Shown in pieces: positions 1-64,000 of a stretch of DNA of 64,000 bases. The translations under genes were made by a program, and so were the position numbers. The stretch's first letter is position 1; every line of letters starts with the position of its first letter. The notes beneath the pieces are model-generated. The model worked only from the letters and a program-made list of their open reading frames with translations. It ran no database searches and had not been told where the DNA came from. The stretch lies in assembly GCA_025061115.1 (NCBI GenBank), contig JANZKC010000002.1:416001-480000 (forward strand). The letters run 5' to 3'. This DNA is from Candidatus Culexmicrobium cathedralense. GTDB taxonomy: Archaea > Thermoproteota > Methanomethylicia > Culexarchaeales > Culexmicrobiaceae.

Positions 1-426
1 CTTTTATTTGCAGCGGGTACGTTGAAGAATGCTCTCTCCCCAAATCATCCTTAAAGGAAATGTTGATCATCAACGTGTATTTGCCAGGGGCCGCTGCCTC
101 CTTAACTTTCAATGAAGAGCTGAACGGTGCCTGCGAACCAGATGATAAACTTCCCAAGTAAACCACCCCCATACCAGTTTCCTCCAAAATATCCTCCATA
201 GACGAAACTGAAACCCTAATTCCCTTAGCAGCAGATATTCCATCATTCCTTAAAGCGCCTGAAATGGTGAGCGTATCACCAGCTTCAACCTCAAGAGGAG
301 AAGCAGTTAAGCTTACCAATTGCAAGTCAACATATCCAATAACTGAAAAACCAATTTTACGAGTTTCAGTGATTTCAAATCCGCATTCATCCCTAAATTT
401 ATCTTAAAAATAGTTTGAACTACCAT
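1..426 (-). pseudogene. COG1361-like S-layer/Ig-like repeat protein fragment; runs off the window edge, frameshifted near 400
   Basis: Manual translation of the minus strand gives FRDECGFEITETRKIGFSVIGYVDLQLVSLTASPLEVEAGDTLTISGALRNDG...PGKYTLMINISFKDDLG, a typical S-layer repeat. The in-frame TAA just upstream is removed by adding one A to an A-run, which joins it to the ATG at 426. Confidence 0.55.
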
Positions 427-464
427 TATTGATTACTAAAAAGAGGAACTTTTATTTTGTCACT

Positions 465-1313
465 TCATCGCATAAGGCTTCTGTTCAGCAGGCTCAATGC
501 TGCTCCCAATATCGTCATTGCGAATCCAAATGTCATTAAAATTGAATTTATGAATTGAATTGTGAGTAGAGCATATTCTTGATGCAACTTTATAGTGAAA
601 GCGTATAGTAATTGATTTCCAAGCGGAGTATATGCCAGGAATAGTCCGATTACTGCTAATCCTGAACCTGATATCATCATCGTTAAGTTGAAAGCTCGGC
701 TTCTGAATTCTCGGCCAAAATTAACAGATCTCAATTGCATTGGCGTTATTGACGGAAATGCTTGAGCAATTGATTTCAATATCGCTGGAGTTACAATTAA
801 TGAAAATGGCAGCATCGTTACGAACCACCATACAGTCAGCGCTACCGCAAATGAAGTCAATTCGAGCCACGTTAAATTAGGTGGTAGTGCCCCCAAAAAG
901 TAAATTGTCGGCACGTATAAGAAAGCGCATAAAGCATTCCCTATGATAAGCGTCAAGTATGTTGTTAAAATGAACCTCTTCAAGCTGAATTTTTCGTGTA
1001 AAAGCTTACCGTAAATGTAGAAGGCAATAAAATTACTTGGCACAGCTGCAATCAAGCTTGGAATATAGGGACAATGATGCTTAATTGAATCCGCAATGAA
1101 AGTTCCTATCGCTGCGCCCAAACCTGCCGGCATGCCACCAAAAATAACTGCTATTACTTGCGGGATTACTACTGCCGGTCTAAATTGCCCCCTACCCCAT
1201 GGCGACACGATATATGCAGTTAAATAGCATCCCAAAGCATATAATGCCGCGCACATGGCAGCAGAGACAACGCGCAATGCACCAGTAACCTTAAATTCAC
1301 TCATATGATTCAA
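465..1313 (-). CDS. ECF transporter S-component-like membrane protein
   Basis: Multiple TM helices; FRPAVVIP..IAVIFG..AGLGAAIGTFIAD pattern typical of S components. Confidence 0.6.
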   Translation of the reverse strand: MNHMSEFKVTGALRVVSAAMCAALYALGCYLTAYIVSPWGRGQFRPAVVIPQVIAVIFGGMPAGLGAAIGTFIADSIKHHCPYIPSLIAAVPSNFIAFYIYGKLLHEKFSLKRFILTTYLTLIIGNALCAFLYVPTIYFLGALPPNLTWLELTSFAVALTVWWFVTMLPFSLIVTPAILKSIAQAFPSITPMQLRSVNFGREFRSRAFNLTMMISGSGLAVIGLFLAYTPLGNQLLYAFTIKLHQEYALLTIQFINSILMTFGFAMTILGAALSLLNRSLMR

Positions 1314-1604
1314 CCACCCTAAGCGCCACTAATCTAGCAAATGAAATAGCATAAATTAATTTTGCTTCGATTTAAATGAACAAGCTAATTCACATAATGG
1401 TGTTAGCTCACAATGTACAATAAATTATTCAAAGCATAAGGTTTGATTTCTAAGTGCTAGCACATTTTAACTAGAAATCTCAAAGCTGAAAGGCCTTGAG
1501 AGTTAATGAAATATCCTACACAGTAGCACCACTAAAAGCAATTGCTACATGTGCCTTAGCTATATTCTCAAATATCGGTACTTGCAGGCTTCTCACGATA
1601 GTTG

Positions 1605-1682
1605 TGGTGGGCGGGGTGGGATTCGAACCCACGACCTCCGCCGCGTAAGGGCGGCATCCTAGTCCAGCTAGACGACCCGCCC
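1605..1682 (-). tRNA. tRNA-Val(TAC), CCA encoded
   Basis: Cloverleaf GGGCGGG...CCGCC-CT-TAC-GC-GGCGG...GTTCGAATC...CCCGCCCACCA. Confidence 0.97.
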
Positions 1683-1727
1683 ACACTTATAATGCCAATC
1701 ACCAGTGGAATAAGTTTTATGCTCTAT

Positions 1728-2270
1728 TTACTGACGCGCTTTAATTTTGGCCAGTTCCTTTTTCAAAGCTTCAACTCTCTTCTCTAAGAAGCTTATTATC
1801 TCCTTGTTGTCATGGGGCTGAAGGGGAGCATCGCATATAGGGCATTTAAATGAAGTTTCCACCGCATTTTCGAAGGTTAGTCTGACACCGTCTTTTGGGC
1901 AGTAGAAGAATATGTGGTTGCGCTCGTACTCGAGTCTTTGACTTAATTTTTCCAGTACCAATTGCTTTTTCAAATTTACGAGTGATTCAATGTTGTCCCT
2001 ATTTAGGCGCCATAGGTAGATGTACCACCCAGTGGATTTGTCGCGTATTCTGCGGTAGGATGCTAACTGATTGTCGAATAGGGTGTATAGTATTTTTCTA
2101 ACGCTATTTAATTTGATGCCTGTTTTCTCTGCTATTTTCTCGTCTGTTAGTTCATATTCCTCTGCTAGGGCTAAGGCTACTGCTACCGCGTCTTCTCCCC
2201 CGATCTCCTCTATTACTGCTATGAAACTCTCGTCTATTTCGAAGCCGAAAGCCTCATAATAATCGTACAT
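1728..2270 (-). CDS. tfe: Transcription factor E (TFE alpha)
   Basis: wHTH TDEKIAEKTGIKLNSVRKILYTL, GWYIYLW and Zn ribbon CPK..FKCPIC. Confidence 0.95.
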   Translation of the reverse strand: MYDYYEAFGFEIDESFIAVIEEIGGEDAVAVALALAEEYELTDEKIAEKTGIKLNSVRKILYTLFDNQLASYRRIRDKSTGWYIYLWRLNRDNIESLVNLKKQLVLEKLSQRLEYERNHIFFYCPKDGVRLTFENAVETSFKCPICDAPLQPHDNKEIISFLEKRVEALKKELAKIKARQ

Positions 2271-2336
2271 TCGCTTTTATCCACTCCACCTCTTGCTAAC
2301 TTTAAATTGTTTGGCCATAAATTTAAGTTCTTTGAC

Positions 2337-2879
2337 TTAATTTAGCTTAACAACTTTCTTGCCCCTAGGGCTAGGGCAAACCTTGATTTTCGCGCCCTTA
2401 AATTGGGATCTGAAAACCCAATCTTTAGTCAGCTCCTTCAAGAATACCGCTAGAGCTGCAACTTCAGAGTGAGGCTGATTTCCAATTGCCACATTCCAGT
2501 CAGCAAGCAAGTAATATTTCTTTGGAACCTTTTCAGCGCCAACAATTATCAGCTTATCTTTATTGGAGCGTCTAATTTCATCAATTACGTCCGGCAAATT
2601 TAAGCCGTACATGGTTAAGTGTATAACTTCACCTCCACTCTCCCTCCACTTCCTAATGAAAGAGGTAGGGTTAACACCAACCTCAACAGTGAAAGGCCCA
2701 CCCCAAGCCTCAACCACCCTAAGCAGAGAGCTCTTCACGCTCTCATCATCAGCATCTATCGCTATGCCATCTGCCCCAAATGCCCTTGCAACTAAGCCGA
2801 CGTGCGTTGTTACTCGCTTATCCCTCTCAGGCCTATGACCTATCCTCAAAACCACTATCTTATACTGCCAATCCTTCAT
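2337..2879 (-). CDS. tRNA (cytidine(56)-2'-O)-methyltransferase aTrm56
   Basis: LRIGHRPERDKRVTTHVGLVARAFGA, HLTMYG and NQPHSEVAALA motifs. Confidence 0.95.
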   Translation of the reverse strand: MKDWQYKIVVLRIGHRPERDKRVTTHVGLVARAFGADGIAIDADDESVKSSLLRVVEAWGGPFTVEVGVNPTSFIRKWRESGGEVIHLTMYGLNLPDVIDEIRRSNKDKLIIVGAEKVPKKYYLLADWNVAIGNQPHSEVAALAVFLKELTKDWVFRSQFKGAKIKVCPSPRGKKVVKLN

Positions 2880-2929
2880 GATATATCACACAACATTTTA
2901 ATTAAAGCAACTAATTGAATTTAACGAGT

Positions 2930-4048
2930 ATGAAAGCAGTATTGGTAGAGTGCATAGTAGGAAGAAGTAAATCCAAGCTGAGCGAGCTGCAGGAGCTCGC
3001 CAAAAGTAGAGGTTATGAGGTAGTTGGAATACTAACTCAAAAAAGAAGTAAGCCGGATCCAGCATTCTACATTGGCAAAGGGAAAGTTCAGGAACTTAGG
3101 GAGTTGGTTGAGAAAACTAGGGCAAGCACGGTTATCTTCGCAAACACTCTCAAAGCTAGCCAAGCATTTAGGATTAGAAGGGAAATTGGGTGGCATATAA
3201 GCGTAATTGATAGAAACCTCTTGATTTTGGAGATATTTGAGGAGCGAGCTAGGACAGCTGAAGCTAAACTCCAAATAGAGCTGGCTCGCCTATACTACAT
3301 GCTGCCATGGACGAGGGAGTACGTGAGATTTCGAAACCTATATGGCGAGCAAGTAGGCTGGGGAGCACTTGGAGAATACCTACACAAAGTATATGAAAGG
3401 CATGTCAGAAGCAGAATAGCTACCCTGGAAAAGAAGCTAGAGAAATTAAAGTTTCAAAGTAAAATGAGGATAGTTAAAAGACATGAACTGGGATTTCCAG
3501 TAGTTATACTTACGGGCTACACGCAAGCTGGGAAAACGGAGCTCTTCAATAGGCTAGCAAGGGAGTCGAAGCCAACAGGTTTAGGGCCGTTCACAACCCT
3601 CTCAACATGCGGCAGAAAGGTTAGGATTAGAGGCTTAGGGAGCTTCATACTAGTTGACTCAATAGGATTTGTTGAAGACATGCACCCACTAATACTGGAG
3701 GCATTCTACGCCACGCTAAATGAACTAGCGCTATCAGACCTGATACTGCTCGTCATAGATGTAAGCGAAAGCAAATTGGAAATAAGAAGGAAAGTCTTGG
3801 CCTCAGAGGAAATCCTACGGAGAATTGCTCCTGCAACTCCAGTCATAGTTTGCCTAAACAAAATAGACCTAGCCACCAGCGAAAAAATTGAGGCAGCAGA
3901 AAGCATAGTTAGGGAGGCATTTCCATACCAATGCATAATACCCATAAGCGCAAAGAAGGGAGACAACTTAGATAAGCTGATGAGCGAAATCGCGGACCAA
4001 ATAAAGTCTGAAATAGAAGATTATGGGAGGATCAGCGCTTCCTCCTAA
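2930..4048 (+). CDS. hflX: GTPase HflX
   Basis: YIGKGK, IFEERARTAEAKLQIELA, G1 GYTQAGKT, G3 DSIG, G4 NKID, G5 ISAK. Confidence 0.9.
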   Translation: MKAVLVECIVGRSKSKLSELQELAKSRGYEVVGILTQKRSKPDPAFYIGKGKVQELRELVEKTRASTVIFANTLKASQAFRIRREIGWHISVIDRNLLILEIFEERARTAEAKLQIELARLYYMLPWTREYVRFRNLYGEQVGWGALGEYLHKVYERHVRSRIATLEKKLEKLKFQSKMRIVKRHELGFPVVILTGYTQAGKTELFNRLARESKPTGLGPFTTLSTCGRKVRIRGLGSFILVDSIGFVEDMHPLILEAFYATLNELALSDLILLVIDVSESKLEIRRKVLASEEILRRIAPATPVIVCLNKIDLATSEKIEAAESIVREAFPYQCIIPISAKKGDNLDKLMSEIADQIKSEIEDYGRISASS

Positions 4049-4529
4049 ATTTAATTTCTGCAATGTCCCCCAAAGTCAATTCGAACTTTTTAGAAGTTAG
4101 AGTAGGTTGATGCAATTCAGGAGCTAATGCAGGCACTAAAAGCTTAACCTTAAGAACCGACTCCAGCTTCCTGGCAAGCGGTATAGGCGGAACCATAGCT
4201 CCAGACTCTATCCTACGTATAACCGACACCTTCTCCTTAACCCTTTCAGCTAAAATCTCCTTGGTCCAACCTAGAGCCTCCCTAGCAGCCCTAATCCTCT
4301 CAGCATAGTCCTCAACAACCTCAAGCTCCTCAACCAATCTTCTCCTCACGGCTCTAGGCTTAACCGATTTGACCCTAGTCGGCTTATAGGTAAACCTTGA
4401 AGCCTTAGGCTTCTCCATAATGGGAGAGCCGTACTTCGCGCATTCACCACAAACAGTTAAAACCGCACCTGCAATCAGAACCTTCCTACCCCTGCCCCTA
4501 AGAGGCTTGCCGCATAATTCACAGCTCAA
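4032..4529 (-). CDS. Archaeal multiprotein bridging factor aMBF1 (Zn ribbon + HTH)
   Basis: CELCG...CGEC ribbon, HTH and C-terminal TLGD motif; sits next to PAN. Confidence 0.92.
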   Translation of the reverse strand: MSCELCGKPLRGRGRKVLIAGAVLTVCGECAKYGSPIMEKPKASRFTYKPTRVKSVKPRAVRRRLVEELEVVEDYAERIRAAREALGWTKEILAERVKEKVSVIRRIESGAMVPPIPLARKLESVLKVKLLVPALAPELHQPTLTSKKFELTLGDIAEIKFRRKR

Positions 4530-4663
4530 AATTCACACCACAGCAATTATGCGCATGTCAACTTATACGGTTTACGCTCATGGTAGAAATTTTAATTTTA
4601 GACGAAGCGAGAAGTATCTACGGAGAACATCAGCGTACATAGAGTTGAAGTGAGGGCGACGCC

Positions 4664-5851
4664 TTGCCATCCCCAATAGATAGCGAGGAAATCACCTACT
4701 TTAGAAGAGTTGAGAGCTACACCAAGTACTTAGAGAGAAAGCTCAGAAACTTGGAATTGGAATTCCAGGTTTTAAGCGAAGAGAGAGACAGACTACTTCA
4801 AGAAATAGAGTTCCTCAGGGAAGAGCTCAAAAGATTAAGCTCCCCACCCTTAATTGAAGCGCGAGTGGTGGAAGTCCTAAGCGATGGAAGAGCAATAGTG
4901 AGGAGCTCAACTGGGCAGAGCCTAGTAGTTTACGTGTCAAGCTTCATAGATAAGCGAAAGCTGCGGCCAAACGTCAGGGTAGCCCTCAATCAAAGGACGT
5001 TCGCCGTAGTCGAAATACTACCTCAAGTCGAAGACCCATACATAAGGGGAATGGAAGTAATTGAAAAGCCAAATGTCACCTACCGCGACATCGGAGGCCT
5101 AGAAGAGCAAATAAAAGAGATTAGGGAAGCCGTAGAACTACCATTATTAGAGCCAGAGCTATTCAATGAAGTAGGCATAGATCCACCTAAGGGAGTCCTC
5201 CTATACGGGCCGCCTGGATGCGGTAAAACGCTGCTAGCAAAGGCAGTAGCCCACGAAACGAAGGCTACGTTCATAAAGGTTGTTGGCTCGGAACTAGTGA
5301 GAAAGTACATTGGAGAAGGAGCAAGAATGGTCAAAGAACTATTCTCCCTAGCAAGAAGAAAAGCCCCAAGCATAGTGTTCATCGACGAAATAGATGCCAT
5401 TGGCGGAAGAAGAATGGACCTATCAACAAGCGGAGAAAGGGAAGTCCAAAGAACAATGGCCCAGCTACTAAGCGAGATGGACGGCTTCAACCCCAGAGGA
5501 AACGTGAAAGTAATAGCAGCAACAAATAGGATAGACATGCTCGACCCAGCTCTACTCAGGCCAGGAAGATTCGACAGGATAATTGAAGTACCACTTCCAA
5601 ACGAGAAGGGGCGACTTGAAATCCTGAAGATACACACCAGAAGAATGAGGATATCGAAGGAAGTATTACTGGAAACACTAGCCAAGATGACTGAAGGGGC
5701 GAGCGGAGCCGACATAAAAGCAATATGCACCGAAGCCGGAATGAATGCCATAAGAGAAAAGCGAAAGTGCGTAAAGATGATGGACTTCCTGAAGGCAATA
5801 GATAAAGTGCTGAAGGGCAAAAAGCATACAATCCCAACGGCGTACATGTAG
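4664..5851 (+). CDS. pan: Proteasome-activating nucleotidase PAN
   Basis: Coiled coil, OB domain, Walker A GPPGCGKT, Walker B IFIDEID, RPGRFDR and C-terminal HbYX (AYM). Confidence 0.97.
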
Positions 5852-5859
5852 TGAGAGCA

Positions 5860-6351
5860 ATGACATCCACAGACCTCTATAGAATCAGGAGAATAGCTGA
5901 ATACCAATTTGGAAAAGGCATTGGAGACATACTATTCCCAAACGGCGTTGAAATAGAAAAATCAAGAAAAACAGGCAAAATAAGGAGAATATACCATGAA
6001 GGCAAGCTGCTAGCAACAATGAGAGCCAGCGACGGATACCTAGCCCTATCAATAGAAGGAGCTAGAAGAATAGTGGAAAAAACTAGGAAACCCAAGTTAA
6101 GGGTTATAGTGGCAGGCGAGATCGCAAAGTTCATCAAGGAAGGGAGAAACGTCTTCGCAAAACACGTGGTCGAAGCAGACCCCAACATTAGGCCTGGAAG
6201 CGAAGTTATAGTTGTCGACGAAAGCGACAGACTATTAGCAGTTGGAAGAGCAGTATTAAATGGTGAAGAAATGATTTCCTTTAAAAGTGGAGTAGCCGTT
6301 AAGGTAAGAAAAGGAGTAGGCGGTGAAAAATGTGAGGAGAATGTCACCTAG
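5860..6351 (+). CDS. PUA-domain RNA-binding protein (TGT C-terminal-like)
   Basis: YQFG...SRKTGKIRRI...GRNVFAKHV..D..IRPG.EV...GVAVKVR. Confidence 0.88.
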   Translation: MTSTDLYRIRRIAEYQFGKGIGDILFPNGVEIEKSRKTGKIRRIYHEGKLLATMRASDGYLALSIEGARRIVEKTRKPKLRVIVAGEIAKFIKEGRNVFAKHVVEADPNIRPGSEVIVVDESDRLLAVGRAVLNGEEMISFKSGVAVKVRKGVGGEKCEENVT

Positions 6352-6694
6352 AGAGATGAGGAGGCTCATGAAGAAGCTAGGCATGCAGTTAGAGGAGCTG
6401 TCAGACGTTGAGGAAGTAATCATAGTCAGGGAAAGGGAATTGATCAAGCTTACAAGCCCCACGGTCTCGCTAATGAAAATTGGAGGACAAACAATATTCC
6501 AAGTAGTAGGTGAGCCAATAACCACACCGAGAGAAGAAACTGAAAAGAAGGAAGCAATCGAAATTCCAGAGGAAGATGTACAGCTAGTAGCTGCTCAAGC
6601 AGGAGTCAGCATAGAAGAAGCGAGAAGAGCATTAATGGAAGCTGAAGGGGACCTGGCAAAGGCAATTTTAACGTTAACATCCATGAAGAAATGA
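6323..6694 (+). CDS. nac: Nascent polypeptide-associated complex protein
   Basis: PREMRRLMKKLGM NAC domain plus UBA-like EEDVQLVAAQAGVS...GDLAKAI. Confidence 0.95.
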   Translation: MKNVRRMSPREMRRLMKKLGMQLEELSDVEEVIIVRERELIKLTSPTVSLMKIGGQTIFQVVGEPITTPREETEKKEAIEIPEEDVQLVAAQAGVSIEEARRALMEAEGDLAKAILTLTSMKK

Positions 6695-6695
6695 G

Positions 6696-7331
6696 CTAGC
6701 GAGCTTGAGCCCTCAATTCAAGCTTTCTCTTAATCCTCTTAACTCTGAAAATGTCTTCGCGCTCCCTCTCAGCAAGATAGAGCTCGATGTACTTGATGGC
6801 ATCCTCAATTTTAGGAATTACAATCGACTCAAGAGCATTAACTCTCCGCCTAACCTTCCTCACCTCCTCAGCCAGCCTAGTTAAAGTCGCACTCGCCTCA
6901 GCGAGCTTAACGATCTTGCTCACCGCAATAGAAAACTTCTCAACAGCAGTGTCAAGATATGCGGTCGTATCGATCAAGCTGTATGGCCGCTCAACCCGCC
7001 TAATATTTGCAGTGAACACCGGAATTAAAACGCCCATAACATTCCTCGTCCTCATATCAACCTCCACAGCCTCAGGAACTCCAGCTGCAATCCTCTCAAT
7101 TCTAAGTGCACCCAGCTCAATTTCAGCTCCGCTTAAAGCTGCAAAAGCCTCCCTTAACGCTAATATGACCTCCTCTCTGAGAGACTTATAATCCTGAACG
7201 GCAGCGAAAAACTCCATTATAAGGGCGTCCCTCTTTTCCTGGAGAAGCTCCAAACCTCTCTTAGCTAACTTCAACCTACGCTTAAGCGCCAGCAGCTCCA
7301 TCCTAGTCGGCTTAACTTCCATTGTAGCCAT
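6696..7331 (-). CDS. atpD: A/V-type ATP synthase subunit D
   Basis: PTRMELL.LK.RL..A.RG..LL.EKRDAL and RRVNALE motifs. Confidence 0.95.
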   Translation of the reverse strand: MATMEVKPTRMELLALKRRLKLAKRGLELLQEKRDALIMEFFAAVQDYKSLREEVILALREAFAALSGAEIELGALRIERIAAGVPEAVEVDMRTRNVMGVLIPVFTANIRRVERPYSLIDTTAYLDTAVEKFSIAVSKIVKLAEASATLTRLAEEVRKVRRRVNALESIVIPKIEDAIKYIELYLAEREREDIFRVKRIKRKLELRAQAR

Positions 7332-7440
7332 AAGTACACCGCCACAATAACTAGCACATGAAAATTTAAAACAATTCTGCTATCCTCAGCAACCGAGCAG
7401 TAAGCGTAAAATAGATGTCTACACTAGATGAGTTGAAAAC

Positions 7441-8394
7441 TCAACGAGGCCTTGAAAATTTACGCATTATGAATATGCGCCCCCCATAACTCACCTTCAC
7501 AACGCTTCCCTTACGTACGAGATCCTCCAGAACTTCATTGGGATTCAAGCCAGCTCTCTCAAAAAACTTGTAGGCATAGTCAAGCCTCATTGGATGAACA
7601 GAAACAATTGCCAAGAAGTCCTTAATTGGATCGCTAATAAAAGTAAATTCAGGACCCTCAAAAGCCGAGAGCAATTCAACCTTCCCCAAACCTAAAGCTT
7701 CAGCAAACAATGAATAGGCACTTACGATCAAGTCCTCCGAAGGCAGGTTAACCCAAGCTTCAGCTGGAGGTCTAATGGGAATTGAGATGTAGGCTTTAAA
7801 TGGATTAACCCTGGATATGAATTTAGCAGTTTCCCGAATAGAATGTTCACTTGTATTCAAGCCACTTACAAGCATCGTCTCAGTGATCAAAATACCCCTA
7901 TAGCTACGAGCAAACGCCATTATTCCCTCAAGCACCTCATCCAAGGAGAGGCGCGGATGCGGCCTATTAACAGCGCTCCAAACTTCAGGTAAGGCGGAAT
8001 CCACCTTCAATGAAACCAGGTCGAACAGGGATAAGTCACTTCTAACGTCATCCCTAAAAATTAGCGACGCATTAGTTAGCACGGCAACTGGAACTTCAAT
8101 TTTCTCCTTAATTTTCTCCACGATATTGCCAAGATTTATGTCAAGAGTAGGCTCGCCATCGGGCACAAAAGTTACATAATCGATTGGAGAGCTGAGATTT
8201 CTAACCGACTCAATAACCTCATTAGCAACCTCGTCTGGAGGGTAGAACTCCCTTCTCTCAACTCCTAAACGCATAGTTCTACCAAGCTGACAGTAAACGC
8301 ACGAGTACGTGCAATGCTTTGCAGGGATGTTATTTACCCCCAAAGACATTCCAAGCCTCCTAGATGGAACAGGTCCAAAAACGTACTTCCCCAC
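7441..8394 (-). CDS. Radical SAM protein (COG0731-like)
   Basis: FGPVPSRRLGMSLGVN, CTYSCVYC and GEPTL. Confidence 0.9.
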   Translation of the reverse strand: MGKYVFGPVPSRRLGMSLGVNNIPAKHCTYSCVYCQLGRTMRLGVERREFYPPDEVANEVIESVRNLSSPIDYVTFVPDGEPTLDINLGNIVEKIKEKIEVPVAVLTNASLIFRDDVRSDLSLFDLVSLKVDSALPEVWSAVNRPHPRLSLDEVLEGIMAFARSYRGILITETMLVSGLNTSEHSIRETAKFISRVNPFKAYISIPIRPPAEAWVNLPSEDLIVSAYSLFAEALGLGKVELLSAFEGPEFTFISDPIKDFLAIVSVHPMRLDYAYKFFERAGLNPNEVLEDLVRKGSVVKVSYGGRIFIMRKFSRPR

Positions 8395-8417
8395 TTAAAC
8401 CACCACTCAGATCTAAC

Positions 8418-9146
8418 TCAGCAATTCCCTCCAATAACTATGCGCCTACCAGCATAAGCGCTAACAAACCTTTCGGCGAGAAGCTTGGAAAGGACATTTA
8501 TAGCAGCGTTGCTAGTGCAATGGCAAGGGGCAACGAGCTTCACATCAAAATGCTCGAGTACTTTGGCGACATCATATGCCTCAGCAGCGTCAATGTGAAA
8601 GCCTCCAATGACACCCCATATACTACTGGACTCAGTGACTTCCGCAGCCCGTTCAAGTATTGAAGCTACTCCAGGGTGGGAGCATCCTACGAAAACAACT
8701 GGGCCGCAACCTTTAACGTTGATTATAAGTGAGTGCTCCTTCAAAAAACGTCCAAGAACTCCAGATGTGATAATTCCATCACATAGCTTAACTGGCCTTC
8801 CTGCATCAATGAAATCGCCTCTCCTAAATAGAGGTCTTGACGGAGCTAATACCTTAGCACCGCGACCAACACTAGCTAAATACGCCGTTAATCCACCTAG
8901 ACCTCCAGAGTGATCTCCATGCCAATGGCTGATGAAAACGAAGTCCAAATCCCTTAATGGAACTTTCAAAACCTCCGAATTATGCCTCAATATTTCCCAG
9001 CTAGAATCAGTGTCGAATAGAATTTTAGCCGATTCACACTCTAAGTAAATGGATAGCCCCCAAGCCGAAATTACATTGCGGCTAACTCGCCTATTATCCA
9101 CTACAATTATCACCTTAATACCGTCCACACAATTGGCAAAGCTCAA
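8418..9146 (-). CDS. MBL-fold metallohydrolase (COG1237-like)
   Basis: SHWHGDHSGG, GCSHPG, GGFH and PCHCT. Confidence 0.9.
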   Translation of the reverse strand: MSFANCVDGIKVIIVVDNRRVSRNVISAWGLSIYLECESAKILFDTDSSWEILRHNSEVLKVPLRDLDFVFISHWHGDHSGGLGGLTAYLASVGRGAKVLAPSRPLFRRGDFIDAGRPVKLCDGIITSGVLGRFLKEHSLIINVKGCGPVVFVGCSHPGVASILERAAEVTESSSIWGVIGGFHIDAAEAYDVAKVLEHFDVKLVAPCHCTSNAAINVLSKLLAERFVSAYAGRRIVIGGNC

Positions 9147-9413
9147 GGCAGCATCAACCTCAATTAGCTAAATGCAAAAACCTCCAAGAGAGAAGCTCCT
9201 CAAGTTTAACTCCAATACTCCAACAGCAAACTCGCAGGCAGGACCCAAGAGAGCAACCGGCAACCACAGCTCAGCACGCCCAAAATAATTTAGTGCATAT
9301 GAACATAATTATTTAACTCCCATCCTCAATGTTAAGAAATAAGTTCGAGAGAGCTCTATAGGCACCGCTATAGTATGGCGAAAAAATAAAATGGACTTCT
9401 AAACCAGCCTTGA

Positions 9414-10127
9414 TCATATTCCAAGATATGCCTTCTTAACCTCTTCATCCTCTAGAAGCTCACTTCCAGTTCCAGCCTTCACGATTCTACCGGTTTCGAT
9501 TATGTAAGCTCTATCGCAGAGCTTTAAAGCTTGATGGACGTTCTGCTCAACAAGCAAAACCGTATAACCTTCATTCTTAAGCTTGGAAACGAAGTCAAGC
9601 ACTTCAATCACCAATTTCGGCGCCAATCCCAAGCTTGGTTCGTCCAGCATCAGCAATGTAGGTCTGAGAATAAGTCCCCTAGCAATAGCCAGCATTTGCT
9701 GCTCACCCCCACTTAAAGTGCCTGCCAACTGATTTCTCCTCTCCTTCAATATTGGAAACAGATTGTACACTATCTCCAAGGTTTCACTGAACTTTTCCCT
9801 AGCTCTTCGAGTGTAAGCAGCTGCCTTCAAGTTTTCATAAACCGTCAATCTAGGGAAAAGCTGCCTCCCCTCGGGAATGTGAGCCAATCCCATTTCAACT
9901 CTCCTATGCGGATCCAGCTTAGTAATATCCATACTCATGAATTGTATGCGGCCCCTTCTAGGCATTAAGAGGCCTGATATTGTTTTCAGGGTGGTTGATT
10001 TCCCAGCGCCATTAGCTCCGAGAAGCGCTACGATTTCCCCCTCCTTAACGTCGAAGGATATCCCCCAAATAACTTGAACATCTCCATAGAAAACTTCCAA
10101 GTCCTCAACACTTAGAACTACGCTCAT
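9414..10127 (-). CDS. livF: Branched-chain amino acid ABC transporter ATPase LivF
   Basis: GANGAGKST, LSGGEQQM and LDEPSLGLAP. Confidence 0.93.
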   Translation of the reverse strand: MSVVLSVEDLEVFYGDVQVIWGISFDVKEGEIVALLGANGAGKSTTLKTISGLLMPRRGRIQFMSMDITKLDPHRRVEMGLAHIPEGRQLFPRLTVYENLKAAAYTRRAREKFSETLEIVYNLFPILKERRNQLAGTLSGGEQQMLAIARGLILRPTLLMLDEPSLGLAPKLVIEVLDFVSKLKNEGYTVLLVEQNVHQALKLCDRAYIIETGRIVKAGTGSELLEDEEVKKAYLGI

Positions 10128-10852
10128 AGCTCCAACCTCGCACCCAAATAGGCTTCAATGACATGAGGATCATTTGCAACTTGCTTCGGCGTGCCCTCAG
10201 CTATCTTTTTCCCATGATGCAGGACAACTATTCTCTGCGATATGTTCATCACGAACCTCATGACGTGCTCAACAACCAGCAAGGTTTTCCCTGCATTATT
10301 TACCTCCCTAAGCAACGCCAACACATCATCTATTTCAGCAGGAGTGAGACCTGCAGCCACTTCATCCAGTAGAAGGAGGTCAGGTTCAAGAGCTAATGCT
10401 CTAGCTAGCTCGAGCCTCTTCTTCTCCGCGACATTTAGAGAGCCTGCCTTCATGAGCCTCTTATCATAAAGTCCAGTGAACTCCAAAAGCTCCAAAGCTC
10501 TCCTAGTAGCCTCCTCCAAGTCAGCATGCTTCAAGAAAGCACTTACAACAACGTTTTCTAGCACCGTCAGCCCGGGAAGAGGCTTAACAATTTGGAAGGT
10601 TCTGCCAATTCCCATCTTAGCAATGACGTATGGAGGCTTTCCAGTTATATCTTCGCCCCTAAAGTAAACCTTCCCGGACTCGGGCTTATAATACCCCGTA
10701 ATCACGTTGAACATTGTAGTTTTTCCAGCTCCATTTGGACCGATAAGCCCAACAATTTCACCCTCATCAACGTGGAAGGAGACAGCGTCCAATGCAACTA
10801 GCCCGCCAAACTTCTTAGTTACGTCTTCAACTTTAAGTATAGGATGACTCAC
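10124..10852 (-). CDS. livG: Branched-chain amino acid ABC transporter ATPase LivG
   Basis: GPNGAGKTT, RTFQ, LLDE and EAYLG; GTG start after GGAGGTGA SD. Confidence 0.92.
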   Translation of the reverse strand: MSHPILKVEDVTKKFGGLVALDAVSFHVDEGEIVGLIGPNGAGKTTMFNVITGYYKPESGKVYFRGEDITGKPPYVIAKMGIGRTFQIVKPLPGLTVLENVVVSAFLKHADLEEATRRALELLEFTGLYDKRLMKAGSLNVAEKKRLELARALALEPDLLLLDEVAAGLTPAEIDDVLALLREVNNAGKTLLVVEHVMRFVMNISQRIVVLHHGKKIAEGTPKQVANDPHVIEAYLGARLEL

Positions 10853-11920
10853 GACTTTCACCTCCCCCAATAGATGCTTCAAGAGAAGCAATTCCAATTC
10901 TCCTCTTCACAAAGCCCTTCATTTCAAGCCAGCCCATAACGCCTTCAGGCATCATCAAAGTTATAACTGCCAGTATTATGCCCAGCACAAGCACGTGAAG
11001 GCCATAGTACCTCGGAAACCTAGCCACTATCTGTGCTCTCACATACTCAGTTATTGGCATGAATATGAAGGACCCAACTATTGGACCTACAAAAGTGTAT
11101 ATGCCGCCTAAAATACCTGCAACAACTATGTAAACTGAAATCGTAATCAAGTCAAAAACGGCGAAGGGATCAATAAATCGGAACCTAACAGTATATAAGC
11201 CTCCTCCAATCCCAGTGAAGAACGCGCTTATGAACATTGCTATCATCTTATACTTAAAAGGGTTTATTCCAACGCTCATAGCAGCAAACTCGTCCTCCCT
11301 TATTGCTTGAAGGTAAAAGCCAATCTTGCTGTTAACAACTGCATGCAAAACAACGACCTCCAAAGCTAAAATTCCAATTGCAATATAAGCATAAACGAAG
11401 GGGCCAGCGTACTGCAGGTAGTATAGGGAAAGCTCAGGAGAAACTATTGGAGGTTGAAGGCCAGCTGCACCTCCAACCCATTCCCACGAAATGAAAATCA
11501 GCTTGAAAATCTCCGTAGCAGCTATAGTGGCTAAAGTAAACCAGTGGCTTTTAAGCCTAAAAAGGGAACACCCAATGCTAAACCCGTAAGCGCGGCTATG
11601 AAGCCTCCAATAAACATTCCAATCCAAGGCGTAATTCCAAAGTAGAGGATCAAGATCATTGTGACGTAAGCTCCAACCCCAAAGAAAATTGCATGCCCAA
11701 AGCTCATCTGACCTCCATAGCCCGCAAGTATGTTCCAAGCCATAGCCAAAATGGAGTATAGCAAGCATAGGAATAGGGTGTTGGCTGGAAAAGGCAAGTC
11801 GACAAGATAGAAGAACAGCGGTAGAACTAAGAGAGTAGCAGATATGGCTATTAGGATTAAGCCTCTAACCCCCTTGAACTGCCCCCTAATCATGTCGAAT
11901 GCCCTATACATCCTAATCAC
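10833..11920 (-). pseudogene. livM: LivM permease, frameshifted near 11563
   Basis: ORFs 11531-11920 (WNILAGYGGQMSFGH) and 10833-11768 (AIREDEFAA..G..P) join as LGVPLFRLKSHWF if one C is added to a C-run. Confidence 0.85.
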
Positions 11921-12800
11921 AACCCTAATTTAGCTCCGAAAAGCCCAGTAGGCCTCACGAGAATCATGATTATGAAGAGCCCAAATGCAACCACATCCTT
12001 CAGCGTTGGAGGTATGAATAGCGCACTGACGCATTCGGCAATTCCAATGATCATGCCACTCACGTAGGCCCCAAAATGCTCCCAAAACCACCGAAGACCA
12101 CTATTATGAAGGCAATTAGGCAGAAGAAGGCGCCCATTTCGGGGTGAATGGGGTAGAAGGTTGAAAGCAGCGATCCTCCAACAGCCAAAATCCCAACTCC
12201 AATTCCGAAGGCAAGCCAGTACATCCTCTTAACATTTATGCCGAGAAGCTTAGCAGCCTCCCTATTTTGAGCCACAGCCCTCAACGCTATTCCAATATAC
12301 GTTTTCTTCAAAAATAGGTAGAGAAGGACAGTAATTACGACCGATGCTATAAAGGCTATGCCCCTAGTCAACGGCATGATTATGAAGCCAAAGCGAAGTA
12401 TAGTTCCAGTGTAGCTGGTTACAACCCTCCTTGTAAAGGGGCCGAAAGCCACTTCAGCTCCATAACGTATGATAAGCAGCAAAGCAAAGGTAGTTGCTAT
12501 TTGACTGACCATCGGAGCTTCAAGTATTTTCTCAATAATAACCTTCTGAGTAATAAATCCAAGCGAGAACACCACGAGAAAGGATATTGGAAGGCTTAGG
12601 AGAGGATCTACGCCAGCAAGCGCTAAAAGCCAGTAGGTTGTGAATGCTCCAAGCATCATGAAGTCTCCCTGAGCGAAGTTAATCACATCCATAACACCCC
12701 AAATTAAAGCTAGGCCCATGGCTATAAGGGAATAAACGCTTCCGATCAGCACCCCATTAATAATCGCACTTATCAAGTCCTCAAGCCCAACCACGTACAA
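11917..12800 (-). pseudogene. livH: LivH permease, frameshifted near 12070
   Basis: GVMDVINFAQG; the missing C-terminus GAYVSGMIIGIAE...VRPTGLFG is in another frame after a T/G run and ends at TGA 11917. Confidence 0.85.
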
Positions 12801-12880
12801 GCCCTATCCTCCATCACATTTTAAACGCATCTAGCCGACAATAACCTAGCAAAATAAATAAATGAGAAATTTAATGGCCA

Positions 12881-12965
12881 CTAGCCTCCTCTCTCGCCCC
12901 AAGGAGGCATCGGAAATATCGGATCAGTAGTTGCAAGCTCAGGCGGATAAACAAAGTTGAGTTGA
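12881..12965 (-). pseudogene. 3' remnant of a LivK-type substrate-binding protein gene
   Basis: Manual translation FVYPPELATTDPIFPMPPWGERGG* matches the typical C-terminus of these SBPs; the rest of the gene is absent. Confidence 0.7.
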
Positions 12966-12977
12966 ATGGGGTTCGAA

Positions 12978-13991
12978 ATGAGCAATCTTCAATCAATTGG
13001 AAGCACAGTAGATAGACTGGTCGCTGTAGATATTGGAGGTAGAGGAGTTATAGACTACCTTTACGAAGCAGCGAGAAAAATTTTCGAAAAGCCCCTAACG
13101 CTCAAAGCTGCGGAGGAAATTAAAGAAGCTGCAAAACCCGGATGCACAGCAATCATCATGACTGGATTTAGAATGCCACCCCACGACATTCAAGAAACAG
13201 ATGGGCCGCCAGGAGCAGCTTCACTTGCAAGAGCACTAAGCTTAGCTCTTGAAGTTCAGCCAGTAATGCTAACAGAGCCAGTGGAGCAGTCTTTCAAAAT
13301 ACTCGAGGCAGCAGCTTCAGGCTACAGCTTAAACGTCGTAAATTTGGATAGACTCCTCAAGGAAAAACTCAAAGCTTCAACGTGCATTTTAGGCTTCACC
13401 ATGAACGAGAAAGAAGCCTATGAAGAAGCTAAAAAGCTACTGGACAACCTAAAGCCGTCCGTGATAATAGCAATAGAGAAGGTGGGAAGAAATCCTAAAG
13501 GAGAATACCACACAATGAACGGCTTAAACGTAACTAAGACTCACAGCAAAGTAGAGTTCATAGTCAGTGAAGCACGCAAAAGAGGCATTCTCACAGTGGC
13601 AATTGGAGATGGAGGAAATGAAGTTGGAATGGGATTGATAGCGGATGCCGTTAAGAAGTATGTGCCATATGGAGCAGTATGCAGATGCCCCTGCAAGGGA
13701 GGAATAGCCGCGGAGTCAAAAGCCGATGTTCTCATACCATCCTCAATATCGAATTGGGGCGGCTATGGAATTTCAGCCATGCTAGCAATACTCTCAGGGA
13801 AAGCTATTGCCATGCATGGACCCGAAGATGAGAAGAGAGCATTAAATCTAATTGTGAAGGAAGGAGCTCTTGACAGCTCTTCATACTTAACCGAACCTTC
13901 AGTTGATGGAGTGAGCTTAGCAAGCCATGTAGCAGTAGTCACAATGCTCAAGGAAATAGTAAAGAAAAGAGCAAAGTGGATTGAAATTTAA
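12978..13991 (+). CDS. D-glutamate cyclase family protein (DUF4392)
   Basis: ETDGPPGA, IEKVGRN..G.YH, IGDGGNEVGMG and SNWG motifs. Confidence 0.88.
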   Translation: MSNLQSIGSTVDRLVAVDIGGRGVIDYLYEAARKIFEKPLTLKAAEEIKEAAKPGCTAIIMTGFRMPPHDIQETDGPPGAASLARALSLALEVQPVMLTEPVEQSFKILEAAASGYSLNVVNLDRLLKEKLKASTCILGFTMNEKEAYEEAKKLLDNLKPSVIIAIEKVGRNPKGEYHTMNGLNVTKTHSKVEFIVSEARKRGILTVAIGDGGNEVGMGLIADAVKKYVPYGAVCRCPCKGGIAAESKADVLIPSSISNWGGYGISAMLAILSGKAIAMHGPEDEKRALNLIVKEGALDSSSYLTEPSVDGVSLASHVAVVTMLKEIVKKRAKWIEI

Positions 13992-15028
13992 AGCTTAACG
14001 TACTTCCTCAAATCCTCTGGCGTACCCGATGGCACAGTGATGTCCTTCATTGTGATTAAGCCTGGGGGAGCAGTCAGAACCTTAGGTATCATGTTTATAA
14101 CCATGCCTACAGTGCCCCAATCGCCATGGACACATGGAGATATTTTCTCGTGAATTGGAGGCACACCCTCAATGTCGATTGAATCATACTCCTCAGGCGC
14201 ACCCACATAAGCCCTGAAATCCAAAACAATGACATCCTTACCTCCCATTATCCCCCTCGCAATCTGCTTCAAGCCTGCAGCTTGACCAGGCTTCACATCA
14301 ACATAGTCGGTTTTCACTGGCTTCTCAGCAATCACTGGCTCCACAGGCTCAACCACTATTTTATCGAGATCCCACCCTAAAGCTGCAGCTATTAAAGAAA
14401 TGCTCTGCTCCAAGCCCACGTGCCCAGTTATCTCCTTAGCTTCAATCTTCCTCTTAAACTCCTCAACAGTCAGCCCAGCTCCAATCTTCTTCTGGAATGG
14501 ACCTCTCCTAGTGGATGCATTTATCACTCTACTTATCGTTATCTTGTCTATCTTCACGCATGGAGCCGTCAAAGTAATGGCAAGAGTATCCATGAGGAAG
14601 CCCGGATTAATTCCAGTGCCTAGAACAGTGCAGCCATGCTTCTTAGCAAGCTCATCCAACGCCTTCGCCTTCTTAACATCAACGTAGTACGGGTACGAAA
14701 GCTCCTCACATGTTGAAACGATGCTCACACCATGCTTAATTATGCCTACAAGCTGATCGAAAACGTCTTTTAAGTAGGAGCTCGTCATGTGAAGTACCAC
14801 GTGAGGCTTCGTCTCCGACAATACCTTGTCAGGATCATTTGAAATTATGACTCCCAGCTTCCTGCCCAGCCCCAGTACCTCTCCCAAGTCCTTGCCAACC
14901 TTGTTGGGGTCAACATCTATAGCGCCAACAATTTCAACGCCATCCTTCTCCAGCAAAGTCCTCGCAGCAAGTCTCCCTATCGCACCCACACCATAAATTA
15001 CTACCCTTATTTTCTCCATGGACTTCAC
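13988..15028 (-). CDS. NAD(P)-dependent amine dehydrogenase, 2,4-diaminopentanoate dehydrogenase (Ord)/DapB-like family
   Basis: GVGAIG Rossmann motif, STCEELSYP, GTGINPGFLMD, GHVG and GD..T. Confidence 0.85.
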   Translation of the reverse strand: MKSMEKIRVVIYGVGAIGRLAARTLLEKDGVEIVGAIDVDPNKVGKDLGEVLGLGRKLGVIISNDPDKVLSETKPHVVLHMTSSYLKDVFDQLVGIIKHGVSIVSTCEELSYPYYVDVKKAKALDELAKKHGCTVLGTGINPGFLMDTLAITLTAPCVKIDKITISRVINASTRRGPFQKKIGAGLTVEEFKRKIEAKEITGHVGLEQSISLIAAALGWDLDKIVVEPVEPVIAEKPVKTDYVDVKPGQAAGLKQIARGIMGGKDVIVLDFRAYVGAPEEYDSIDIEGVPPIHEKISPCVHGDWGTVGMVINMIPKVLTAPPGLITMKDITVPSGTPEDLRKYVKL

Positions 15029-15136
15029 CTACAACAGAAACATCGACAAATGATATGTGTGCAACGTATAAAAGCATAACGAGAAATAAAGCAAGGTAAG
15101 GCGGCTTGAAGGATAATTCAAAATATGTCTTCAAAG

Positions 15137-15214
15137 TGGCGGGCCCGGTGGGATTCGAACCCACGACCAACGGCTTAGGAGGCCGCTGCTCTATCCTGGC
15201 TGAGCTACGGGCCC
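15137..15214 (-). tRNA. tRNA-Arg(CCT), CCA encoded
   Basis: GGGCCCG...GCGGC-CT-CCT-AA-GCCGT...CGGGCCCGCCA. Confidence 0.97.
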
Positions 15215-15256
15215 AATACAAGATTGAGCATTAAGGGTCTAATTAGGTTTTCCGAC

Positions 15257-15577
15257 TTATAAGGACTTACCCTTCTTTGACCCCAACCAATCCAAGAACT
15301 CCGGCATCGAGCTGAAAACTATGGGTTCAGGCTGCTTCTTCAATTGAACCTCCACCCTCTCCACCTCAAGCGAGTTCAGCACTTCGTGTGGAGCCTTAGA
15401 GCCAAAGGCTCTAGACCACTCAACTACATTGAAGTTCTTATCCCTAGCTCGTATCAAGCCATCCATTGAAAGGATGTACTTAAAGTTCTTGAAGAAGAAG
15501 TAGGCTCTCCCCCTAATCATCCTCAAAATTCTAAAAATCTCCATAACCTGCTCATGGGTTATGCGAGGCATCCTCAA
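15257..15577 (-). CDS. Hypothetical protein
   Basis: 106-aa ORF directly downstream of hisS in the same operon, with host-like codon usage. Confidence 0.7.
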   Translation of the reverse strand: MRMPRITHEQVMEIFRILRMIRGRAYFFFKNFKYILSMDGLIRARDKNFNVVEWSRAFGSKAPHEVLNSLEVERVEVQLKKQPEPIVFSSMPEFLDWLGSKKGKSL

Positions 15578-15580
15578 ACC

Positions 15581-16882
15581 CTAACTAATCTTCTCCTTCA
15601 ACATATTAATAGCCTCCCCCAAGGTAACTTCAAACTGCACATTAGCGCTTAAATCCTTCAATACAATTTTCCCTCTCTCAGCTTCCTTAGCCCCCACAAT
15701 GATGGCGTGAGAGAAACCACGAGAATTCGCATAGGATAAGGCTTTCCTTAAGCTTCTCCCAAAAACCTCAAGTTCAGCCATGACGTTGTTCTCCCTCAAT
15801 TCATGAGCCACCTTTAAAGCGCGAATCCTCATGTCCTCGCTAGTCGAAACCACGTAAACTTTAACCTTCCTCTCCTCCTTAAACGGAATCTTAAGCTCCT
15901 CCATGGCGAGAACTATCCTATCCAGCCCAGGAGCATAACCAACAGCAGGTGTAGGCTCGCCGCCGAAGAGCTCTATAAGCTTGTCATAGCGCCCTCCACC
16001 TCCCAAAGCTATTCTAAAGCCAGGAACAAAAACCTCGAAAATCATTCCAGTATAATACTCTAATCCCCTAGCAAAGCTGAAATCCACGAAAAGCCTTCCA
16101 CTCAAGCCGCATGCAATGCAGTACCCTATCACCCTCTTGAAGTTCTCAAGCTCAAGCAAAGCCTTTTCATAATCCGCTAAAAGCTCCTCCGCTTCTCCCA
16201 ATAACTTCGCCGCATCATATCCCTTAAGTGAAAAGAGAGCTTCAGCAACCTCCAAGCACTTACTCGAAACCTTTAACTCTTCAAGCACGCTTAAAGACTC
16301 CTCAATTCTCCCCTTATCCATCAACCCGAAAATCCTATTTTGATCAGGCTCAGCAACCCCCTCAGCCCCAAGAAAAGCCCTCATAATGCCCACATGCCCC
16401 AACTTTAAGTAGTGATTTTCAAATCCAAGCCTCCTCATTAAAGCGTCGGCAATATCCAGAATTTCAGCGTCAGCCTCAGGCTCCCTCGAACCTATGAGCT
16501 CAAATCCACCCTGCCAAAACTCTCTATACCTACCATATTGAGGCTCATCATACCTGAAGCAGTTGGCAATGTAGCCCAGCCTAACCGGCTTAGGCCTCCC
16601 CAACATGTTGTTAATATAGAAGCGCGCAATGGGAGCAGTCATTTCAGGCCTAAGAGCAACTTTCCTCCCACCCAAGTCAGTGAAGACATACATCCTCTGC
16701 CTAATCTCCTCACCAGACTTAGCTGCCAAAAGCTCAAAGGACTCTAAAGTTGGAGTCATAACCTCCATATAACCGTATAGGGAGAATAACTGCCTAACCA
16801 CCCTCTTCACGTAGTTGAGCTTCTCCATATCTTCAGGCAAGTAATCCCTTAAGCCTCTTAACCGCCTGAACTTCCTGCCCAA
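15581..16882 (-). CDS. hisS: Histidine--tRNA ligase
   Basis: RGLRD, LRPEMT, FRYDEPQYGRYREFWQ, RGLEYYTG and GGGRYD. Confidence 0.97.
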   Translation of the reverse strand: MGRKFRRLRGLRDYLPEDMEKLNYVKRVVRQLFSLYGYMEVMTPTLESFELLAAKSGEEIRQRMYVFTDLGGRKVALRPEMTAPIARFYINNMLGRPKPVRLGYIANCFRYDEPQYGRYREFWQGGFELIGSREPEADAEILDIADALMRRLGFENHYLKLGHVGIMRAFLGAEGVAEPDQNRIFGLMDKGRIEESLSVLEELKVSSKCLEVAEALFSLKGYDAAKLLGEAEELLADYEKALLELENFKRVIGYCIACGLSGRLFVDFSFARGLEYYTGMIFEVFVPGFRIALGGGGRYDKLIELFGGEPTPAVGYAPGLDRIVLAMEELKIPFKEERKVKVYVVSTSEDMRIRALKVAHELRENNVMAELEVFGRSLRKALSYANSRGFSHAIIVGAKEAERGKIVLKDLSANVQFEVTLGEAINMLKEKIS

Positions 16883-16904
16883 GCTGCAACCCTCACCGCA
16901 ATAA

Positions 16905-17765
16905 TTAAGAAATCAAACCTTTAAAACCTCCTAGAAAAGTAGCCACCATGGCCAAGAGCATGTAAAGTAAAATGCGCTTCTTAACTGCCCTTGCAGTCAA
17001 CTCGGTGGGGCTCCGAGCAAGCCTCAGCGAATCAATAAGAAATCCAGCCGCAGACAATGCAAAGAAGGGCAAATATATCCACCAGACAAGCCCCAGCAAT
17101 ATCGGGGCAAAGCCAATTGCAACAGCCGACAAGTAAAATAGCGATGAAAGCTTCCCGGCAAACTGCTTTCCACGAGAAATTGCAATAGTCTTCACTCCCC
17201 TAACCCTATCCCCCTCCACATCTATTATCCCCTTAGTGACCTCCCTCCCAGTATTAGCTAGAAAAGCCGCCAAGGAAAGGATTTGAAGTAGCAGAGAACC
17301 CCCAGACTTCACCGCAAAAGACCCATATAAAAATGGAAGGGCAACGCAAAAGCTAACCATGAAATTCCCAAGCAGCCCGAACTTCTTCCCCTCAGCATTA
17401 TAGATAGTCGAAATAATTAGGGAAGCAACTGCCAAAACAAGGCACTCAAAGTTCAACTGGAAAGAAGCAACAACACCCACAATGGCAAAGAACACTGCAT
17501 ACAGAATGGCCTCATTCCTCCTAATCAAGCCGCTCGGAAGAGGCCTCCAAGGAGCATTCACCAAGTCCACCTGAAAGTCAAAGTAGTCATTAACCACCAT
17601 TGAGGCAGCAGTCAAAGCAAACGCGGTAACGAAACCTAGAATCAAAGTATAAATGTCCGGAAAGCCCTGCAATGCAACAAGCTCGCTTAGAACGACGGCA
17701 ATCCCCATCATGACGCAGTTGACCGGCCTAATGATCCTTAAAAACGCCGCAAGCCTGCTAGCCAT
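16905..17765 (-). CDS. Digeranylgeranylglyceryl phosphate synthase (UbiA family)
   Basis: RPVN, NDYFDFQVDLVNAPWRPLPSG and REVTKGIIDVEGD. Confidence 0.9.
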   Translation of the reverse strand: MASRLAAFLRIIRPVNCVMMGIAVVLSELVALQGFPDIYTLILGFVTAFALTAASMVVNDYFDFQVDLVNAPWRPLPSGLIRRNEAILYAVFFAIVGVVASFQLNFECLVLAVASLIISTIYNAEGKKFGLLGNFMVSFCVALPFLYGSFAVKSGGSLLLQILSLAAFLANTGREVTKGIIDVEGDRVRGVKTIAISRGKQFAGKLSSLFYLSAVAIGFAPILLGLVWWIYLPFFALSAAGFLIDSLRLARSPTELTARAVKKRILLYMLLAMVATFLGGFKGLIS

Positions 17766-17773
17766 GAAACCAC

Positions 17774-18298
17774 CTACAGCGTTACTAGAGTAACGTCATA
17801 GTATGTCACTTCACCCTGCCTATCAACGATAGCCAATATCAAGTCCTTTCTCGCGCTCCTCGCCTCCCTAATCATCCTAGATAGGCTTGAAAGCTCTATG
17901 GGCTTCCCCTCAACAGCCCCATAAACCAGGTACTTAGCAGGCTCCTTACCCATAACAGCGCCCCGCCTATAAACTCTAAATGAAATTCCAGAGCCGAATC
18001 CCGGCTTCACAATATAGCCCCTACGCCTCAAGTCGGAGAAAATCAAGTACTTAACCCAAATGTCAGAGTCAAGCTTCAAAAAGTGATTAAGTAGAGCTTT
18101 AAAATCCAACTCCACCTCTCCTAGAAAAACCCTCAACTTACCCTGCTTAACCAAAAACAAAGCTTCAGGAGCAGAGACAACTAGAACGCCCTCCCTGAAC
18201 TCGCCATAGAACCCATAATTCCAAAGCTTAACCGCATCCTCACCCCTCACAACAACCCTCAGGCCCTCAAGCTCGCCAGAATACTTTTCCTCGGCCAA
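17774..18298 (-). CDS. endA: tRNA-splicing endonuclease subunit, probably the structural one
   Basis: DLRRRGYIVKPG..FRVY...ARK..ILAIVD..G.VTYY; the catalytic His position is Pro. Confidence 0.85.
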   Translation of the reverse strand: MAEEKYSGELEGLRVVVRGEDAVKLWNYGFYGEFREGVLVVSAPEALFLVKQGKLRVFLGEVELDFKALLNHFLKLDSDIWVKYLIFSDLRRRGYIVKPGFGSGISFRVYRRGAVMGKEPAKYLVYGAVEGKPIELSSLSRMIREARSARKDLILAIVDRQGEVTYYDVTLVTL

Positions 18299-18368
18299 CG
18301 TAAGTCCCTCACTACATCATTTCCACACCATTATATATTCGTTAATCCAACTTACAGGTGATGAAGCC

Positions 18369-18851
18369 ATGATTGAAGAGCTGAAGTCGAAACTCAAAAA
18401 TGCAAAGGGCATAGTCATCCTAGGAGTCGGAAATGAACTTAGAAGAGACGACGCCGTGGGATTAATCGTAGCCAGACAACTATCATCCAAAAAGCCGTCG
18501 GAAAGCGTGAAGGTGATCGAGTGCGGAGAAGTCCCGGAAAACTACCTTGGAGTAATTGAGAGAATCAAACCATCCCACGTCATAGTGGTGGATGCACTTG
18601 ACATGGGAGCCGAGCCGGGATCAATCGGAATAGTAACAAAGGAGCAGGTCGTCAGCTACCCAACCATATCAACGCATAAGCCATCCCCCCACATACTAAT
18701 AAGCTACATCGAAGAGGTCATAGGAGCCAAAGTAGTTATAATAGGCATACAGCCCGAAGACGTGAATTTCGGAGAAGGATTAACACCAAAAGTGGAAAAA
18801 GCAGCTAAAGCGCTAGTAGAAATGCTACTGAAAACACTTGGAGGTCCGTGA
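18369..18851 (+). CDS. Hydrogenase maturation endopeptidase (HycI-like)
   Basis: GVGNELRRDDAVG, PENY, VDA, STH and GIQP. Confidence 0.92.
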   Translation: MIEELKSKLKNAKGIVILGVGNELRRDDAVGLIVARQLSSKKPSESVKVIECGEVPENYLGVIERIKPSHVIVVDALDMGAEPGSIGIVTKEQVVSYPTISTHKPSPHILISYIEEVIGAKVVIIGIQPEDVNFGEGLTPKVEKAAKALVEMLLKTLGGP

Positions 18852-18855
18852 CGGC

Positions 18856-19905
18856 ATGCTCCCCAAAACCATTGAGTGGAAAAATGGAGTAGTAAGATTA
18901 ATCGACCAAACAAAGCTTCCTAGCAAGCTCGAGTTCATCGAGTGCAAGAATGCAGAAAGAATAGCCTCAGCAATAAGGAACATGGAAATCAGAGGGGCAC
19001 CGGCAATTGGAGCTGCAGCAGCAATGGCGCTGGCTCTAACCGCATATCACAGCAAAGCTGAAAGCGCAGATAAATTAATGAAGGAGCTAAAGGAGGCAGC
19101 GGAGCTCATTAGAAGCACAAGGCCAACTGCCAAAAACCTGTTCTGGGCAGTAGAGAGAGTTTTGAATGCCGCCGAAAAATGCCATGACAACCTAAATAGC
19201 ATGGTGAAAGCAGTAATTGACGAAGCCTTAAGAATAGCTGAAGAAGACGTCGAAGCAAATCTGGCAATAGGAATGCATGGAGCACAACTAATAGACGATG
19301 GAGACACAATACTAACGTACTGCAATGCAGGCTCGCTTGCAACAGTATACTATGGAACGGCTCTAGGAGTAATTAGGGCAGCCTGGACGCAGGGCAAAAA
19401 AATAAGAGTAATAGCTCCGGAAACCAGGCCCAAACTTCAAGGAGCAAGACTAACCTGCTTCGAGCTGCTTGAAGAAGGCATACCAGTAACGCTAATTACA
19501 GACAACTCAATCGGCTTTCTAATGCAGAAGGGAAAAATTGATAAGGTAATCGTCGGAGCCGACAGAATACTTCAAGATGGAACAACCTACAACAAAATCG
19601 GAACCTACACGATAGCGGTATTAGCCGAAAAGCACGGCATACCATTCTACGTTGCAGCTCCAACATCAACCTTCGACCTAACATCAACAAGAGATAAAGT
19701 GAAAATCGAAGAGAGAAGCCCAGATGAAGTTAGGAGGATATGCGGCTGCCAAATAGCTCCCGAAAGAGTCGACGTGATAAACTACGCATTCGACATGACT
19801 CCCCCAGAACTAATAACTGCAATAATAACCGAAGTTGGAGTGATACGCCCACCATATAGGGAAAGCATAGCTGAAATAATGGGAAAGGCAGGTCAAGTCA
19901 GCTGA
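18856..19905 (+). CDS. mtnA: Methylthioribose-1-phosphate isomerase (eIF2B-like family)
   Basis: IDQTKLP, IRGAPAIG, TRPTA.NL, CNAGSLAT, ETRP.LQGARLT and NKIGTY. Confidence 0.92.
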   Translation: MLPKTIEWKNGVVRLIDQTKLPSKLEFIECKNAERIASAIRNMEIRGAPAIGAAAAMALALTAYHSKAESADKLMKELKEAAELIRSTRPTAKNLFWAVERVLNAAEKCHDNLNSMVKAVIDEALRIAEEDVEANLAIGMHGAQLIDDGDTILTYCNAGSLATVYYGTALGVIRAAWTQGKKIRVIAPETRPKLQGARLTCFELLEEGIPVTLITDNSIGFLMQKGKIDKVIVGADRILQDGTTYNKIGTYTIAVLAEKHGIPFYVAAPTSTFDLTSTRDKVKIEERSPDEVRRICGCQIAPERVDVINYAFDMTPPELITAIITEVGVIRPPYRESIAEIMGKAGQVS

Positions 19906-20659
19906 GCCCGGACTCCACGAGGCGCATAAACCTCAACGCATCCTCAGCCATGTGGACGTTATTGAAAAGAACATAAACCTCCTTAAATCCCGACGACAGC
20001 AGCCCATCAACCTTAACAAGAAGAGCCCTCAAATCCTCATCAGTGTACTTGTACCTGTAATTAACCTCACCCCTCCCAATTCCATGCAGCCTAATATAGC
20101 AAATAGGATGACTCGAAACCGGATTCCTCCTAAACACGTCAACTGCATGAATAAGATTCAACGAATCACACAAATCCCTAACAACATCCAAGTGATCATT
20201 CCACGTCCCCCTAGGCTCCCAAGCAATGTTCAATCCATCCCGCTCAATGCTCGAAAAGAAATCCCTAACATTCTTAACATTCTCATCCGAAAAGCCAAAT
20301 GAAGGCGGAGTTTGAACCACGCAAACCCTAGCTTTAAGCGCTCGGCAAACCTCAAGAGTCCTCCTCCAAGCCTCAAAATTCTCCTCAGTAGGCCTCAGAA
20401 AACCATACCTATCCTCCCTGCCAGGCTCAGGCTTAATTCCAGCTCTCCTCCAAGTAGGGCTGCTGGGAGGATGAGTAATAACCTGCCAAGCCTTCAACGC
20501 AAATTCAAAGTCAGGCGGAGCAAGGCTACGCCAATTCATAGCAGTAGAAACCCTAGGCAACTTGTAAAACGTGCTCTGAAGCTCAATCAACTTAAACACT
20601 TGGAAGTAAGCTGCCTTACCACCCCTAACAGCCCAGCCACAACATCCAACCCTAATCAA
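19898..20659 (-). CDS. DUF72 family protein
   Basis: VGCCGW, ELQSTFY, QTPPSF, WEPRG, YIRLHG and FNN. Confidence 0.9.
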   Translation of the reverse strand: MIRVGCCGWAVRGGKAAYFQVFKLIELQSTFYKLPRVSTAMNWRSLAPPDFEFALKAWQVITHPPSSPTWRRAGIKPEPGREDRYGFLRPTEENFEAWRRTLEVCRALKARVCVVQTPPSFGFSDENVKNVRDFFSSIERDGLNIAWEPRGTWNDHLDVVRDLCDSLNLIHAVDVFRRNPVSSHPICYIRLHGIGRGEVNYRYKYTDEDLRALLVKVDGLLSSGFKEVYVLFNNVHMAEDALRFMRLVESGLS

Positions 20660-20756
20660 CACAACCACCAAATAATTTAACAGAGAAACAAAATAAAAAT
20701 CTGAAATAAACCAGCACACAACTTTTATTGGATGGAAAAATAAGAATTACGTGCAA

Positions 20757-20842
20757 GCGGGGGTGGCCGAGCGGCCAAAGGCGGCGGACTCAAGATCCGC
20801 TCCCGGAGGGGTTCGTGGGTTCAAATCCCACCCCCCGCACCA
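20757..20842 (+). tRNA. tRNA-Leu(CAA), CCA encoded
   Basis: GCGGGGG...GCGGA-CT-CAA-GA-TCCGC, long variable arm, ...CCCCCGCACCA. Confidence 0.97.
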
Positions 20843-21070
20843 CGATTCAAAGCCAGAAATAATCTCAATTTAAGCTCTTTTCGCTAGAAACTCACCTAAA
20901 TTCAAACTCGAACTTTGAACTGACCATATAATTTGCAGTTAAGTTCAAACCCTCACATTTGAATATGACCATGAACCCATTTGATAATAGATAGATAATA
21001 GAGAAGGTTGGATTAAGCCATAATTACTTAAGGGTTTATTTTAACTAAGGAACTATGGCTTGACGGTTAG

Positions 21071-22201
21071 TCACCTCTTACTGATTTGTATGTATGAGAG
21101 GATCGAGAAAGCTACGTAGGCTACTCCTGACAGGATGAAAGTTATTAGATATCCGTATTTCTCCATTAACAGGCTAAATAGGATTAGTGATGAAAACTCT
21201 ATCGTTCTCAGAGGTATGTGGAGGATACCTATGTCTATTGACAGCGTTTCACGCCTATCTTTACTCACTTTGGCTATTATGGACTCATAGAAGCGCGTTC
21301 CAAGTCCGCTTGCAACCGCTAACGCCACAATGAAGACGGGCAGCAGCGTTTCTGATGAGAATGTCATGCATACACATGCAACTACGTATATCATGCTTTG
21401 AATTACTGCTCTAGTTAAGCTTAATGGCATCTTCATTGTGCCAAACACCGTTATGGCCGTAACTATATTGTATACCATGAATATGCCTCCAATCACCATG
21501 TAGCTGTAGCCAAGCTCTTTAGACATGAAGACGGGAAGTACAAGTGACGTTAATGGATATCTAGCTAAACTATTAATCGCCATAATCCCTGAAACAGCCC
21601 AAAAATCTCTACTCTTCCCTCTAAAGTCTAAAGCTTTAAGCGCTTGAAGTAAATTCAACTTCGCCTTTCTCCTCCCCTCACTCCACAAAAGTACTGTCGG
21701 ATACAGAAGCATCATAGAGGCAGCGGTAAGAAGAACAAATGCGCTCCAAGCTCCACTAATGGACATGACAAATCCAGTGACCGCTCCACCCACAGCTCCG
21801 CCAAGCGTAACTACTCCAATAACCCTAGTGGCTTCGCCAGCTTCTCTACTAGGCGATAATATGTAGGTGGCAGTCCTACTAACAGCCCAGTATGCTGAAA
21901 TAGAAACGCCCTCCATAACCTTACCAAGCGCAAAATCTAGAGGCGACCCAGCAACCAAATATATGATAGAAGCCAACGACAAAGCCAACCAATTAACTAC
22001 GAAAAGCGGAGACCAACCCACCTGATCAGCCAAAGCAGCAAACAAAATCCTAACGAAAAGAAAAACAAGTGGAAGAATAGACATTATTAATCCAATCTCA
22101 GCCAAACCAACATTCCTCTCCAATAAGACTAATGGAATTGCAATTCCTAGTCCACCTAAAACAAAGCTCGTTAGAAATGATGTCAGCAACACCCTCCACA
22201 T
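21071..22201 (-). CDS. MFS transporter
   Basis: About 12 hydrophobic helices; motif A-like ALADQVGW. Confidence 0.85.
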   Translation of the reverse strand: MWRVLLTSFLTSFVLGGLGIAIPLVLLERNVGLAEIGLIMSILPLVFLFVRILFAALADQVGWSPLFVVNWLALSLASIIYLVAGSPLDFALGKVMEGVSISAYWAVSRTATYILSPSREAGEATRVIGVVTLGGAVGGAVTGFVMSISGAWSAFVLLTAASMMLLYPTVLLWSEGRRKAKLNLLQALKALDFRGKSRDFWAVSGIMAINSLARYPLTSLVLPVFMSKELGYSYMVIGGIFMVYNIVTAITVFGTMKMPLSLTRAVIQSMIYVVACVCMTFSSETLLPVFIVALAVASGLGTRFYESIIAKVSKDRRETLSIDIGILHIPLRTIEFSSLILFSLLMEKYGYLITFILSGVAYVAFSILSYIQISKR

Positions 22202-22561
22202 GCCAAGTCACCAGCGCAAAACGACATAAAATAAACAACAAATATAAAATACTCTCTAGCTCAAAACCAGTTAATTCATAACTTCGTTTGCTTTAAATTA
22301 AATACTTTATCTAACTTCTCAAGATGCACAGTGTTTTATTCTTCAACGATAATCAAATGCACTAAAGAATCCAATATACTTTCGACGTTCTTCATCCAAC
22401 ATGCTTGCAAGCAGGATCCTGCCGCCTCCACAATGCATCACAAAATCAAGTTATGGCTATCGCCGTAAGCTCATGCATGATCTTGAGAATGGCAATATTG
22501 AGCGCTCTATGAAGGTTAATAAGCGTAAGCGTAAAAAATTTAGCTAAAATAGGTGTAAGAA

Positions 22562-24130
22562 ATGGCTGCTGGTGGCGGTGATGGAGCGCCAATTTCAGGA
22601 AAAGCTTTGAAAGAAGTGATTTCTCATCTTCACCCAAGGGAAAAGCTCGTTTTAATTGCATTGATGAAAGGCTTGAAGGATGCTGAGGATATAGCTGAAA
22701 GGCTTGGAATAAGTTTGGATGCAGTTATCTGGGCTTTGCAACTGCTTAAAAGCAAGGGCCTAGCCGAAGTAGAGGAGCAAATTGAGGTAAAGTACAATTT
22801 AGGCGATGAAGGAAGAAACTACCTCGAAAAATGCTTCCCAGAGGTAAGGCTAATAGCTAAAGTTAGGGAGGCAGGCGGCGAAGCCACGATAAAGGAGCTC
22901 AAGCTCGAAAAGGATGAATTAACTTTCGGCATAAGTTGGGCATTAAAGAGGAAATGGATAGAAATAAGGCGTAGAGATGGAGAAAGAGTAATTAAGCTAA
23001 CTGAAAAAGGGCTAAAAAGCTTGGAGAAACCCTACCCACCCATGCAGGTTCTAATAAAGCTAGATAAAGGAGAAGCGCTCTCCAGCGAAGATAAGCAAGT
23101 TCTAGCGGAATTAAAGCGCAGAGGCGACATCATAAGAGAAGCAAGAATAAAGCACTTAAAAGCGAAGTTGACGGCAATCGGAGCTGAAGTAGCCAAACTA
23201 ATCAAGCCAGTAGAGGAAGTAAGCGAGCTTACGAGAGAGCTCATAATAACGGGCAGGTGGAAGAAAGTTTACTTAAGGCCCTACAACGTTGAAGTCCCAA
23301 CAGCAACTCCAGTGAGAGGGAAAAAGCACCCCTACAGGGAAATCATCGACGAAATCAGGGAAGTACTAATCGGACTTGGATTCGAAGAGGTTTCAAGCCC
23401 ACCAATAGAAGTTAACTTCTGGAACTGCGATGCACTATTCATGCCATCAGACCACCCAGCTAGAGGAATACACGACATCTTCTACCTGAAAAGCAAAGCT
23501 CAGGTAAGCGAAGTAGCAACACCAGAAGTATGGGAAAGAGTGAAGAGCACCCATGAAAGCGGATGGACCACAGGATCTACAGGCTGGGGCCACTGGGACC
23601 CAAAGCTCGCTCTAAGGCTAATACTAAGAAGCCAAACAACAGCAGTATCTGCCAGGTACTTGTCAATTCTAAAGCAGGAAGACCTGCCCAAAAAGATATT
23701 CACGATAGATAGAAACTATAGGCCAGACCGAATAGACTCAACCCACCTTCCAGAATTCAATCAATGCGAAGGCATAGTAGTTGCAGAAAACGTCAATCTA
23801 AGACACCTAATAGGATTCATTAAGGCCATTGCTGAAGCCTTCGGCATAGAAGAAGTCAAGTTTCAGCCAGCATACTTCCCGTTCACCGAGCCAAGCGTAG
23901 TAGGCTACATCAAGCACCCAAAGCTAGGCTGGATAGAAGCATTGCCAGGAGGAATATTCAGGCCGGAAGTAGTGCGCCCACTAGGATTAAACGTTCCAGT
24001 ACTAGCTTGGGGCTTAGGCATTGATAGGCTAGCCATGGTTGCACTCGACATAGACGACATAAGAATGCTATTCACCCACAATCTGGAATGGCTTCGAAGC
24101 AAGTCAATCCCATCCATATGGAGGTGGTGA
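22562..24130 (+). CDS. pheS: Phenylalanine--tRNA ligase alpha subunit
   Basis: GKKHP, FWNCDALFMPSDHPAR, YRPDRIDSTHLPEFNQ, YFPFTEPS and AWGLGIDR. Confidence 0.97.
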   Translation: MAAGGGDGAPISGKALKEVISHLHPREKLVLIALMKGLKDAEDIAERLGISLDAVIWALQLLKSKGLAEVEEQIEVKYNLGDEGRNYLEKCFPEVRLIAKVREAGGEATIKELKLEKDELTFGISWALKRKWIEIRRRDGERVIKLTEKGLKSLEKPYPPMQVLIKLDKGEALSSEDKQVLAELKRRGDIIREARIKHLKAKLTAIGAEVAKLIKPVEEVSELTRELIITGRWKKVYLRPYNVEVPTATPVRGKKHPYREIIDEIREVLIGLGFEEVSSPPIEVNFWNCDALFMPSDHPARGIHDIFYLKSKAQVSEVATPEVWERVKSTHESGWTTGSTGWGHWDPKLALRLILRSQTTAVSARYLSILKQEDLPKKIFTIDRNYRPDRIDSTHLPEFNQCEGIVVAENVNLRHLIGFIKAIAEAFGIEEVKFQPAYFPFTEPSVVGYIKHPKLGWIEALPGGIFRPEVVRPLGLNVPVLAWGLGIDRLAMVALDIDDIRMLFTHNLEWLRSKSIPSIWRW

Positions 24131-24131
24131 A

Positions 24132-25838
24132 ATGCCAACCATAACCATAGACCTAACGGAGCTAAGAGAAATAATGGGTCCAGTAAGCCTAGAAAAGCTA
24201 GTTGAAGCCATAACTCAATTTAAAGGAGAAGTTAAAGGCGTAGAAGGCGACGAACTCATAGTTGAGCTTGAGCCAGACAGACCCGACATCCTAAGCGTAG
24301 AAGGACTATCAAGAGCCCTAAAGGGATACTTCGAAATGGAGCTAGGCCTCCACGAAGCCTCATTAAAGCCACTGAAAGATCCGAGCTTAACCGTAAAGGT
24401 GGTTAATGCAAAGGCAAGACCATACATAGCATGCGCAGTAATAAGAGGATTAAAGCTGGACGATAAAGCCGTCAGAAGCCTAATGAGAATGCAGGAAAAC
24501 CTGCACCTCACGCTGGGTAGAAATAGAAGGAAGGTAGCCATAGGCTTCCACGACCTAGAAGCAATAAGCCCACCAATAATATACACCGAAGCCAAGCCCA
24601 CAGACACCATAATCCCGCTGGAAATGCCAGTTAAAATGAAGCTCAAAGAAGTATTGGAAAGGCACCCCAAAGGAATCGAGTTTAAGCACCTAATCTCAAA
24701 GGGCTACCCAGTGTACATTGATGAGGAGGGAATATTTAGCTTCCCGCCAATAATAAACAGCGAAAGAACGAAGGTCACTGAGAAAACTGAAAACCTATTC
24801 GTAGAGCTCACTGGAATAGATGCTAAAGCAGTTAAGCAAACCCTAAACATCATAGCCTTCAACCTAATCGATAGAGGAGGCGAAGTACAACTAGTAAAAG
24901 TGGAGTACGAAGACAGAATTGAAGTCACCCCGAACCTAAAGCCCAGAAAAATGAAAATAAACCTAAAAGAAGTTTCAAAGCTGATAGGCATCCAGCTAGA
25001 CGAGAAGCTCGCAAAACACCTACTTGAAAAAATGCGCTACGGAGCATCCATCAGAAGCAAAAACGAGCTGGAAGTCCTCATCCCAGCCTACAGGGTAGAC
25101 GTAATGCACATGGTTGACGTAGCGGAAGACATAGCCATAGCATATGGATACGACAAATTAACGCCAGAACTACCAAGTATAGTCACCGTAGGAAAGCCAT
25201 CTTTAATGGAAGTTCTCGAAGCGAAGATAAGGCAATCACTAGTGGGACTAGGACTCCAAGAGGTAATGACCTTCACGCTATCTGGAAAGAAGCTGCAAGC
25301 CGAATTAATGAACATGAAAAACTTACAGCTAGTTGAAATAGAAAATCCAATAACATCGGATCTAAACGTCTACAGGCGCTGGATAACCCCCCACCTCATG
25401 CGCTTCCTATCCCAAAACAAGCACGTAAACTACCCGCAAAAAATCTTCGAAATAGGGTATGTGGCAGTGCCCTTAAATGGGAAAGTTAAAGTCCTGAGAA
25501 ACACGGCAGCGGCAGTAGCATCCTCCAAAGCAACGTTCACCGAAATTCAAGGAATCCTACAAGCACTAGCATTAGACCTAGGACTAAGCGTTAAGCTAAG
25601 AAAAACCGAGCACCCATCATTCATACCAGGAAGAACAGCAGCCATAATAATCAACGGCGAAGTCGCAGGCGTAATAGGCGAAATTCACCCCCAAGTACTC
25701 AACAACTTTGAACTTGAAGTCCCAGTAGTCGCATTCGAAATAACCCACTACAAGCCCACCTATCCAAATGCGCCTGAAAAGCCCAAATCAATTAGCAATG
25801 GAATTAAGGCAATCTGGATATGGCAAATAGCAAGATGA
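24132..25838 (+). CDS. pheT: Phenylalanine--tRNA ligase beta subunit
   Basis: MPTI, DRPDILSVEG, SFPPIINS, YRVDVMH.VD..ED.AIAYGY and GEIHP. Confidence 0.97.
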   Translation: MPTITIDLTELREIMGPVSLEKLVEAITQFKGEVKGVEGDELIVELEPDRPDILSVEGLSRALKGYFEMELGLHEASLKPLKDPSLTVKVVNAKARPYIACAVIRGLKLDDKAVRSLMRMQENLHLTLGRNRRKVAIGFHDLEAISPPIIYTEAKPTDTIIPLEMPVKMKLKEVLERHPKGIEFKHLISKGYPVYIDEEGIFSFPPIINSERTKVTEKTENLFVELTGIDAKAVKQTLNIIAFNLIDRGGEVQLVKVEYEDRIEVTPNLKPRKMKINLKEVSKLIGIQLDEKLAKHLLEKMRYGASIRSKNELEVLIPAYRVDVMHMVDVAEDIAIAYGYDKLTPELPSIVTVGKPSLMEVLEAKIRQSLVGLGLQEVMTFTLSGKKLQAELMNMKNLQLVEIENPITSDLNVYRRWITPHLMRFLSQNKHVNYPQKIFEIGYVAVPLNGKVKVLRNTAAAVASSKATFTEIQGILQALALDLGLSVKLRKTEHPSFIPGRTAAIIINGEVAGVIGEIHPQVLNNFELEVPVVAFEITHYKPTYPNAPEKPKSISNGIKAIWIWQIAR

Positions 25839-26168
25839 AACCCAAAGCCTAGGAGAAGTCGGCTCCACACGTAATCGCCACAATTCAATCAAAAACCAAG
25901 AACGCCGCCCATCAACCAAACGTGAAGGTCTCAACCTTCAGCCAACATCCATAAATCCAAAACATGAAAAACACGCCGGAAACTTCAAACTAGCAATTCA
26001 AGCAAAAGCCAAATAAATTGATGAAAGCTGCGTAAAGCTACTGCAGAAACACGCAGCAAATCGATTCTACTAAATAAATGACAGTAAAGATTAACTAACC
26101 CTTCAAGTTCACCAGAAAAAGTAACAAATAAATTTTGAAAGAAAATAGAGAGTAGTAAGGTGAATAGT

Positions 26169-26324
26169 ATGGCTAGATGCCCCATATGCGGCGCTGAAGT
26201 TAAAGATGAAGACATGGTCAAGTGCGAAATGTGCTTCCTAAGAGTGTGCCCAAACTGCATAACCGAAAGAGAAGGAACAAAAGTATGCACGCGATGCGCA
26301 AAATTCATGGACCTAGTAGGCTAA
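26169..26324 (+). CDS. 51-aa double zinc-finger microprotein (not in the ORF track)
   Basis: MARCPICGAEVKDEDMVKCEMCFLRVCPNCITEREGTKVCTRCAKFMDLVG*; four CxxC pairs; AAGGTGA SD upstream. Confidence 0.8.
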   Translation: MARCPICGAEVKDEDMVKCEMCFLRVCPNCITEREGTKVCTRCAKFMDLVG

Positions 26325-26407
26325 AGCACCAAACAAACATAAAACTTAACATTAAATTATTTAATAATCAAAGTAGATGTAGATCAAATTTTATATACAA
26401 CACCAAA

Positions 26408-27082
26408 CTATACTTCCCATCTCGGCCTTAATGAAAGCGTCACCGAGCCCTCAAACATTTTCAAGTGCAAAGCCAATGGCTTAAGATCATCAACAGACTT
26501 TCCAAATCTCAACTCCACATACGGATTCAATATCGCGTAAATCGCGTAGTTTATCTTCAACCTAACAACCTCTGGAGGCTCATGAAAGTCTATGAAAAAT
26601 ATCTTATTTGCCGAAAACAAATACTCATCAGGAACATGCCTAAAGGTTCCGCAATGTTGAAAAATAACTTCCTGCGATGACTGAAGCGCACCAGCAAATT
26701 CAAGACCAGTTATAGCAATCGCATAACCCTTAAAGATAGGGCTCAACTTCACCTCCTCTTCCATTTTAACCCACATTATCATAAGCCTTAAACCAAAATC
26801 CGCATAGTCATCCCCGCCTATCCAACCAGAATCCCTATATGCAGCCACCACCAATCCAAACGCAACATCTCCAAATAAGCTTCCAAATCTCACAACAGTG
26901 CTATTACAAACCGTTAGAGCTCCCCTGGAATAAAAGTTACGTAAAGCATCATAAAGCGATTGAGAAGTTAAAGGAATATAAATCGGACTGCTCAAAGCAT
27001 GCATGCCTAAAATTAAAAGAGTAATCAACGAAAAGAGCAGTATAATTTTCCTTTTAGTTAAGTTCATATTATCAAGCTCCAA
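26408..27082 (-). CDS. Hypothetical membrane-anchored/secreted protein
   Basis: N-terminal KRK plus hydrophobic stretch; overlaps the stop of the upstream gene. Confidence 0.6.
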   Translation of the reverse strand: MELDNMNLTKRKIILLFSLITLLILGMHALSSPIYIPLTSQSLYDALRNFYSRGALTVCNSTVVRFGSLFGDVAFGLVVAAYRDSGWIGGDDYADFGLRLMIMWVKMEEEVKLSPIFKGYAIAITGLEFAGALQSSQEVIFQHCGTFRHVPDEYLFSANKIFFIDFHEPPEVVRLKINYAIYAILNPYVELRFGKSVDDLKPLALHLKMFEGSVTLSLRPRWEV

Positions 27083-27911
27083 CCGGCTTAACCTTAAAAG
27101 TAATATATGTGCTGAAAGTCGTGTACACTACGTCTACTGCATCAAGAGGCAAAAAATTCACAGTATAGGGATCAAGCAGGTCTATACTTTGAAGTCCATT
27201 TTCAACGCAAATATAAAACGACGCGGTCCACGTTAATTTACACGTCACAGTATATGTATGAGTCTCATCAAAACCGCGAGTCACCCAAAATTCTATTCTT
27301 GCTCCAAGCTCACTTAAATCTCCAGCTGCCATAGTTGAAATACGACCCCAATCGGATTGAATTTCTGAAACTTTCGACAAAAATTTAAATGGATTAGGCC
27401 ATGCGAATCCAGTTTTAAGCTGGACAACACTCCACAAAAGATCAATAATAATGTCGATAAAATCGGAGCCTTGCGGTCTCTTCCAACAATTAATAAAGCG
27501 AACAGCATTCTTAGCAGCGTCACCAGTAAATATCGTTCCATTAGTTTCATCCTTAACTTGAACTACCTCAACTTCATAATATATTGAGCCCGTCTGAGAC
27601 CACCATTCTTGACCACCGCAATACCATGACCTAACCCCCTCACTTCCACCCATCAAAATTTGTCCTAAACCGTCAAATTCAAAAACTGTAATCCAATTAG
27701 CGGCATAAGCAAAGTCACCAATAGTGTGGTAATGATATTCTCCTCCTATTGGAGGATAAATGTGACCCCATTGAACTTCATAATCGCCTTTAAGCTCGCC
27801 ATCTCCATTAAAGCCAAAAGCAAATCCCATACTTAAACATGACATTAGGAACAAGCATAATAGGAATATTATTATTTTTTGATTTTCACCATTTTTCATA
27901 ATTTTCACCAT
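27072..27911 (-). CDS. Hypothetical secreted protein
   Basis: Signal-peptide-like N-terminus and aromatic/beta-rich body; AT-rich context 3' of tRNA-Thr. Confidence 0.65.
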   Translation of the reverse strand: MVKIMKNGENQKIIIFLLCLFLMSCLSMGFAFGFNGDGELKGDYEVQWGHIYPPIGGEYHYHTIGDFAYAANWITVFEFDGLGQILMGGSEGVRSWYCGGQEWWSQTGSIYYEVEVVQVKDETNGTIFTGDAAKNAVRFINCWKRPQGSDFIDIIIDLLWSVVQLKTGFAWPNPFKFLSKVSEIQSDWGRISTMAAGDLSELGARIEFWVTRGFDETHTYTVTCKLTWTASFYICVENGLQSIDLLDPYTVNFLPLDAVDVVYTTFSTYITFKVKPVGA

Positions 27912-28017
27912 TTAATAATATAGCATATTATTTATATTTATATTTTACGTAAAAATCATCTTTAAAAATACATTTAACTGTTTGATCGTAATCAAATTCA
28001 TAATTTATTTGGTTTGT

Positions 28018-28095
28018 TGGAGCCCCGGGCGGGATTTGAACCCGCGACCTACGCCTTACCAAGGCGCCGCTCTAACCCGGCTGAGCTACCGGGGC
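28018..28095 (-). tRNA. tRNA-Thr(GGT), CCA encoded
   Basis: GCCCCGG...GCGCC-TT-GGT-AA-GGCGT...CCGGGGCTCCA. Confidence 0.97.
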
Positions 28096-28188
28096 TTACC
28101 CAGTCTAAATGTGCAATAAACCTATATGATTTTAACTCCTCAGTGGGTTGAGAATTGAACTTCGTTAAGGCTTAGATTGATGGGTGGT

Positions 28189-29088
28189 CTAAGCTGTTGT
28201 AATTAGTGGACCATCTCTAAGTACGATTACTGTGTGCTCTGCTTGAGCTACCAAGCCGCCCCCAGCTTCCTTTAAAACTGGATACGAATGTAAAGCGCCC
28301 TTACTTGCGAGGTTCTGAAGAGCAGCTCTTATTTGAGTTAATGAGCCGCAGTCCAAGAGCCAACGCTCAGAGAACGGCAGTCCCCTAAACTTTGACTTAA
28401 TCTTCTTGAGAAGCTTCTTTTCGAAGCGATTTTTAGCTCCTTTAACTTTAATGAAACTGTAAATGCACACTTGGTCGGTGTCAACGACACTTCCAATGCC
28501 TGTGGTTGCAAAGGGCTCTACAGCATAAACCTCACCCTCCAAGACTACTGCATCATAGCTCGTCGCTACATTTGGTATGCTTTTCCCTCCGTGCAGAAGG
28601 TACCTCCTCATCAAGTGTCCGGAGAGATTGCTTATTGGCTTGAAGCCTAACCTCTTGATCTCACCTTCAATTGCAGATGAAATCCTCCTGATACTAACTC
28701 CAGGCTTCATCAGCTGGATAGCAGCTTCAAGAGCTTTTTCAGCCGCTTCGACCAATTCCATGAAATCAGGGTTAAAACATAGAGTTATAGCTGCATCAGC
28801 AATGTAGCCATCCACATGAGCTCCAACATCAACCTTAACTAGAGAGCCGTCGGGAACCTCAAGCTGATCATCAGCTGGAGAAGAATAGTGCGCAGCAACT
28901 TCATTAATCGACACGTTGCAGGGAAATGCAGGAGAAGCACCAAGCTCATAAATCAGATTTTCCAAAGACTCGCAGATGTCAACTACTCGAGCCCCTGGCT
29001 TAACAATTTCAGCCGCCCTCTTAAGCACTTGCTTAACAACTCTCCCAGCGCGGAGAAGCTTCTCAACTTCCTCACTGCTCAACTCCAT
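28189..29088 (-). CDS. map: Type II methionine aminopeptidase
   Basis: AFPCNVSINEVAAHY, KVDVGAHVDGYIAD, NLSGH, EPFAT and AQAEHT. Confidence 0.96.
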   Translation of the reverse strand: MELSSEEVEKLLRAGRVVKQVLKRAAEIVKPGARVVDICESLENLIYELGASPAFPCNVSINEVAAHYSSPADDQLEVPDGSLVKVDVGAHVDGYIADAAITLCFNPDFMELVEAAEKALEAAIQLMKPGVSIRRISSAIEGEIKRLGFKPISNLSGHLMRRYLLHGGKSIPNVATSYDAVVLEGEVYAVEPFATTGIGSVVDTDQVCIYSFIKVKGAKNRFEKKLLKKIKSKFRGLPFSERWLLDCGSLTQIRAALQNLASKGALHSYPVLKEAGGGLVAQAEHTVIVLRDGPLITTA

Positions 29089-29159
29089 TAAACCTCCCCC
29101 AAACATGCATTGGCAAAGGAAAGCTTAAAACCTTATCAGCTAAAAATAGTGATGGTGAG

Positions 29160-29237
29160 GGGCCCGTAGCTCAGCCTGGTAAGAGCACTCGGCTGATAAC
29201 CGAGGGGTCGTGGGTTCAAATCCCACCGGGCCCACCA
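29160..29237 (+). tRNA. tRNA-Ile(GAT), CCA encoded
   Basis: GGGCCCG...CTCGG-CT-GAT-AA-CCGAG...CGGGCCCACCA. Confidence 0.97.
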
Positions 29238-29250
29238 TAAACATCAATAC

Positions 29251-29949
29251 CTATCTCACGAACTTTCCCGGACTTTTCAAAAACTCAATCATCACTTGAA
29301 GCCAGCCCAACTCACGGGCTTCAATGGCGATTTTCTCCCAATTCAATTTCGCAATTAGAAGCAACAACAAGATGGAAAGGATAAATGAAGCAAGTCCAGA
29401 AACAATGGGATCCCCGCCAAAAGCAATGCCTAGCCCCCGACCAATTGCTGCAGTAACCCCGACTATCAGCGTCTTCCCAATAAAAACAGCTACAAAGAAC
29501 TTGCATGGACTATACATTGAAAAGCTAATTGGCACGTAAAGAATGTCGTCAGGCAAGGGCAAAGCAGCAAAAAGGAAAATAGCAGAAAAAATGCTTCTCT
29601 CAAAAAGCTTGCTAAACCTCTGAAGATTGCTTCTCACCCTAATCGAAAGAAAAGAGCTCAAACTTCGCCCAGCGAGCAATATTATCAATTTGCCAAGTGC
29701 AGATCCAAGGCCTCCCAAAATCGATATAACCAACAATTCACTAACCGAAAGTTCGACCAAAGCAGAATACTCCACAACCACCAGCAAATAGGGCAAACCA
29801 ACATATGGAGTTGCATTCCCAATGAGGGAGGCGAGGAAAATCCCAACTGGACCCAGCATCCTCAAAAAGTCGATGACATCATTCAAGCCAAAAAGAGATC
29901 CACAAGTATTTCCAAAGCCAATTGCACAATAGTTAGCCGAAAAATCCAT
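29251..29949 (-). CDS. VTT/DedA-family membrane protein (start uncertain; may be TTG 29886)
   Basis: GIFLASLIGNATPY..LPY, GLGSALGK and FLFAALPLPDD...F.A...GK pattern. Confidence 0.8.
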   Translation of the reverse strand: MDFSANYCAIGFGNTCGSLFGLNDVIDFLRMLGPVGIFLASLIGNATPYVGLPYLLVVVEYSALVELSVSELLVISILGGLGSALGKLIILLAGRSLSSFLSIRVRSNLQRFSKLFERSIFSAIFLFAALPLPDDILYVPISFSMYSPCKFFVAVFIGKTLIVGVTAAIGRGLGIAFGGDPIVSGLASFILSILLLLLIAKLNWEKIAIEARELGWLQVMIEFLKSPGKFVR

Positions 29950-30007
29950 GAGGACAGCCAACCTACTAATGCAAACCACATAGCTGCAATTCAAGCTGGA
30001 AACTCCC

Positions 30008-31168
30008 CTAAGCATCATCAAGCTTAGCGAATTCGCAGGGAACCTCAAACGCTTTACCCAAAACTTCACCATAAACCGAGGCCACCAAACTGGCAATTCT
30101 CTCCCAAGAATACCTTTTAACAGCAATCTCCCTACCAGCCATCCCCATCCTCCAAGCCAAGTCACGATCGCATAGCAATTGAACAATTCGCTCAGCAAGC
30201 AAAACCTCATTTCCAGGAGGAACAAGGAAGCCGCTCGCACCATCACATACAACTTCAGGCAGCCCCCCAACTGCCGAAGCTATGATAGGCCTTCCCGAAG
30301 CCATCGCCTCGAGGGCAACAATTCCAAAACTCTCCCTATACAAGCTCGGCATCACCACTACCCTGGATCTTCGATAAATACTAGGCAACCTATCCTCAGA
30401 GACCCTCCCTAGAAATCTAACCTTACCATTCAAGTCAAACTGCCAAACAAGCATTTTAAGGAAGGGAAGCATGTACCCCTCCCCAACAACGAGCAGCTTT
30501 GCATCCGGCACTTCCCTCACGACTCTCGAGAAGGCCTTTATGAGCACATGAACACCCTTTCTGTGAACCAGCCTTCCAACATACAAAACCACCTGCTCAT
30601 CAGGCTCAGATTCCGGCGGATGAAAGCGATGCACATCCACTCCATTTGGGATTATTAAGCTCTCAGCACCATTTCCAAGCAAGTTCTCAATAAATGAAGC
30701 TGCGCACTTACTAACCGAAATTATGCGATTTGCCTTCGAAATAAAGTACCTCAAGAACATCAAGCCCCTGCAAGACATCAAAGTCAGCGCAGAAGATGGA
30801 GTGCTGCCAGCAGCACTATGATTTGTTAAAACCCTCGGCACCCCAAACCTCTCAGCAACATGCAAAGTAAGTAGCGGAGTAGGCGTGAAAGCATGATGAG
30901 CGTGAACTATGTCAGGAGAAAAATCGGAGATCACCCGCTTCAATGAGCCCAAATTGGGAGGGGAAATTGGATTTTGAATTGGAATTGCAGGGTCAACATA
31001 TATGATGGGCGCGTCAAACTGCAATTCCCCACTAACCCTACTATTCAACTTAGTTAGAATTGCAACTTCAAATCCCAGCTTCACAAGAAAAGTGGAAAGC
31101 TCCCTAACGTGCCTCTGAACGCCTCCAGGCGTAAGAGGATGCCACTCAATAGCCATGAGAACCCTCAA
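30008..31168 (-). CDS. Glycosyltransferase family 4 (PIG-A-like)
   Basis: PGGVQRHV, HAH, TNHS, IPNGVD, VGRL..RKG and ESFGIVALEAMASG. Confidence 0.92.
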   Translation of the reverse strand: MRVLMAIEWHPLTPGGVQRHVRELSTFLVKLGFEVAILTKLNSRVSGELQFDAPIIYVDPAIPIQNPISPPNLGSLKRVISDFSPDIVHAHHAFTPTPLLTLHVAERFGVPRVLTNHSAAGSTPSSALTLMSCRGLMFLRYFISKANRIISVSKCAASFIENLLGNGAESLIIPNGVDVHRFHPPESEPDEQVVLYVGRLVHRKGVHVLIKAFSRVVREVPDAKLLVVGEGYMLPFLKMLVWQFDLNGKVRFLGRVSEDRLPSIYRRSRVVVMPSLYRESFGIVALEAMASGRPIIASAVGGLPEVVCDGASGFLVPPGNEVLLAERIVQLLCDRDLAWRMGMAGREIAVKRYSWERIASLVASVYGEVLGKAFEVPCEFAKLDDA

Positions 31169-31244
31169 AATACCACCAAAAACCATACGAAAAACGAATA
31201 TATAAGATTTGAACACAACTCAAAGTGCAATTGAGGGAGGAGGC

Positions 31245-31610
31245 ATGCTGAACGGCGAAGCCATAAGCATTGAAAAGTCCATGTATAGGGGGATGTTCAG
31301 ACCACTAATACTCTCCCTACTCGATAGGTCTATGATGAGGTTCTACCAAATATTTAAAGCTATACGCCAAATAACGGGCAGAAAGCCAAGCTTAAGCACC
31401 ATACATGACATACTGGTAGAGCTTGAAAGCAAGAAACTCATAAAAAGCATAACAACCCAAACAAGCGAAAAGTACTATCAAATCACCGAAAACGGCAGAA
31501 AAACCCTAAATGAGATTAGAGCCAAGTGTAAGTCCCACATAATTGACATAATAAGCTTAATCTTTGAAGTGCAAGAGAAAAGCAAGAACCGAGTTAACAA
31601 GCGGTGGTAA
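31245..31610 (+). CDS. PadR-family transcriptional regulator
   Basis: LILSLL...Y.I...I...PS..TI..IL..LE...I...KYY.IT..G wHTH pattern. Confidence 0.85.
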   Translation: MLNGEAISIEKSMYRGMFRPLILSLLDRSMMRFYQIFKAIRQITGRKPSLSTIHDILVELESKKLIKSITTQTSEKYYQITENGRKTLNEIRAKCKSHIIDIISLIFEVQEKSKNRVNKRW

Positions 31611-31611
31611 A

Positions 31612-33042
31612 ATGGAGCTCTCGATCCTCAGCAACCTCCAAATAGCATCCATGATACTAACGCTGATAATCTCCCTAATTTCATCAGCTGTAATCGGCTT
31701 TCACGTCACGTACTACTGGATTGGAAAAATAAAAAGCAGAGAAGCAGAGCAATTGAAGAAGCTAGAGACGGCGCCTCCCATAACCATAATCGTACCAGTA
31801 AGAAATGAGCCAATAGGCATCATTACTAGACTCCTCGAAGCATTAGCACAACAGCAATACCCCAAGGATAAAATGGAAATAATAGTGGTCAGCGATGATG
31901 AAGAAGCATACTTCAAGGAAATCAAGCAAAAGTTGGAGGAGATCAGCAGCGAGAAAAGTCTTTCGGTAAGAATATTCAGGAGAGAGAATCCCAAGGGATT
32001 TAAAGCAGGAGCGCTGAACTACGCGCTCCAAAGGAGCAATGGAAAATACGTGGTAATCTTCGATGCAGATGCAGTTCCAGAGCCGAACTACCTGAAAAAG
32101 GCAATTCAATTCCTAGAAGCCAATAGTGAAATAGACGGCTTAGCGGCCCGCTGGATTCCGCTAAACATGAGCTCAACACCCATATCTGAAGCTCAAGCAG
32201 TATCCCTAGACTTCCTAACGTCAATTTTCTACGAAGGCCGCTCAAGAATTGAAGGCCCAATAATAGCGCCTGGATGCGGCTGCATCTTCAGGAAAAAAGC
32301 CGTATTAAAGGTTGGAGGGTGGAATGAAGACTGCCTAGCCGAAGACGTAGAACTATCAGTGAAACTCCTACTAAGCGGAGGAAAAATAGCATATTTAAGC
32401 AGCGCCAATGTGAAAGTTGAAAACCCAGAAACCTATGGAGCATTCAAAAAGCAGCAGGCAAGATGGATCTACGGGTCAACCCAAGTTCTAGTGAAGTACT
32501 TCACCAAGATAATTAAGTCCAACATTCCACTACTCTGGAAGCTCGACTTAATACTTTACCTACTGCAATACCACGTGCTCCTAGCCAACTTCGCCTTCGC
32601 AAGCCTAGCCTTAGCATCAATACTCGCTCAAACAGACCTACTACTACCAAGCATTTACTTCTCGCCAATCCTAATGGCACTGCTCGCAATTCAAGCCTAC
32701 GCATATTACGATACGGCCAGAAAGCTCGGCTTTAACACAATTAAAAGCATCACAGTCATGGGAAGATGCACAGCCATAGCAGCAGCCCTAGCGCCATTAG
32801 TGCTTTTGCAAAACGCCAAAATCCTAACAGGATTTAGAGAGAGGTGGTACACAACGCCCAAGGGGCCACTTGCAAAGGCAGTTAAAGGATTAAATCTAGC
32901 AGAGCCACTTCTAGGAATAGCCGGCACGCTTGCAGGCCTACTACTACTAAAAATGGGATTCACCGCCTCAGCCATGTGCCTATTCACGCTAAGCCTACCA
33001 TTCATCTACGTCAGCTGGAAAGCCGGTCGAGGAGTGTGGTGA
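31612..33042 (+). CDS. Glycosyltransferase family 2, processive (cellulose-synthase-like)
   Basis: PVRNE, GFKAGALN, FDAD, AED and QQARW; TM helices at both ends. Confidence 0.92.
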   Translation: MELSILSNLQIASMILTLIISLISSAVIGFHVTYYWIGKIKSREAEQLKKLETAPPITIIVPVRNEPIGIITRLLEALAQQQYPKDKMEIIVVSDDEEAYFKEIKQKLEEISSEKSLSVRIFRRENPKGFKAGALNYALQRSNGKYVVIFDADAVPEPNYLKKAIQFLEANSEIDGLAARWIPLNMSSTPISEAQAVSLDFLTSIFYEGRSRIEGPIIAPGCGCIFRKKAVLKVGGWNEDCLAEDVELSVKLLLSGGKIAYLSSANVKVENPETYGAFKKQQARWIYGSTQVLVKYFTKIIKSNIPLLWKLDLILYLLQYHVLLANFAFASLALASILAQTDLLLPSIYFSPILMALLAIQAYAYYDTARKLGFNTIKSITVMGRCTAIAAALAPLVLLQNAKILTGFRERWYTTPKGPLAKAVKGLNLAEPLLGIAGTLAGLLLLKMGFTASAMCLFTLSLPFIYVSWKAGRGVW

Positions 33043-33080
33043 TAAGGCCATCATCAACCGCGAAATCAGCATAAAGCCAA

Positions 33081-33503
33081 CTACAGCAGGGAAACAACAG
33101 TCACCTTAAGTTGCTTTATCCCCCTAATCTTAGCAAGCTCTCTCATCAATTCCTTAATGCGCCTTGAATCACCCCTTAAAGCCACAATTTCAAGGCAGTT
33201 CTCCTCATCAAGATGAATATGCATTGTTGAGCTAATCACATCCGTAAAGTGGTGCTGCACATGGGTCAACTCATCCTCCAAACCCCTAACAGTGTGGTCG
33301 AAAAGCAGTACAACAGCACCTACACTTTCACCTGAAACTTCCTGCATCCACTTGTAATCGCTAATTAAATTGCGCATGGCAACTTGAATAGCCTTAGACC
33401 TGTCCCTAAACCCCATCTGCCTAATAACATCATCAAACTCCCTCAACAGCTCCCTAGGCACTGAAACCCCGAACCTAGTAACGCGGCTCATCAAATTCAC
33501 CAT
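33081..33503 (-). CDS. nikR: Nickel-responsive regulator NikR
   Basis: RFGVS ribbon, RSKAI..A.R, QH and HIHLDEENCLE. Confidence 0.95.
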   Translation of the reverse strand: MVNLMSRVTRFGVSVPRELLREFDDVIRQMGFRDRSKAIQVAMRNLISDYKWMQEVSGESVGAVVLLFDHTVRGLEDELTHVQHHFTDVISSTMHIHLDEENCLEIVALRGDSRRIKELMRELAKIRGIKQLKVTVVSLL

Positions 33504-33552
33504 CCAGTTAATATTAATAATGAACCCTTAATTAACGATTAGCCGACATAAA

Positions 33553-33580
33553 GTATCACGAAAAAGTATTTAAGTAACAC
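33553..33580. promoter_or_regulatory. Putative NikR operator overlapping the TATA box of the divergent gene
   Basis: GTATCA-N16-TAACAC has the spacing of the E. coli NikR box GTATGA-N16-TCATAC; the spacer contains AAAAGTATTTAAG. Confidence 0.6.
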
Positions 33581-33605
33581 AAATACACCAAGCAAGGGGT
33601 TTAAA

Positions 33606-33959
33606 GTGCCCGAACAGCTAGTTGGAGAAATTAGGAAGCTCGAGAAAAGATTAAGCGACTACATAGCAGTGGGAGAAGAAGCCCTCACAACCCTTAGAGA
33701 ACTACGAAAGACCATCGAAGAGCTGCACAAGCTCAACGAGTTAATTGACAAGAGCAAGGCATCTAATTGCAATGCTAAACAAATACTTGAACTGAAATCC
33801 GAAATCATTAAAAGGATAGCCGCAGCATTCGAAGAACTACATAGAGTCGACCACACTAAAGGCCACTTCATCGAAAACATGATTTCGCTAATCGCCGAAA
33901 TGGAGAAGCATGTGAAAAATGCGATCACAGAACTTATTTCGACACATATAAAGGACTGA
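33606..33959 (+). CDS. Hypothetical helical protein with His cluster
   Basis: 117-aa coiled-coil-like ORF with LHRVDHTKGHF; divergent from nikR. Confidence 0.7.
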   Translation: MPEQLVGEIRKLEKRLSDYIAVGEEALTTLRELRKTIEELHKLNELIDKSKASNCNAKQILELKSEIIKRIAAAFEELHRVDHTKGHFIENMISLIAEMEKHVKNAITELISTHIKD

Positions 33960-34020
33960 TCCATCCAAAATGAAATTCTTATTAGGCAAATGGGCATGAG
34001 CAGATAAGCGTGATGCAATA

Positions 34021-35391
34021 ATGAAACCCAATGCCATCGAAGAGCTCCGCAAAATTTTCGGTTCAAGGCTGCTGACAGAGGAGGACGTGCTAAAACCCTA
34101 CATGGAAGACGAGTCATATCTAAAAGCAAGGCCAAGTGCAGTAGTAATCCCAGAAAAAGTCGAGGAAATAGAGCAACTCGTCAAAATAGCCATTAAATAT
34201 GGAATTCCACTAACTGCAAGGGGCTCAGGAACATCGCTGAGCGGAGGAGCGGTTCCAGTAGAGGGAGGAGTAGTCGTAGATTTTAGGAGAATGAGCAAAA
34301 TTCTGGAAATAAGTCCAGATGACATGCAGGTTCTAGTTGAACCTGGAGTAATATACGACGAACTCAACGCGCAGCTTGCCAAATACAACCTATTCCTACC
34401 TCCAAACCCATCAACCGGAGACCAGTGCACCATAGGAGGAATGGTCGCTGAAAACGCAGCAGGACCGAGAAGCTTCAAGTACGGCACAACCAGAAACTGG
34501 GTTTTAGGCTTAGAAGTTGTAACATCAGCCCTCGGTAGAATTTGGGTGGGATCTAGAACCAAGAAGTGGGTGTCAGGCTACGACCTAGTTAGGCTATTCG
34601 TAGGAAGCGAGGGAACCTTAGGATTAATAACCAAAGTCCTACTGCGATTAGCTCCAAAACCCGAAAGGCGAATGGGAATAATCGCCCCATTCAACAGCAT
34701 CGAAGAGGCAGGAAAAGCCATAGTTACACTAGCAAGAAGCGGAATTGACATATCAGCACTAGAAATAATTGACGCCACAACAATGAGCGCGGTTAACAAG
34801 GTCCACAACGTAGGATTCCCGGAAGCAGAAGCAGCAATCCTAATCGAAGTCGAAGGCTCCAGCGAAGAAGACATCCAATTGAAACTCGAGAAATTAGCGT
34901 CACTACTAGATAAGTTCGAGGTTAAAGAGCCAGGTCCACTGGTATTCTTCAATGCAGATGAAATGTGGAGCAAAAGAAAGCTAGCCGGAGAATCGCTGGA
35001 AAAACTCTATGGAGGAAGAGTGGACGAAGACGTGATAGTCCCAATATCAAAGCTCCCAGAGCTGATACGCGAGATCAAGGAGATAGCCAAGCGAAACAAC
35101 ATCCAAATAGCAGTTTTCGGCCACGCGGGAGACGGCCACCTACACCCATGCATCCTAATAGATAAAAGCAGAGCCTACACACCCGAAATTGAAGGCATAA
35201 AAAAGGAAATATTTAAGGCAGCAGTAAAGCTTGGAGGAGCACTAAGCGGAGAACATGGAATTGGACTTGCCAAAAAAGCATATCTACCACTGGAATTCGA
35301 GGAGAAAACGCTTCAAGCATTCAGAAAAATCAAGATGGCATTAGACCCATACAACATAATGAATCCAGGCAAAAAGATAATCAGCAATTAA
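34021..35391 (+). CDS. FAD-linked oxidase (GlcD/D-lactate dehydrogenase family)
   Basis: RGSGTSLSGG, TIGGMVAENAAG, GSEGTLG, GHAGDGHLH, SGEHGIG and NPGK. Confidence 0.93.
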   Translation: MKPNAIEELRKIFGSRLLTEEDVLKPYMEDESYLKARPSAVVIPEKVEEIEQLVKIAIKYGIPLTARGSGTSLSGGAVPVEGGVVVDFRRMSKILEISPDDMQVLVEPGVIYDELNAQLAKYNLFLPPNPSTGDQCTIGGMVAENAAGPRSFKYGTTRNWVLGLEVVTSALGRIWVGSRTKKWVSGYDLVRLFVGSEGTLGLITKVLLRLAPKPERRMGIIAPFNSIEEAGKAIVTLARSGIDISALEIIDATTMSAVNKVHNVGFPEAEAAILIEVEGSSEEDIQLKLEKLASLLDKFEVKEPGPLVFFNADEMWSKRKLAGESLEKLYGGRVDEDVIVPISKLPELIREIKEIAKRNNIQIAVFGHAGDGHLHPCILIDKSRAYTPEIEGIKKEIFKAAVKLGGALSGEHGIGLAKKAYLPLEFEEKTLQAFRKIKMALDPYNIMNPGKKIISN

Positions 35392-35549
35392 GCATCAAGG
35401 CTGCAACCCAAATCCCATAAAGCACACAGAAAGCCGCCAACAACAATAATTCAAGCACTACCCCGCATCTAGGAATAAAACGGTGCAATTGGTGGGCCGA
35501 AATAGCTTTAAATCCTCGTTTAAACCCTCGTGTTCGAGCAGGTTTAACG

Positions 35550-35562
35550 CAGGAATTGTAGC
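35550..35562 (+). repeat. Left copy of 13-bp island-end direct repeat
   Basis: CAGGAATTGTAGC, identical at 41320-41332 (17/19 when extended). Confidence 0.75.
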
Positions 35563-35595
35563 AGTTTAGGATATCGATTAGTAGCGCATTCTAGA

Positions 35596-36224
35596 TCACT
35601 CGTGTATGGATGTATTGACGATTGCATACAGGCATGTTTCCTTAAGGGGACATTCTCCACATCTGGGCACACTCCCACATATACCGTATCTTCTCCTGCT
35701 GCAGAATGACCAGATGAAGGTATCTACGATGCCCGGAGCGTTGCCTAAATCGATTCCGAATATCGTATAATTTTTCAAGTAGTCGGAACAGAATCGGGTT
35801 AATGCATTTTGGAGAGATGCTTTCTGTAGGGGGTCGTTCCTGCCCTTTATGCTACACACATGATAGATTCCGGTCCTGATTATGAACCTCATCTCATATC
35901 TATCCATCGGGATCCTGTCCCAGTACCCGCAACTTCTAAGGTAATCGTCTCTCTCCTTCTCGCCCAGTACTTTAGTTCTCCCCTGTATCGCTAGGTTATA
36001 TAAATCCTTTCGGCTCCCCATTCCTCTCTAACGACTCTTCTTACCTCGTTCTCAATGCTGTTTATTCTTTCCCTTAATGCAGAAACCTTGTGAAGAATAT
36101 CACCGTACCTGTTCTTAATCCTTTCCAATAGTTCATATGCAGATTGATAATCCTCAGCCCATATTACTATTACAGTTTTTCGTAGATCTTTAATGAGGGA
36201 CAACAACTTTTCTGATACTTCCAT
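35596..36224 (-). pseudogene. HhH-GPD/endonuclease III-like protein with 4Fe-4S motif, frameshifted near 36018
   Basis: VLGEKERDDYLRSCG..IPMDR.EMR HhH-like motif plus CGSVPRCGECPLKETC; the two ORFs join if one G is added to a G4 run. Confidence 0.65.
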
Positions 36225-36228
36225 CTCC

Positions 36229-36503
36229 CTACACCTCCAACAAAGTTGCGAATAGCTTGTAGGCCATATTCTTGAAGTCCCTCATAGCCAGAGATATGAT
36301 CGCTAGAGGAGGCGAGGCACCATAACGGCTTAAGAGCCTCGATGCGTTTTCAACGATCCGATGGCTCCTGTCAGGACGGGAAACGCACCTCTACACGGTA
36401 TGAGAAGGCAGTCATAGCCCTGCCCAGCTAGGTCGATTAGGGCCTTCGCGGCTTCAAAACAGCCTGATGAGAAGCTCATCAGATCCTTGGCTTGTATGCT
36501 CAT
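36229..36503 (-). pseudogene. Internally deleted hypothetical gene
   Basis: N-terminal MSIQAKDLMSFSSGCFEAAKALIDLAGQGYDCLLIPCRGAFPVL joined out of frame to C-terminal IVENASRLLSRYG...LFATLLEV*, whose stop lies next to the start of the HhH gene. Confidence 0.45.
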
Positions 36504-36601
36504 ATTCCTGAGCCCGTGAAAGATGAAACCGGCTCAAATTATTAACTTTAGCATAGGGCGGAAGGCTCTGGGTAGCGTTCCGGTAGTGCCGATAAGTATT
36601 T

Positions 36602-36626
36602 AATTATTACCGCTATGGTAATAATT
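36602..36626. promoter_or_regulatory. Perfect inverted repeat, putative antitoxin operator
   Basis: AATTATTACC-gctat-GGTAATAATT between a TATA-like element and the start of the wHTH gene. Confidence 0.65.
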
Positions 36627-36629
36627 GAG

Positions 36630-37256
36630 ATGGCATACTACGATTTGTGGGCTGTGTTGTGGAGCTGGAAGAGGGAGTTCACGGTAGCCGAGTTCAGGTC
36701 CGTATTTCCCAGCCCCAGCCCGAATAAGGTCTTACACGACATGGCCAAGAAAGGGTTGTTGGAGAAGGTGGGCTGGGGCAGGTACAGGGTAAATTCTCCA
36801 AGAGAGTATTTGGAGATGAGGTTCAACGTTAGAGACGCGTACGAGTTGGTCAGAGAGGCTGCGATGGACTACGCGTTCACGGGTCCTGACGCCGTCTTCT
36901 TCTGGACCAAGGGCGGATATAACGTGGACCGCTTCTTCGCCTTCTACCCGATCCACTTGAAGGTCAAGAAAGACGAATTAGTAAAATGGGAGAGGTTCTT
37001 TGAGTCCAAGGGTAGGAGGTTTCACGTGAACGGTGAGCCTATCAGGAGGACCTTGTTCGGAACCTTCTACGTCTTATACCCCGAAGATGAGTTTAGAGCT
37101 GATGAGGTTGATGGCTTCAAGGTCATACCGTTAGATGAGGCCATCGAGTTCTGCAGGAGAAACATATACTCCTATGAGCCGGCCTTGGAGATGTTGGACG
37201 AGATGTACGGCTTGGGGTTAGGCGCCAAGTATAGGGAGGCAAAAACAAATCTCTAG
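36630..37256 (+). CDS. AbiEi-like antitoxin (N-terminal wHTH)
   Basis: FTVAEF...KVLHDMAKKGLLEKVGWGRY wHTH; YAFTG..A..FWT.GGY; coupled to a nucleotidyltransferase gene. Confidence 0.65.
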   Translation: MAYYDLWAVLWSWKREFTVAEFRSVFPSPSPNKVLHDMAKKGLLEKVGWGRYRVNSPREYLEMRFNVRDAYELVREAAMDYAFTGPDAVFFWTKGGYNVDRFFAFYPIHLKVKKDELVKWERFFESKGRRFHVNGEPIRRTLFGTFYVLYPEDEFRADEVDGFKVIPLDEAIEFCRRNIYSYEPALEMLDEMYGLGLGAKYREAKTNL

Positions 37257-37265
37257 TGGTAGGTT

Positions 37266-37967
37266 ATGGCCGCGCTCTTTGTAGAGAGGGAGAACGAGGT
37301 CCTCAAAACAATCAGAGCCTTCGCTGACGCAGGTCTCGATTTCGTCGTGGTAGGTGGTTATGCCGTCAGCGGCCTCGGAAGACATAGGTTCTCAGTCGAC
37401 CTCGACGTGGTAGTCGACGAGAAGGATCTAGACGCCTTCACGAAGATCCTCGAGGAGAGGGCGTTCGAGCGGTGTGCCGAAAGGGCTGGCTTCGACCAGG
37501 CCTACGGGGGCAGGTTCGTGAGCTACGTCAAGAGGATAGATGGTCTACCAGTGACGGCGGATCTCCTGGTCGGAAGCTTGGTTTGCAGGGCCACGGGAGC
37601 TTCATGGAGCTACGACTATATAAAGAGGCATTCGATAGTGGCGGAGGTGTCAGGCATAGAGCTATCGGTTAGATGCAGGGTACCTGAGAGGGAACTTCTC
37701 ATAGCCCTAAAAATACACTCGGGGAGGAGGGCGGACCTGAGAGACGTAGTCGTGCTGATGGAAGGAGCTGATGTCGATGAGATAGTTAGGCATCTGAAGA
37801 GGGGGAATTTAGAGAAGCTCAAAACCCAGATAGACAGCATGGTTGAGATGCTAAGGGACCCAAGGCTCGTGGATTCGCTTAAAGGAGTGTTTTACATCCA
37901 TAAGGACGTGACAGATGAGATCGGAAGAACGCTTAGAGTCTTGGAAAGGATCCGAAAAGCGATCTAG
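37266..37967 (+). CDS. Nucleotidyltransferase, AbiEii-like toxin
   Basis: VVVGGYAV......RFSVDLDVVV and LIALK..SGR..DLRD motifs. Confidence 0.8.
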   Translation: MAALFVERENEVLKTIRAFADAGLDFVVVGGYAVSGLGRHRFSVDLDVVVDEKDLDAFTKILEERAFERCAERAGFDQAYGGRFVSYVKRIDGLPVTADLLVGSLVCRATGASWSYDYIKRHSIVAEVSGIELSVRCRVPERELLIALKIHSGRRADLRDVVVLMEGADVDEIVRHLKRGNLEKLKTQIDSMVEMLRDPRLVDSLKGVFYIHKDVTDEIGRTLRVLERIRKAI

Positions 37968-38189
37968 GCGTATTCGACTATCTTCTCGATATCCCTAACC
38001 ATGAACGAGCTACCTGTCCTTTCCTTGACTAATGCGGTCCTGAAGCCCTCTAAGCACATCATCAGTCACCTTTCAATATAAAATGGCACGCTATTATATC
38101 TAAATCCCATGTCATCTTCAAGGCTAGAAAGGCGAAAATTTATTTTACGGCGAGCGTTCCTTAATTCATATGGTCCTCCAGCAAACGCG

Positions 38190-39512
38190 CTATAAGCAAC
38201 CGAGAGAAGTTAGATCTAAATCTTCACTAGAGCTGAGTTGACACTCTCCCCGCTTTAGCGGGGAGATTCTTGCTTCTAAGGTTTTCATCGGTCTTGTGTT
38301 CATTGCCCTTCTAGGCTCCCACTTCATCCCATTCCACCTTAGAAGCAAGGGCTGTGCCACCAGCCCGTTATCCCTATCCCTCCAAGAGGGACTCGGGATT
38401 ATAGCTCCATATATTTTAGCTATGTTCAGGACACCTACAACGTCTGCATTAATCGTCTTTTCACATTTAGGGCAGATAAACAAACCTCTACGCTTTCTGG
38501 TACCTTCTGAACCACAGAATGGGCATATACTCGAAGTTTTATATTCACTAACTTCTATCACTTCTATCCCGTATTCCTCAGCCTTCTCTTTTAATCTTTG
38601 AATTATCCATTTGAAACTCCAGAAGTTGTGTATCATGGAGTTTGCCTTGACATTTTTATGATTATTACTTCTTATTCCCTTAAGGTTCCCTACTACTATC
38701 TTTGAAATTCCCATTTGTTGTGCGTATTCTACTATCGTCTTAATCATAGCGTTGATTGCATGTCTAAATCTCTTTTTTCTAATCCTATAGAGTTTTTTAA
38801 GCCTTCTTGAAGTTCTAACTCTATTAATCTTAGCTAGTCTGCTCTGCTCCCTAGCTATTTTCTTTGTCCAGTACCACCAGTCCGCTAAGATTACTCTTCC
38901 TGAGAAAACTATGGACTGTCTCATTTCCTCATGCCAGATAGTGGCTAGATTCACCACTCCTAAGTCGATGTAGAGGGGCTTATTGCCCCCTCTAACGGGA
39001 GGCTTCTCGACCTTAACCGCCATAAAGCCCCTCCACACCCCATCCACTTCATCGTAGATTATTTCAAGCCTTCCTTGTCTACCTTGCCACTTGAGTTTCC
39101 CCCAATACCTTAGTTTAAGACCCTTAGGGAGGTACAGGTATTTATCATCAATCCTGTAGCAGTTGTTTCTAATGATTATCCTAAGCTCCCTCCTGCCTTT
39201 CCTCTTCCAGTATCTAGGCATGGTCACCTTCTTAATATAAGGTGGAAGCTTGCCTAATTTCTCAAGCCTCTTAAGCTTTAGGAAGCTTCTCCAAGCCTCG
39301 TTGTTCTTTCTTATCACTTGTTGTGCTGTTGCTGAGCCTGTTAATGGAGCATACTTCTTATATAGATGCTTAGGATACCACTCGAACTTCTTGTAGTGGA
39401 TATATGCTTGCCTGCGCTCGAAGTTAAGCTCGTTCCACAGTCTAGCACAATTATCAGCTAGCTCCCAAAGGGCTGGGCTATCCTTGACTATGAATGTGTT
39501 TGTCCTTTCCAT
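38190..39512 (-). CDS. tnpB: RNA-guided endonuclease TnpB; ORF reads through the right end
   Basis: RuvC-I IDLG, Zn finger CPFCG...CPKC and RuvC-III NAD..G..NI. Confidence 0.95.
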   Translation of the reverse strand: MERTNTFIVKDSPALWELADNCARLWNELNFERRQAYIHYKKFEWYPKHLYKKYAPLTGSATAQQVIRKNNEAWRSFLKLKRLEKLGKLPPYIKKVTMPRYWKRKGRRELRIIIRNNCYRIDDKYLYLPKGLKLRYWGKLKWQGRQGRLEIIYDEVDGVWRGFMAVKVEKPPVRGGNKPLYIDLGVVNLATIWHEEMRQSIVFSGRVILADWWYWTKKIAREQSRLAKINRVRTSRRLKKLYRIRKKRFRHAINAMIKTIVEYAQQMGISKIVVGNLKGIRSNNHKNVKANSMIHNFWSFKWIIQRLKEKAEEYGIEVIEVSEYKTSSICPFCGSEGTRKRRGLFICPKCEKTINADVVGVLNIAKIYGAIIPSPSWRDRDNGLVAQPLLLRWNGMKWEPRRAMNTRPMKTLEARISPLKRGECQLSSSEDLDLTSLGCL

Positions 39513-39986
39513 TTCTTCTCACCTTGCTCTTCTATATACCTCTGGATGGTTTCAGACGATACGTATCCAGCTGTTGAGACGAAGTAGCTCCTAGTCCATA
39601 ATGATGGAAGCTTTAAAAGCTCGGGGAATTCGCTTCTAAGTACTCTGGATGTTCTCCCTTTAATCCTCCGCAGAACTATATGTGGAGACCAGTATGGCTG
39701 GACTGATATGAATAAATGAACATGGTCTGGTTTAATCTCTAGAGCTAGAATTTCCCAGCCGTACTCTTTAGCTATCTCCCTGATAAGTTGCTCCAGCCTC
39801 CTCTTAATAGCTCCAACTAATACTGGCTTTCTCCTCTTTGGAATCCACACGAAATGATAGTTACAGAGATATACTGCATGTCTAGTTCGTCGATAGCTCA
39901 TCAATATCTACAATAAGCTGTTGATTGTTTAAACCTATCGACGCCATTCCCCCCGCTAAAGCAGGGGGCTTTCTGGCGTCATTTTT
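38238..39986 (-). mobile_element. Complete IS200/IS605-family element, IS608-like
   Basis: On the minus strand, LE is TTAC|AAAAATGACGCCAG-AAAG-CCCCCTGCTTTAGCGGGGGG and RE is GAAT-CTCCCCGCTAAAGCGGGGAGAGTG-TCAA|; tnpA and tnpB are co-directional. Confidence 0.93.
39488..39904 (-). CDS. tnpA: Y1 HUH transposase TnpA
   Basis: YHFVWIPK.R, DHVHLF, LW..SYFVSTAG and catalytic YIEEQ. Confidence 0.96.
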   Translation of the reverse strand: MMSYRRTRHAVYLCNYHFVWIPKRRKPVLVGAIKRRLEQLIREIAKEYGWEILALEIKPDHVHLFISVQPYWSPHIVLRRIKGRTSRVLRSEFPELLKLPSLWTRSYFVSTAGYVSSETIQRYIEEQGEKKWKGQTHS

Positions 39987-40263
39987 GTAAATTATACGAT
40001 ATCGGAAGAGAGGCGGAGAGCCACGATTACGGTTGAAACTACCGATCCCGTGAATCCATCACCCCTGATAATGCTCTGCACGTTTACGGGTGGCATGGCA
40101 GGATACGCGTTAGGATCCATTTTTGATGGTTGCAGAAGAGACCTCTGGGCTTTCATCGGGGCGACGGTCGGCTTGGCAGTCTCCGCTTGGTGTTACTGCT
40201 CTTCTAACTAAAGAGACAGCCTTTAGTCTTTTAAACAAGGATATCGAAACAGAGGAGTTCAGG

Positions 40264-40875
40264 ATGGTGGATTATCCGTTAATGCATAGCCACAGCAAAT
40301 ACTTACAGGCTTATCGGACAATAAGGAAGCTGGCTGAGCTGCTACGTGAGCTCAATGAGAGGGTGCCGACGCTTCTAGTCGGTCTCTGCGGCGAGCTTCT
40401 AGTCAAGTCTAAGCTGGCAGAAAGCGGGATGCGCTTTCTTTCAAAGAGTGGACAGGCCGGATTCGACATAGAGTTAAAGGACAGCGGTAAGAGAATCGAG
40501 GTTAGGTCTTCCCTGCTGAAGAACGAGGGCATCTACCCTAAGGACATAATGTTCTACGGGTGGAGGATAAAAGATAGGGATAGTGAAGTGAAATACGACT
40601 ACTTGGTTTGCGTGGCATTTGATGAGGAATTAACAAATCCGAGGTTCTACATCTTCACCAGAGACGAGGCCTTGCAGGCTGGAGATGTGAGTATCCCGAG
40701 GTTTAAGAAGGTTCAGAAGAAGCTCCACCTTTTTAGAAGCGTTGAAGAGATGGAAAGGGCAATTAAAGAAAGGCCGAAATACGTCACGGAATGGGAAAGG
40801 TACGTGAACCTTAACAGCGGTAAATACGAAGATCGCTGGGAGATCCTTAAAGATGAGCACAGTTCAAATTTTTAA
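40264..40875 (+). CDS. PD-(D/E)XK nuclease-like protein
   Basis: GELLV..KL...G......GFDI......RIEVRSS...W......YDYLVCV; ATG after GAGGAG SD. Confidence 0.65.
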   Translation: MVDYPLMHSHSKYLQAYRTIRKLAELLRELNERVPTLLVGLCGELLVKSKLAESGMRFLSKSGQAGFDIELKDSGKRIEVRSSLLKNEGIYPKDIMFYGWRIKDRDSEVKYDYLVCVAFDEELTNPRFYIFTRDEALQAGDVSIPRFKKVQKKLHLFRSVEEMERAIKERPKYVTEWERYVNLNSGKYEDRWEILKDEHSSNF

Positions 40876-41049
40876 CTTCATCACAACGTGAAAGCTATCT
40901 GCCACATAAAATGACACATCGGTTTTCCACCGAAGAATTTAGAGTCTAGCGGAACTTCTCTCCTTCACAAGCTACTTGCTATATCATCGAAACCCTCCCT
41001 TCATGAGCGTCTCCAAATGTGATGATCTGAAGGAGGTCGTTAGGAAGCT

Positions 41050-41231
41050 TGTCTCGGAGCGCATCAAAGCCAGACCCAAGAGGATCACGCCCTTCCTCCA
41101 GAGCCTGCAGAGGGCGCCCTCCACGGATTTGATGCTCAACCCCGTCTCCTACACCAATTCCCCCGGGATCGGGGCTTACCGTCGCTCAGAACAGACAGTA
41201 TCGCACGCTCCGTCTGGCCGTGATCGGGCAA
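41050..41231 (-). pseudogene. Decayed wHTH protein N-terminus
   Basis: TERAILSVLSDGKPRS / ELV*ETGLSIKSVEGALCRLWRKGVIL across a frameshift and a stop. Confidence 0.5.
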
Positions 41232-41319
41232 CTCTAAACCCCATAGTAAAAGTTGAAGCCTAATATAAAGACGAGGGTTCAAACCTCGATGGAAAATCTC
41301 AGACGCCGTAAAATTCGAC

Positions 41320-41332
41320 CAGGAATTGTAGC
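41320..41332 (+). repeat. Right copy of 13-bp island-end direct repeat
   Basis: CAGGAATTGTAGC, identical to 35550-35562. Confidence 0.75.
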
Positions 41333-41383
41333 GGCTTAATAGCCGAAAAGAGCCCGATTTCGGCTTAATTCAAGGTTTTAGAA

Positions 41384-41460
41384 TGGTGGACCGGGCGGGA
41401 TTTGAACCCGCGACCCCCCGCGTGCGAGGCGGGTGCTCTTCCAGTCTGAGCTACCGGCCC
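41384..41460 (-). tRNA. tRNA-Ala(CGC), CCA encoded
   Basis: GGGCCGG...CCCGC-CT-CGC-AC-GCGGG...CCGGTCCACCA with G3-U70. Confidence 0.97.
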
Positions 41461-41601
41461 AAAAATCAAATCACCAAAACAACTTATAGGCTTTTCCAAG
41501 CTTCAACCACCAAGTTAAATTAAGTTTTCCTAATTAAGTGAGCGTTAAAGCTTTAATTTATAATGTGAAATTTGAAAGTGGCAAGTTTGACGGTGATCAA
41601 A

Positions 41602-42357
41602 ATGCCCATTGAGAGAGTTAAAACTGGAATACCTGGAATGGACGAAATACTCCACGGAGGAATACCTAGAAGAAATGTCGTTCTTCTTTCAGGAGGGCCG
41701 GGAACCGGCAAGTCAATCTTCGGCCAGCAATTCCTATACAGCGGATTAATAAATGGAGAGCCGGGAGTGCTAGTAGCCCTCGAAGAGCATCCAGTTCAAG
41801 TCAGAATAAACATGGCTCAGTTCGGCTGGGACATCAGGAAATACGAGGAGGCAGGGCTAGCAGCCATAGTAGATGCCTTCACTGGAGGAATAGGAGAAGC
41901 AGCCAAAAGAGAGAAATACGTTGTCCCAGCGCCAGACGACTTTGCATCCCTAGTGGACGTAATAAGGAGGGCAATTAAAGACGTCAAAGCTGAGAGGGCA
42001 GTAATAGATTCAGTGACAACCTTGTATATAACAAAGCCAGCAATAGCAAGATCAGTCGTAATGCAACTCAAAAAAGTCCTATCAGGACTAGGATGCACAT
42101 CAATCCTAGTCTCCCAAGTAAGCGTAACCGAAAGAGGCTTCGGAGGGCCAGGAGTAGAGCACGCTGCAGACGGAATAATAAGATTAGACCTAGACGAAAT
42201 AAGAGGAAAACTATTCAGAAGCCTAATAGTCTGGAAAATGAGAGGGACATCCCACAGCATGAGCAGACACCCATTCGACATAACCAGCAGAGGACTAGTA
42301 GTATATCCACATAAAACCTTAAGCATAAGTAGAAGAATAATTGAAGCGGAGGCATAA
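41602..42357 (+). CDS. KaiC-domain RecA-superfamily ATPase (UPF0273 type)
   Basis: [38 protein letters not shown] and KMRGTSH. Confidence 0.92.
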
Positions 42358-42358
42358 A

Positions 42359-42847
42359 ATGAGCATCCAAATCAACCTAAATCCAATAGGAAGAGAAGAA
42401 ATCCACAGACTCGAAGCAGCACTACTAATAGGAACACTACTACGGCCAGAAGTACTCCAGCTCCTAAAAGACCCAGCAGAGCGACTAACATGGGTAGACT
42501 CACTAGCAGTAGCAGCAGGAGCAATAGCAAGAGAAAGAGCAAAAATGACCATACCAAGAATAGCCGAAGAACTAGGAAGAACAGAAGCAACAATAAGAAA
42601 CCACCTAGCAGGAAAAACCAAGGCAGGCCAACTAGTAAGACAAACACTACAGAAATTCATTAAAGAAGGAGTAAAACTGGAAATAGCAATACCAACAATA
42701 ACACTAGAAGAAATAGATGAAATGAAGAAAGAACTCGAACAACTCAAATCAAAACTAGCAGAAGAAGAAAAAACAAGAATTGAACTAGAAAACAAACTCA
42801 AAAACATAAAAGAAGAACTAAAAAAGATACTCGAAAAACTGACCTAA
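42359..42847 (+). CDS. KaiC-associated HTH regulator
   Basis: ERLTWVDSLAVAAGAIARERA..TI..IAEELGRTEATIRNHL.G.TKAG. Confidence 0.88.
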   Translation: MSIQINLNPIGREEIHRLEAALLIGTLLRPEVLQLLKDPAERLTWVDSLAVAAGAIARERAKMTIPRIAEELGRTEATIRNHLAGKTKAGQLVRQTLQKFIKEGVKLEIAIPTITLEEIDEMKKELEQLKSKLAEEEKTRIELENKLKNIKEELKKILEKLT

Positions 42848-42901
42848 CACCCACATTTTATAAGCGAAACATTAAATTTCAACCAGCAAAAACACTAATC
42901 T

Positions 42902-42978
42902 GGGCGGGTCGTCTAGCTGGCTAGGATGCCGCCCTGACGCGGCGGTGGTCGTGGGTTCGAATCCCACCCCGCCCACCA
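42902..42978 (+). tRNA. tRNA-Val(GAC), CCA encoded; island integration site
   Basis: GGGCGGG...CCGCC-CT-GAC-GC-GGCGG...CCCGCCCACCA. Confidence 0.97.
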
Positions 42979-43104
42979 CTACCATCAATTTGATGGTGTT
43001 CTGATGGTGTGAATTAATGGTACCTAGTGGACTCTGCTACTGGTTCTGCAGTTTGCATATCACCTTTTTATATGAAATTCTGCATTTAGATAGTTGGTGA
43101 ATTA

Positions 43105-44466
43105 GTGGATCCAAGTAAGGTAAATTTGAAGTCTATTGGTGATGAGGTTAGGTATAGGATTTTTGATTATGTGAGGAGTAAGGGTGTTACTAGCCGTGAT
43201 TTAGGTATCAATCCAACTATTATCAATAGAATTAAAAATAGGCGTATACGTGTTTCAGATCGTACACTTGCTAAATTATTGAGATTTTTGACTTTAGAAG
43301 AATTTGCTGAGCTCATTAGTGGTAGAATTCCAAGTCAATTAATTGAGCCTAGAGATTTGAGTGAAGCCTTAGTTAAGCTTGAATCATCAATAAATCAACT
43401 CAAAATACTGTTAGATAAGTATCCACAACTATCATCAATAGCATACCAGAAATTTAATGAAATAATTAGCCACTTAAAACACTATTCAATAACCGTGACT
43501 AATGAACATATTGAAAAGTTCAAGAAAATATTGCGTGATAAAGCACCAAAAACAGCTAGTGACCGCATGAGATACCTACTAAGAGCACTAAGAGACTTAA
43601 ACTACGAGCTCTCCACTGACAAGCTTCAAGAATATATTATTGATTTGAAAGAGCAAAGCATTTATGTAGCTGAGCACACAGCAAAAGCCCTAAAACTATT
43701 CATAAAGCACGTAATTAAAGATAGAAACCTATACGAATCATTTAAAACACCAAGAGTAACCGAAGAGGCTGATAAGGAAATTCCAACTCCAAATGAAGTA
43801 AGAGCTGTAGCTAAAGCAATAAATTGGTCACCAGCAAAAGCCTACTACTGCCTCCTAGCAGAATCAGGATTAAGACCAGGAGAACTATTCAAATTAATAA
43901 TAAGTGAAATAAATATTGAAGAGAGAACAATAAAGCCAAAAAGAGTAACTGAAACTAAAAGAGCATATATAGCATTCTTCTCAAAACAACTCCAAAAATA
44001 CCTAAAACAAGTCTACCTACCCTACCGAGAAGAATTCATTAGCAAATACGCCAAGAACATGAAATACTTAATTGATGCTAAAGCTGAAGAATGGAAATAA
44101 CTTCTATTCCCATTTAAAGAATCAACCATAAGAGCAGCAATATACGACGCAATGGAAAAAACATTAGGTAGGAGATTCAAACTATACGACTTAAGAGCAT
44201 TTTTTGCAACCTACATGAGCATCAAAAAAGTACCAGGCCAAATAATCGATATAATACAGGGAAGAGTACCACCCAAACAATTCAAAATCCTAGTAAGACA
44301 CTACCTAGCAATCACAACTGAAGAACTAAGAAAAATATATGACGAAGCAAACCTAACAACACTAGAAAAACAATTAAAAGATAATGAAATACACCAGCTT
44401 AGAAGGCTTGAAATATATACTAATGTTTCAGTATCTGATGGAAAACTGAAACATCACAGCATATAA
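43105..44466 (+). pseudogene. Tyrosine integrase with N-terminal HTH, in-frame TAA at 44098
   Basis: ESGLRPGE, KR, YDLRAFFATYM and RHYL; the two ORFs are in one frame (WK*LLFPFKE). Confidence 0.9.
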
Positions 44467-44654
44467 GATCATCAAATTTGATTATTATTAGGGTGGAATG
44501 AAACAATATCAAGCATAAGAGCATTTTTATTTTCATTGACAAGCCACTAAGCAATGAAGTGGCTAAATGAGTTTATTTAGATAGTAATACTTTGAATACT
44601 TTTTGATTTAACTTCCTTTAATTTTAAATTTTCAGTTGCAATAACTTTAGGTAG

Positions 44655-46022
44655 GTGTTGAGTATTAGTGGCGCAAATGTGAGGGTTATGCAAAAATATT
44701 CTAAGATAGCTCGATATTGGGGAAGGAAAATATATGAAGCTACTAAAGTAATTTTCCTAAACATTACTGGAAATATTGAAGGTAAAGTGATTTTAGATCC
44801 ATTTGGTGGTGCTGGTTGCATAGTTCTTGAAGCTTTAAGGTATGGCGCTAGAACAATCTACATCGACATAAATCCTTATGCTTACTTAATAGCTCGTGTA
44901 ATGTTAGATTGGTTTGATTATGAAAAGTTACGTTTAAAAGCTGAAAAAGTACTTTCACGCAAAAAAATAATTTATCAAGGGCTTGATGGCTCAACGAAAT
45001 ATATTGGTGCAGATGAACTATACACCATTGAAGTTCAAGGAGTTAAAAAGAGAGTTAAGTATTATGAGTGGATTGATGATGAATGTTGTGCAGTAACGTT
45101 CGATGGTGAGAAAATAAGGACTTCCGACTTCACTGAAGGAGAACCTTACTATCAACCACCAAAATATAAATTGTGGTATCCATGGGGAGAGCCTTTCGAT
45201 AAGAAAAGAAACTACGATTGGCTACACGAATTCTTCACAAATCGAAACTTAATAATACTCACAAATATTTGGCATGATATACGACCACCTAAAACAATTT
45301 CCGGAAAAGATACTCGTGAACATCGAGCCATGACTCTTATCTTTTTGTCAATACTTTACATGGCAAGCAAAATGGCAAGGCGCGGGGCTGGATCATGGGG
45401 AGTAAATAGCTATTGGGTGCCACGAATACATGTAGAGTACAATCCCTATGATCTTTTACGAAGAAAATTGAAGAGAATCTTAAAGATGTCGCCCCCCCTA
45501 CAATATCAAGCAAAAACATCTGGAAGCATACATAGTATTCCTAGAGTAATCAGAGGGAAATTGCATGCTGCAATACTTCATGGTGACTGCACGAAAATTC
45601 TAAAGCATATCTCCCCAAATAGTATAGATTACGTAGTAACAGACCCCCCGCATGCAGATGAAGTACAATATTTAGAGTTGAGCTTTTTCATGAATGCTTG
45701 GCTTAGATCCAATCCATACTCATGGGCAATTGATGAGGTAATTGTCAATAGAAGAAAACACAAAGATTTCAATACATACATAAGAATGCTCACCTCGGCT
45801 TATAAGTTAATTCATAATGTGCTTAAGCCGCGGGGAAAAATGATACTAATTTACCACGAAGAAAGTGAACAGAAATTAAAAGAAATGATAAAGGCCGCAG
45901 AAAAAGCAGGTTTTTCCTTAGAAAAGAAATTAAGTGGTGAAATGAAGTATCAGCGTAACATTGGTGATAGAAATACATTAAGGGGAAAAATTTACTGGAT
46001 ATTAGTTTATTCGAAAAACTGA
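44655..46022 (+). CDS. DNA amino-methyltransferase (N6A/N4C), motif I before motif IV
   Basis: RYWGRK, ILDPFGGAG (motif I), VVTDPPH (motif IV), Y.ELS.F...WL and VLKP.G. Confidence 0.88.
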   Translation: MLSISGANVRVMQKYSKIARYWGRKIYEATKVIFLNITGNIEGKVILDPFGGAGCIVLEALRYGARTIYIDINPYAYLIARVMLDWFDYEKLRLKAEKVLSRKKIIYQGLDGSTKYIGADELYTIEVQGVKKRVKYYEWIDDECCAVTFDGEKIRTSDFTEGEPYYQPPKYKLWYPWGEPFDKKRNYDWLHEFFTNRNLIILTNIWHDIRPPKTISGKDTREHRAMTLIFLSILYMASKMARRGAGSWGVNSYWVPRIHVEYNPYDLLRRKLKRILKMSPPLQYQAKTSGSIHSIPRVIRGKLHAAILHGDCTKILKHISPNSIDYVVTDPPHADEVQYLELSFFMNAWLRSNPYSWAIDEVIVNRRKHKDFNTYIRMLTSAYKLIHNVLKPRGKMILIYHEESEQKLKEMIKAAEKAGFSLEKKLSGEMKYQRNIGDRNTLRGKIYWILVYSKN

Positions 46023-46056
46023 AATTTTTCACCAAATATTTTTACTTGGTGTAAGT

Positions 46057-47682
46057 TTGGCACATGAACATAGTAAGTATACTAAACGTATAGAACATGC
46101 TTTAATTAAGTATGTCCGTAGATTAGATTCAGAAGTTAATTTGGCATTAAACAGTTATTTTAATCTTATTGAAAAAGCAGTGCATCAAATTGAAGACTAT
46201 AGATTGAAAGTATCTCCTGAAACACCACACATATTGCTTCCACTATCCCTACTTGGAACTTATCGATTCAATGTAGAGAAGCTATACTTTGATGTAAAGT
46301 TTAATAATCCATTTAGAGATGACGTACGTATTTTATTTTCAAGTAAAATAATGATACCAGCAATTTCACTAAACTTACCATCATTCGTAACTGTCCATCG
46401 TTGGACTAGAAAACGCCAATGTGAAGACTTGGAATCAGCAGTTGATGAAGATAGGATGCTTATTATAGAGAGAGGTAGCTATTCCATTTTAAACTTCTAT
46501 TACTTTGATTCCATGACATGCTCAGAAATTTATGACGCAGATTACCTTAACATGATACTTAAAGATATGCTAATATTTCTAGCATTACTACCAGTACCTA
46601 GCCTGAATGATAAGTGTCAAGCTTTCTGCAGATCTCTTCCATTCTTAAGCATGTATGGATCTGACATAAGCGGTGTTGAAGCACTAGGCATTACGCGCTG
46701 CTTGCTTAAATTAGATCGTAAAAGCTTGGAATCAGCATATTTCAGACGCGCATCCATTCGAAGCTTATTATGGGGGAGGCTACCATTCTATAAGGTGAGA
46801 GCTTTTATAGTATCAAATAATCCAATAGAAGATAAGATTAATGTTTTAAGTAATGAAGTAATCTACATTCCAGAGCTGTACTTCATGAAGCTTCTAGAGT
46901 ATTGTAATGCTAGTGCTCTGCTAGTGGACTCAATTGTAATATCTCTCTTCATAATTAAGAAAGGCTTAAGAGAATATGCGGAAAAATTGATGCTCTTCAA
47001 TATTCTAGCTATGCCTATCAACATCTTTCCAGTAAATGATAGTGCCGTCATGTTTGCAATTCTAAATTACGCTACTACTAGCACTTGTTCTAACCAGATT
47101 ATAAATATGACAGCTGAAAGAAAGGATTCTTTAGAACATGAGTTTGACATTAACATCACGATTCGGGAGGGCGATTTATTATCTAAAATGCACTTCATAC
47201 TCAGAGCTATGAAGTTAAAGCAATTGAAATTAAGCTTATCCAAAATAACCATTAAAATTTCGCGAAGTAGTTCAAAACTATCCAATCTGTTAGGTTATGC
47301 GTATACGTATTTGCTTCCCTTCATAAATGAACGCTCACTTATAAGTCATGAACAAAAGAGTGCAATATCATCTCGCTGCTATCCTCCCTGCACTATACTA
47401 CCGTTGATTTCCTTTGCTTTAGCAAAGAAGTTTAATTTCAAAACATATAAAGAGCTAGCAAAACAAATAGTACAAATTCTGAGCAAACGTATTAAGAAAA
47501 ATGACGCTGAAATTCTAACTACACTTAGTGATGAATTTAGGAGAAGGGGTATTAATGTTAAATATAGTGAGATAATTGCCTTAGTGAGAAACATAATATT
47601 AGCATGGCAACTACATATTATTAGGGCAAAATATCTTAAATTGATGTTAAAACATCAATTATATGGAGGATCGTTTCATTGA
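46057..47682 (+). CDS. Hypothetical 541-aa protein in the defence operon
   Basis: Long intact ORF whose stop overlaps the helicase start (TTGA); no motif recognised. Confidence 0.8.
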   Translation: MAHEHSKYTKRIEHALIKYVRRLDSEVNLALNSYFNLIEKAVHQIEDYRLKVSPETPHILLPLSLLGTYRFNVEKLYFDVKFNNPFRDDVRILFSSKIMIPAISLNLPSFVTVHRWTRKRQCEDLESAVDEDRMLIIERGSYSILNFYYFDSMTCSEIYDADYLNMILKDMLIFLALLPVPSLNDKCQAFCRSLPFLSMYGSDISGVEALGITRCLLKLDRKSLESAYFRRASIRSLLWGRLPFYKVRAFIVSNNPIEDKINVLSNEVIYIPELYFMKLLEYCNASALLVDSIVISLFIIKKGLREYAEKLMLFNILAMPINIFPVNDSAVMFAILNYATTSTCSNQIINMTAERKDSLEHEFDINITIREGDLLSKMHFILRAMKLKQLKLSLSKITIKISRSSSKLSNLLGYAYTYLLPFINERSLISHEQKSAISSRCYPPCTILPLISFALAKKFNFKTYKELAKQIVQILSKRIKKNDAEILTTLSDEFRRRGINVKYSEIIALVRNIILAWQLHIIRAKYLKLMLKHQLYGGSFH

Positions 47683-50600
47683 GTAATGTTCAAGTACCTA
47701 GTATTGATGACTTAATGATTGGCGCTTACCAAGAGCTTTTCTTGAAGGAGTTAGAAAATGTAAGAGCAACACATCAAGTACTAGTGCATCATAGTGTTCC
47801 TGAAGTACTTCAGATATTGCATTCATACATATCTCAATTTAAAGAGAAGCCTATCCACCTCAATGCTAATCAACTACTAATGGAGCTTGCTAAGAGAAAG
47901 CTTATACTAATTTATCCCGATGGTAGAGTGAGAACCAGAAATTTGGAACTCATTATTAGAGCAATTTACTCACGAGCATATCCAAGTGCATTATCAACAT
48001 TAGAGTATGTGATCTTAAAACCTCGTGAATCACCACTACCATCATTTGAAGAGCGCGAGGGAAATGAACTACGCAACATAGTATACATGTACTTTAGGAC
48101 TTTCCTAGATGAACAATTGGCAACCAACTTGTCAGAAGCCTTTACTAACGCATTTGTTAAAAGCATTGCAAATAAAAGCTCCCTAGAGGAAGGTTCACTA
48201 TCTGAATACCAATATATTAACTTGAAAACCCTCCTTAATTACGCTTCTAACAAAGCACCTTCTATATCGCTTTTAGCAGCTCCCACAGGTACGGGTAAAA
48301 CTTGGATTTTCGTGCTCTATGCCATAGCCAGAATTCTAGAAGCAAAAAGTAAGGGCGAATTTAGTGGAGTAAAAGTTATTATTTTATATCCGAGAAAAGC
48401 TTTAGCACGTGATCAATCTGAACGAATTTTGAAGTTACTCCACTTTCTTAATGAAGAATTAAAGCTAAGAGGGCTTCAAACATACGCTATTAGTTTAGGT
48501 ATTTGGGATCGAGACTCACTGCAAAATTGGAGGAAAATTGCAGAAATAAGAATGAAAGCTAAAGGGAGAAATGTTGAATTTAGAGGCATTAAATGCCCTA
48601 TTTGTAGCGCAAAGTTAATTTATGATGAGCAAAGGGAAGTTATTGCCTGCCCATCTTGTGGACTTACCTTTAACTTTATAGGGGACATTAGAGAGTGGAT
48701 AAACAAAAAACAACCAGACATACTCATCACAAACTTTTGGGCTTTAAACTACAGGCTCATTAGCAGACATTACAAGCAACTACTAGGAAATCGAGTTCGC
48801 TGCATAATTATAGATGAAGCTCACGTACTAAAGGATTTAGAAGGAGCCTTCACAGCATACCTCCTTTGCAGACTTCTGTTACGATTAGCAATGCAGTACA
48901 AGGGAGTATCTACTATTCCATCAGCACCATTAAAGCTCGATCCTAATGCAGAATATAATGCTCTTGACTGGATACGCGACTACATTAGAGATAAAAGCTT
49001 AACCATTATCCTATCATCAGCGACAATTTCCACTGCACAAACAGTGAGTGAAAGGAATAAAGATGCCATAAAATTTACTAGCAACCTTGTTTATCCCAAA
49101 CTCTTTGAACTATTCGAAAGTTTATGTAAAGGTATGGGGTTAGAGCCCGTAATTTATCACGATTATAATGACATTTACGAGAAACTTTATAGTGCGAGAC
49201 ATCCATTAGGAAAGGTGAGGAGAAAAATAGATGTTGTAATCATATTAGCTCCACATCCATCAAGAGGTTTAGAAACAATCGCTCAATCCACAACTCTGTG
49301 TTCTCTATTTTGGTGTAAAGAGTTCAATCAGAAATTCTTACTATTTACTGATAATAAAGAGGCAATTGAACGTCTATATCACTTTATAAATGACATTATT
49401 ATTGGTGAACGTGGAGAAATATATGATCACCTATTTCTTACAGATAAGAATCCAGGTGCTCGAAGAAGTCTCCTTATACATAAGTCATGGAAAAATTATG
49501 GAGAAAAGCTACTAAGCAATGGCGATATGCTAATTAGGGCATTGGAAGACCCGCTTTACTGGATAATCTTTTCCTACCCATCATACTTTAATAAAATCAT
49601 AACTAAACTTAGAGATATCAATAAAGCGTTATCTCAAATGAACTATAAACAGAGTGATCACTTTAATGACCTCCTAAACATTGCTAAGGCTAGTTGTGAT
49701 GATATTTTTTGGAATAGAGCTTCGCGCTTAAGCATTCATCATGCCGATCTGGATAGGAGTGAGAGACAAAGTATAGAGGAGAGATTGAAGGGAGCTGATT
49801 TAATTGGAGTTCTATGTACATCAACACTAGAACTTGGTATCGATATAGATCACATATCAACTATAATTCAATACAAACCACCTAGAACTGCGGAGAACTT
49901 TATTCAAAGGCTTGGAAGAGCTGGAAGAAAACCTACAACAATGTACATCGCCACCGGCTTCCTACTTCTAAGCAATTTTGAAACTCTATATCTCAATGAG
50001 AGGTACTCAGAAAATGCATTATTCAATGTCAGACCCAAACCCTTACCACTAAATAATCACCGTGTACGTGCTAACGCCATCTTCTATACGATAATTGACA
50101 TGTTAGCGTATCTAGATTATCAGACTTATTATAGTAGCAAAGCAAGAGATGCTAACAGAACTGCAAATAGAACACATAATATCTACCGAGCACTCCTAAC
50201 ATATGAAAAGCCCATAATTTCAATAATTGCAAGTTTGTTTGGTCTACATTCAAGTATAGTGAAAGATGAGTATCAAACACTTACAGATCATATATGGGTA
50301 CTTTACAGAAACTTAAGTAACATAACTATGGGTCCAATTTCAATTAAAAACATTATATATAACACAATGGAAACAGTACAATTAACGAGAGATAATTTAA
50401 ACAAAATACTTTCAAGCATGGGTGAAAATCCAAACCTCTTTAGGGATTCAGAGGAGTATCAGAGGATAATAAGTAAAATGTTTAAATATTTACGATTTCT
50501 TAATGAGCTATATAACGGGCTTCACAAATTAGATCTCTACTGCATATCCAACCCCGAATATTTAATAAGGAAAAGAAATGATATACGCAAGAACCTTAAC

Positions 50601-50804
50601 AATTACTTAGTCAAGTTAGATGATCTAGTAATTTTCCTAAATAACTTGAGTAAAATGATTTCTGATGCTATACTCTTCTCAAAGATCAGAAAAGTAACAG
50701 ATGACTTAAAGCAGATAGAGAGTGGTGTTAAAGAATTAATTAAATTCGTGCAGACTGGTATAGATTTACTCTTCACTTTAAACTTAAGGCGTATATTACG
50801 GTGA
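47679..50804 (+). CDS. SF2 DEAH-box helicase, DrmA/DpdJ/YprA-like, with Zn-finger insert
   Basis: LSEYQ, APTGTGKT, YPRKALARDQ, CPIC..CPSC, DEAH, SAT, HHADL, TSTLELGIDI and QRLGRAGR. Confidence 0.92.
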   Translation: MSNVQVPSIDDLMIGAYQELFLKELENVRATHQVLVHHSVPEVLQILHSYISQFKEKPIHLNANQLLMELAKRKLILIYPDGRVRTRNLELIIRAIYSRAYPSALSTLEYVILKPRESPLPSFEEREGNELRNIVYMYFRTFLDEQLATNLSEAFTNAFVKSIANKSSLEEGSLSEYQYINLKTLLNYASNKAPSISLLAAPTGTGKTWIFVLYAIARILEAKSKGEFSGVKVIILYPRKALARDQSERILKLLHFLNEELKLRGLQTYAISLGIWDRDSLQNWRKIAEIRMKAKGRNVEFRGIKCPICSAKLIYDEQREVIACPSCGLTFNFIGDIREWINKKQPDILITNFWALNYRLISRHYKQLLGNRVRCIIIDEAHVLKDLEGAFTAYLLCRLLLRLAMQYKGVSTIPSAPLKLDPNAEYNALDWIRDYIRDKSLTIILSSATISTAQTVSERNKDAIKFTSNLVYPKLFELFESLCKGMGLEPVIYHDYNDIYEKLYSARHPLGKVRRKIDVVIILAPHPSRGLETIAQSTTLCSLFWCKEFNQKFLLFTDNKEAIERLYHFINDIIIGERGEIYDHLFLTDKNPGARRSLLIHKSWKNYGEKLLSNGDMLIRALEDPLYWIIFSYPSYFNKIITKLRDINKALSQMNYKQSDHFNDLLNIAKASCDDIFWNRASRLSIHHADLDRSERQSIEERLKGADLIGVLCTSTLELGIDIDHISTIIQYKPPRTAENFIQRLGRAGRKPTTMYIATGFLLLSNFETLYLNERYSENALFNVRPKPLPLNNHRVRANAIFYTIIDMLAYLDYQTYYSSKARDANRTANRTHNIYRALLTYEKPIISIIASLFGLHSSIVKDEYQTLTDHIWVLYRNLSNITMGPISIKNIIYNTMETVQLTRDNLNKILSSMGENPNLFRDSEEYQRIISKMFKYLRFLNELYNGLHKLDLYCISNPEYLIRKRNDIRKNLNNYLVKLDDLVIFLNNLSKMISDAILFSKIRKVTDDLKQIESGVKELIKFVQTGIDLLFTLNLRRILR

Positions 50805-53311
50805 TAGTTATGAATAGAAGAAGTATTAGTCTCATTCATTTGCTTAGAGAAGGTGTGTCATTTAGAAGATTGTCGGATCCACTTCACATGGGAAAGAGTA
50901 CAGTTCAAGATTGCAAACTTATTATACGATACTCTCATGACCCTGATGGATTGAAAGAGAGCACTAAGTGGCCTATAACGGATGTCTTGTATACTTACTT
51001 GAGACCTTTAAATATTCGCCGACTTACAACTCCCCAAGGAAAGCAGTGGTGCATAATACTTCCTCCTTCACGTAGTCTTTACAGAGTTGAGTACTTTGAT
51101 CATACACGTAGAATAGTTAGAGTTAAACGAGTTCGACATTCAAGTATCAGGCTTAACTTATTAAATTATGTACCATATAAGTGCTATGACGATTCATGGT
51201 TTAACTATCAAACAAGTTCAGGAGTTTGGCGTGCATGTGCTCCTGAATTTATAACTTATATAACATTTGACATGCTACCCGATGCTAATAAGCCTCTATT
51301 ATACTTATGCTGTAGACGGCGCGGTCATAATCTTGAAGTTCTAAATCTCATATACATTTCAAGGCCTACCAAAAGTGTTGAAAGCATACCTGTCACATAC
51401 ACTTATGACTGTAAGTTTGTATGGATAGGAGCATCTAAAAGTGATCTGAAAAGCATGGGCTTCACAGAGCCACCAACAAATTATACAATCGAAGAAGTTT
51501 ACAGTAGAGGTTCGAGAGCAATTTACTTTGAAAGAAGGTATTCTTATGATGATTTGCTTGACAATTCAAGTGTTACTAGAGCTTTGAGATCATATGCTAT
51601 AGTTAAAGTTTATATAGAGCCAGTAAGGGAATTAGGGTATCCACCTGTACTTATCTTGCACATGGATAATGCAGGCTTATATGTGCGTAGAGTTCCTAAG
51701 ATATGCTTTAAAAAAGTTCTTTTAGGCTCCCGTTTAAGAGCAATGATTACAATGCTATCATCAGCACCTATATTCATTAATATGCACACATATCCTCAAA
51801 GAGCTACAATGGGCGGAGGATTAGGTGTAAGAATTATTAATAGCGAAGGATTTGAAATTCTCTTCGAAAAGAGGGCATTTAGAAAACTAATTGAGGGTAT
51901 TGTACTAAGCGATATTAAGTTGTTGAAGACGCTTCTACTAAAATATGTTTTAATAAAATACTGTTATGATAGAAGGGAAGACTATTATGATTTCTTAGCA
52001 ATATCAGACTTAATCCTCACATTAATTCAAGGCGATCCAGAGAATAAGTTAAGGAATTATAGTAAAGCATTATATGCCATAGATGTAGATGAAGTTATAG
52101 CTAATTTGAGGAGAGCACCTGAAGATTATGATCGATTCATAAATTACGTTGTTGAGGTAGCCCTCAACTCATTAGCTCATATTCTTCTAAAAGTAATTAC
52201 AGCGCACACACTTAATACTCAACTGAAAAATTTCACTTTATATGTTGATACTCAGTACAAGGCAAGAATCAATGGAGAGGAAGATGAGTATTACGCTATA
52301 CTGGTCTTGGAAAATTCACATGAAGGCCTAGGCTTTATAGAGCAACTAAGTGCACTACTATCACAAGATACTCAGATAAACATAGTTAAATACATCATAA
52401 AACCCGCTCTTCAAATGTTAATAGATGATAAAACTGGTAAAGACTTCTGCTCCATGCACTATGAAGCTTATAGAAGGAAGGACAAGAGCTTAGTTGATGC
52501 ACTATGCGGCAGAAATCCAGACTTGAATCAACTAAGAGATTACGTGAGAAACCTTGTAAATGAATGGAGAAAGCACTTAAAAATAGATTTTCCATCAGAT
52601 TTCATACGACCCCTACTCCAACACTACCTAAAAATTGTCAATCCATCTCTACGCAGAAAACTTAACACAGATGCATTCCTCCGTGGATCAATACCTCAAG
52701 TCTATAATGTTGAAGTACCATTCTGTTGGGATGGTTGTGAGCAATGCATTAGATTGAGAGACGCTTACTTGTTGACACCAATAGAGCAAATATTCAACTT
52801 ATCCAAAAAACTACTAGTACGTATAATAAATGTACTCTACGATCTACTTGATCCAAGCAAGAAAGCACTCCATAGAACTGGAAGTGGCTTAGGTCAAGAA
52901 GTTTTAAAGCTCTTAAGCTCGGCAAGTACTGAAATAAGGATAATGTGTCCATGGATATCACCTGACATAGCTCAATACTTAATTGATATTGCGCAAAATA
53001 AGGGATTAAAAATAAGAATTATAACACATCCCCCAAGCAGAAATGAACCTCTTCCCCACATAAACGCAGTAAGCATACTCGAAAAGGCAGCTAAACAGTT
53101 AAATATAATTAAAATAGCATACAATGAAAAAATTCATGCAAAAACAATAATTATAGATGATACGTTATTAATAACTGGCTCAATGAACTTAACAAAACGT
53201 GGAACAGAAATAAACATAGAAAGCATAACCATATTCAAATGCAAATCCACAATATACACAAGCATTGTAGATTACGAATTACAGTGGTGGGTTTCATTAA
53301 ATAAAACCTAA
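50801..53311 (+). CDS. DUF1998 (MZB)-like domain fused to a PLD-family nuclease
   Basis: NSLAHILLK, LENSHEGLG, FC...CWDGCEQC; then I.IMCPWIS, HAKTIIIDD (HKD) and GSMNLT. Confidence 0.85.
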   Translation: MIVMNRRSISLIHLLREGVSFRRLSDPLHMGKSTVQDCKLIIRYSHDPDGLKESTKWPITDVLYTYLRPLNIRRLTTPQGKQWCIILPPSRSLYRVEYFDHTRRIVRVKRVRHSSIRLNLLNYVPYKCYDDSWFNYQTSSGVWRACAPEFITYITFDMLPDANKPLLYLCCRRRGHNLEVLNLIYISRPTKSVESIPVTYTYDCKFVWIGASKSDLKSMGFTEPPTNYTIEEVYSRGSRAIYFERRYSYDDLLDNSSVTRALRSYAIVKVYIEPVRELGYPPVLILHMDNAGLYVRRVPKICFKKVLLGSRLRAMITMLSSAPIFINMHTYPQRATMGGGLGVRIINSEGFEILFEKRAFRKLIEGIVLSDIKLLKTLLLKYVLIKYCYDRREDYYDFLAISDLILTLIQGDPENKLRNYSKALYAIDVDEVIANLRRAPEDYDRFINYVVEVALNSLAHILLKVITAHTLNTQLKNFTLYVDTQYKARINGEEDEYYAILVLENSHEGLGFIEQLSALLSQDTQINIVKYIIKPALQMLIDDKTGKDFCSMHYEAYRRKDKSLVDALCGRNPDLNQLRDYVRNLVNEWRKHLKIDFPSDFIRPLLQHYLKIVNPSLRRKLNTDAFLRGSIPQVYNVEVPFCWDGCEQCIRLRDAYLLTPIEQIFNLSKKLLVRIINVLYDLLDPSKKALHRTGSGLGQEVLKLLSSASTEIRIMCPWISPDIAQYLIDIAQNKGLKIRIITHPPSRNEPLPHINAVSILEKAAKQLNIIKIAYNEKIHAKTIIIDDTLLITGSMNLTKRGTEINIESITIFKCKSTIYTSIVDYELQWWVSLNKT

Positions 53312-53436
53312 AACCTCCAAATAAACTCCGGACAAAATCCATGATAAAATCGTCAACCAGTTTAATCACCGCTATATATTTGTTCATAGCTCAATTTCTT
53401 AGAAAAATACTTTGTCTATAGGTTAGGTGAAATAGT

Positions 53437-54751
53437 ATGAGCAAAAATAAAAGTAGAAATGAGTATAAACTAATCTACTTCGTACCACTAATCATAGTAT
53501 TAATAGGTGTCGTAGCATTTTTTATCGTTAATGAAATTCTTAAACCAAAAATAATTGGTGAAGTTGTTGAAGAATTATCATTAACTGAAATTATTCCTAC
53601 TAGTCATGAAGAAGCAATAAAAATTATGCCTAAACTATTCAAGTAAAATTGGGAAAATACTAGTAACCTACTTTGAAGATCAAATACAAACTGGCCCAAT
53701 AATTGACAATGGATATCTAATATTCAAGGAACCAATACCAGTTTACATGAATAGTGGATGGTTAACGATTAAAGTAAAAATACTGGAAGCAGAACCAGAG
53801 GACTACACGTTGATGTGGGTATTTGACAAAAACTATACGATAACATTTGAATGGAGCAAATATTATGTTGGGGCTATACTATTTGAGGGATTAGTAGATA
53901 GGGTTCGTGTAGCTGAATGTTTTAGCATAATAGCACCAAATTTTACATATAGCATTAAATGTCTAGTTCTACCAAAAAGATATCAGCCACCAAGTTTTCC
54001 AGCATTTGGGAAAACCTACACGATAACAATTCCAGCTTGGATTGAATTCAAAGTACACGCTAATACTATTGATGAAATTCTCGAGAACTTACCAGCAATT
54101 CTACGTGATTTAGCTGATGAAGTTGATCAAGGATTTAGTCCACATCAAGCTTTAGAGAGATTATTTGAAAACGCCACTTACGGTAAATTCACGGACAAAT
54201 TCATAGCACTCCTAGTTAAGCGTGCAAGAGTATTTGGCTCACTAAGAGACTCCCTAACTGGAATAGAGCACCTACTACCAGTTCAAGCGAGACTAGCTTT
54301 ATGGCTAATTATTCTGGGGGAGGAATTGGGTGCAACTTCAAGTGTATATCATGAATTAGCAGATGCAATGCACGAATATTATTTGTCATTGAAAAGCTTC
54401 AAGCGTAGCTGCCAAGGATTTAGGTGGATGGCAATTGGACTAGTAGCCCTAACAATAGGTTTAGTAATAACGTTATTCTCAACACTAATTTCAAGAATAA
54501 GCATTATCAGTGAACTAGCATTTAAAGCTGAAGGAATAATTTCATTACCATTCAATATTGCCGGCCTAACACAATTACCAACAATTAAGGATTGGATTTA
54601 CGCATCAGTAGCATTGAATTCAATTGTTCTAGCATTAACAGCAGGTAAAACGCTTGACTGGAGGTTGGGTGGAGCATTTAGGGATGTAGCACTAGTGTCA
54701 ACAATAATACTGTTAGCTCTAATATTCGGCTTAATCTTTAGATTACTATGA
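53437..54751 (+). pseudogene. Frameshifted chimeric gene: membrane-anchored protein joined to a type II secretion system F (TadC/FlaJ-like) C-terminal half
   Basis: Removing one A near 53633 joins the two ORFs; the distal part ENLPAILRDLADEVDQGFSP.QAL.....YG...3 TM is T2SSF-like. Confidence 0.6.
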
Positions 54752-54907
54752 TTTATGCATTAAATCTTCAATAGTGCTATTGATTTTTGAGATTATTGCT
54801 TCATAAATTTCATCATCACTAGCATTCAAATTGTATGTTGCAAGAAGTTCATCATCACCGAAAATAGAAACTTTACCATTAACAATAACCACAAAAATAC
54901 TCCTCAA
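54746..54907 (-). CDS. 53-aa acidic hypothetical protein (not in the ORF track)
   Basis: MRSIFVVIVNGKVSIFGDDELLATYNLNASDDEIYEAIISKINSTIEDLMHKS* after a GGTGA SD; divergent from the RHH gene. Confidence 0.45.
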   Translation of the reverse strand: MRSIFVVIVNGKVSIFGDDELLATYNLNASDDEIYEAIISKINSTIEDLMHKS

Positions 54908-55109
54908 ATATTCTTCACCCCAAGCTCTATTTGTGAATTTGTGCGTGTGTAAATACTATAGTATCTGAGTCGGTATGTTCATTAGATATTATGAATTTAA
55001 TGATTCACGAACCATGTTAATGTTCATGGTAAGCGAATATATTATAGCATGCTATTCATGAATTCAAGCAACTTAAATACTCTAATGCAGTCTATAAGGG
55101 AATTCATTA

Positions 55110-55538
55110 ATGACTGTTGGAGATAAAAAGATTATTACTAAGAGTGATAAAGTAGCACTACAAGTATTAATTCCTAAAGAGTTGTATGATGAACTCATAA
55201 GAATAGCAATTGAAGAGTATGGTTCAGTGAAGGGTGCAGTTTCAAATTTAGTTGAAAGAGCAATTAGGATATATCTTGGACCTAAAATGCACACACAAAT
55301 ACGCACAAATCCACCCAATAAAATACGCCAAATATACGACAAAGTAATTGAAAGAGTTAAGGAATTGTTAGGTATTGATTTTAAACCATATCATGTTCCA
55401 ACTAAGCTATTTGAGCAGGCAATAGCAATGGAGCGTGGAAGTGATCCAAGAACAATTAGTAAGTGGATTAGCACGTTCAAGAGATTTAAACTAATAAAAT
55501 TCGTAGATCAATACGGGAAAGTATTAGAGCTTCTCTAA
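55110..55538 (+). CDS. Ribbon-helix-helix plus wHTH DNA-binding protein (plasmid/virus type)
   Basis: VALQVLIPKELYDEL...KGAVSNLVERAIRIYL and C-terminal GSDPRTISKW...FKLI. Confidence 0.75.
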   Translation: MTVGDKKIITKSDKVALQVLIPKELYDELIRIAIEEYGSVKGAVSNLVERAIRIYLGPKMHTQIRTNPPNKIRQIYDKVIERVKELLGIDFKPYHVPTKLFEQAIAMERGSDPRTISKWISTFKRFKLIKFVDQYGKVLELL

Positions 55539-56114
55539 CTAGAGTTTGGGAATATTTCCAAATTTGATAATCTATTAGTTATTTCTTTAGAAACAATCGT
55601 GCAAACCTTTTACTTATTAGTTTAACTCCAAATTTACATGCAACATTAATGAAAGGATTTTGAATTAGATTACACATTGAAGTCTCTTACTTCGTTTAAA
55701 ATCTCTACAAGCCTCCTCCATTGCAATTCTGGCGAGCTCCTATGTGTATGTTGAGTATAATCCATCTTCAACATAGTCATAAATATTCTCGTTGATATGA
55801 TCATGATATCCACATGTTTTATAATCTCTCACACGGCGCTCTAAATAGCTTAGGTGTAATTTGTTTTCATAATCATTGGAATCGTTCCCCACGATGTTGT
55901 CTTTATTTATTTTAACTACATTTCTGTTCGGATAAGAACTTGGACTTAAGTAAGCGGGTTGGTTTTTAACCATTAATTAACACTGTATAGCCCTTATGGT
56001 CAGGAAGATTTTTAATGAGGTACTTTTAAGTTCTAAGACTGTCATCTCATGCAATTAACTTCAGATTTCGCAACTAGCTTTCTAATTTTAATTTAATGAT
56101 TATTTTGTTGAATT

Positions 56115-56612
56115 TTATTTTTGCTTTAGTTGTTTAATCTTGTAGATGTTTAATATTTTGATAGTTAGTAGGTAGAATGGTATGCTTATTATAATTGTTA
56201 TAATTAGTATTTTAATTATTATTTGCGGCTCTCTAATTGCTGCAGTTGCAAGAAAGCCTAACAATATCGTGGGTATGAATCCTCCACTTGATGATAGCAT
56301 TAGGAGTAGCATTTGAATCCAAAATGGAATTCTGTAATTTAAATATATGATGCAGGCAATCATTATTGAAAGCGTAGATATTATGGTTAAAATTAATAGG
56401 ATTATTAGTGATTTAATTGATTTATGAAACTTCATTTTATAAGCTAGGTAAGCATTAATTAAACCGATTATAGATAATGGATTAAATATTGGTGGTACCA
56501 TGAAAAATGACATGATAAAGCTATTTACAATAGCAAGTATAAAAAGTATGTTAACTAGCAGTGGGTTAGGTTTAAGCATTACTATCACTTCACGGCTTTT
56601 TCTTGCCCTCAA
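56115..56612 (-). CDS. Hypothetical membrane protein
   Basis: Five hydrophobic segments; true start probably MLKPNP. Confidence 0.55.
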   Translation of the reverse strand: MRARKSREVIVMLKPNPLLVNILFILAIVNSFIMSFFMVPPIFNPLSIIGLINAYLAYKMKFHKSIKSLIILLILTIISTLSIMIACIIYLNYRIPFWIQMLLLMLSSSGGFIPTILLGFLATAAIREPQIIIKILIITIIISIPFYLLTIKILNIYKIKQLKQK

Positions 56613-57093
56613 CTATGATGAAGATTTTCCAATTACCTGTTAATAGTTTACTAGATTTTAATTTTAACAAATCACCCCGTCTTAATTCAACATAGTTATC
56701 ATCGCTTTTAATTATTTGATTAACTACATCACCTTGAATCGAATGAATTGCTTCACATAATTGAAAGACGAAACCTATATTGGATTCATTTACAGCTATC
56801 ACTGTAATTTTGTCAATAAGTAATGTATGGTTTTCTTGTACCAGCATCCTTAGTACAAGCTTTCTATATTCTCGATGGGTCATTAGCTCCATTACTTTAG
56901 ATACATCAATTATATCACGGTCACTATGAAGCATTAGATTGCAAGAATCCTTCCAATTGCTTCCCGTCCAAACTTGAACATGCAATCCCGCAGTTGATGT
57001 TAATGAAGGATCAACTTCATAGAATACTCTCAAATATGAAAAATATGCTTCTGAATACCCCATGTGCTCCTCTACAACATCTTCAACTTGCAT
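56590..57093 (-). CDS. Hypothetical protein, possibly a surface-protein fragment
   Basis: Beta-rich 167-aa ORF (VQVWTGSNW). Confidence 0.4.
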   Translation of the reverse strand: MQVEDVVEEHMGYSEAYFSYLRVFYEVDPSLTSTAGLHVQVWTGSNWKDSCNLMLHSDRDIIDVSKVMELMTHREYRKLVLRMLVQENHTLLIDKITVIAVNESNIGFVFQLCEAIHSIQGDVVNQIIKSDDNYVELRRGDLLKLKSSKLLTGNWKIFIIVEGKKKP

Positions 57094-57283
57094 TAATTTG
57101 CATTTCCATATAATTAAAATAAATATATATTCTCTTGCTCTTGTGCAGCAAATACAGCATCTCTTAAAGCATTATAAATCATTCCGATTGATCTATCTAA
57201 TATTGATGTTTAGATGATTGATGAGCTAAACTATTGAATAGTTTCACTGATTTGAGTGTGGAAAGTTGCATATTTGCTTTAAG

Positions 57284-57790
57284 CTAATCAGCTGAGCTTT
57301 CGAGTAATTTTGTAAAAAGTGTTATGTAATACACTGTTCCTAGTGCGCCCATTAGCATACAAACCGTCATTATGTGTATTGCTAAGCTTGGATTATATAG
57401 TGGATTAATCTTTAGTGGGTAGAGCGGCTTTATGTCACTGTATAATGGTGAGTCCAGCAATACGTGGAGCAGTGTGCCTGAAATTCCTGCCAAACTAAAC
57501 GACTTTAGGCTTAAGGGTTTTTCGGGTATGAGCAGTAGTGCTTTCCATAATGAATTTAAGAGTTTATCTAACGCGAACATGATATAGCCTAAAGCTAAGC
57601 CCAATAATATTGCCGCGATAAGCGTATGCATATATCCGTGAAGCGGATACCTCAGTCTTAGAACAAGAATTAGAAATGGTTCAATGTCAATGATTACGTT
57701 AGCTATTATGAATGTCGGTGCATGCATGCGCTTCTTAAATGCCAATCCTAAAGCCAATCCAGGACCTAAATGGAGAGGAGTGAATGGCAC
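57284..57790 (-). CDS. Membrane-bound metal-dependent hydrolase-like protein
   Basis: MPFTPLHLGPG, DIEP, LHGYMHT and HVLLDS. Confidence 0.8.
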   Translation of the reverse strand: MPFTPLHLGPGLALGLAFKKRMHAPTFIIANVIIDIEPFLILVLRLRYPLHGYMHTLIAAILLGLALGYIMFALDKLLNSLWKALLLIPEKPLSLKSFSLAGISGTLLHVLLDSPLYSDIKPLYPLKINPLYNPSLAIHIMTVCMLMGALGTVYYITLFTKLLESSAD

Positions 57791-57939
57791 TTTGATCCCA
57801 GAATTTAATATAAAATTTAATTAACTTAAAGATTTAATAGCAACTACTTCAACTTTACCTCACATGACATTCATTATGTTTAGCAAAATGATAATAAATT
57901 TATTCTTAATATCATCATTAATTTTTAATTGGGATCTAA

Positions 57940-58326
57940 ATGGCTAAAGATAGTAGCAAGACAATGGCCGTTCGCTTGGGTGATAAGAAATATTATGTTT
58001 GTAGTATTGAGGAGGCGCTGAAGAAAAAGTCTGGAACTAGAGTCTGCGTTAAAGGTAGAGTGAAAGGTAAAGTTATCATTGAAGTTAGGCGGGCGGGATG
58101 GCCATTTTCTTGGGGTTCAAGGCATATTGAAAAAGATCATTATCACGTGACGAAGTTTTACTTGGAGAACCTTCAGGTGATTTATGAGGGAATCGCATTA
58201 TTGAAGGATAAAGACGAAGTTAAGGTTTATGGGAAAGTTGAAACCGAAGCGGATCTTGGAAGAGTTTATCGAGTACTGTATGCAGATAGAATAGAGTTGG
58301 ATGACGTAATATATTCCGTAGGCTAA
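57940..58326 (+). CDS. OB-fold-like hypothetical protein
   Basis: G.RV.VKGRV...V.Y.G....KD.D.V.VYG.......ADRIE pattern. Confidence 0.55.
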   Translation: MAKDSSKTMAVRLGDKKYYVCSIEEALKKKSGTRVCVKGRVKGKVIIEVRRAGWPFSWGSRHIEKDHYHVTKFYLENLQVIYEGIALLKDKDEVKVYGKVETEADLGRVYRVLYADRIELDDVIYSVG

Positions 58327-58679
58327 CATCCCACTACCCCACCATAAAAAGGAACGTTGAACGTACCGTCATAGCTATGAAGTAAGGACTATAAGTTAAC
58401 TTGCTTTAAAGAACTCTGCTTCAATTCTAACTCTATAACCTTACTTCTTCAACACTGAAACTGCAAGAGCATTATTTGCTATTATCTTGAAATCAGGTTT
58501 AACCTTGCCATATCTCTTAAACTTGAATGCTAGTTATTGCCGAAATACTTTTCAAATCCTTAATTTCAACAATATTTAACAGATAAAATTTGACCATTCA
58601 TACTATGAAATTAAAATTAATGAAATTGAATAGTAAAGATAATTAATAAAATTACTTCTAAATTATTTGAGGTTTAAAA

Positions 58680-60440
58680 ATGATGTGTAAGCACGACCTG
58701 GAAAAGCTGGTTAAAGTTCCAATAGTATTAGGGTTCAGCGCAACTCCAAAAGGCGATGCAATAGCATTTTCATGGAATAAAACTGGAATCTACCAATTGT
58801 ACTTAATAGATGGAAGAGGCATTAGGCAGCTAACCAACAGGGCAGGCTCATGCATTCACCCAGCAATATCCAGGAACGGTGGGTTAGTAGCATATCACTA
58901 CGATGAAATTGGAAGCGAAAATTACTTCATAAATATCCTCAACCTGAAAACCGGCGAGGATTACACGCTCGTTGAAGGCGGGAAGTACTGTAATAGATTT
59001 GCGGAAATATCTCCTGACGGGAAGTGGATTGCCTACACATCTAATAGGGAAGGCGTGTTTCACGTCTATAAAACGAATATTGAAACTGGGGAGACAGTTA
59101 AGCTAACCGACTCGAAACGCCATGACTTTCAACTTTCATGGTCGCCAGATGGAAGGAAAATTGCAGTTTCCAGATTTACGCCAAATGCAACCATCGAGCA
59201 TGAATTAATCCTAGTTGACTCCGAAACTGGTGAAGAAGAAAGTTTGGGTAGGTTTTCAACCAGCTTCACTAAGCCCGATTGGAGAGCTGATGGCAAAGCA
59301 ATACTCTTTCAAAGCGAGGATTCAGGCTACTACAATGTAATTGAAATCGACGTCCAGACCAAGAAGTATAGAGCCATCGACCCAGCGGAGAGGGAGCAAC
59401 ACGATCCGAAATATTCAATTGAAGGGGAAAAGGTTATCTTCACCGAGATAGGTGACATAGGAAACTACATCGTAATTAAGGACTTGAGAAGCGGAGAGAG
59501 AAGAATTTTAAAAGTGGGTTCAGGAGTCCACCACGCAATAGCTCCAGTTGAAAAGGGAATTGTAGCAATATATTCAAGTGGAAGAAGAACACCGGATCTG
59601 TGGCTCATATCTTGGGATGAAAAAGCCAAGCAGCTAACCAACGGCATGCCGGAGGACATCAATGTAAGCGAGCTCGTAGAGCCAAAGGCAGTTAAGTACA
59701 AGTCCCTAAACGGCCTCGAAGTGCCGGCGCTCCTATACGAGCCAGCGGGAGAGAGAATTGCAGGTTTAGTTCACGTTCACGGAGGGCCGACAGCCCAAGT
59801 ACTAAACACTTGGAGCCCAATAATCCAATTCATAGTTGGATGCGGCTTCGTGGTCATAGCACCCAACTTCAGAGGCAGCACAGGCTATGGCAGGAAATTC
59901 AGAGAGCTAAATCGAATGGACTGGGGCGGAGGAGACCTAAAGGACGTAGTAGCAGCTGCAAGATACCTAAAGGAGAAGTATGGAATCGAGAAGGTTGCAG
60001 TCATGGGCGGAAGCTACGGAGGCTACATGACCTTCCTAGCAATGACCAAGTACCCAGACGAGTGGTATGCGGGAGTAAGCATAGTTGGAATAGTCAACTT
60101 GAAAACGCTCTATAAAGGAACTAGAGGAGACCTAAAAACGTACCTCGAATACTTCATGGGAAAGCCGGATGAAAATCTAGAGCTATATGAGGAGAGGAGC
60201 CCAATAAACTACGCTCATCAAATCAAGGCGCCAATACTGATCATCCAAGGAGCCCACGACCCAAGAGTGCCTCTTGAAGAGGCATTCCAAATGGCAGAGA
60301 AGCTGAGGGAGGTCAAGGTTAAGTACAAATTGGTAGTGTACGGCGATGAAGGCCATGGGCTACTAAAAATGTCAAATAGGCTTGAAGCCATCAAAATGAG
60401 TGCAGAATTCCTTCTAAAAGAGGCGAAGGCATCAAAATAA
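58680..60440 (+). CDS. S9-family peptidase (acylaminoacyl peptidase) with beta-propeller
   Basis: SPDG repeats, HGGP, NFRGSTGYG, GGSYGG, D in HDPRVP and H in DEGH. Confidence 0.95.
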   Translation: MMCKHDLEKLVKVPIVLGFSATPKGDAIAFSWNKTGIYQLYLIDGRGIRQLTNRAGSCIHPAISRNGGLVAYHYDEIGSENYFINILNLKTGEDYTLVEGGKYCNRFAEISPDGKWIAYTSNREGVFHVYKTNIETGETVKLTDSKRHDFQLSWSPDGRKIAVSRFTPNATIEHELILVDSETGEEESLGRFSTSFTKPDWRADGKAILFQSEDSGYYNVIEIDVQTKKYRAIDPAEREQHDPKYSIEGEKVIFTEIGDIGNYIVIKDLRSGERRILKVGSGVHHAIAPVEKGIVAIYSSGRRTPDLWLISWDEKAKQLTNGMPEDINVSELVEPKAVKYKSLNGLEVPALLYEPAGERIAGLVHVHGGPTAQVLNTWSPIIQFIVGCGFVVIAPNFRGSTGYGRKFRELNRMDWGGGDLKDVVAAARYLKEKYGIEKVAVMGGSYGGYMTFLAMTKYPDEWYAGVSIVGIVNLKTLYKGTRGDLKTYLEYFMGKPDENLELYEERSPINYAHQIKAPILIIQGAHDPRVPLEEAFQMAEKLREVKVKYKLVVYGDEGHGLLKMSNRLEAIKMSAEFLLKEAKASK

Positions 60441-60715
60441 ATGGCGGAAAAACATCCAGCGCAGAGAAAGCGCTTCCCATATGACGGCAACTCCAAGAAT
60501 CCATGGCCACTGATATTAATGCATATCACTTTTCTTTACAAATGACGAGTTGGATGCCACAGTACACCTCGTCCCTTTCCCCTCAAAATTGATTGCCCTA
60601 TCTCTATCGCAGCCCTTATGACGTAGCTCGATTCGGCCCTCAGCTTCAATGAGAGGACTTGAAGCGTTAACAGCGCTCTCATCGGCTGGATAAGCCGCTA
60701 CACCTATCAAGCCCC

Positions 60716-61195
60716 TCACAAATTCAGCATTACTAAGTATAGCGCTATTGCAGCTGTTCCAATCGACCCAATAGGCGACTGCGTTTCTACGTAAACTGCT
60801 CTTCCTAAACTCAGCTCTCTAGAGCTTAATCCAGGTTCCAATCCTCCAAATACGAGCAGCATTAACTGGCCCATTAAGGCCTTTTCAGCTACTTCCTTTG
60901 GATTGAAAGGCTCCCTGCCATATGGCTTCGGCGCAAAAAGCAAGATCTCATCCGGCTTTAACAGGTCGATTACATCTTGAATGTCAGGCACGAAAATAAG
61001 CTTCTTGCCCATGCGCATAGCAATTTTCTGAGCTTCCGGAACTCCAGTTTGAGCTGCTGTTCCAACCGCCTTCGAAATGACTAGGGTGCTTATCCCCAAG
61101 CCATAGCAGATCTTGGCCATCTCAATTACACGCTGAACGGAGTGAACATTGTGGAGAGCAACTATGATGTTTCTAGCAGCGTCCAAGCACCTCAA
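60716..61195 (-). CDS. SpoU-like protein (DUF2122/COG4080)
   Basis: LHNVHSVQR..EMAK, G.AAQ.GVPE..K.A and FGG.EPG.S.RE. Confidence 0.8.
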   Translation of the reverse strand: MRCLDAARNIIVALHNVHSVQRVIEMAKICYGLGISTLVISKAVGTAAQTGVPEAQKIAMRMGKKLIFVPDIQDVIDLLKPDEILLFAPKPYGREPFNPKEVAEKALMGQLMLLVFGGLEPGLSSRELSLGRAVYVETQSPIGSIGTAAIALYLVMLNL

Positions 61196-61198
61196 CCC

Positions 61199-62167
61199 CT
61201 AGCCACAGCTCTCTAAGTACTTCTTAACACTTAATGCTATTGCTTTAGCGAGAGGTACGGGAACAGCTTCTCCAACCTGGTCGAATTGCACCTCCCTTCC
61301 ACCATGAAAAACGTGATCGTCTGGAAAGCCCATCAACCTAGCTTGCTCTCTTACTGTTAAAAGGCGATTCTCGAATGGATGTATGAAACGCGATCTCCCC
61401 AGCACTGTGGGCGCTAGCCTATATGGGCGAAGTCTAACCCAATTAGTGTAGAAGCGGCCACTTGCACCGCTGAAGTGAACTAGAGCATCACCCCATTTTA
61501 ATCTTGAGACTTTCTTAAGCTTCGCCGGCGAAAGAGGAACTGGATCGTGATTTGGAATATCATGCACCCCATATGGGTCTGGAAGATCACCAATAGCTTT
61601 CATAACTGGAATTCTAACTTTGACCTTAACTGGGCGTAGCTTGATGTTCGATATGAAGACTCTAACTCTCCTTGAAGGAGTGCCGTAATCTTCAGCTCTC
61701 AATATGTTGAAGTAAATTTTAGGGTAACCCACTCGCGCAAACTCCTTCCTAAGCGCGTACTTCAATTCACCATCAAGTATTTGGGGCACATTCTCCATGA
61801 CAAAGACCTTCGGCTTGAGATCTCCAACAAACCTTATGAAATGCAAAACTAACCTTCCAATAGGATCACCGTATAGCCTGTCAAGCGGATCCTTCCTCCT
61901 CCTAATGTTAACAGCTGTAAAGGGTTCGCAAGGCGGGCCCCCAATCACCACGTCGGGTGGAGAACCTATGAGGGATAGAAGATCTTTGGAGTGAATTCTC
62001 TTTATGTCCTCTACGATCAGCTCAGCTTCAGAGAAGTTCTCCGAATAAGTAATTGCAACTGGCTTGAAATTCTCAATAGCAGCTACGATTTGAAATCCAG
62101 CTTCCTTAAATCCCCTAGAAAAGCCTCCAGCACCAGCGAATAAGTCGACTACCGTCCATGAAGCCAT
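61199..62167 (-). CDS. DNA (cytosine-5) methyltransferase
   Basis: DLFAGAGG, GGPPCE, MENV, R.RVF, LTVRE.ARL.GFPD and GEAVP. Confidence 0.93.
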   Translation of the reverse strand: MASWTVVDLFAGAGGFSRGFKEAGFQIVAAIENFKPVAITYSENFSEAELIVEDIKRIHSKDLLSLIGSPPDVVIGGPPCEPFTAVNIRRRKDPLDRLYGDPIGRLVLHFIRFVGDLKPKVFVMENVPQILDGELKYALRKEFARVGYPKIYFNILRAEDYGTPSRRVRVFISNIKLRPVKVKVRIPVMKAIGDLPDPYGVHDIPNHDPVPLSPAKLKKVSRLKWGDALVHFSGASGRFYTNWVRLRPYRLAPTVLGRSRFIHPFENRLLTVREQARLMGFPDDHVFHGGREVQFDQVGEAVPVPLAKAIALSVKKYLESCG

Positions 62168-62303
62168 GACACATCCTCTAGTTAACAATTTTTCAACTAG
62201 AAGTTAAAGTTTCACACTAAACGCTTAAGCCATACCTTTCGCCTGAGATTGGAATCCAAAATCTAGAAAGTTTTATTTTATTGTCAAGTGACATTTAGAG
62301 TGA

Positions 62304-62403
62304 GCCGGGGTAGCCTAGCCTGGTTAGGGCGTCGGCTTGCTATAGAGCAATGCAAAAAGCCGATGGCCGTAAGGCCGCGCGGGTTCGAATCCCGCCCCCG
62401 GCG
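62304..62403 (+). tRNA. tRNA-Ser(GCT) with 15-nt intron (62343-62357), no encoded CCA
   Basis: TCGGC-TT-GCT-A[TAGAGCAATGCAAAA]A-GCCGA; TTGC/GCAA central helix with two 3-nt bulges; long variable arm; G73. Confidence 0.93.
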
Positions 62404-62469
62404 TAAAACTTCTCAACACCTTAAATGCATAAACACAACGCTTAAACCTCACTTCTCCAAGATGAAAAT

Positions 62470-62806
62470 GGGGCGGCGGCTAGGCGGGGGGCTCGGCCTC
62501 CCCTTGCAGGGGAAAACCCCTGCACCGCAAAGGGTCGAGATGGCGGGCCGAAAGCCGGCGTCAGGCGCCTTGAACAGCCGCACGCCCCAGTGACTCGGCG
62601 ATGAAGCTTCGTCCCATGGGGTCGCCGGCGGGTGATAGGCTCTCCGGAGGGAGGGCCGAATCACCCCTTACCGGGCGAATCGGGTTAGGCCAGGAATGGA
62701 GCGGCCCTAAGCCCGGACGGCGGCGTTCATGGGGGTGCGGGGCTTAGACCGGCACTGGGTGACGGGCGGCTGGGAGGGGCGTCGAGCGTCGGCGCGCCGC
62801 CGCCCC
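62470..62806 (+). ncRNA. ffs: Archaeal signal recognition particle (7S) RNA
   Basis: Terminal helix GGGGCGGCGGC/GCCGCCGCCCC, helix 6 with GGAG loop, helix 8 TAGGCCA-GGAA-TGGAGCGG and Alu loop-loop CTCGGC/GTCGAG. Confidence 0.95.
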
Positions 62807-62842
62807 GTTAACTACAATGGCTCAAGCGGAAAGTTCCACACT

Positions 62843-63784
62843 TTATGGCAGAAGGCCAATCTGCTCCAAGAGCTCGCAAGCTCTACAAACATCCTTAGTT
62901 GTAGGCTCACCGCAGTACTTGCAGTGATTGAGCTTAACGGGCTCAATCGACTTCGAAAGCACCTCAACAATCTTCTCAAAGGAGGACACTATCGAGTACT
63001 TAATTCCAGGATGCCTACTCTCCAGCTCGTTGAGGAATCTCCGAAATTCATCTCTGAAGGAGGTTCTAGCGTAGGGGCAATCAACCGAGTACAACTCCAC
63101 TCCAGCCAGATAGGCGTAAAGCGCGATTTCAGCTTCAGGTATGAGCCTCATCGGCTTAATTCTCGGTATGAAGCCAGGCTGCCTCATGGACTCCAAAGCC
63201 ACAACTCTCACAAGCCTATTAATGTCGCCGCGAACTATATTCATCAAAATCGTTTGAGACTCATCGTCGAGATTATGCGCCGTGGCAATCTTAGTTACTC
63301 CAAGCTCCTTACCCTTAACGTTCAAAATCTTCCTCCTCAAAACTCCGCAATAAGTGCAGGCATGATGCGGGGACCCCCTCCTCTCAGCCTCCTTAACTAT
63401 CTCAGGGAGGGAGTAGCCGTAAAAATCCTTGAACGAGCAAACCTCATGGCGAAGCCCAAGCAGTTCAGCATTCCTCCTCGCAATTTTCAATCCAATCTCC
63501 CTATAGCCAGGAACGCCCTCATCAATCGTAAAGGCAATTAAGTCTGCTTCAGGGAAATCCCTCTCAATCTTAGCCAAGATCCTCATCATGACAACGCTGT
63601 CCTTCCCACCTGAAACAGCCAGCAAAGTATAGTCATTGCGCTCCAAAAGAGAGTACTTGCCAATGGTCCACCTCACCTTATCCTCAATGGACTTCATGAA
63701 GCAGCTCTTACAAAGCGCAACGCCGGAAAATCTCCGCAGGAAAATTGCCGGCTGGCCGCAGCGACTACACCTCACCCTAAACAC
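62843..63784 (-). CDS. tRNA 2-thiolation protein (TtuA/Ctu1/NcsA family)
   Basis: CSRC..C..C, SGGKDS, CTYCGVLRR, TAHNLDD, CPY and C-terminal CKYCG...CRAC. Confidence 0.93.
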   Translation of the reverse strand: MFRVRCSRCGQPAIFLRRFSGVALCKSCFMKSIEDKVRWTIGKYSLLERNDYTLLAVSGGKDSVVMMRILAKIERDFPEADLIAFTIDEGVPGYREIGLKIARRNAELLGLRHEVCSFKDFYGYSLPEIVKEAERRGSPHHACTYCGVLRRKILNVKGKELGVTKIATAHNLDDESQTILMNIVRGDINRLVRVVALESMRQPGFIPRIKPMRLIPEAEIALYAYLAGVELYSVDCPYARTSFRDEFRRFLNELESRHPGIKYSIVSSFEKIVEVLSKSIEPVKLNHCKYCGEPTTKDVCRACELLEQIGLLP

Positions 63785-63787
63785 CCA

Positions 63788-64000
63788 CTATGGAAAACTA
63801 AATCCGCCCACATTGAAGGATTGAACCATATTCAGGCAGAGAAGCAGCACCGAGGCAACCCTAACAACGTTGAGCAAAGCCTCACTTAAAGGCATCTCCC
63901 TATTAAGGAGGAAAACCTTCCTCCTCATAAGAGCTGGCGCCTGAAGCAAAGCCTCAAAAAACCCATTCCCATCCAGGAAGGGTATGGGAAGCATGTTTAT
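63788..64000 (-). CDS. Site-2 protease (M50) 3' end, partial
   Basis: NMLPIPFLDG motif followed by a terminal TM helix; runs off the window edge. Confidence 0.75.
   Translation of the reverse strand: MNMLPIPFLDGNGFFEALLQAPALMRRKVFLLNREMPLSEALLNVVRVASVLLLCLNMVQSFNVGGFSFP

What the first reader, a model, noticed from the sequence alone, without database searches (positions are those of the whole stretch)
44655..53311. Candidate new archaeal antiviral system: amino-MTase + unknown protein + SF2 helicase + DUF1998-PLD fusion
Seen: four co-directional, intact genes, the last three coupled by 4-nt overlaps (TTGA at 47679, GTGA at 50801), directly behind a tRNA-integrated integrase. Neighbouring element genes (integrase, T2SSF) have decayed, which suggests selection keeps this operon. 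Established: DISARM uses DrmA helicase, DrmB DUF1998 and DrmC PLD, plus either an adenine MTase with SNF2 DrmD (class I) or a C5 MTase with DrmE (class II); Dpd islands carry DpdJ (helicase-DUF1998) and DpdK (PLD). This locus fits neither: it has an amino-MTase without DrmD, a large unknown gene instead, DUF1998 and PLD in one chain, and no dpdA-C. Inference: a compact methylation-based self/non-self restriction system, either a new DISARM-like class or a DpdJK restriction module re-coupled to methylation.
Basis: partly seen in the sequence, partly recalled or inferred. Interest (0 to 1): 0.85.

Follow-up and report, generated by a model that had tools for sequence, protein, structure and literature searches.

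The report
Archaeal methylase–helicase–PLD nuclease defence operon
A rare four-gene operon on a foreign-looking DNA island in a hydrothermal-vent archaeon looks like an undescribed relative of the DISARM and Dpd anti-virus systems: a DNA methylase, a split helicase, a nuclease fused to the helicase's missing part, and one protein with no known relatives.

Summary
Four intact co-directional genes lie at 44655-53311, with TTGA and GTGA start/stop overlaps. They sit in a 33-37% GC island next to tRNA-Val and an integrase cut by one in-frame stop.

The genes are:
- MT: an amino-methyltransferase (FGGAG, DPPH).
- UNK: a 541-aa protein with no match in any library searched.
- HEL: a YprA/Lhr-type DEAH helicase with a zinc ribbon in RecA1. 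Its best match is the N-terminus of DpdJ.
- Canopy-PLD: an 836-aa protein ending in an intact HKD (PLD) nuclease. Its middle carries DUF1998 signature residues, supported only through distant homologues.

The four-gene order recurs in 3 of 4 related loci with enough context; the fourth has the MTase nearby. A wider triad (MT-family methylase, HEL-family helicase, DUF1998 protein) lies together in 10 of 401 sampled Thermoproteota genomes.

No curated DISARM or Dpd threshold is met, and no defence model matches UNK.

Most likely this is a methylation-marked restriction system on a split-YprA chassis. [quoted passage not shown] 2025.

Function is untested.

The same genome holds a sister cluster next to a DpdA-like gene.

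The parts
42902..42978 (+). tRNA-Val (GAC). Left edge of the low-GC island and the presumed integration target.
   Evidence: ARAGORN and Rfam tRNA at 61.6 bits. Logan contigs of run X1 break at 42959-42969, inside its 3' end.
43105..44466 (+). Tyrosine-integrase pseudogene: one reading frame cut by a single in-frame stop at 44098-44100.
   Evidence: Phage_integrase E=7.5e-5 on the first part and Phage_integr_3 (archaeal) E=2.4e-6 on the second. Translation shows ...EEWK* followed by the continuing frame.
44620..44632 (+). AT-rich TATA-like element (TTTTAAAT) about 26 nt upstream of the MT start. Possible promoter of a leaderless operon transcript.
   Evidence: Read directly from the sequence. 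This is inference only; no transcript data exist.
44655..46022 (+). MT: amino (N6-A or N4-C) DNA methyltransferase. Motif I FGGAG is at aa 50-54 and motif IV DPPH at aa 330-333, so the order is I...IV, permuted relative to Pfam N6_N4_Mtase. The central part is PglX-like.
   Evidence: Pfam N6_N4_Mtase E=4.5e-9. PADLOC PglX E=2.6e-25 and many MTase_II models. Motifs by regex. D48, G52, G54 and D330-P331-P332 are invariant in all 9 family members aligned.
46057..47682 (+). UNK: 541-aa basic protein (pI 9.4) of no known family, specific to this sub-clade. It starts at TTG and lies 34 nt after the MT stop.
   Evidence: No hit in Pfam, PADLOC, NCBIfam, PHROGs or PDB. 0 of 7 homologues share any PADLOC model; one had a single hit at E=0.0093. 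ESM Atlas best score was 0.86 and its own model has pLDDT 0.31. Only 7 clusters were found in 5.8 billion proteins. 64 invariant columns.
47679..50804 (+). HEL: SF2 DEAH helicase of the YprA/Lhr type without its canopy module. Walker A GTGKT is at 204-208, DEAH at 379-382 and QRLGRAGR at 743-750. A zinc ribbon (CPIC 306-309, CPSC 324-327) is inserted in RecA1. There is a 170-aa N-terminal domain and a helical C-terminal 280 aa.
   Evidence: Pfam DEAD, Helicase_C and ResIII. PADLOC DpdJ E=2e-39, DrmA E=6e-16. NCBIfam DpdJ 130.7 bits against a cut-off of 800. PDB best hits are Lhr, a 2108-aa DEAD/DEAH helicase and YprA. Motifs. The zinc ribbon is kept in all six HEL-family homologues where it can be read; two of the four Cys columns, C306 and C324, are invariant; the seventh row, L029, has unread X residues there.
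50801..53311 (+). Canopy-PLD protein. The N-terminal and middle parts (about aa 1-650) carry DUF1998-type signature residues: LAH ending at H460, ENSHEGLG at 504-511 and CWDGCEQC at 642-649. It is fused to a single HKD nuclease domain (Pfam 702-816; H779, K781, D786, GSMN 793-796).
   Evidence: PLDc_2 E=2.4e-18. DpdK E=3.5e-13, DrmC E=2.9e-11, and DpdJ profile positions 1133-1223 against aa 428-525 at E=0.0015. Nuc and Zucchini-type PLD nucleases are the PDB hits. MZB passes in homologues: 27.4 bits against a cut-off of 24.2 in L026, and 11 of 37 at E<=0.01. Signature residues are invariant or >=90% conserved across the 37. The nearest Atlas clusters are PLD with MZB, mostly Thermoproteota.
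42979..57243 (.). Low-GC genomic island carrying the operon. The right end is approximate.
   Evidence: GC profile. In run X1 a single contig spans 42959-57112 at depth 71.5, against 86-94 on both flanks (a weak hint only).

Best explanation
This is a four-gene, restriction-modification-type defence operon of the DISARM/Dpd (YprA-helicase) superfamily, carried on a horizontally acquired island.

Proposed mechanism (inferred, not shown):
1. MT methylates host DNA (N6-adenine or N4-cytosine) at its own motif and so marks self.
2. HEL is a YprA-type translocase whose canopy (the DUF1998 module) is encoded by the next gene, as in DISARM's DrmA/DrmB. HEL and the canopy-PLD protein assemble into one motor.
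3. The PLD domain has a single HKD motif, so it probably has to pair up (dimerise) to cut. It degrades unmarked incoming DNA reached by translocation.
4. UNK is a clade-specific accessory subunit that probably docks on the helicase N-terminus. It may gate or target the motor, filling the slot that DrmD/DrmE fill in DISARM.

Shown here: gene integrity, catalytic motifs, homology relations, conserved gene neighbourhood, patchy distribution, and island context.

Inferred: complex formation, methylation as the self-mark, DNA degradation, and any role for UNK.
For: 1. All catalytic motifs are intact. They are invariant across relatives: K207, DExH, motif VI and 2 of the 4 zinc-ribbon cysteines (C306, C324) in HEL; H/K/S/N of the HKD motif in 37 of 37; DPP and GxG in 9 of 9 MTs.

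2. The genes are translationally coupled, and related loci show the same tight spacing.

3. Gene order in the UNK clade:
- MT-UNK-HEL-PLD in 3 of 4 loci with enough context (window, L002, L008).
- UNK-HEL-PLD plus a 34%-identical MT paralogue 3.5 kb downstream in the fourth, L003.
- HEL lies directly upstream of PLD in 6 of 6 loci that hold upstream DNA. L006 and L009 start inside the PLD gene.

4. Deep conservation of the triad:
- At only 26-28% helicase identity, an MT-family methylase, a HEL-family helicase and a DUF1998 protein are neighbours in G206, G217, G361, G188 and G080.
- The same holds in G253, G271 and G051.
- With G000 and G174 that makes 10 of 401 sampled Thermoproteota genomes.
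- Gene order and orientation differ between loci, yet the association is kept.

5. Module shuffling typical of defence systems: a full helicase-DUF1998-PLD fusion (L030 at 1593 aa; P0021 and P0028), and PLD replaced by a separate PD-(D/E)xK gene in L033.

6. Patchy distribution. The full-length family is in 2 of 401 genomes. It was not found in the 1 same-genus genome (57% complete) or the 2 same-family genomes. The region is a low-GC island at a tRNA with a dead integrase.

7. Defence-type neighbours elsewhere: HEPN_Swt1, KAP NTPase and a NOV_C helicase in L003; an SLFN-type helicase with NERD in L027 and L028.

8. The best profile matches are all defence components: DpdJ, DrmA, DpdK, DrmC and PglX.

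9. In L002 the UNK frame runs without a stop into HEL. This fits UNK acting on the helicase N-terminus.
Against: - There is no functional, methylome or expression evidence.
- The operon DNA was found identical in contigs of runs from other studies (X2, X3), which shows presence only.
- No curated DISARM or Dpd model reaches its cut-off, and no DrmB model hits the canopy protein.
- DUF1998 is not detected directly in the window's protein.
- In L003 the adjacent MT is missing, and only a distant paralogue lies nearby.
- MT-family methylases also occur without the helicase, among housekeeping genes: 5 of the 8 further MT loci I fetched, out of 17 further genomes with near-full-length matches.
- The L002 fusion is a single case. 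It keeps an internal GGGAGGG + TTG start, so it may only be a lost stop codon. No longer UNK fusion was found in the protein database.
- UNK's role is pure inference.
Confidence: 0.68

Rival explanations
1. The working unit is UNK-HEL-PLD alone. It would be a modification-independent helicase-nuclease defence, like Druantia III or the restriction half of Dpd. MT would be a separate, loosely linked or orphan methylase that shares the island.
For: - L003 keeps UNK-HEL-PLD with no adjacent MT.
- MT sits upstream, downstream or convergent in different loci.
- MT is separated by a 34-nt gap, whereas the other three genes overlap.
- MT-family genes exist without the helicase in 5 of 8 further loci examined.
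Against: - An MT-family gene lies within 4 kb in every one of the 10 genomes and 2 further contigs (L002, L008) with the helicase and DUF1998 pair that I could inspect. This holds across helicase identities down to 26%.
- In L008, MT is the best-conserved of the four genes: 61% identity against 35-47% for the others.
- A nuclease-helicase without a self-mark would need another way to avoid cutting the host.
Confidence: 0.17
2. It is a DNA-repair or replication-restart module of the mobile element or the host, like MrfA/MrfB (a YprA helicase plus a nuclease), and not immunity.
For: - YprA/MrfA and Lhr are among the best solved-structure matches of HEL.
- According to Bell et al. 2025 (section 5, read), the YprA family has a large repair branch.
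Against: - Linkage to a DNA methylase.
- The nuclease is of the PLD type, as in DrmC and DpdK, rather than an MrfB-type exonuclease.
- The best profile hits are the defence members DpdJ and DrmA.
- Presence in only 2 of 401 genomes, on an island.
- Defence-island neighbours in other loci.
Confidence: 0.07
3. It is an inactive relic: cargo of a dead integrative element that happens still to be open.
For: The integrase is broken. No att repeat was found. There is no expression evidence.
Against: - Four long ORFs (455-1041 aa) in AT-rich DNA are all open, with every catalytic motif intact.
- The same four genes are intact in L008 and L003, and in L002 apart from a 10-N scaffold gap, at 35-68% identity.
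Confidence: 0.05

Closest known systems
DISARM (DrmA helicase, DrmB DUF1998, DrmC PLD; class I with DrmD + the adenine MTase DrmMI, class II with DrmE + the C5 MTase DrmMII)
   Same: - The helicase and its DUF1998 canopy are encoded by separate adjacent genes. Bell et al. 2025 call this consistent only in DISARM and sporadic elsewhere.
- A PLD nuclease is present.
- A DNA methylase is linked. The MT here is an amino-MTase with a PglX-like core, and Bell et al. describe a PglX-like methyltransferase in DISARM class I.
- One further large gene of unclear role is present.
   Different: - DUF1998 and PLD are in one chain.
- The linker between the Cys cluster and the PLD domain is about 50 aa. That is too short for the 4-helix bundle that Bell et al. 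describe at the N-terminus of DrmC (my inference from lengths; no structure).
- There is no SNF2 DrmD, no DrmE, and no hit to any DrmB model.
- DrmA, DrmC and DrmAL/DrmAS scores are far below the cut-offs: 17.7-26.8 bits against 133-999.
- The helicase carries a RecA1 zinc ribbon and scores higher on DpdJ than on DrmA.
Dpd system, restriction part (DpdJ YprA-like helicase, DpdK PLD)
   Same: - The best-scoring family for both HEL (DpdJ N-terminus, 130.7 bits) and the PLD domain (DpdK, 52.9 bits).
- One zinc module inserted in RecA1, the feature Bell et al. 2025 report for canonical Dpd helicases.
- The PLD lacks a long N-terminal extension.
- The canopy region weakly matches DpdJ positions 1133-1223.
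   Different: - Scores are below the cut-offs (800 and 100).
- The helicase is split from its canopy, and the canopy is fused to the PLD.
- The Cys cluster is kept. [quoted passage not shown]
- No dpdA/B/C or 7-deazaguanine genes lie in the island; a methylase is present instead.
- There are no DpdD-I hits.
[quoted passage not shown] 2025, bioRxiv, PMC12458937)
   Same: This is most probably where the family belongs: the defence branch of YprA helicases, neither canonical DISARM nor Dpd.
   Different: The main text and legends that I read do not describe this architecture, the DUF1998-PLD fusion, the MT family or UNK. The supplementary tables were closed, so I cannot tell whether these helicases are listed there.
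BRIGADE (haloarchaeal Dpd/ARMADA hybrids) and ARMADA
   Same: - The nearest annotated plasmid homologues of HEL are haloarchaeal DEAD/DEAH helicases at 27-33% identity over partial matches (9-27% of HEL); the top seven rows align to the RecA1 region at 27-33%.
- The one such locus inspected (H2, Natronorubrum plasmid) has two ~1830-aa DEAD/DEAH helicase genes followed by a PLD gene.
   Different: - No BrxA-like, beta-barrel or MarR-like inserts were looked for; they cannot be tested without structures.
- There is no second YprA helicase, no BrxHII-like helicase, no Vsr nuclease and no deazaguanine genes.
- HEL is half the size.

Membership tests
DISARM | DrmA-family helicase (NCBIfam DISARM_DrmAS or DrmAL equivalog) | tested here: not met
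   17.7 and 22.9 bits against cut-offs of 950 and 999. PADLOC DrmA gave only partial hits at E=6e-16. HEL is homologous but not an equivalog.
DISARM | Separate DUF1998 protein (DrmB) next to the helicase | tested here: inconclusive
   The canopy is encoded apart from the helicase, which fits. However, no DrmB model hits at E<=0.01 or in distant relatives. DUF1998 is seen only through homologues.
DISARM | Stand-alone PLD nuclease DrmC | tested here: not met
   The PLD is fused to the DUF1998 protein. DISARM_DrmC_I scores 26.8 bits against a cut-off of 133.
DISARM | Class gene pair: DrmD (SNF2) + DrmMI, or DrmE + DrmMII (C5) | tested here: not met
   There is no SNF2 or DrmE hit in the operon or in the ORFs scanned. 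The remaining island ORFs are under 170 aa. UNK hits nothing. MT is an amino-MTase, not a C5 MTase.
Dpd | DpdJ equivalog (helicase with fused canopy) | tested here: not met
   130.7 bits against a cut-off of 800. Only positions 127-400 of 1482 are matched well.
Dpd | DpdK equivalog | tested here: not met
   52.9 bits against a cut-off of 100.
Dpd | dpdA/dpdB/dpdC modification genes in the cluster | tested here: not met
   No DpdA match lies on contig C2, which holds the window; the matches are on C4. DpdB gave no match, but that model rang in no control genome either, so this is weak. DpdC was not searched.
YprA-family defence helicases (Bell et al. 2025) | SF2 core plus an OB-CON-DUF1998 canopy with a 4-Cys cluster, fused or in the adjacent gene | tested here: inconclusive
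   The core is met. For the DUF1998 signature, H460, E504, G509, G511, C642, D644, C646 and C649 align with homologues that pass Pfam MZB. The OB and CON folds cannot be tested because structure prediction was off.
PLD-superfamily nucleases (Nuc/Zucchini/BfiI type) | One HxK(x)4D...GSxN motif per chain, active as a dimer | tested here: met
   HAKTIIID at 779-786 and GSMN at 793-796. PDB hits are Zucchini (4ggj) at E=1.8e-8 and Nuc (1byr) at E=1.7e-6. Dimerisation was not tested.
Amino (N6A/N4C) DNA methyltransferases | AdoMet motif I (FxGxG) and catalytic motif IV ((D/N/S)PP(Y/F/W/H)) | tested here: met
   FGGAG at 50-54 and DPPH at 330-333. Pfam N6_N4_Mtase scores 37 bits against a cut-off of 26.7. 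The target base and the motif cannot be tested here.

The most novel reading that the evidence does not exclude
This would be a distinct, mainly archaeal class of the DISARM/Dpd superfamily. Its restriction chassis is a YprA helicase split from a canopy-nuclease fusion. A dedicated permuted amino-methyltransferase supplies the self-mark. In this sub-clade a 541-aa protein of new fold docks on the helicase N-terminus and controls when the nuclease fires. The same genome carries a sister chassis (helicase, DUF1998 protein, PLD-like protein) beside a DpdA-type transglycosylase. Together the two loci would show that the 'mark-writer' is an exchangeable module on one restriction engine.
Probability: 0.35. 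Interest if true: 0.7.

Novelty: new variant of a known kind. Interest (0 to 1): 0.55.

Why it matters
Archaeal immunity beyond CRISPR and classical R-M is poorly charted, and no DISARM- or Dpd-type system from a thermophilic archaeon has, to my knowledge (recalled), been tested.

- This locus gives a compact, four-gene, fully intact example with clear mutational targets.
- It shows a new way of wiring the YprA canopy straight to a PLD nuclease.
- It adds a protein family (UNK) with no detectable relatives.
- It links a specific methylase family to the chassis across wide divergence.
- With the DpdA-linked sister cluster in the same genome, it makes one question directly testable: how is a single helicase-nuclease engine re-coupled to different DNA marks?

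Tried and rejected
There is no verdict either way.

- UNK identity. Pfam, PADLOC, NCBIfam, PHROGs and a PDB profile search gave nothing. ESM Atlas gave only leads below 0.9. hhalign of the UNK profile against the unknown genes that occupy neighbouring positions in distant loci (L027 418 aa, L028 428 aa, L026 473 aa, L030 465 and 548 aa, L029 822 aa) gave probabilities of at most 1.9%. UNK is therefore not the same accessory gene as in those loci. It also shows no relation to the 1065-aa and 414-aa genes of the C4 cluster.

- Search for longer UNK fusions: none found, which is weak evidence.

- att site. blastn-short of the tRNA-Val region against the rest of the window gave only chance-level matches of 10-18 nt. 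The 18-nt match at 62381 lies in another tRNA.

- Viral carriage. No relative of the canopy-PLD or UNK families in IMG/VR. No tblastn match of the canopy-PLD protein in PLSDB plasmids.

- Expression. No RNA holder was listed for the locus. This says nothing about expression.

- Depth of the island contig against its flanks in run X1 (71.5 against 86-94). I considered this as a sign of island-free cells. The tool warns that contig depth is no share of cells, and no contig joining across the island was listed, so it stays a weak hint.

- The apparent frameshift in the L002 helicase was rejected as a pseudogene sign. It is a run of 10 N.

- I considered calling the T2SSF ORF decayed but did not adopt it (see observation check).

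- Literature. Four full-text searches found no description of a DUF1998-PLD fusion with this methylase or of UNK. What I saw of each paper:
  - Bell et al. 2025 (PMC12458937): outline, sections 5, 7, 8 and 26, and passages.
  - PMC11529989, PMC4752239, PMC6329791: passages only.
  - All other papers: the search listing only.
  - Ofir 2018 and Bravo 2022: known to me from recall and from citations in those texts.
  - Supplements were closed and may list these helicases.

- Cluster look-up of 10 distant family members returned no informative names; the only name any member carried was 'hypothetical protein'.

Full report
1. THE OBSERVATION

The four ORFs exist as described:
- MT: 44655-46022
- UNK: 46057-47682
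- HEL: 47679-50804
- Canopy-PLD: 50801-53311

All are on the + strand and none has an internal stop.

The two 4-nt overlaps are real. TTG 47679 overlaps TGA 47680-82 and is preceded by GGAGG. GTG 50801 overlaps TGA 50802-04, and an in-frame ATG follows 9 nt later. MT ends 34 nt before UNK.

The operon lies in a stretch of 0.32-0.37 GC (44-58 kb), against about 0.41-0.51 in most 2-kb windows outside the 42-58 kb island (one outlier 0.37). This stretch starts right after tRNA-Val at 42902-42978. The integrase frame 43105-44466 is one gene cut by a single in-frame stop.

I found no repeat of the tRNA 3' end downstream. The right border (about 57.2-58.3 kb) therefore rests on GC and on contig breaks in public assemblies.

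The 'decayed T2SSF' claim is not established. The 334-aa ORF has one T2SSF domain and matches only the C-terminal third of UpsF, which may be normal for a short TadC-like protein.

2. THE FOUR PROTEINS

MT is an amino-methyltransferase.
- Motif I (FGGAG) is at aa 50-54 and motif IV (DPPH) at aa 330-333.
- Pfam N6_N4_Mtase is above threshold.
- The best defence-library hit is PglX, E=2.6e-25 over aa 189-420.

HEL is an SF2 DEAH helicase.
- Walker A, DEAH and motif VI are intact, and a CPIC...CPSC zinc ribbon is inserted in RecA1.
- Its best profile is the N-terminal 400 positions of DpdJ (PADLOC 2e-39; NCBIfam 130.7 bits against a cut-off of 800).
- DrmA comes well behind.
- The best solved relatives are Lhr, a 2108-aa DEAD/DEAH helicase and YprA/MrfA.
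- HEL ends in a helical region and has no DUF1998 module of its own.

The 836-aa protein ends in a single, intact HKD domain.
- Pfam PLDc_2 covers aa 702-816, with H779, K781, D786 and GSMN.
- This domain is most like DpdK and DrmC among defence models, and like Zucchini and Nuc among solved structures.

UNK matched nothing.
- Pfam, PADLOC, NCBIfam, PHROGs and a PDB profile search all returned no hit.
- None of its 7 homologues shares a PADLOC model.
- The ESM Atlas gave no score above 0.86.
- It is basic and mostly soluble. Its N-terminal two-thirds are the better conserved part.

3. IS THERE A DUF1998 MODULE?

Not by direct detection:
- Pfam MZB gives no hit for the window's protein. It gives E=0.15 in 1 of the 7 close homologues.
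- A whole-genome MZB scan at E<=1 did not hit it.

Indirectly, yes:
- A profile of the 7 close homologues, searched against 1.84 billion representatives, finds a wider family of 700-880-aa proteins aligned over positions about 334-828. Fourteen hits are below 1e-30.
- Of 37 such proteins aligned, 37 carry PLDc_2 and 11 carry MZB at E<=0.01.
- One of them (L026) is above Pfam's cut-off, at 27.4 against 24.2 bits. It aligns with window residues 401-829.
- In that alignment the DUF1998 signature residues are invariant or at least 90% conserved. These are the His of 'SLAH', 'E..GG.G' and 'C.DGC..C', which correspond to H460, E504, G509, G511, C642, D644, C646 and C649 in the window ORF.
- The weak DpdJ hit (profile positions 1133-1223 against aa 428-525) falls on the same region.
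- The two nearest Atlas clusters are archaeal PLD proteins; 27% of the members of one also carry MZB.

I therefore accept 'DUF1998-PLD fusion' as probable. The OB and connector parts of a YprA canopy cannot be checked without a model, because structure prediction was off.

4. CONSERVATION OF THE OPERON

The canopy-PLD and UNK families are each represented by only 7 clusters among 5.8 billion proteins.

Loci recovered from genome and metagenome collections show the following:

| Locus | Arrangement | Identity to window |
|---|---|---|
| L002 | MT-UNK-HEL-PLD | 66 / 49 / 58-65 / 64% |
| L008 | MT-UNK-HEL-PLD | 61 / 35 / 47 / 47% |
| L003 | UNK-HEL-PLD; a 34%-identical MT paralogue 3.5 kb downstream | UNK 43, HEL 56, PLD 58% |
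| L005, L007 | short contigs that still show HEL directly before PLD | - |
| L006, L009 | start inside the PLD gene | - |

L003 sits among defence-type neighbours: HEPN_Swt1, KAP NTPase and a NOV_C helicase.

The apparent helicase frameshift in L002 is a 10-N scaffold gap.

In L002 the UNK frame reads into HEL with no stop, although the internal GGGAGGG + TTG start is retained. This single case hints that UNK works at the helicase N-terminus. No longer fused form was found in the protein database.

5. A WIDER FAMILY

Among 401 sampled genomes of the same phylum, the full-length canopy-PLD family occurs in only G000 and G174. The phylum is Thermoproteota by the record title of L003, whose contig matches G174. 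The family was not found in the one same-genus genome (57% complete) or the two same-family genomes.

Distant members sit next to a HEL-family helicase (26-28% identity) and an MT-family methylase (25-37% identity):

| Genome | Locus | Arrangement |
|---|---|---|
| G206 | L026 | HEL-PLD-MT |
| G217, G361 | L027, L028 | unknown 418/428-aa gene, then HEL-PLD, with MT convergent |
| G188 | L029 | MT-HEL-PLD |
| G080 | L030 | one 1593-aa helicase-DUF1998-PLD fusion followed by a methylase |

Searching from the MT side, 17 further genomes had near-full-length MT-family matches. I fetched 8 of them:
- 3 of 8 again had HEL plus a canopy protein:
  - G271 has a PLD.
  - G253 has a separate PD-(D/E)xK gene and no PLD.
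  - G051 has no Pfam-detectable nuclease.
- 5 of 8 were longer MT-family genes (527-574 aa) with no helicase or canopy-PLD gene nearby; the three neighbours I scanned in two of these loci (L036, L038) are housekeeping genes.

So one branch of this methylase family is tied to the helicase and canopy pair in 10 of 401 genomes, while another branch is not.

A quick maximum-likelihood tree of 16 helicases was rooted for display on two haloarchaeal helicases, with the partial L005 and L007 left out. It puts the four UNK-linked helicases in one clade (SH-aLRT 100) on a long branch within this family.

The RecA1 zinc ribbon is kept in all six family members where it can be read. In all four distant helicases scanned the best PADLOC model is again the N-terminus of DpdJ, at 130-144 bits in three and 77 bits (behind DrmA) in the L030 fusion, and no DrmB model hits.

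6. HOW IT MOST LIKELY WORKS

By homology this is a YprA-type translocase whose canopy is encoded by the next gene, the arrangement known for DrmA/DrmB. Here the canopy is covalently joined to the PLD nuclease. A dedicated amino-methyltransferase is persistently linked to the pair.

The simplest reading is a methylation-marked restriction system:
1. MT marks self.
2. The HEL and canopy-PLD motor engages unmarked DNA and degrades it.
3. UNK is a sub-clade-specific accessory subunit, perhaps a gate or sensor.

Steps shown: integrity, motifs, homology and linkage. Steps inferred: complex formation, the nature of the mark, DNA cleavage and UNK's role. I put this at about 0.68.

The main rival (0.17) is that UNK-HEL-PLD acts without regard to MT. 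Repair (0.07) and relic (0.05) readings are less likely, for the reasons given under the rivals.

7. COMPARISON WITH KNOWN SYSTEMS

Bell et al. 2025 (PMC12458937; I read sections 5, 7, 8 and the legends) give the framework:
- Only DISARM consistently splits the helicase from its canopy.
- DrmC usually has an N-terminal 4-helix bundle, and DpdK does not.

The window's system mixes these traits:
- Split like DISARM.
- RecA1 zinc ribbon and a short PLD linker like Dpd.
- Cys cluster retained.
- A methylase instead of dpdA-C.
- Neither DrmD nor DrmE.

It fails every curated cut-off for DrmA, DrmC, DpdJ and DpdK. It is therefore not a member of either named system, but very probably belongs to the same superfamily.

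I found no paper describing this architecture (passages). Supplementary tables were closed, so the helicases may be listed there without description.

8. A RELEVANT SIDE FINDING

The same genome has, on contig C4, a second low-GC cluster. In order it holds:
- a DpdA-like gene above the curated cut-off (272.6 bits summed against 200);
- genes of 1065 and 414 aa;
- an 875-aa HEL-family helicase that matches DpdJ better than the window's HEL does (189 bits over positions 65-694);
- a 776-aa protein with DUF1998 motifs (hhalign probability 92.6% to the wide family);
- a separate 258-aa PLD-like ORF with no canonical HxK(x)4D by pattern.

One organism thus seems to carry two versions of the same engine, one beside a transglycosylase and one beside a methylase.

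9. VERDICT

It is a new variant, probably a new class, within a known superfamily, with one truly unknown component. Interest 0.55.

Tools unavailable: the search of earlier findings (closed), structure prediction (off), complex prediction (unreachable) and paper supplements (closed).

Noticed in passing
G000 contig C4, about 142.4-154.9 kb (L042 10392-19764 and L043 199-4863); outside the window: A second low-GC (0.30-0.38) defence-like cluster in the same genome. In order: a DpdA-like gene over the NCBIfam cut-off, genes of 1065 aa and 414 aa, an 875-aa HEL-family helicase (DpdJ 189 bits), a 776-aa DUF1998-like protein, and a 258-aa PLD-like ORF without a canonical HKD pattern. It looks like a Dpd/DISARM-like system with a split helicase beside a DNA transglycosylase. 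A further 368-aa PLD-like ORF lies about 7 kb away from the DpdA-like gene, at L042 2077-3183.
   Followed up: partly
L002 3665-5959: In this related contig the UNK reading frame has no stop codon and continues in frame into the helicase. The internal GGGAGGG + TTG start is kept. This is either a possible UNK-helicase fusion or a lost stop. A 10-N scaffold gap at 5942-5951 mimics a frameshift.
   Followed up: yes
window 42959-57243: In the run that may be the source of this DNA, one contig spans 42959-57112 at depth 71.5, while the flanking contigs have depth 86-94. Several contigs carry loose ends at 42975-42995. Some cells may lack the island or carry something else at tRNA-Val. No bridging contig was listed.
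   Followed up: partly
window 62304-62403 and 62473-62803: Rfam finds a 100-nt tRNA at 52.8 bits that ARAGORN missed, probably intron-containing. The archaeal SRP RNA (138.5 bits) lies directly after it.
   Followed up: no
window 53437-53646 and 53747-54751: A 69-aa ORF with a basic N-terminus and one strong hydrophobic segment (pilin-like) precedes the 334-aa T2SSF/UpsF-like membrane protein. Together they may be remnants or cargo of a type IV pilus-like module on the island.
   Followed up: partly
L027 14811-16067 and L028 14871-16157: In two distant loci a 418/428-aa protein of unknown family (38% identical to each other, no Pfam or PADLOC hit for the one scanned) occupies the slot directly upstream of the helicase that UNK occupies here. 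It shows no detectable similarity to UNK. This suggests a variable accessory position.
   Followed up: partly
L033 11126-11698: In one distant locus (G253) a 190-aa Cas4/PD-(D/E)xK-like gene sits between the methylase and the helicase, and the DUF1998-like protein has no PLD domain. This is an apparent nuclease swap within the family.
   Followed up: partly
L036, L037, L040 (and L035, L038): A longer branch of the same methylase family (527-574 aa) has no helicase or canopy-PLD gene nearby in all five loci. The neighbours I scanned in L036 and L038 are housekeeping genes (THUMP-SPOUT RNA methylase, PfkB kinase, PurP-like). This may be an orphan or non-defence methylase lineage.
   Followed up: no
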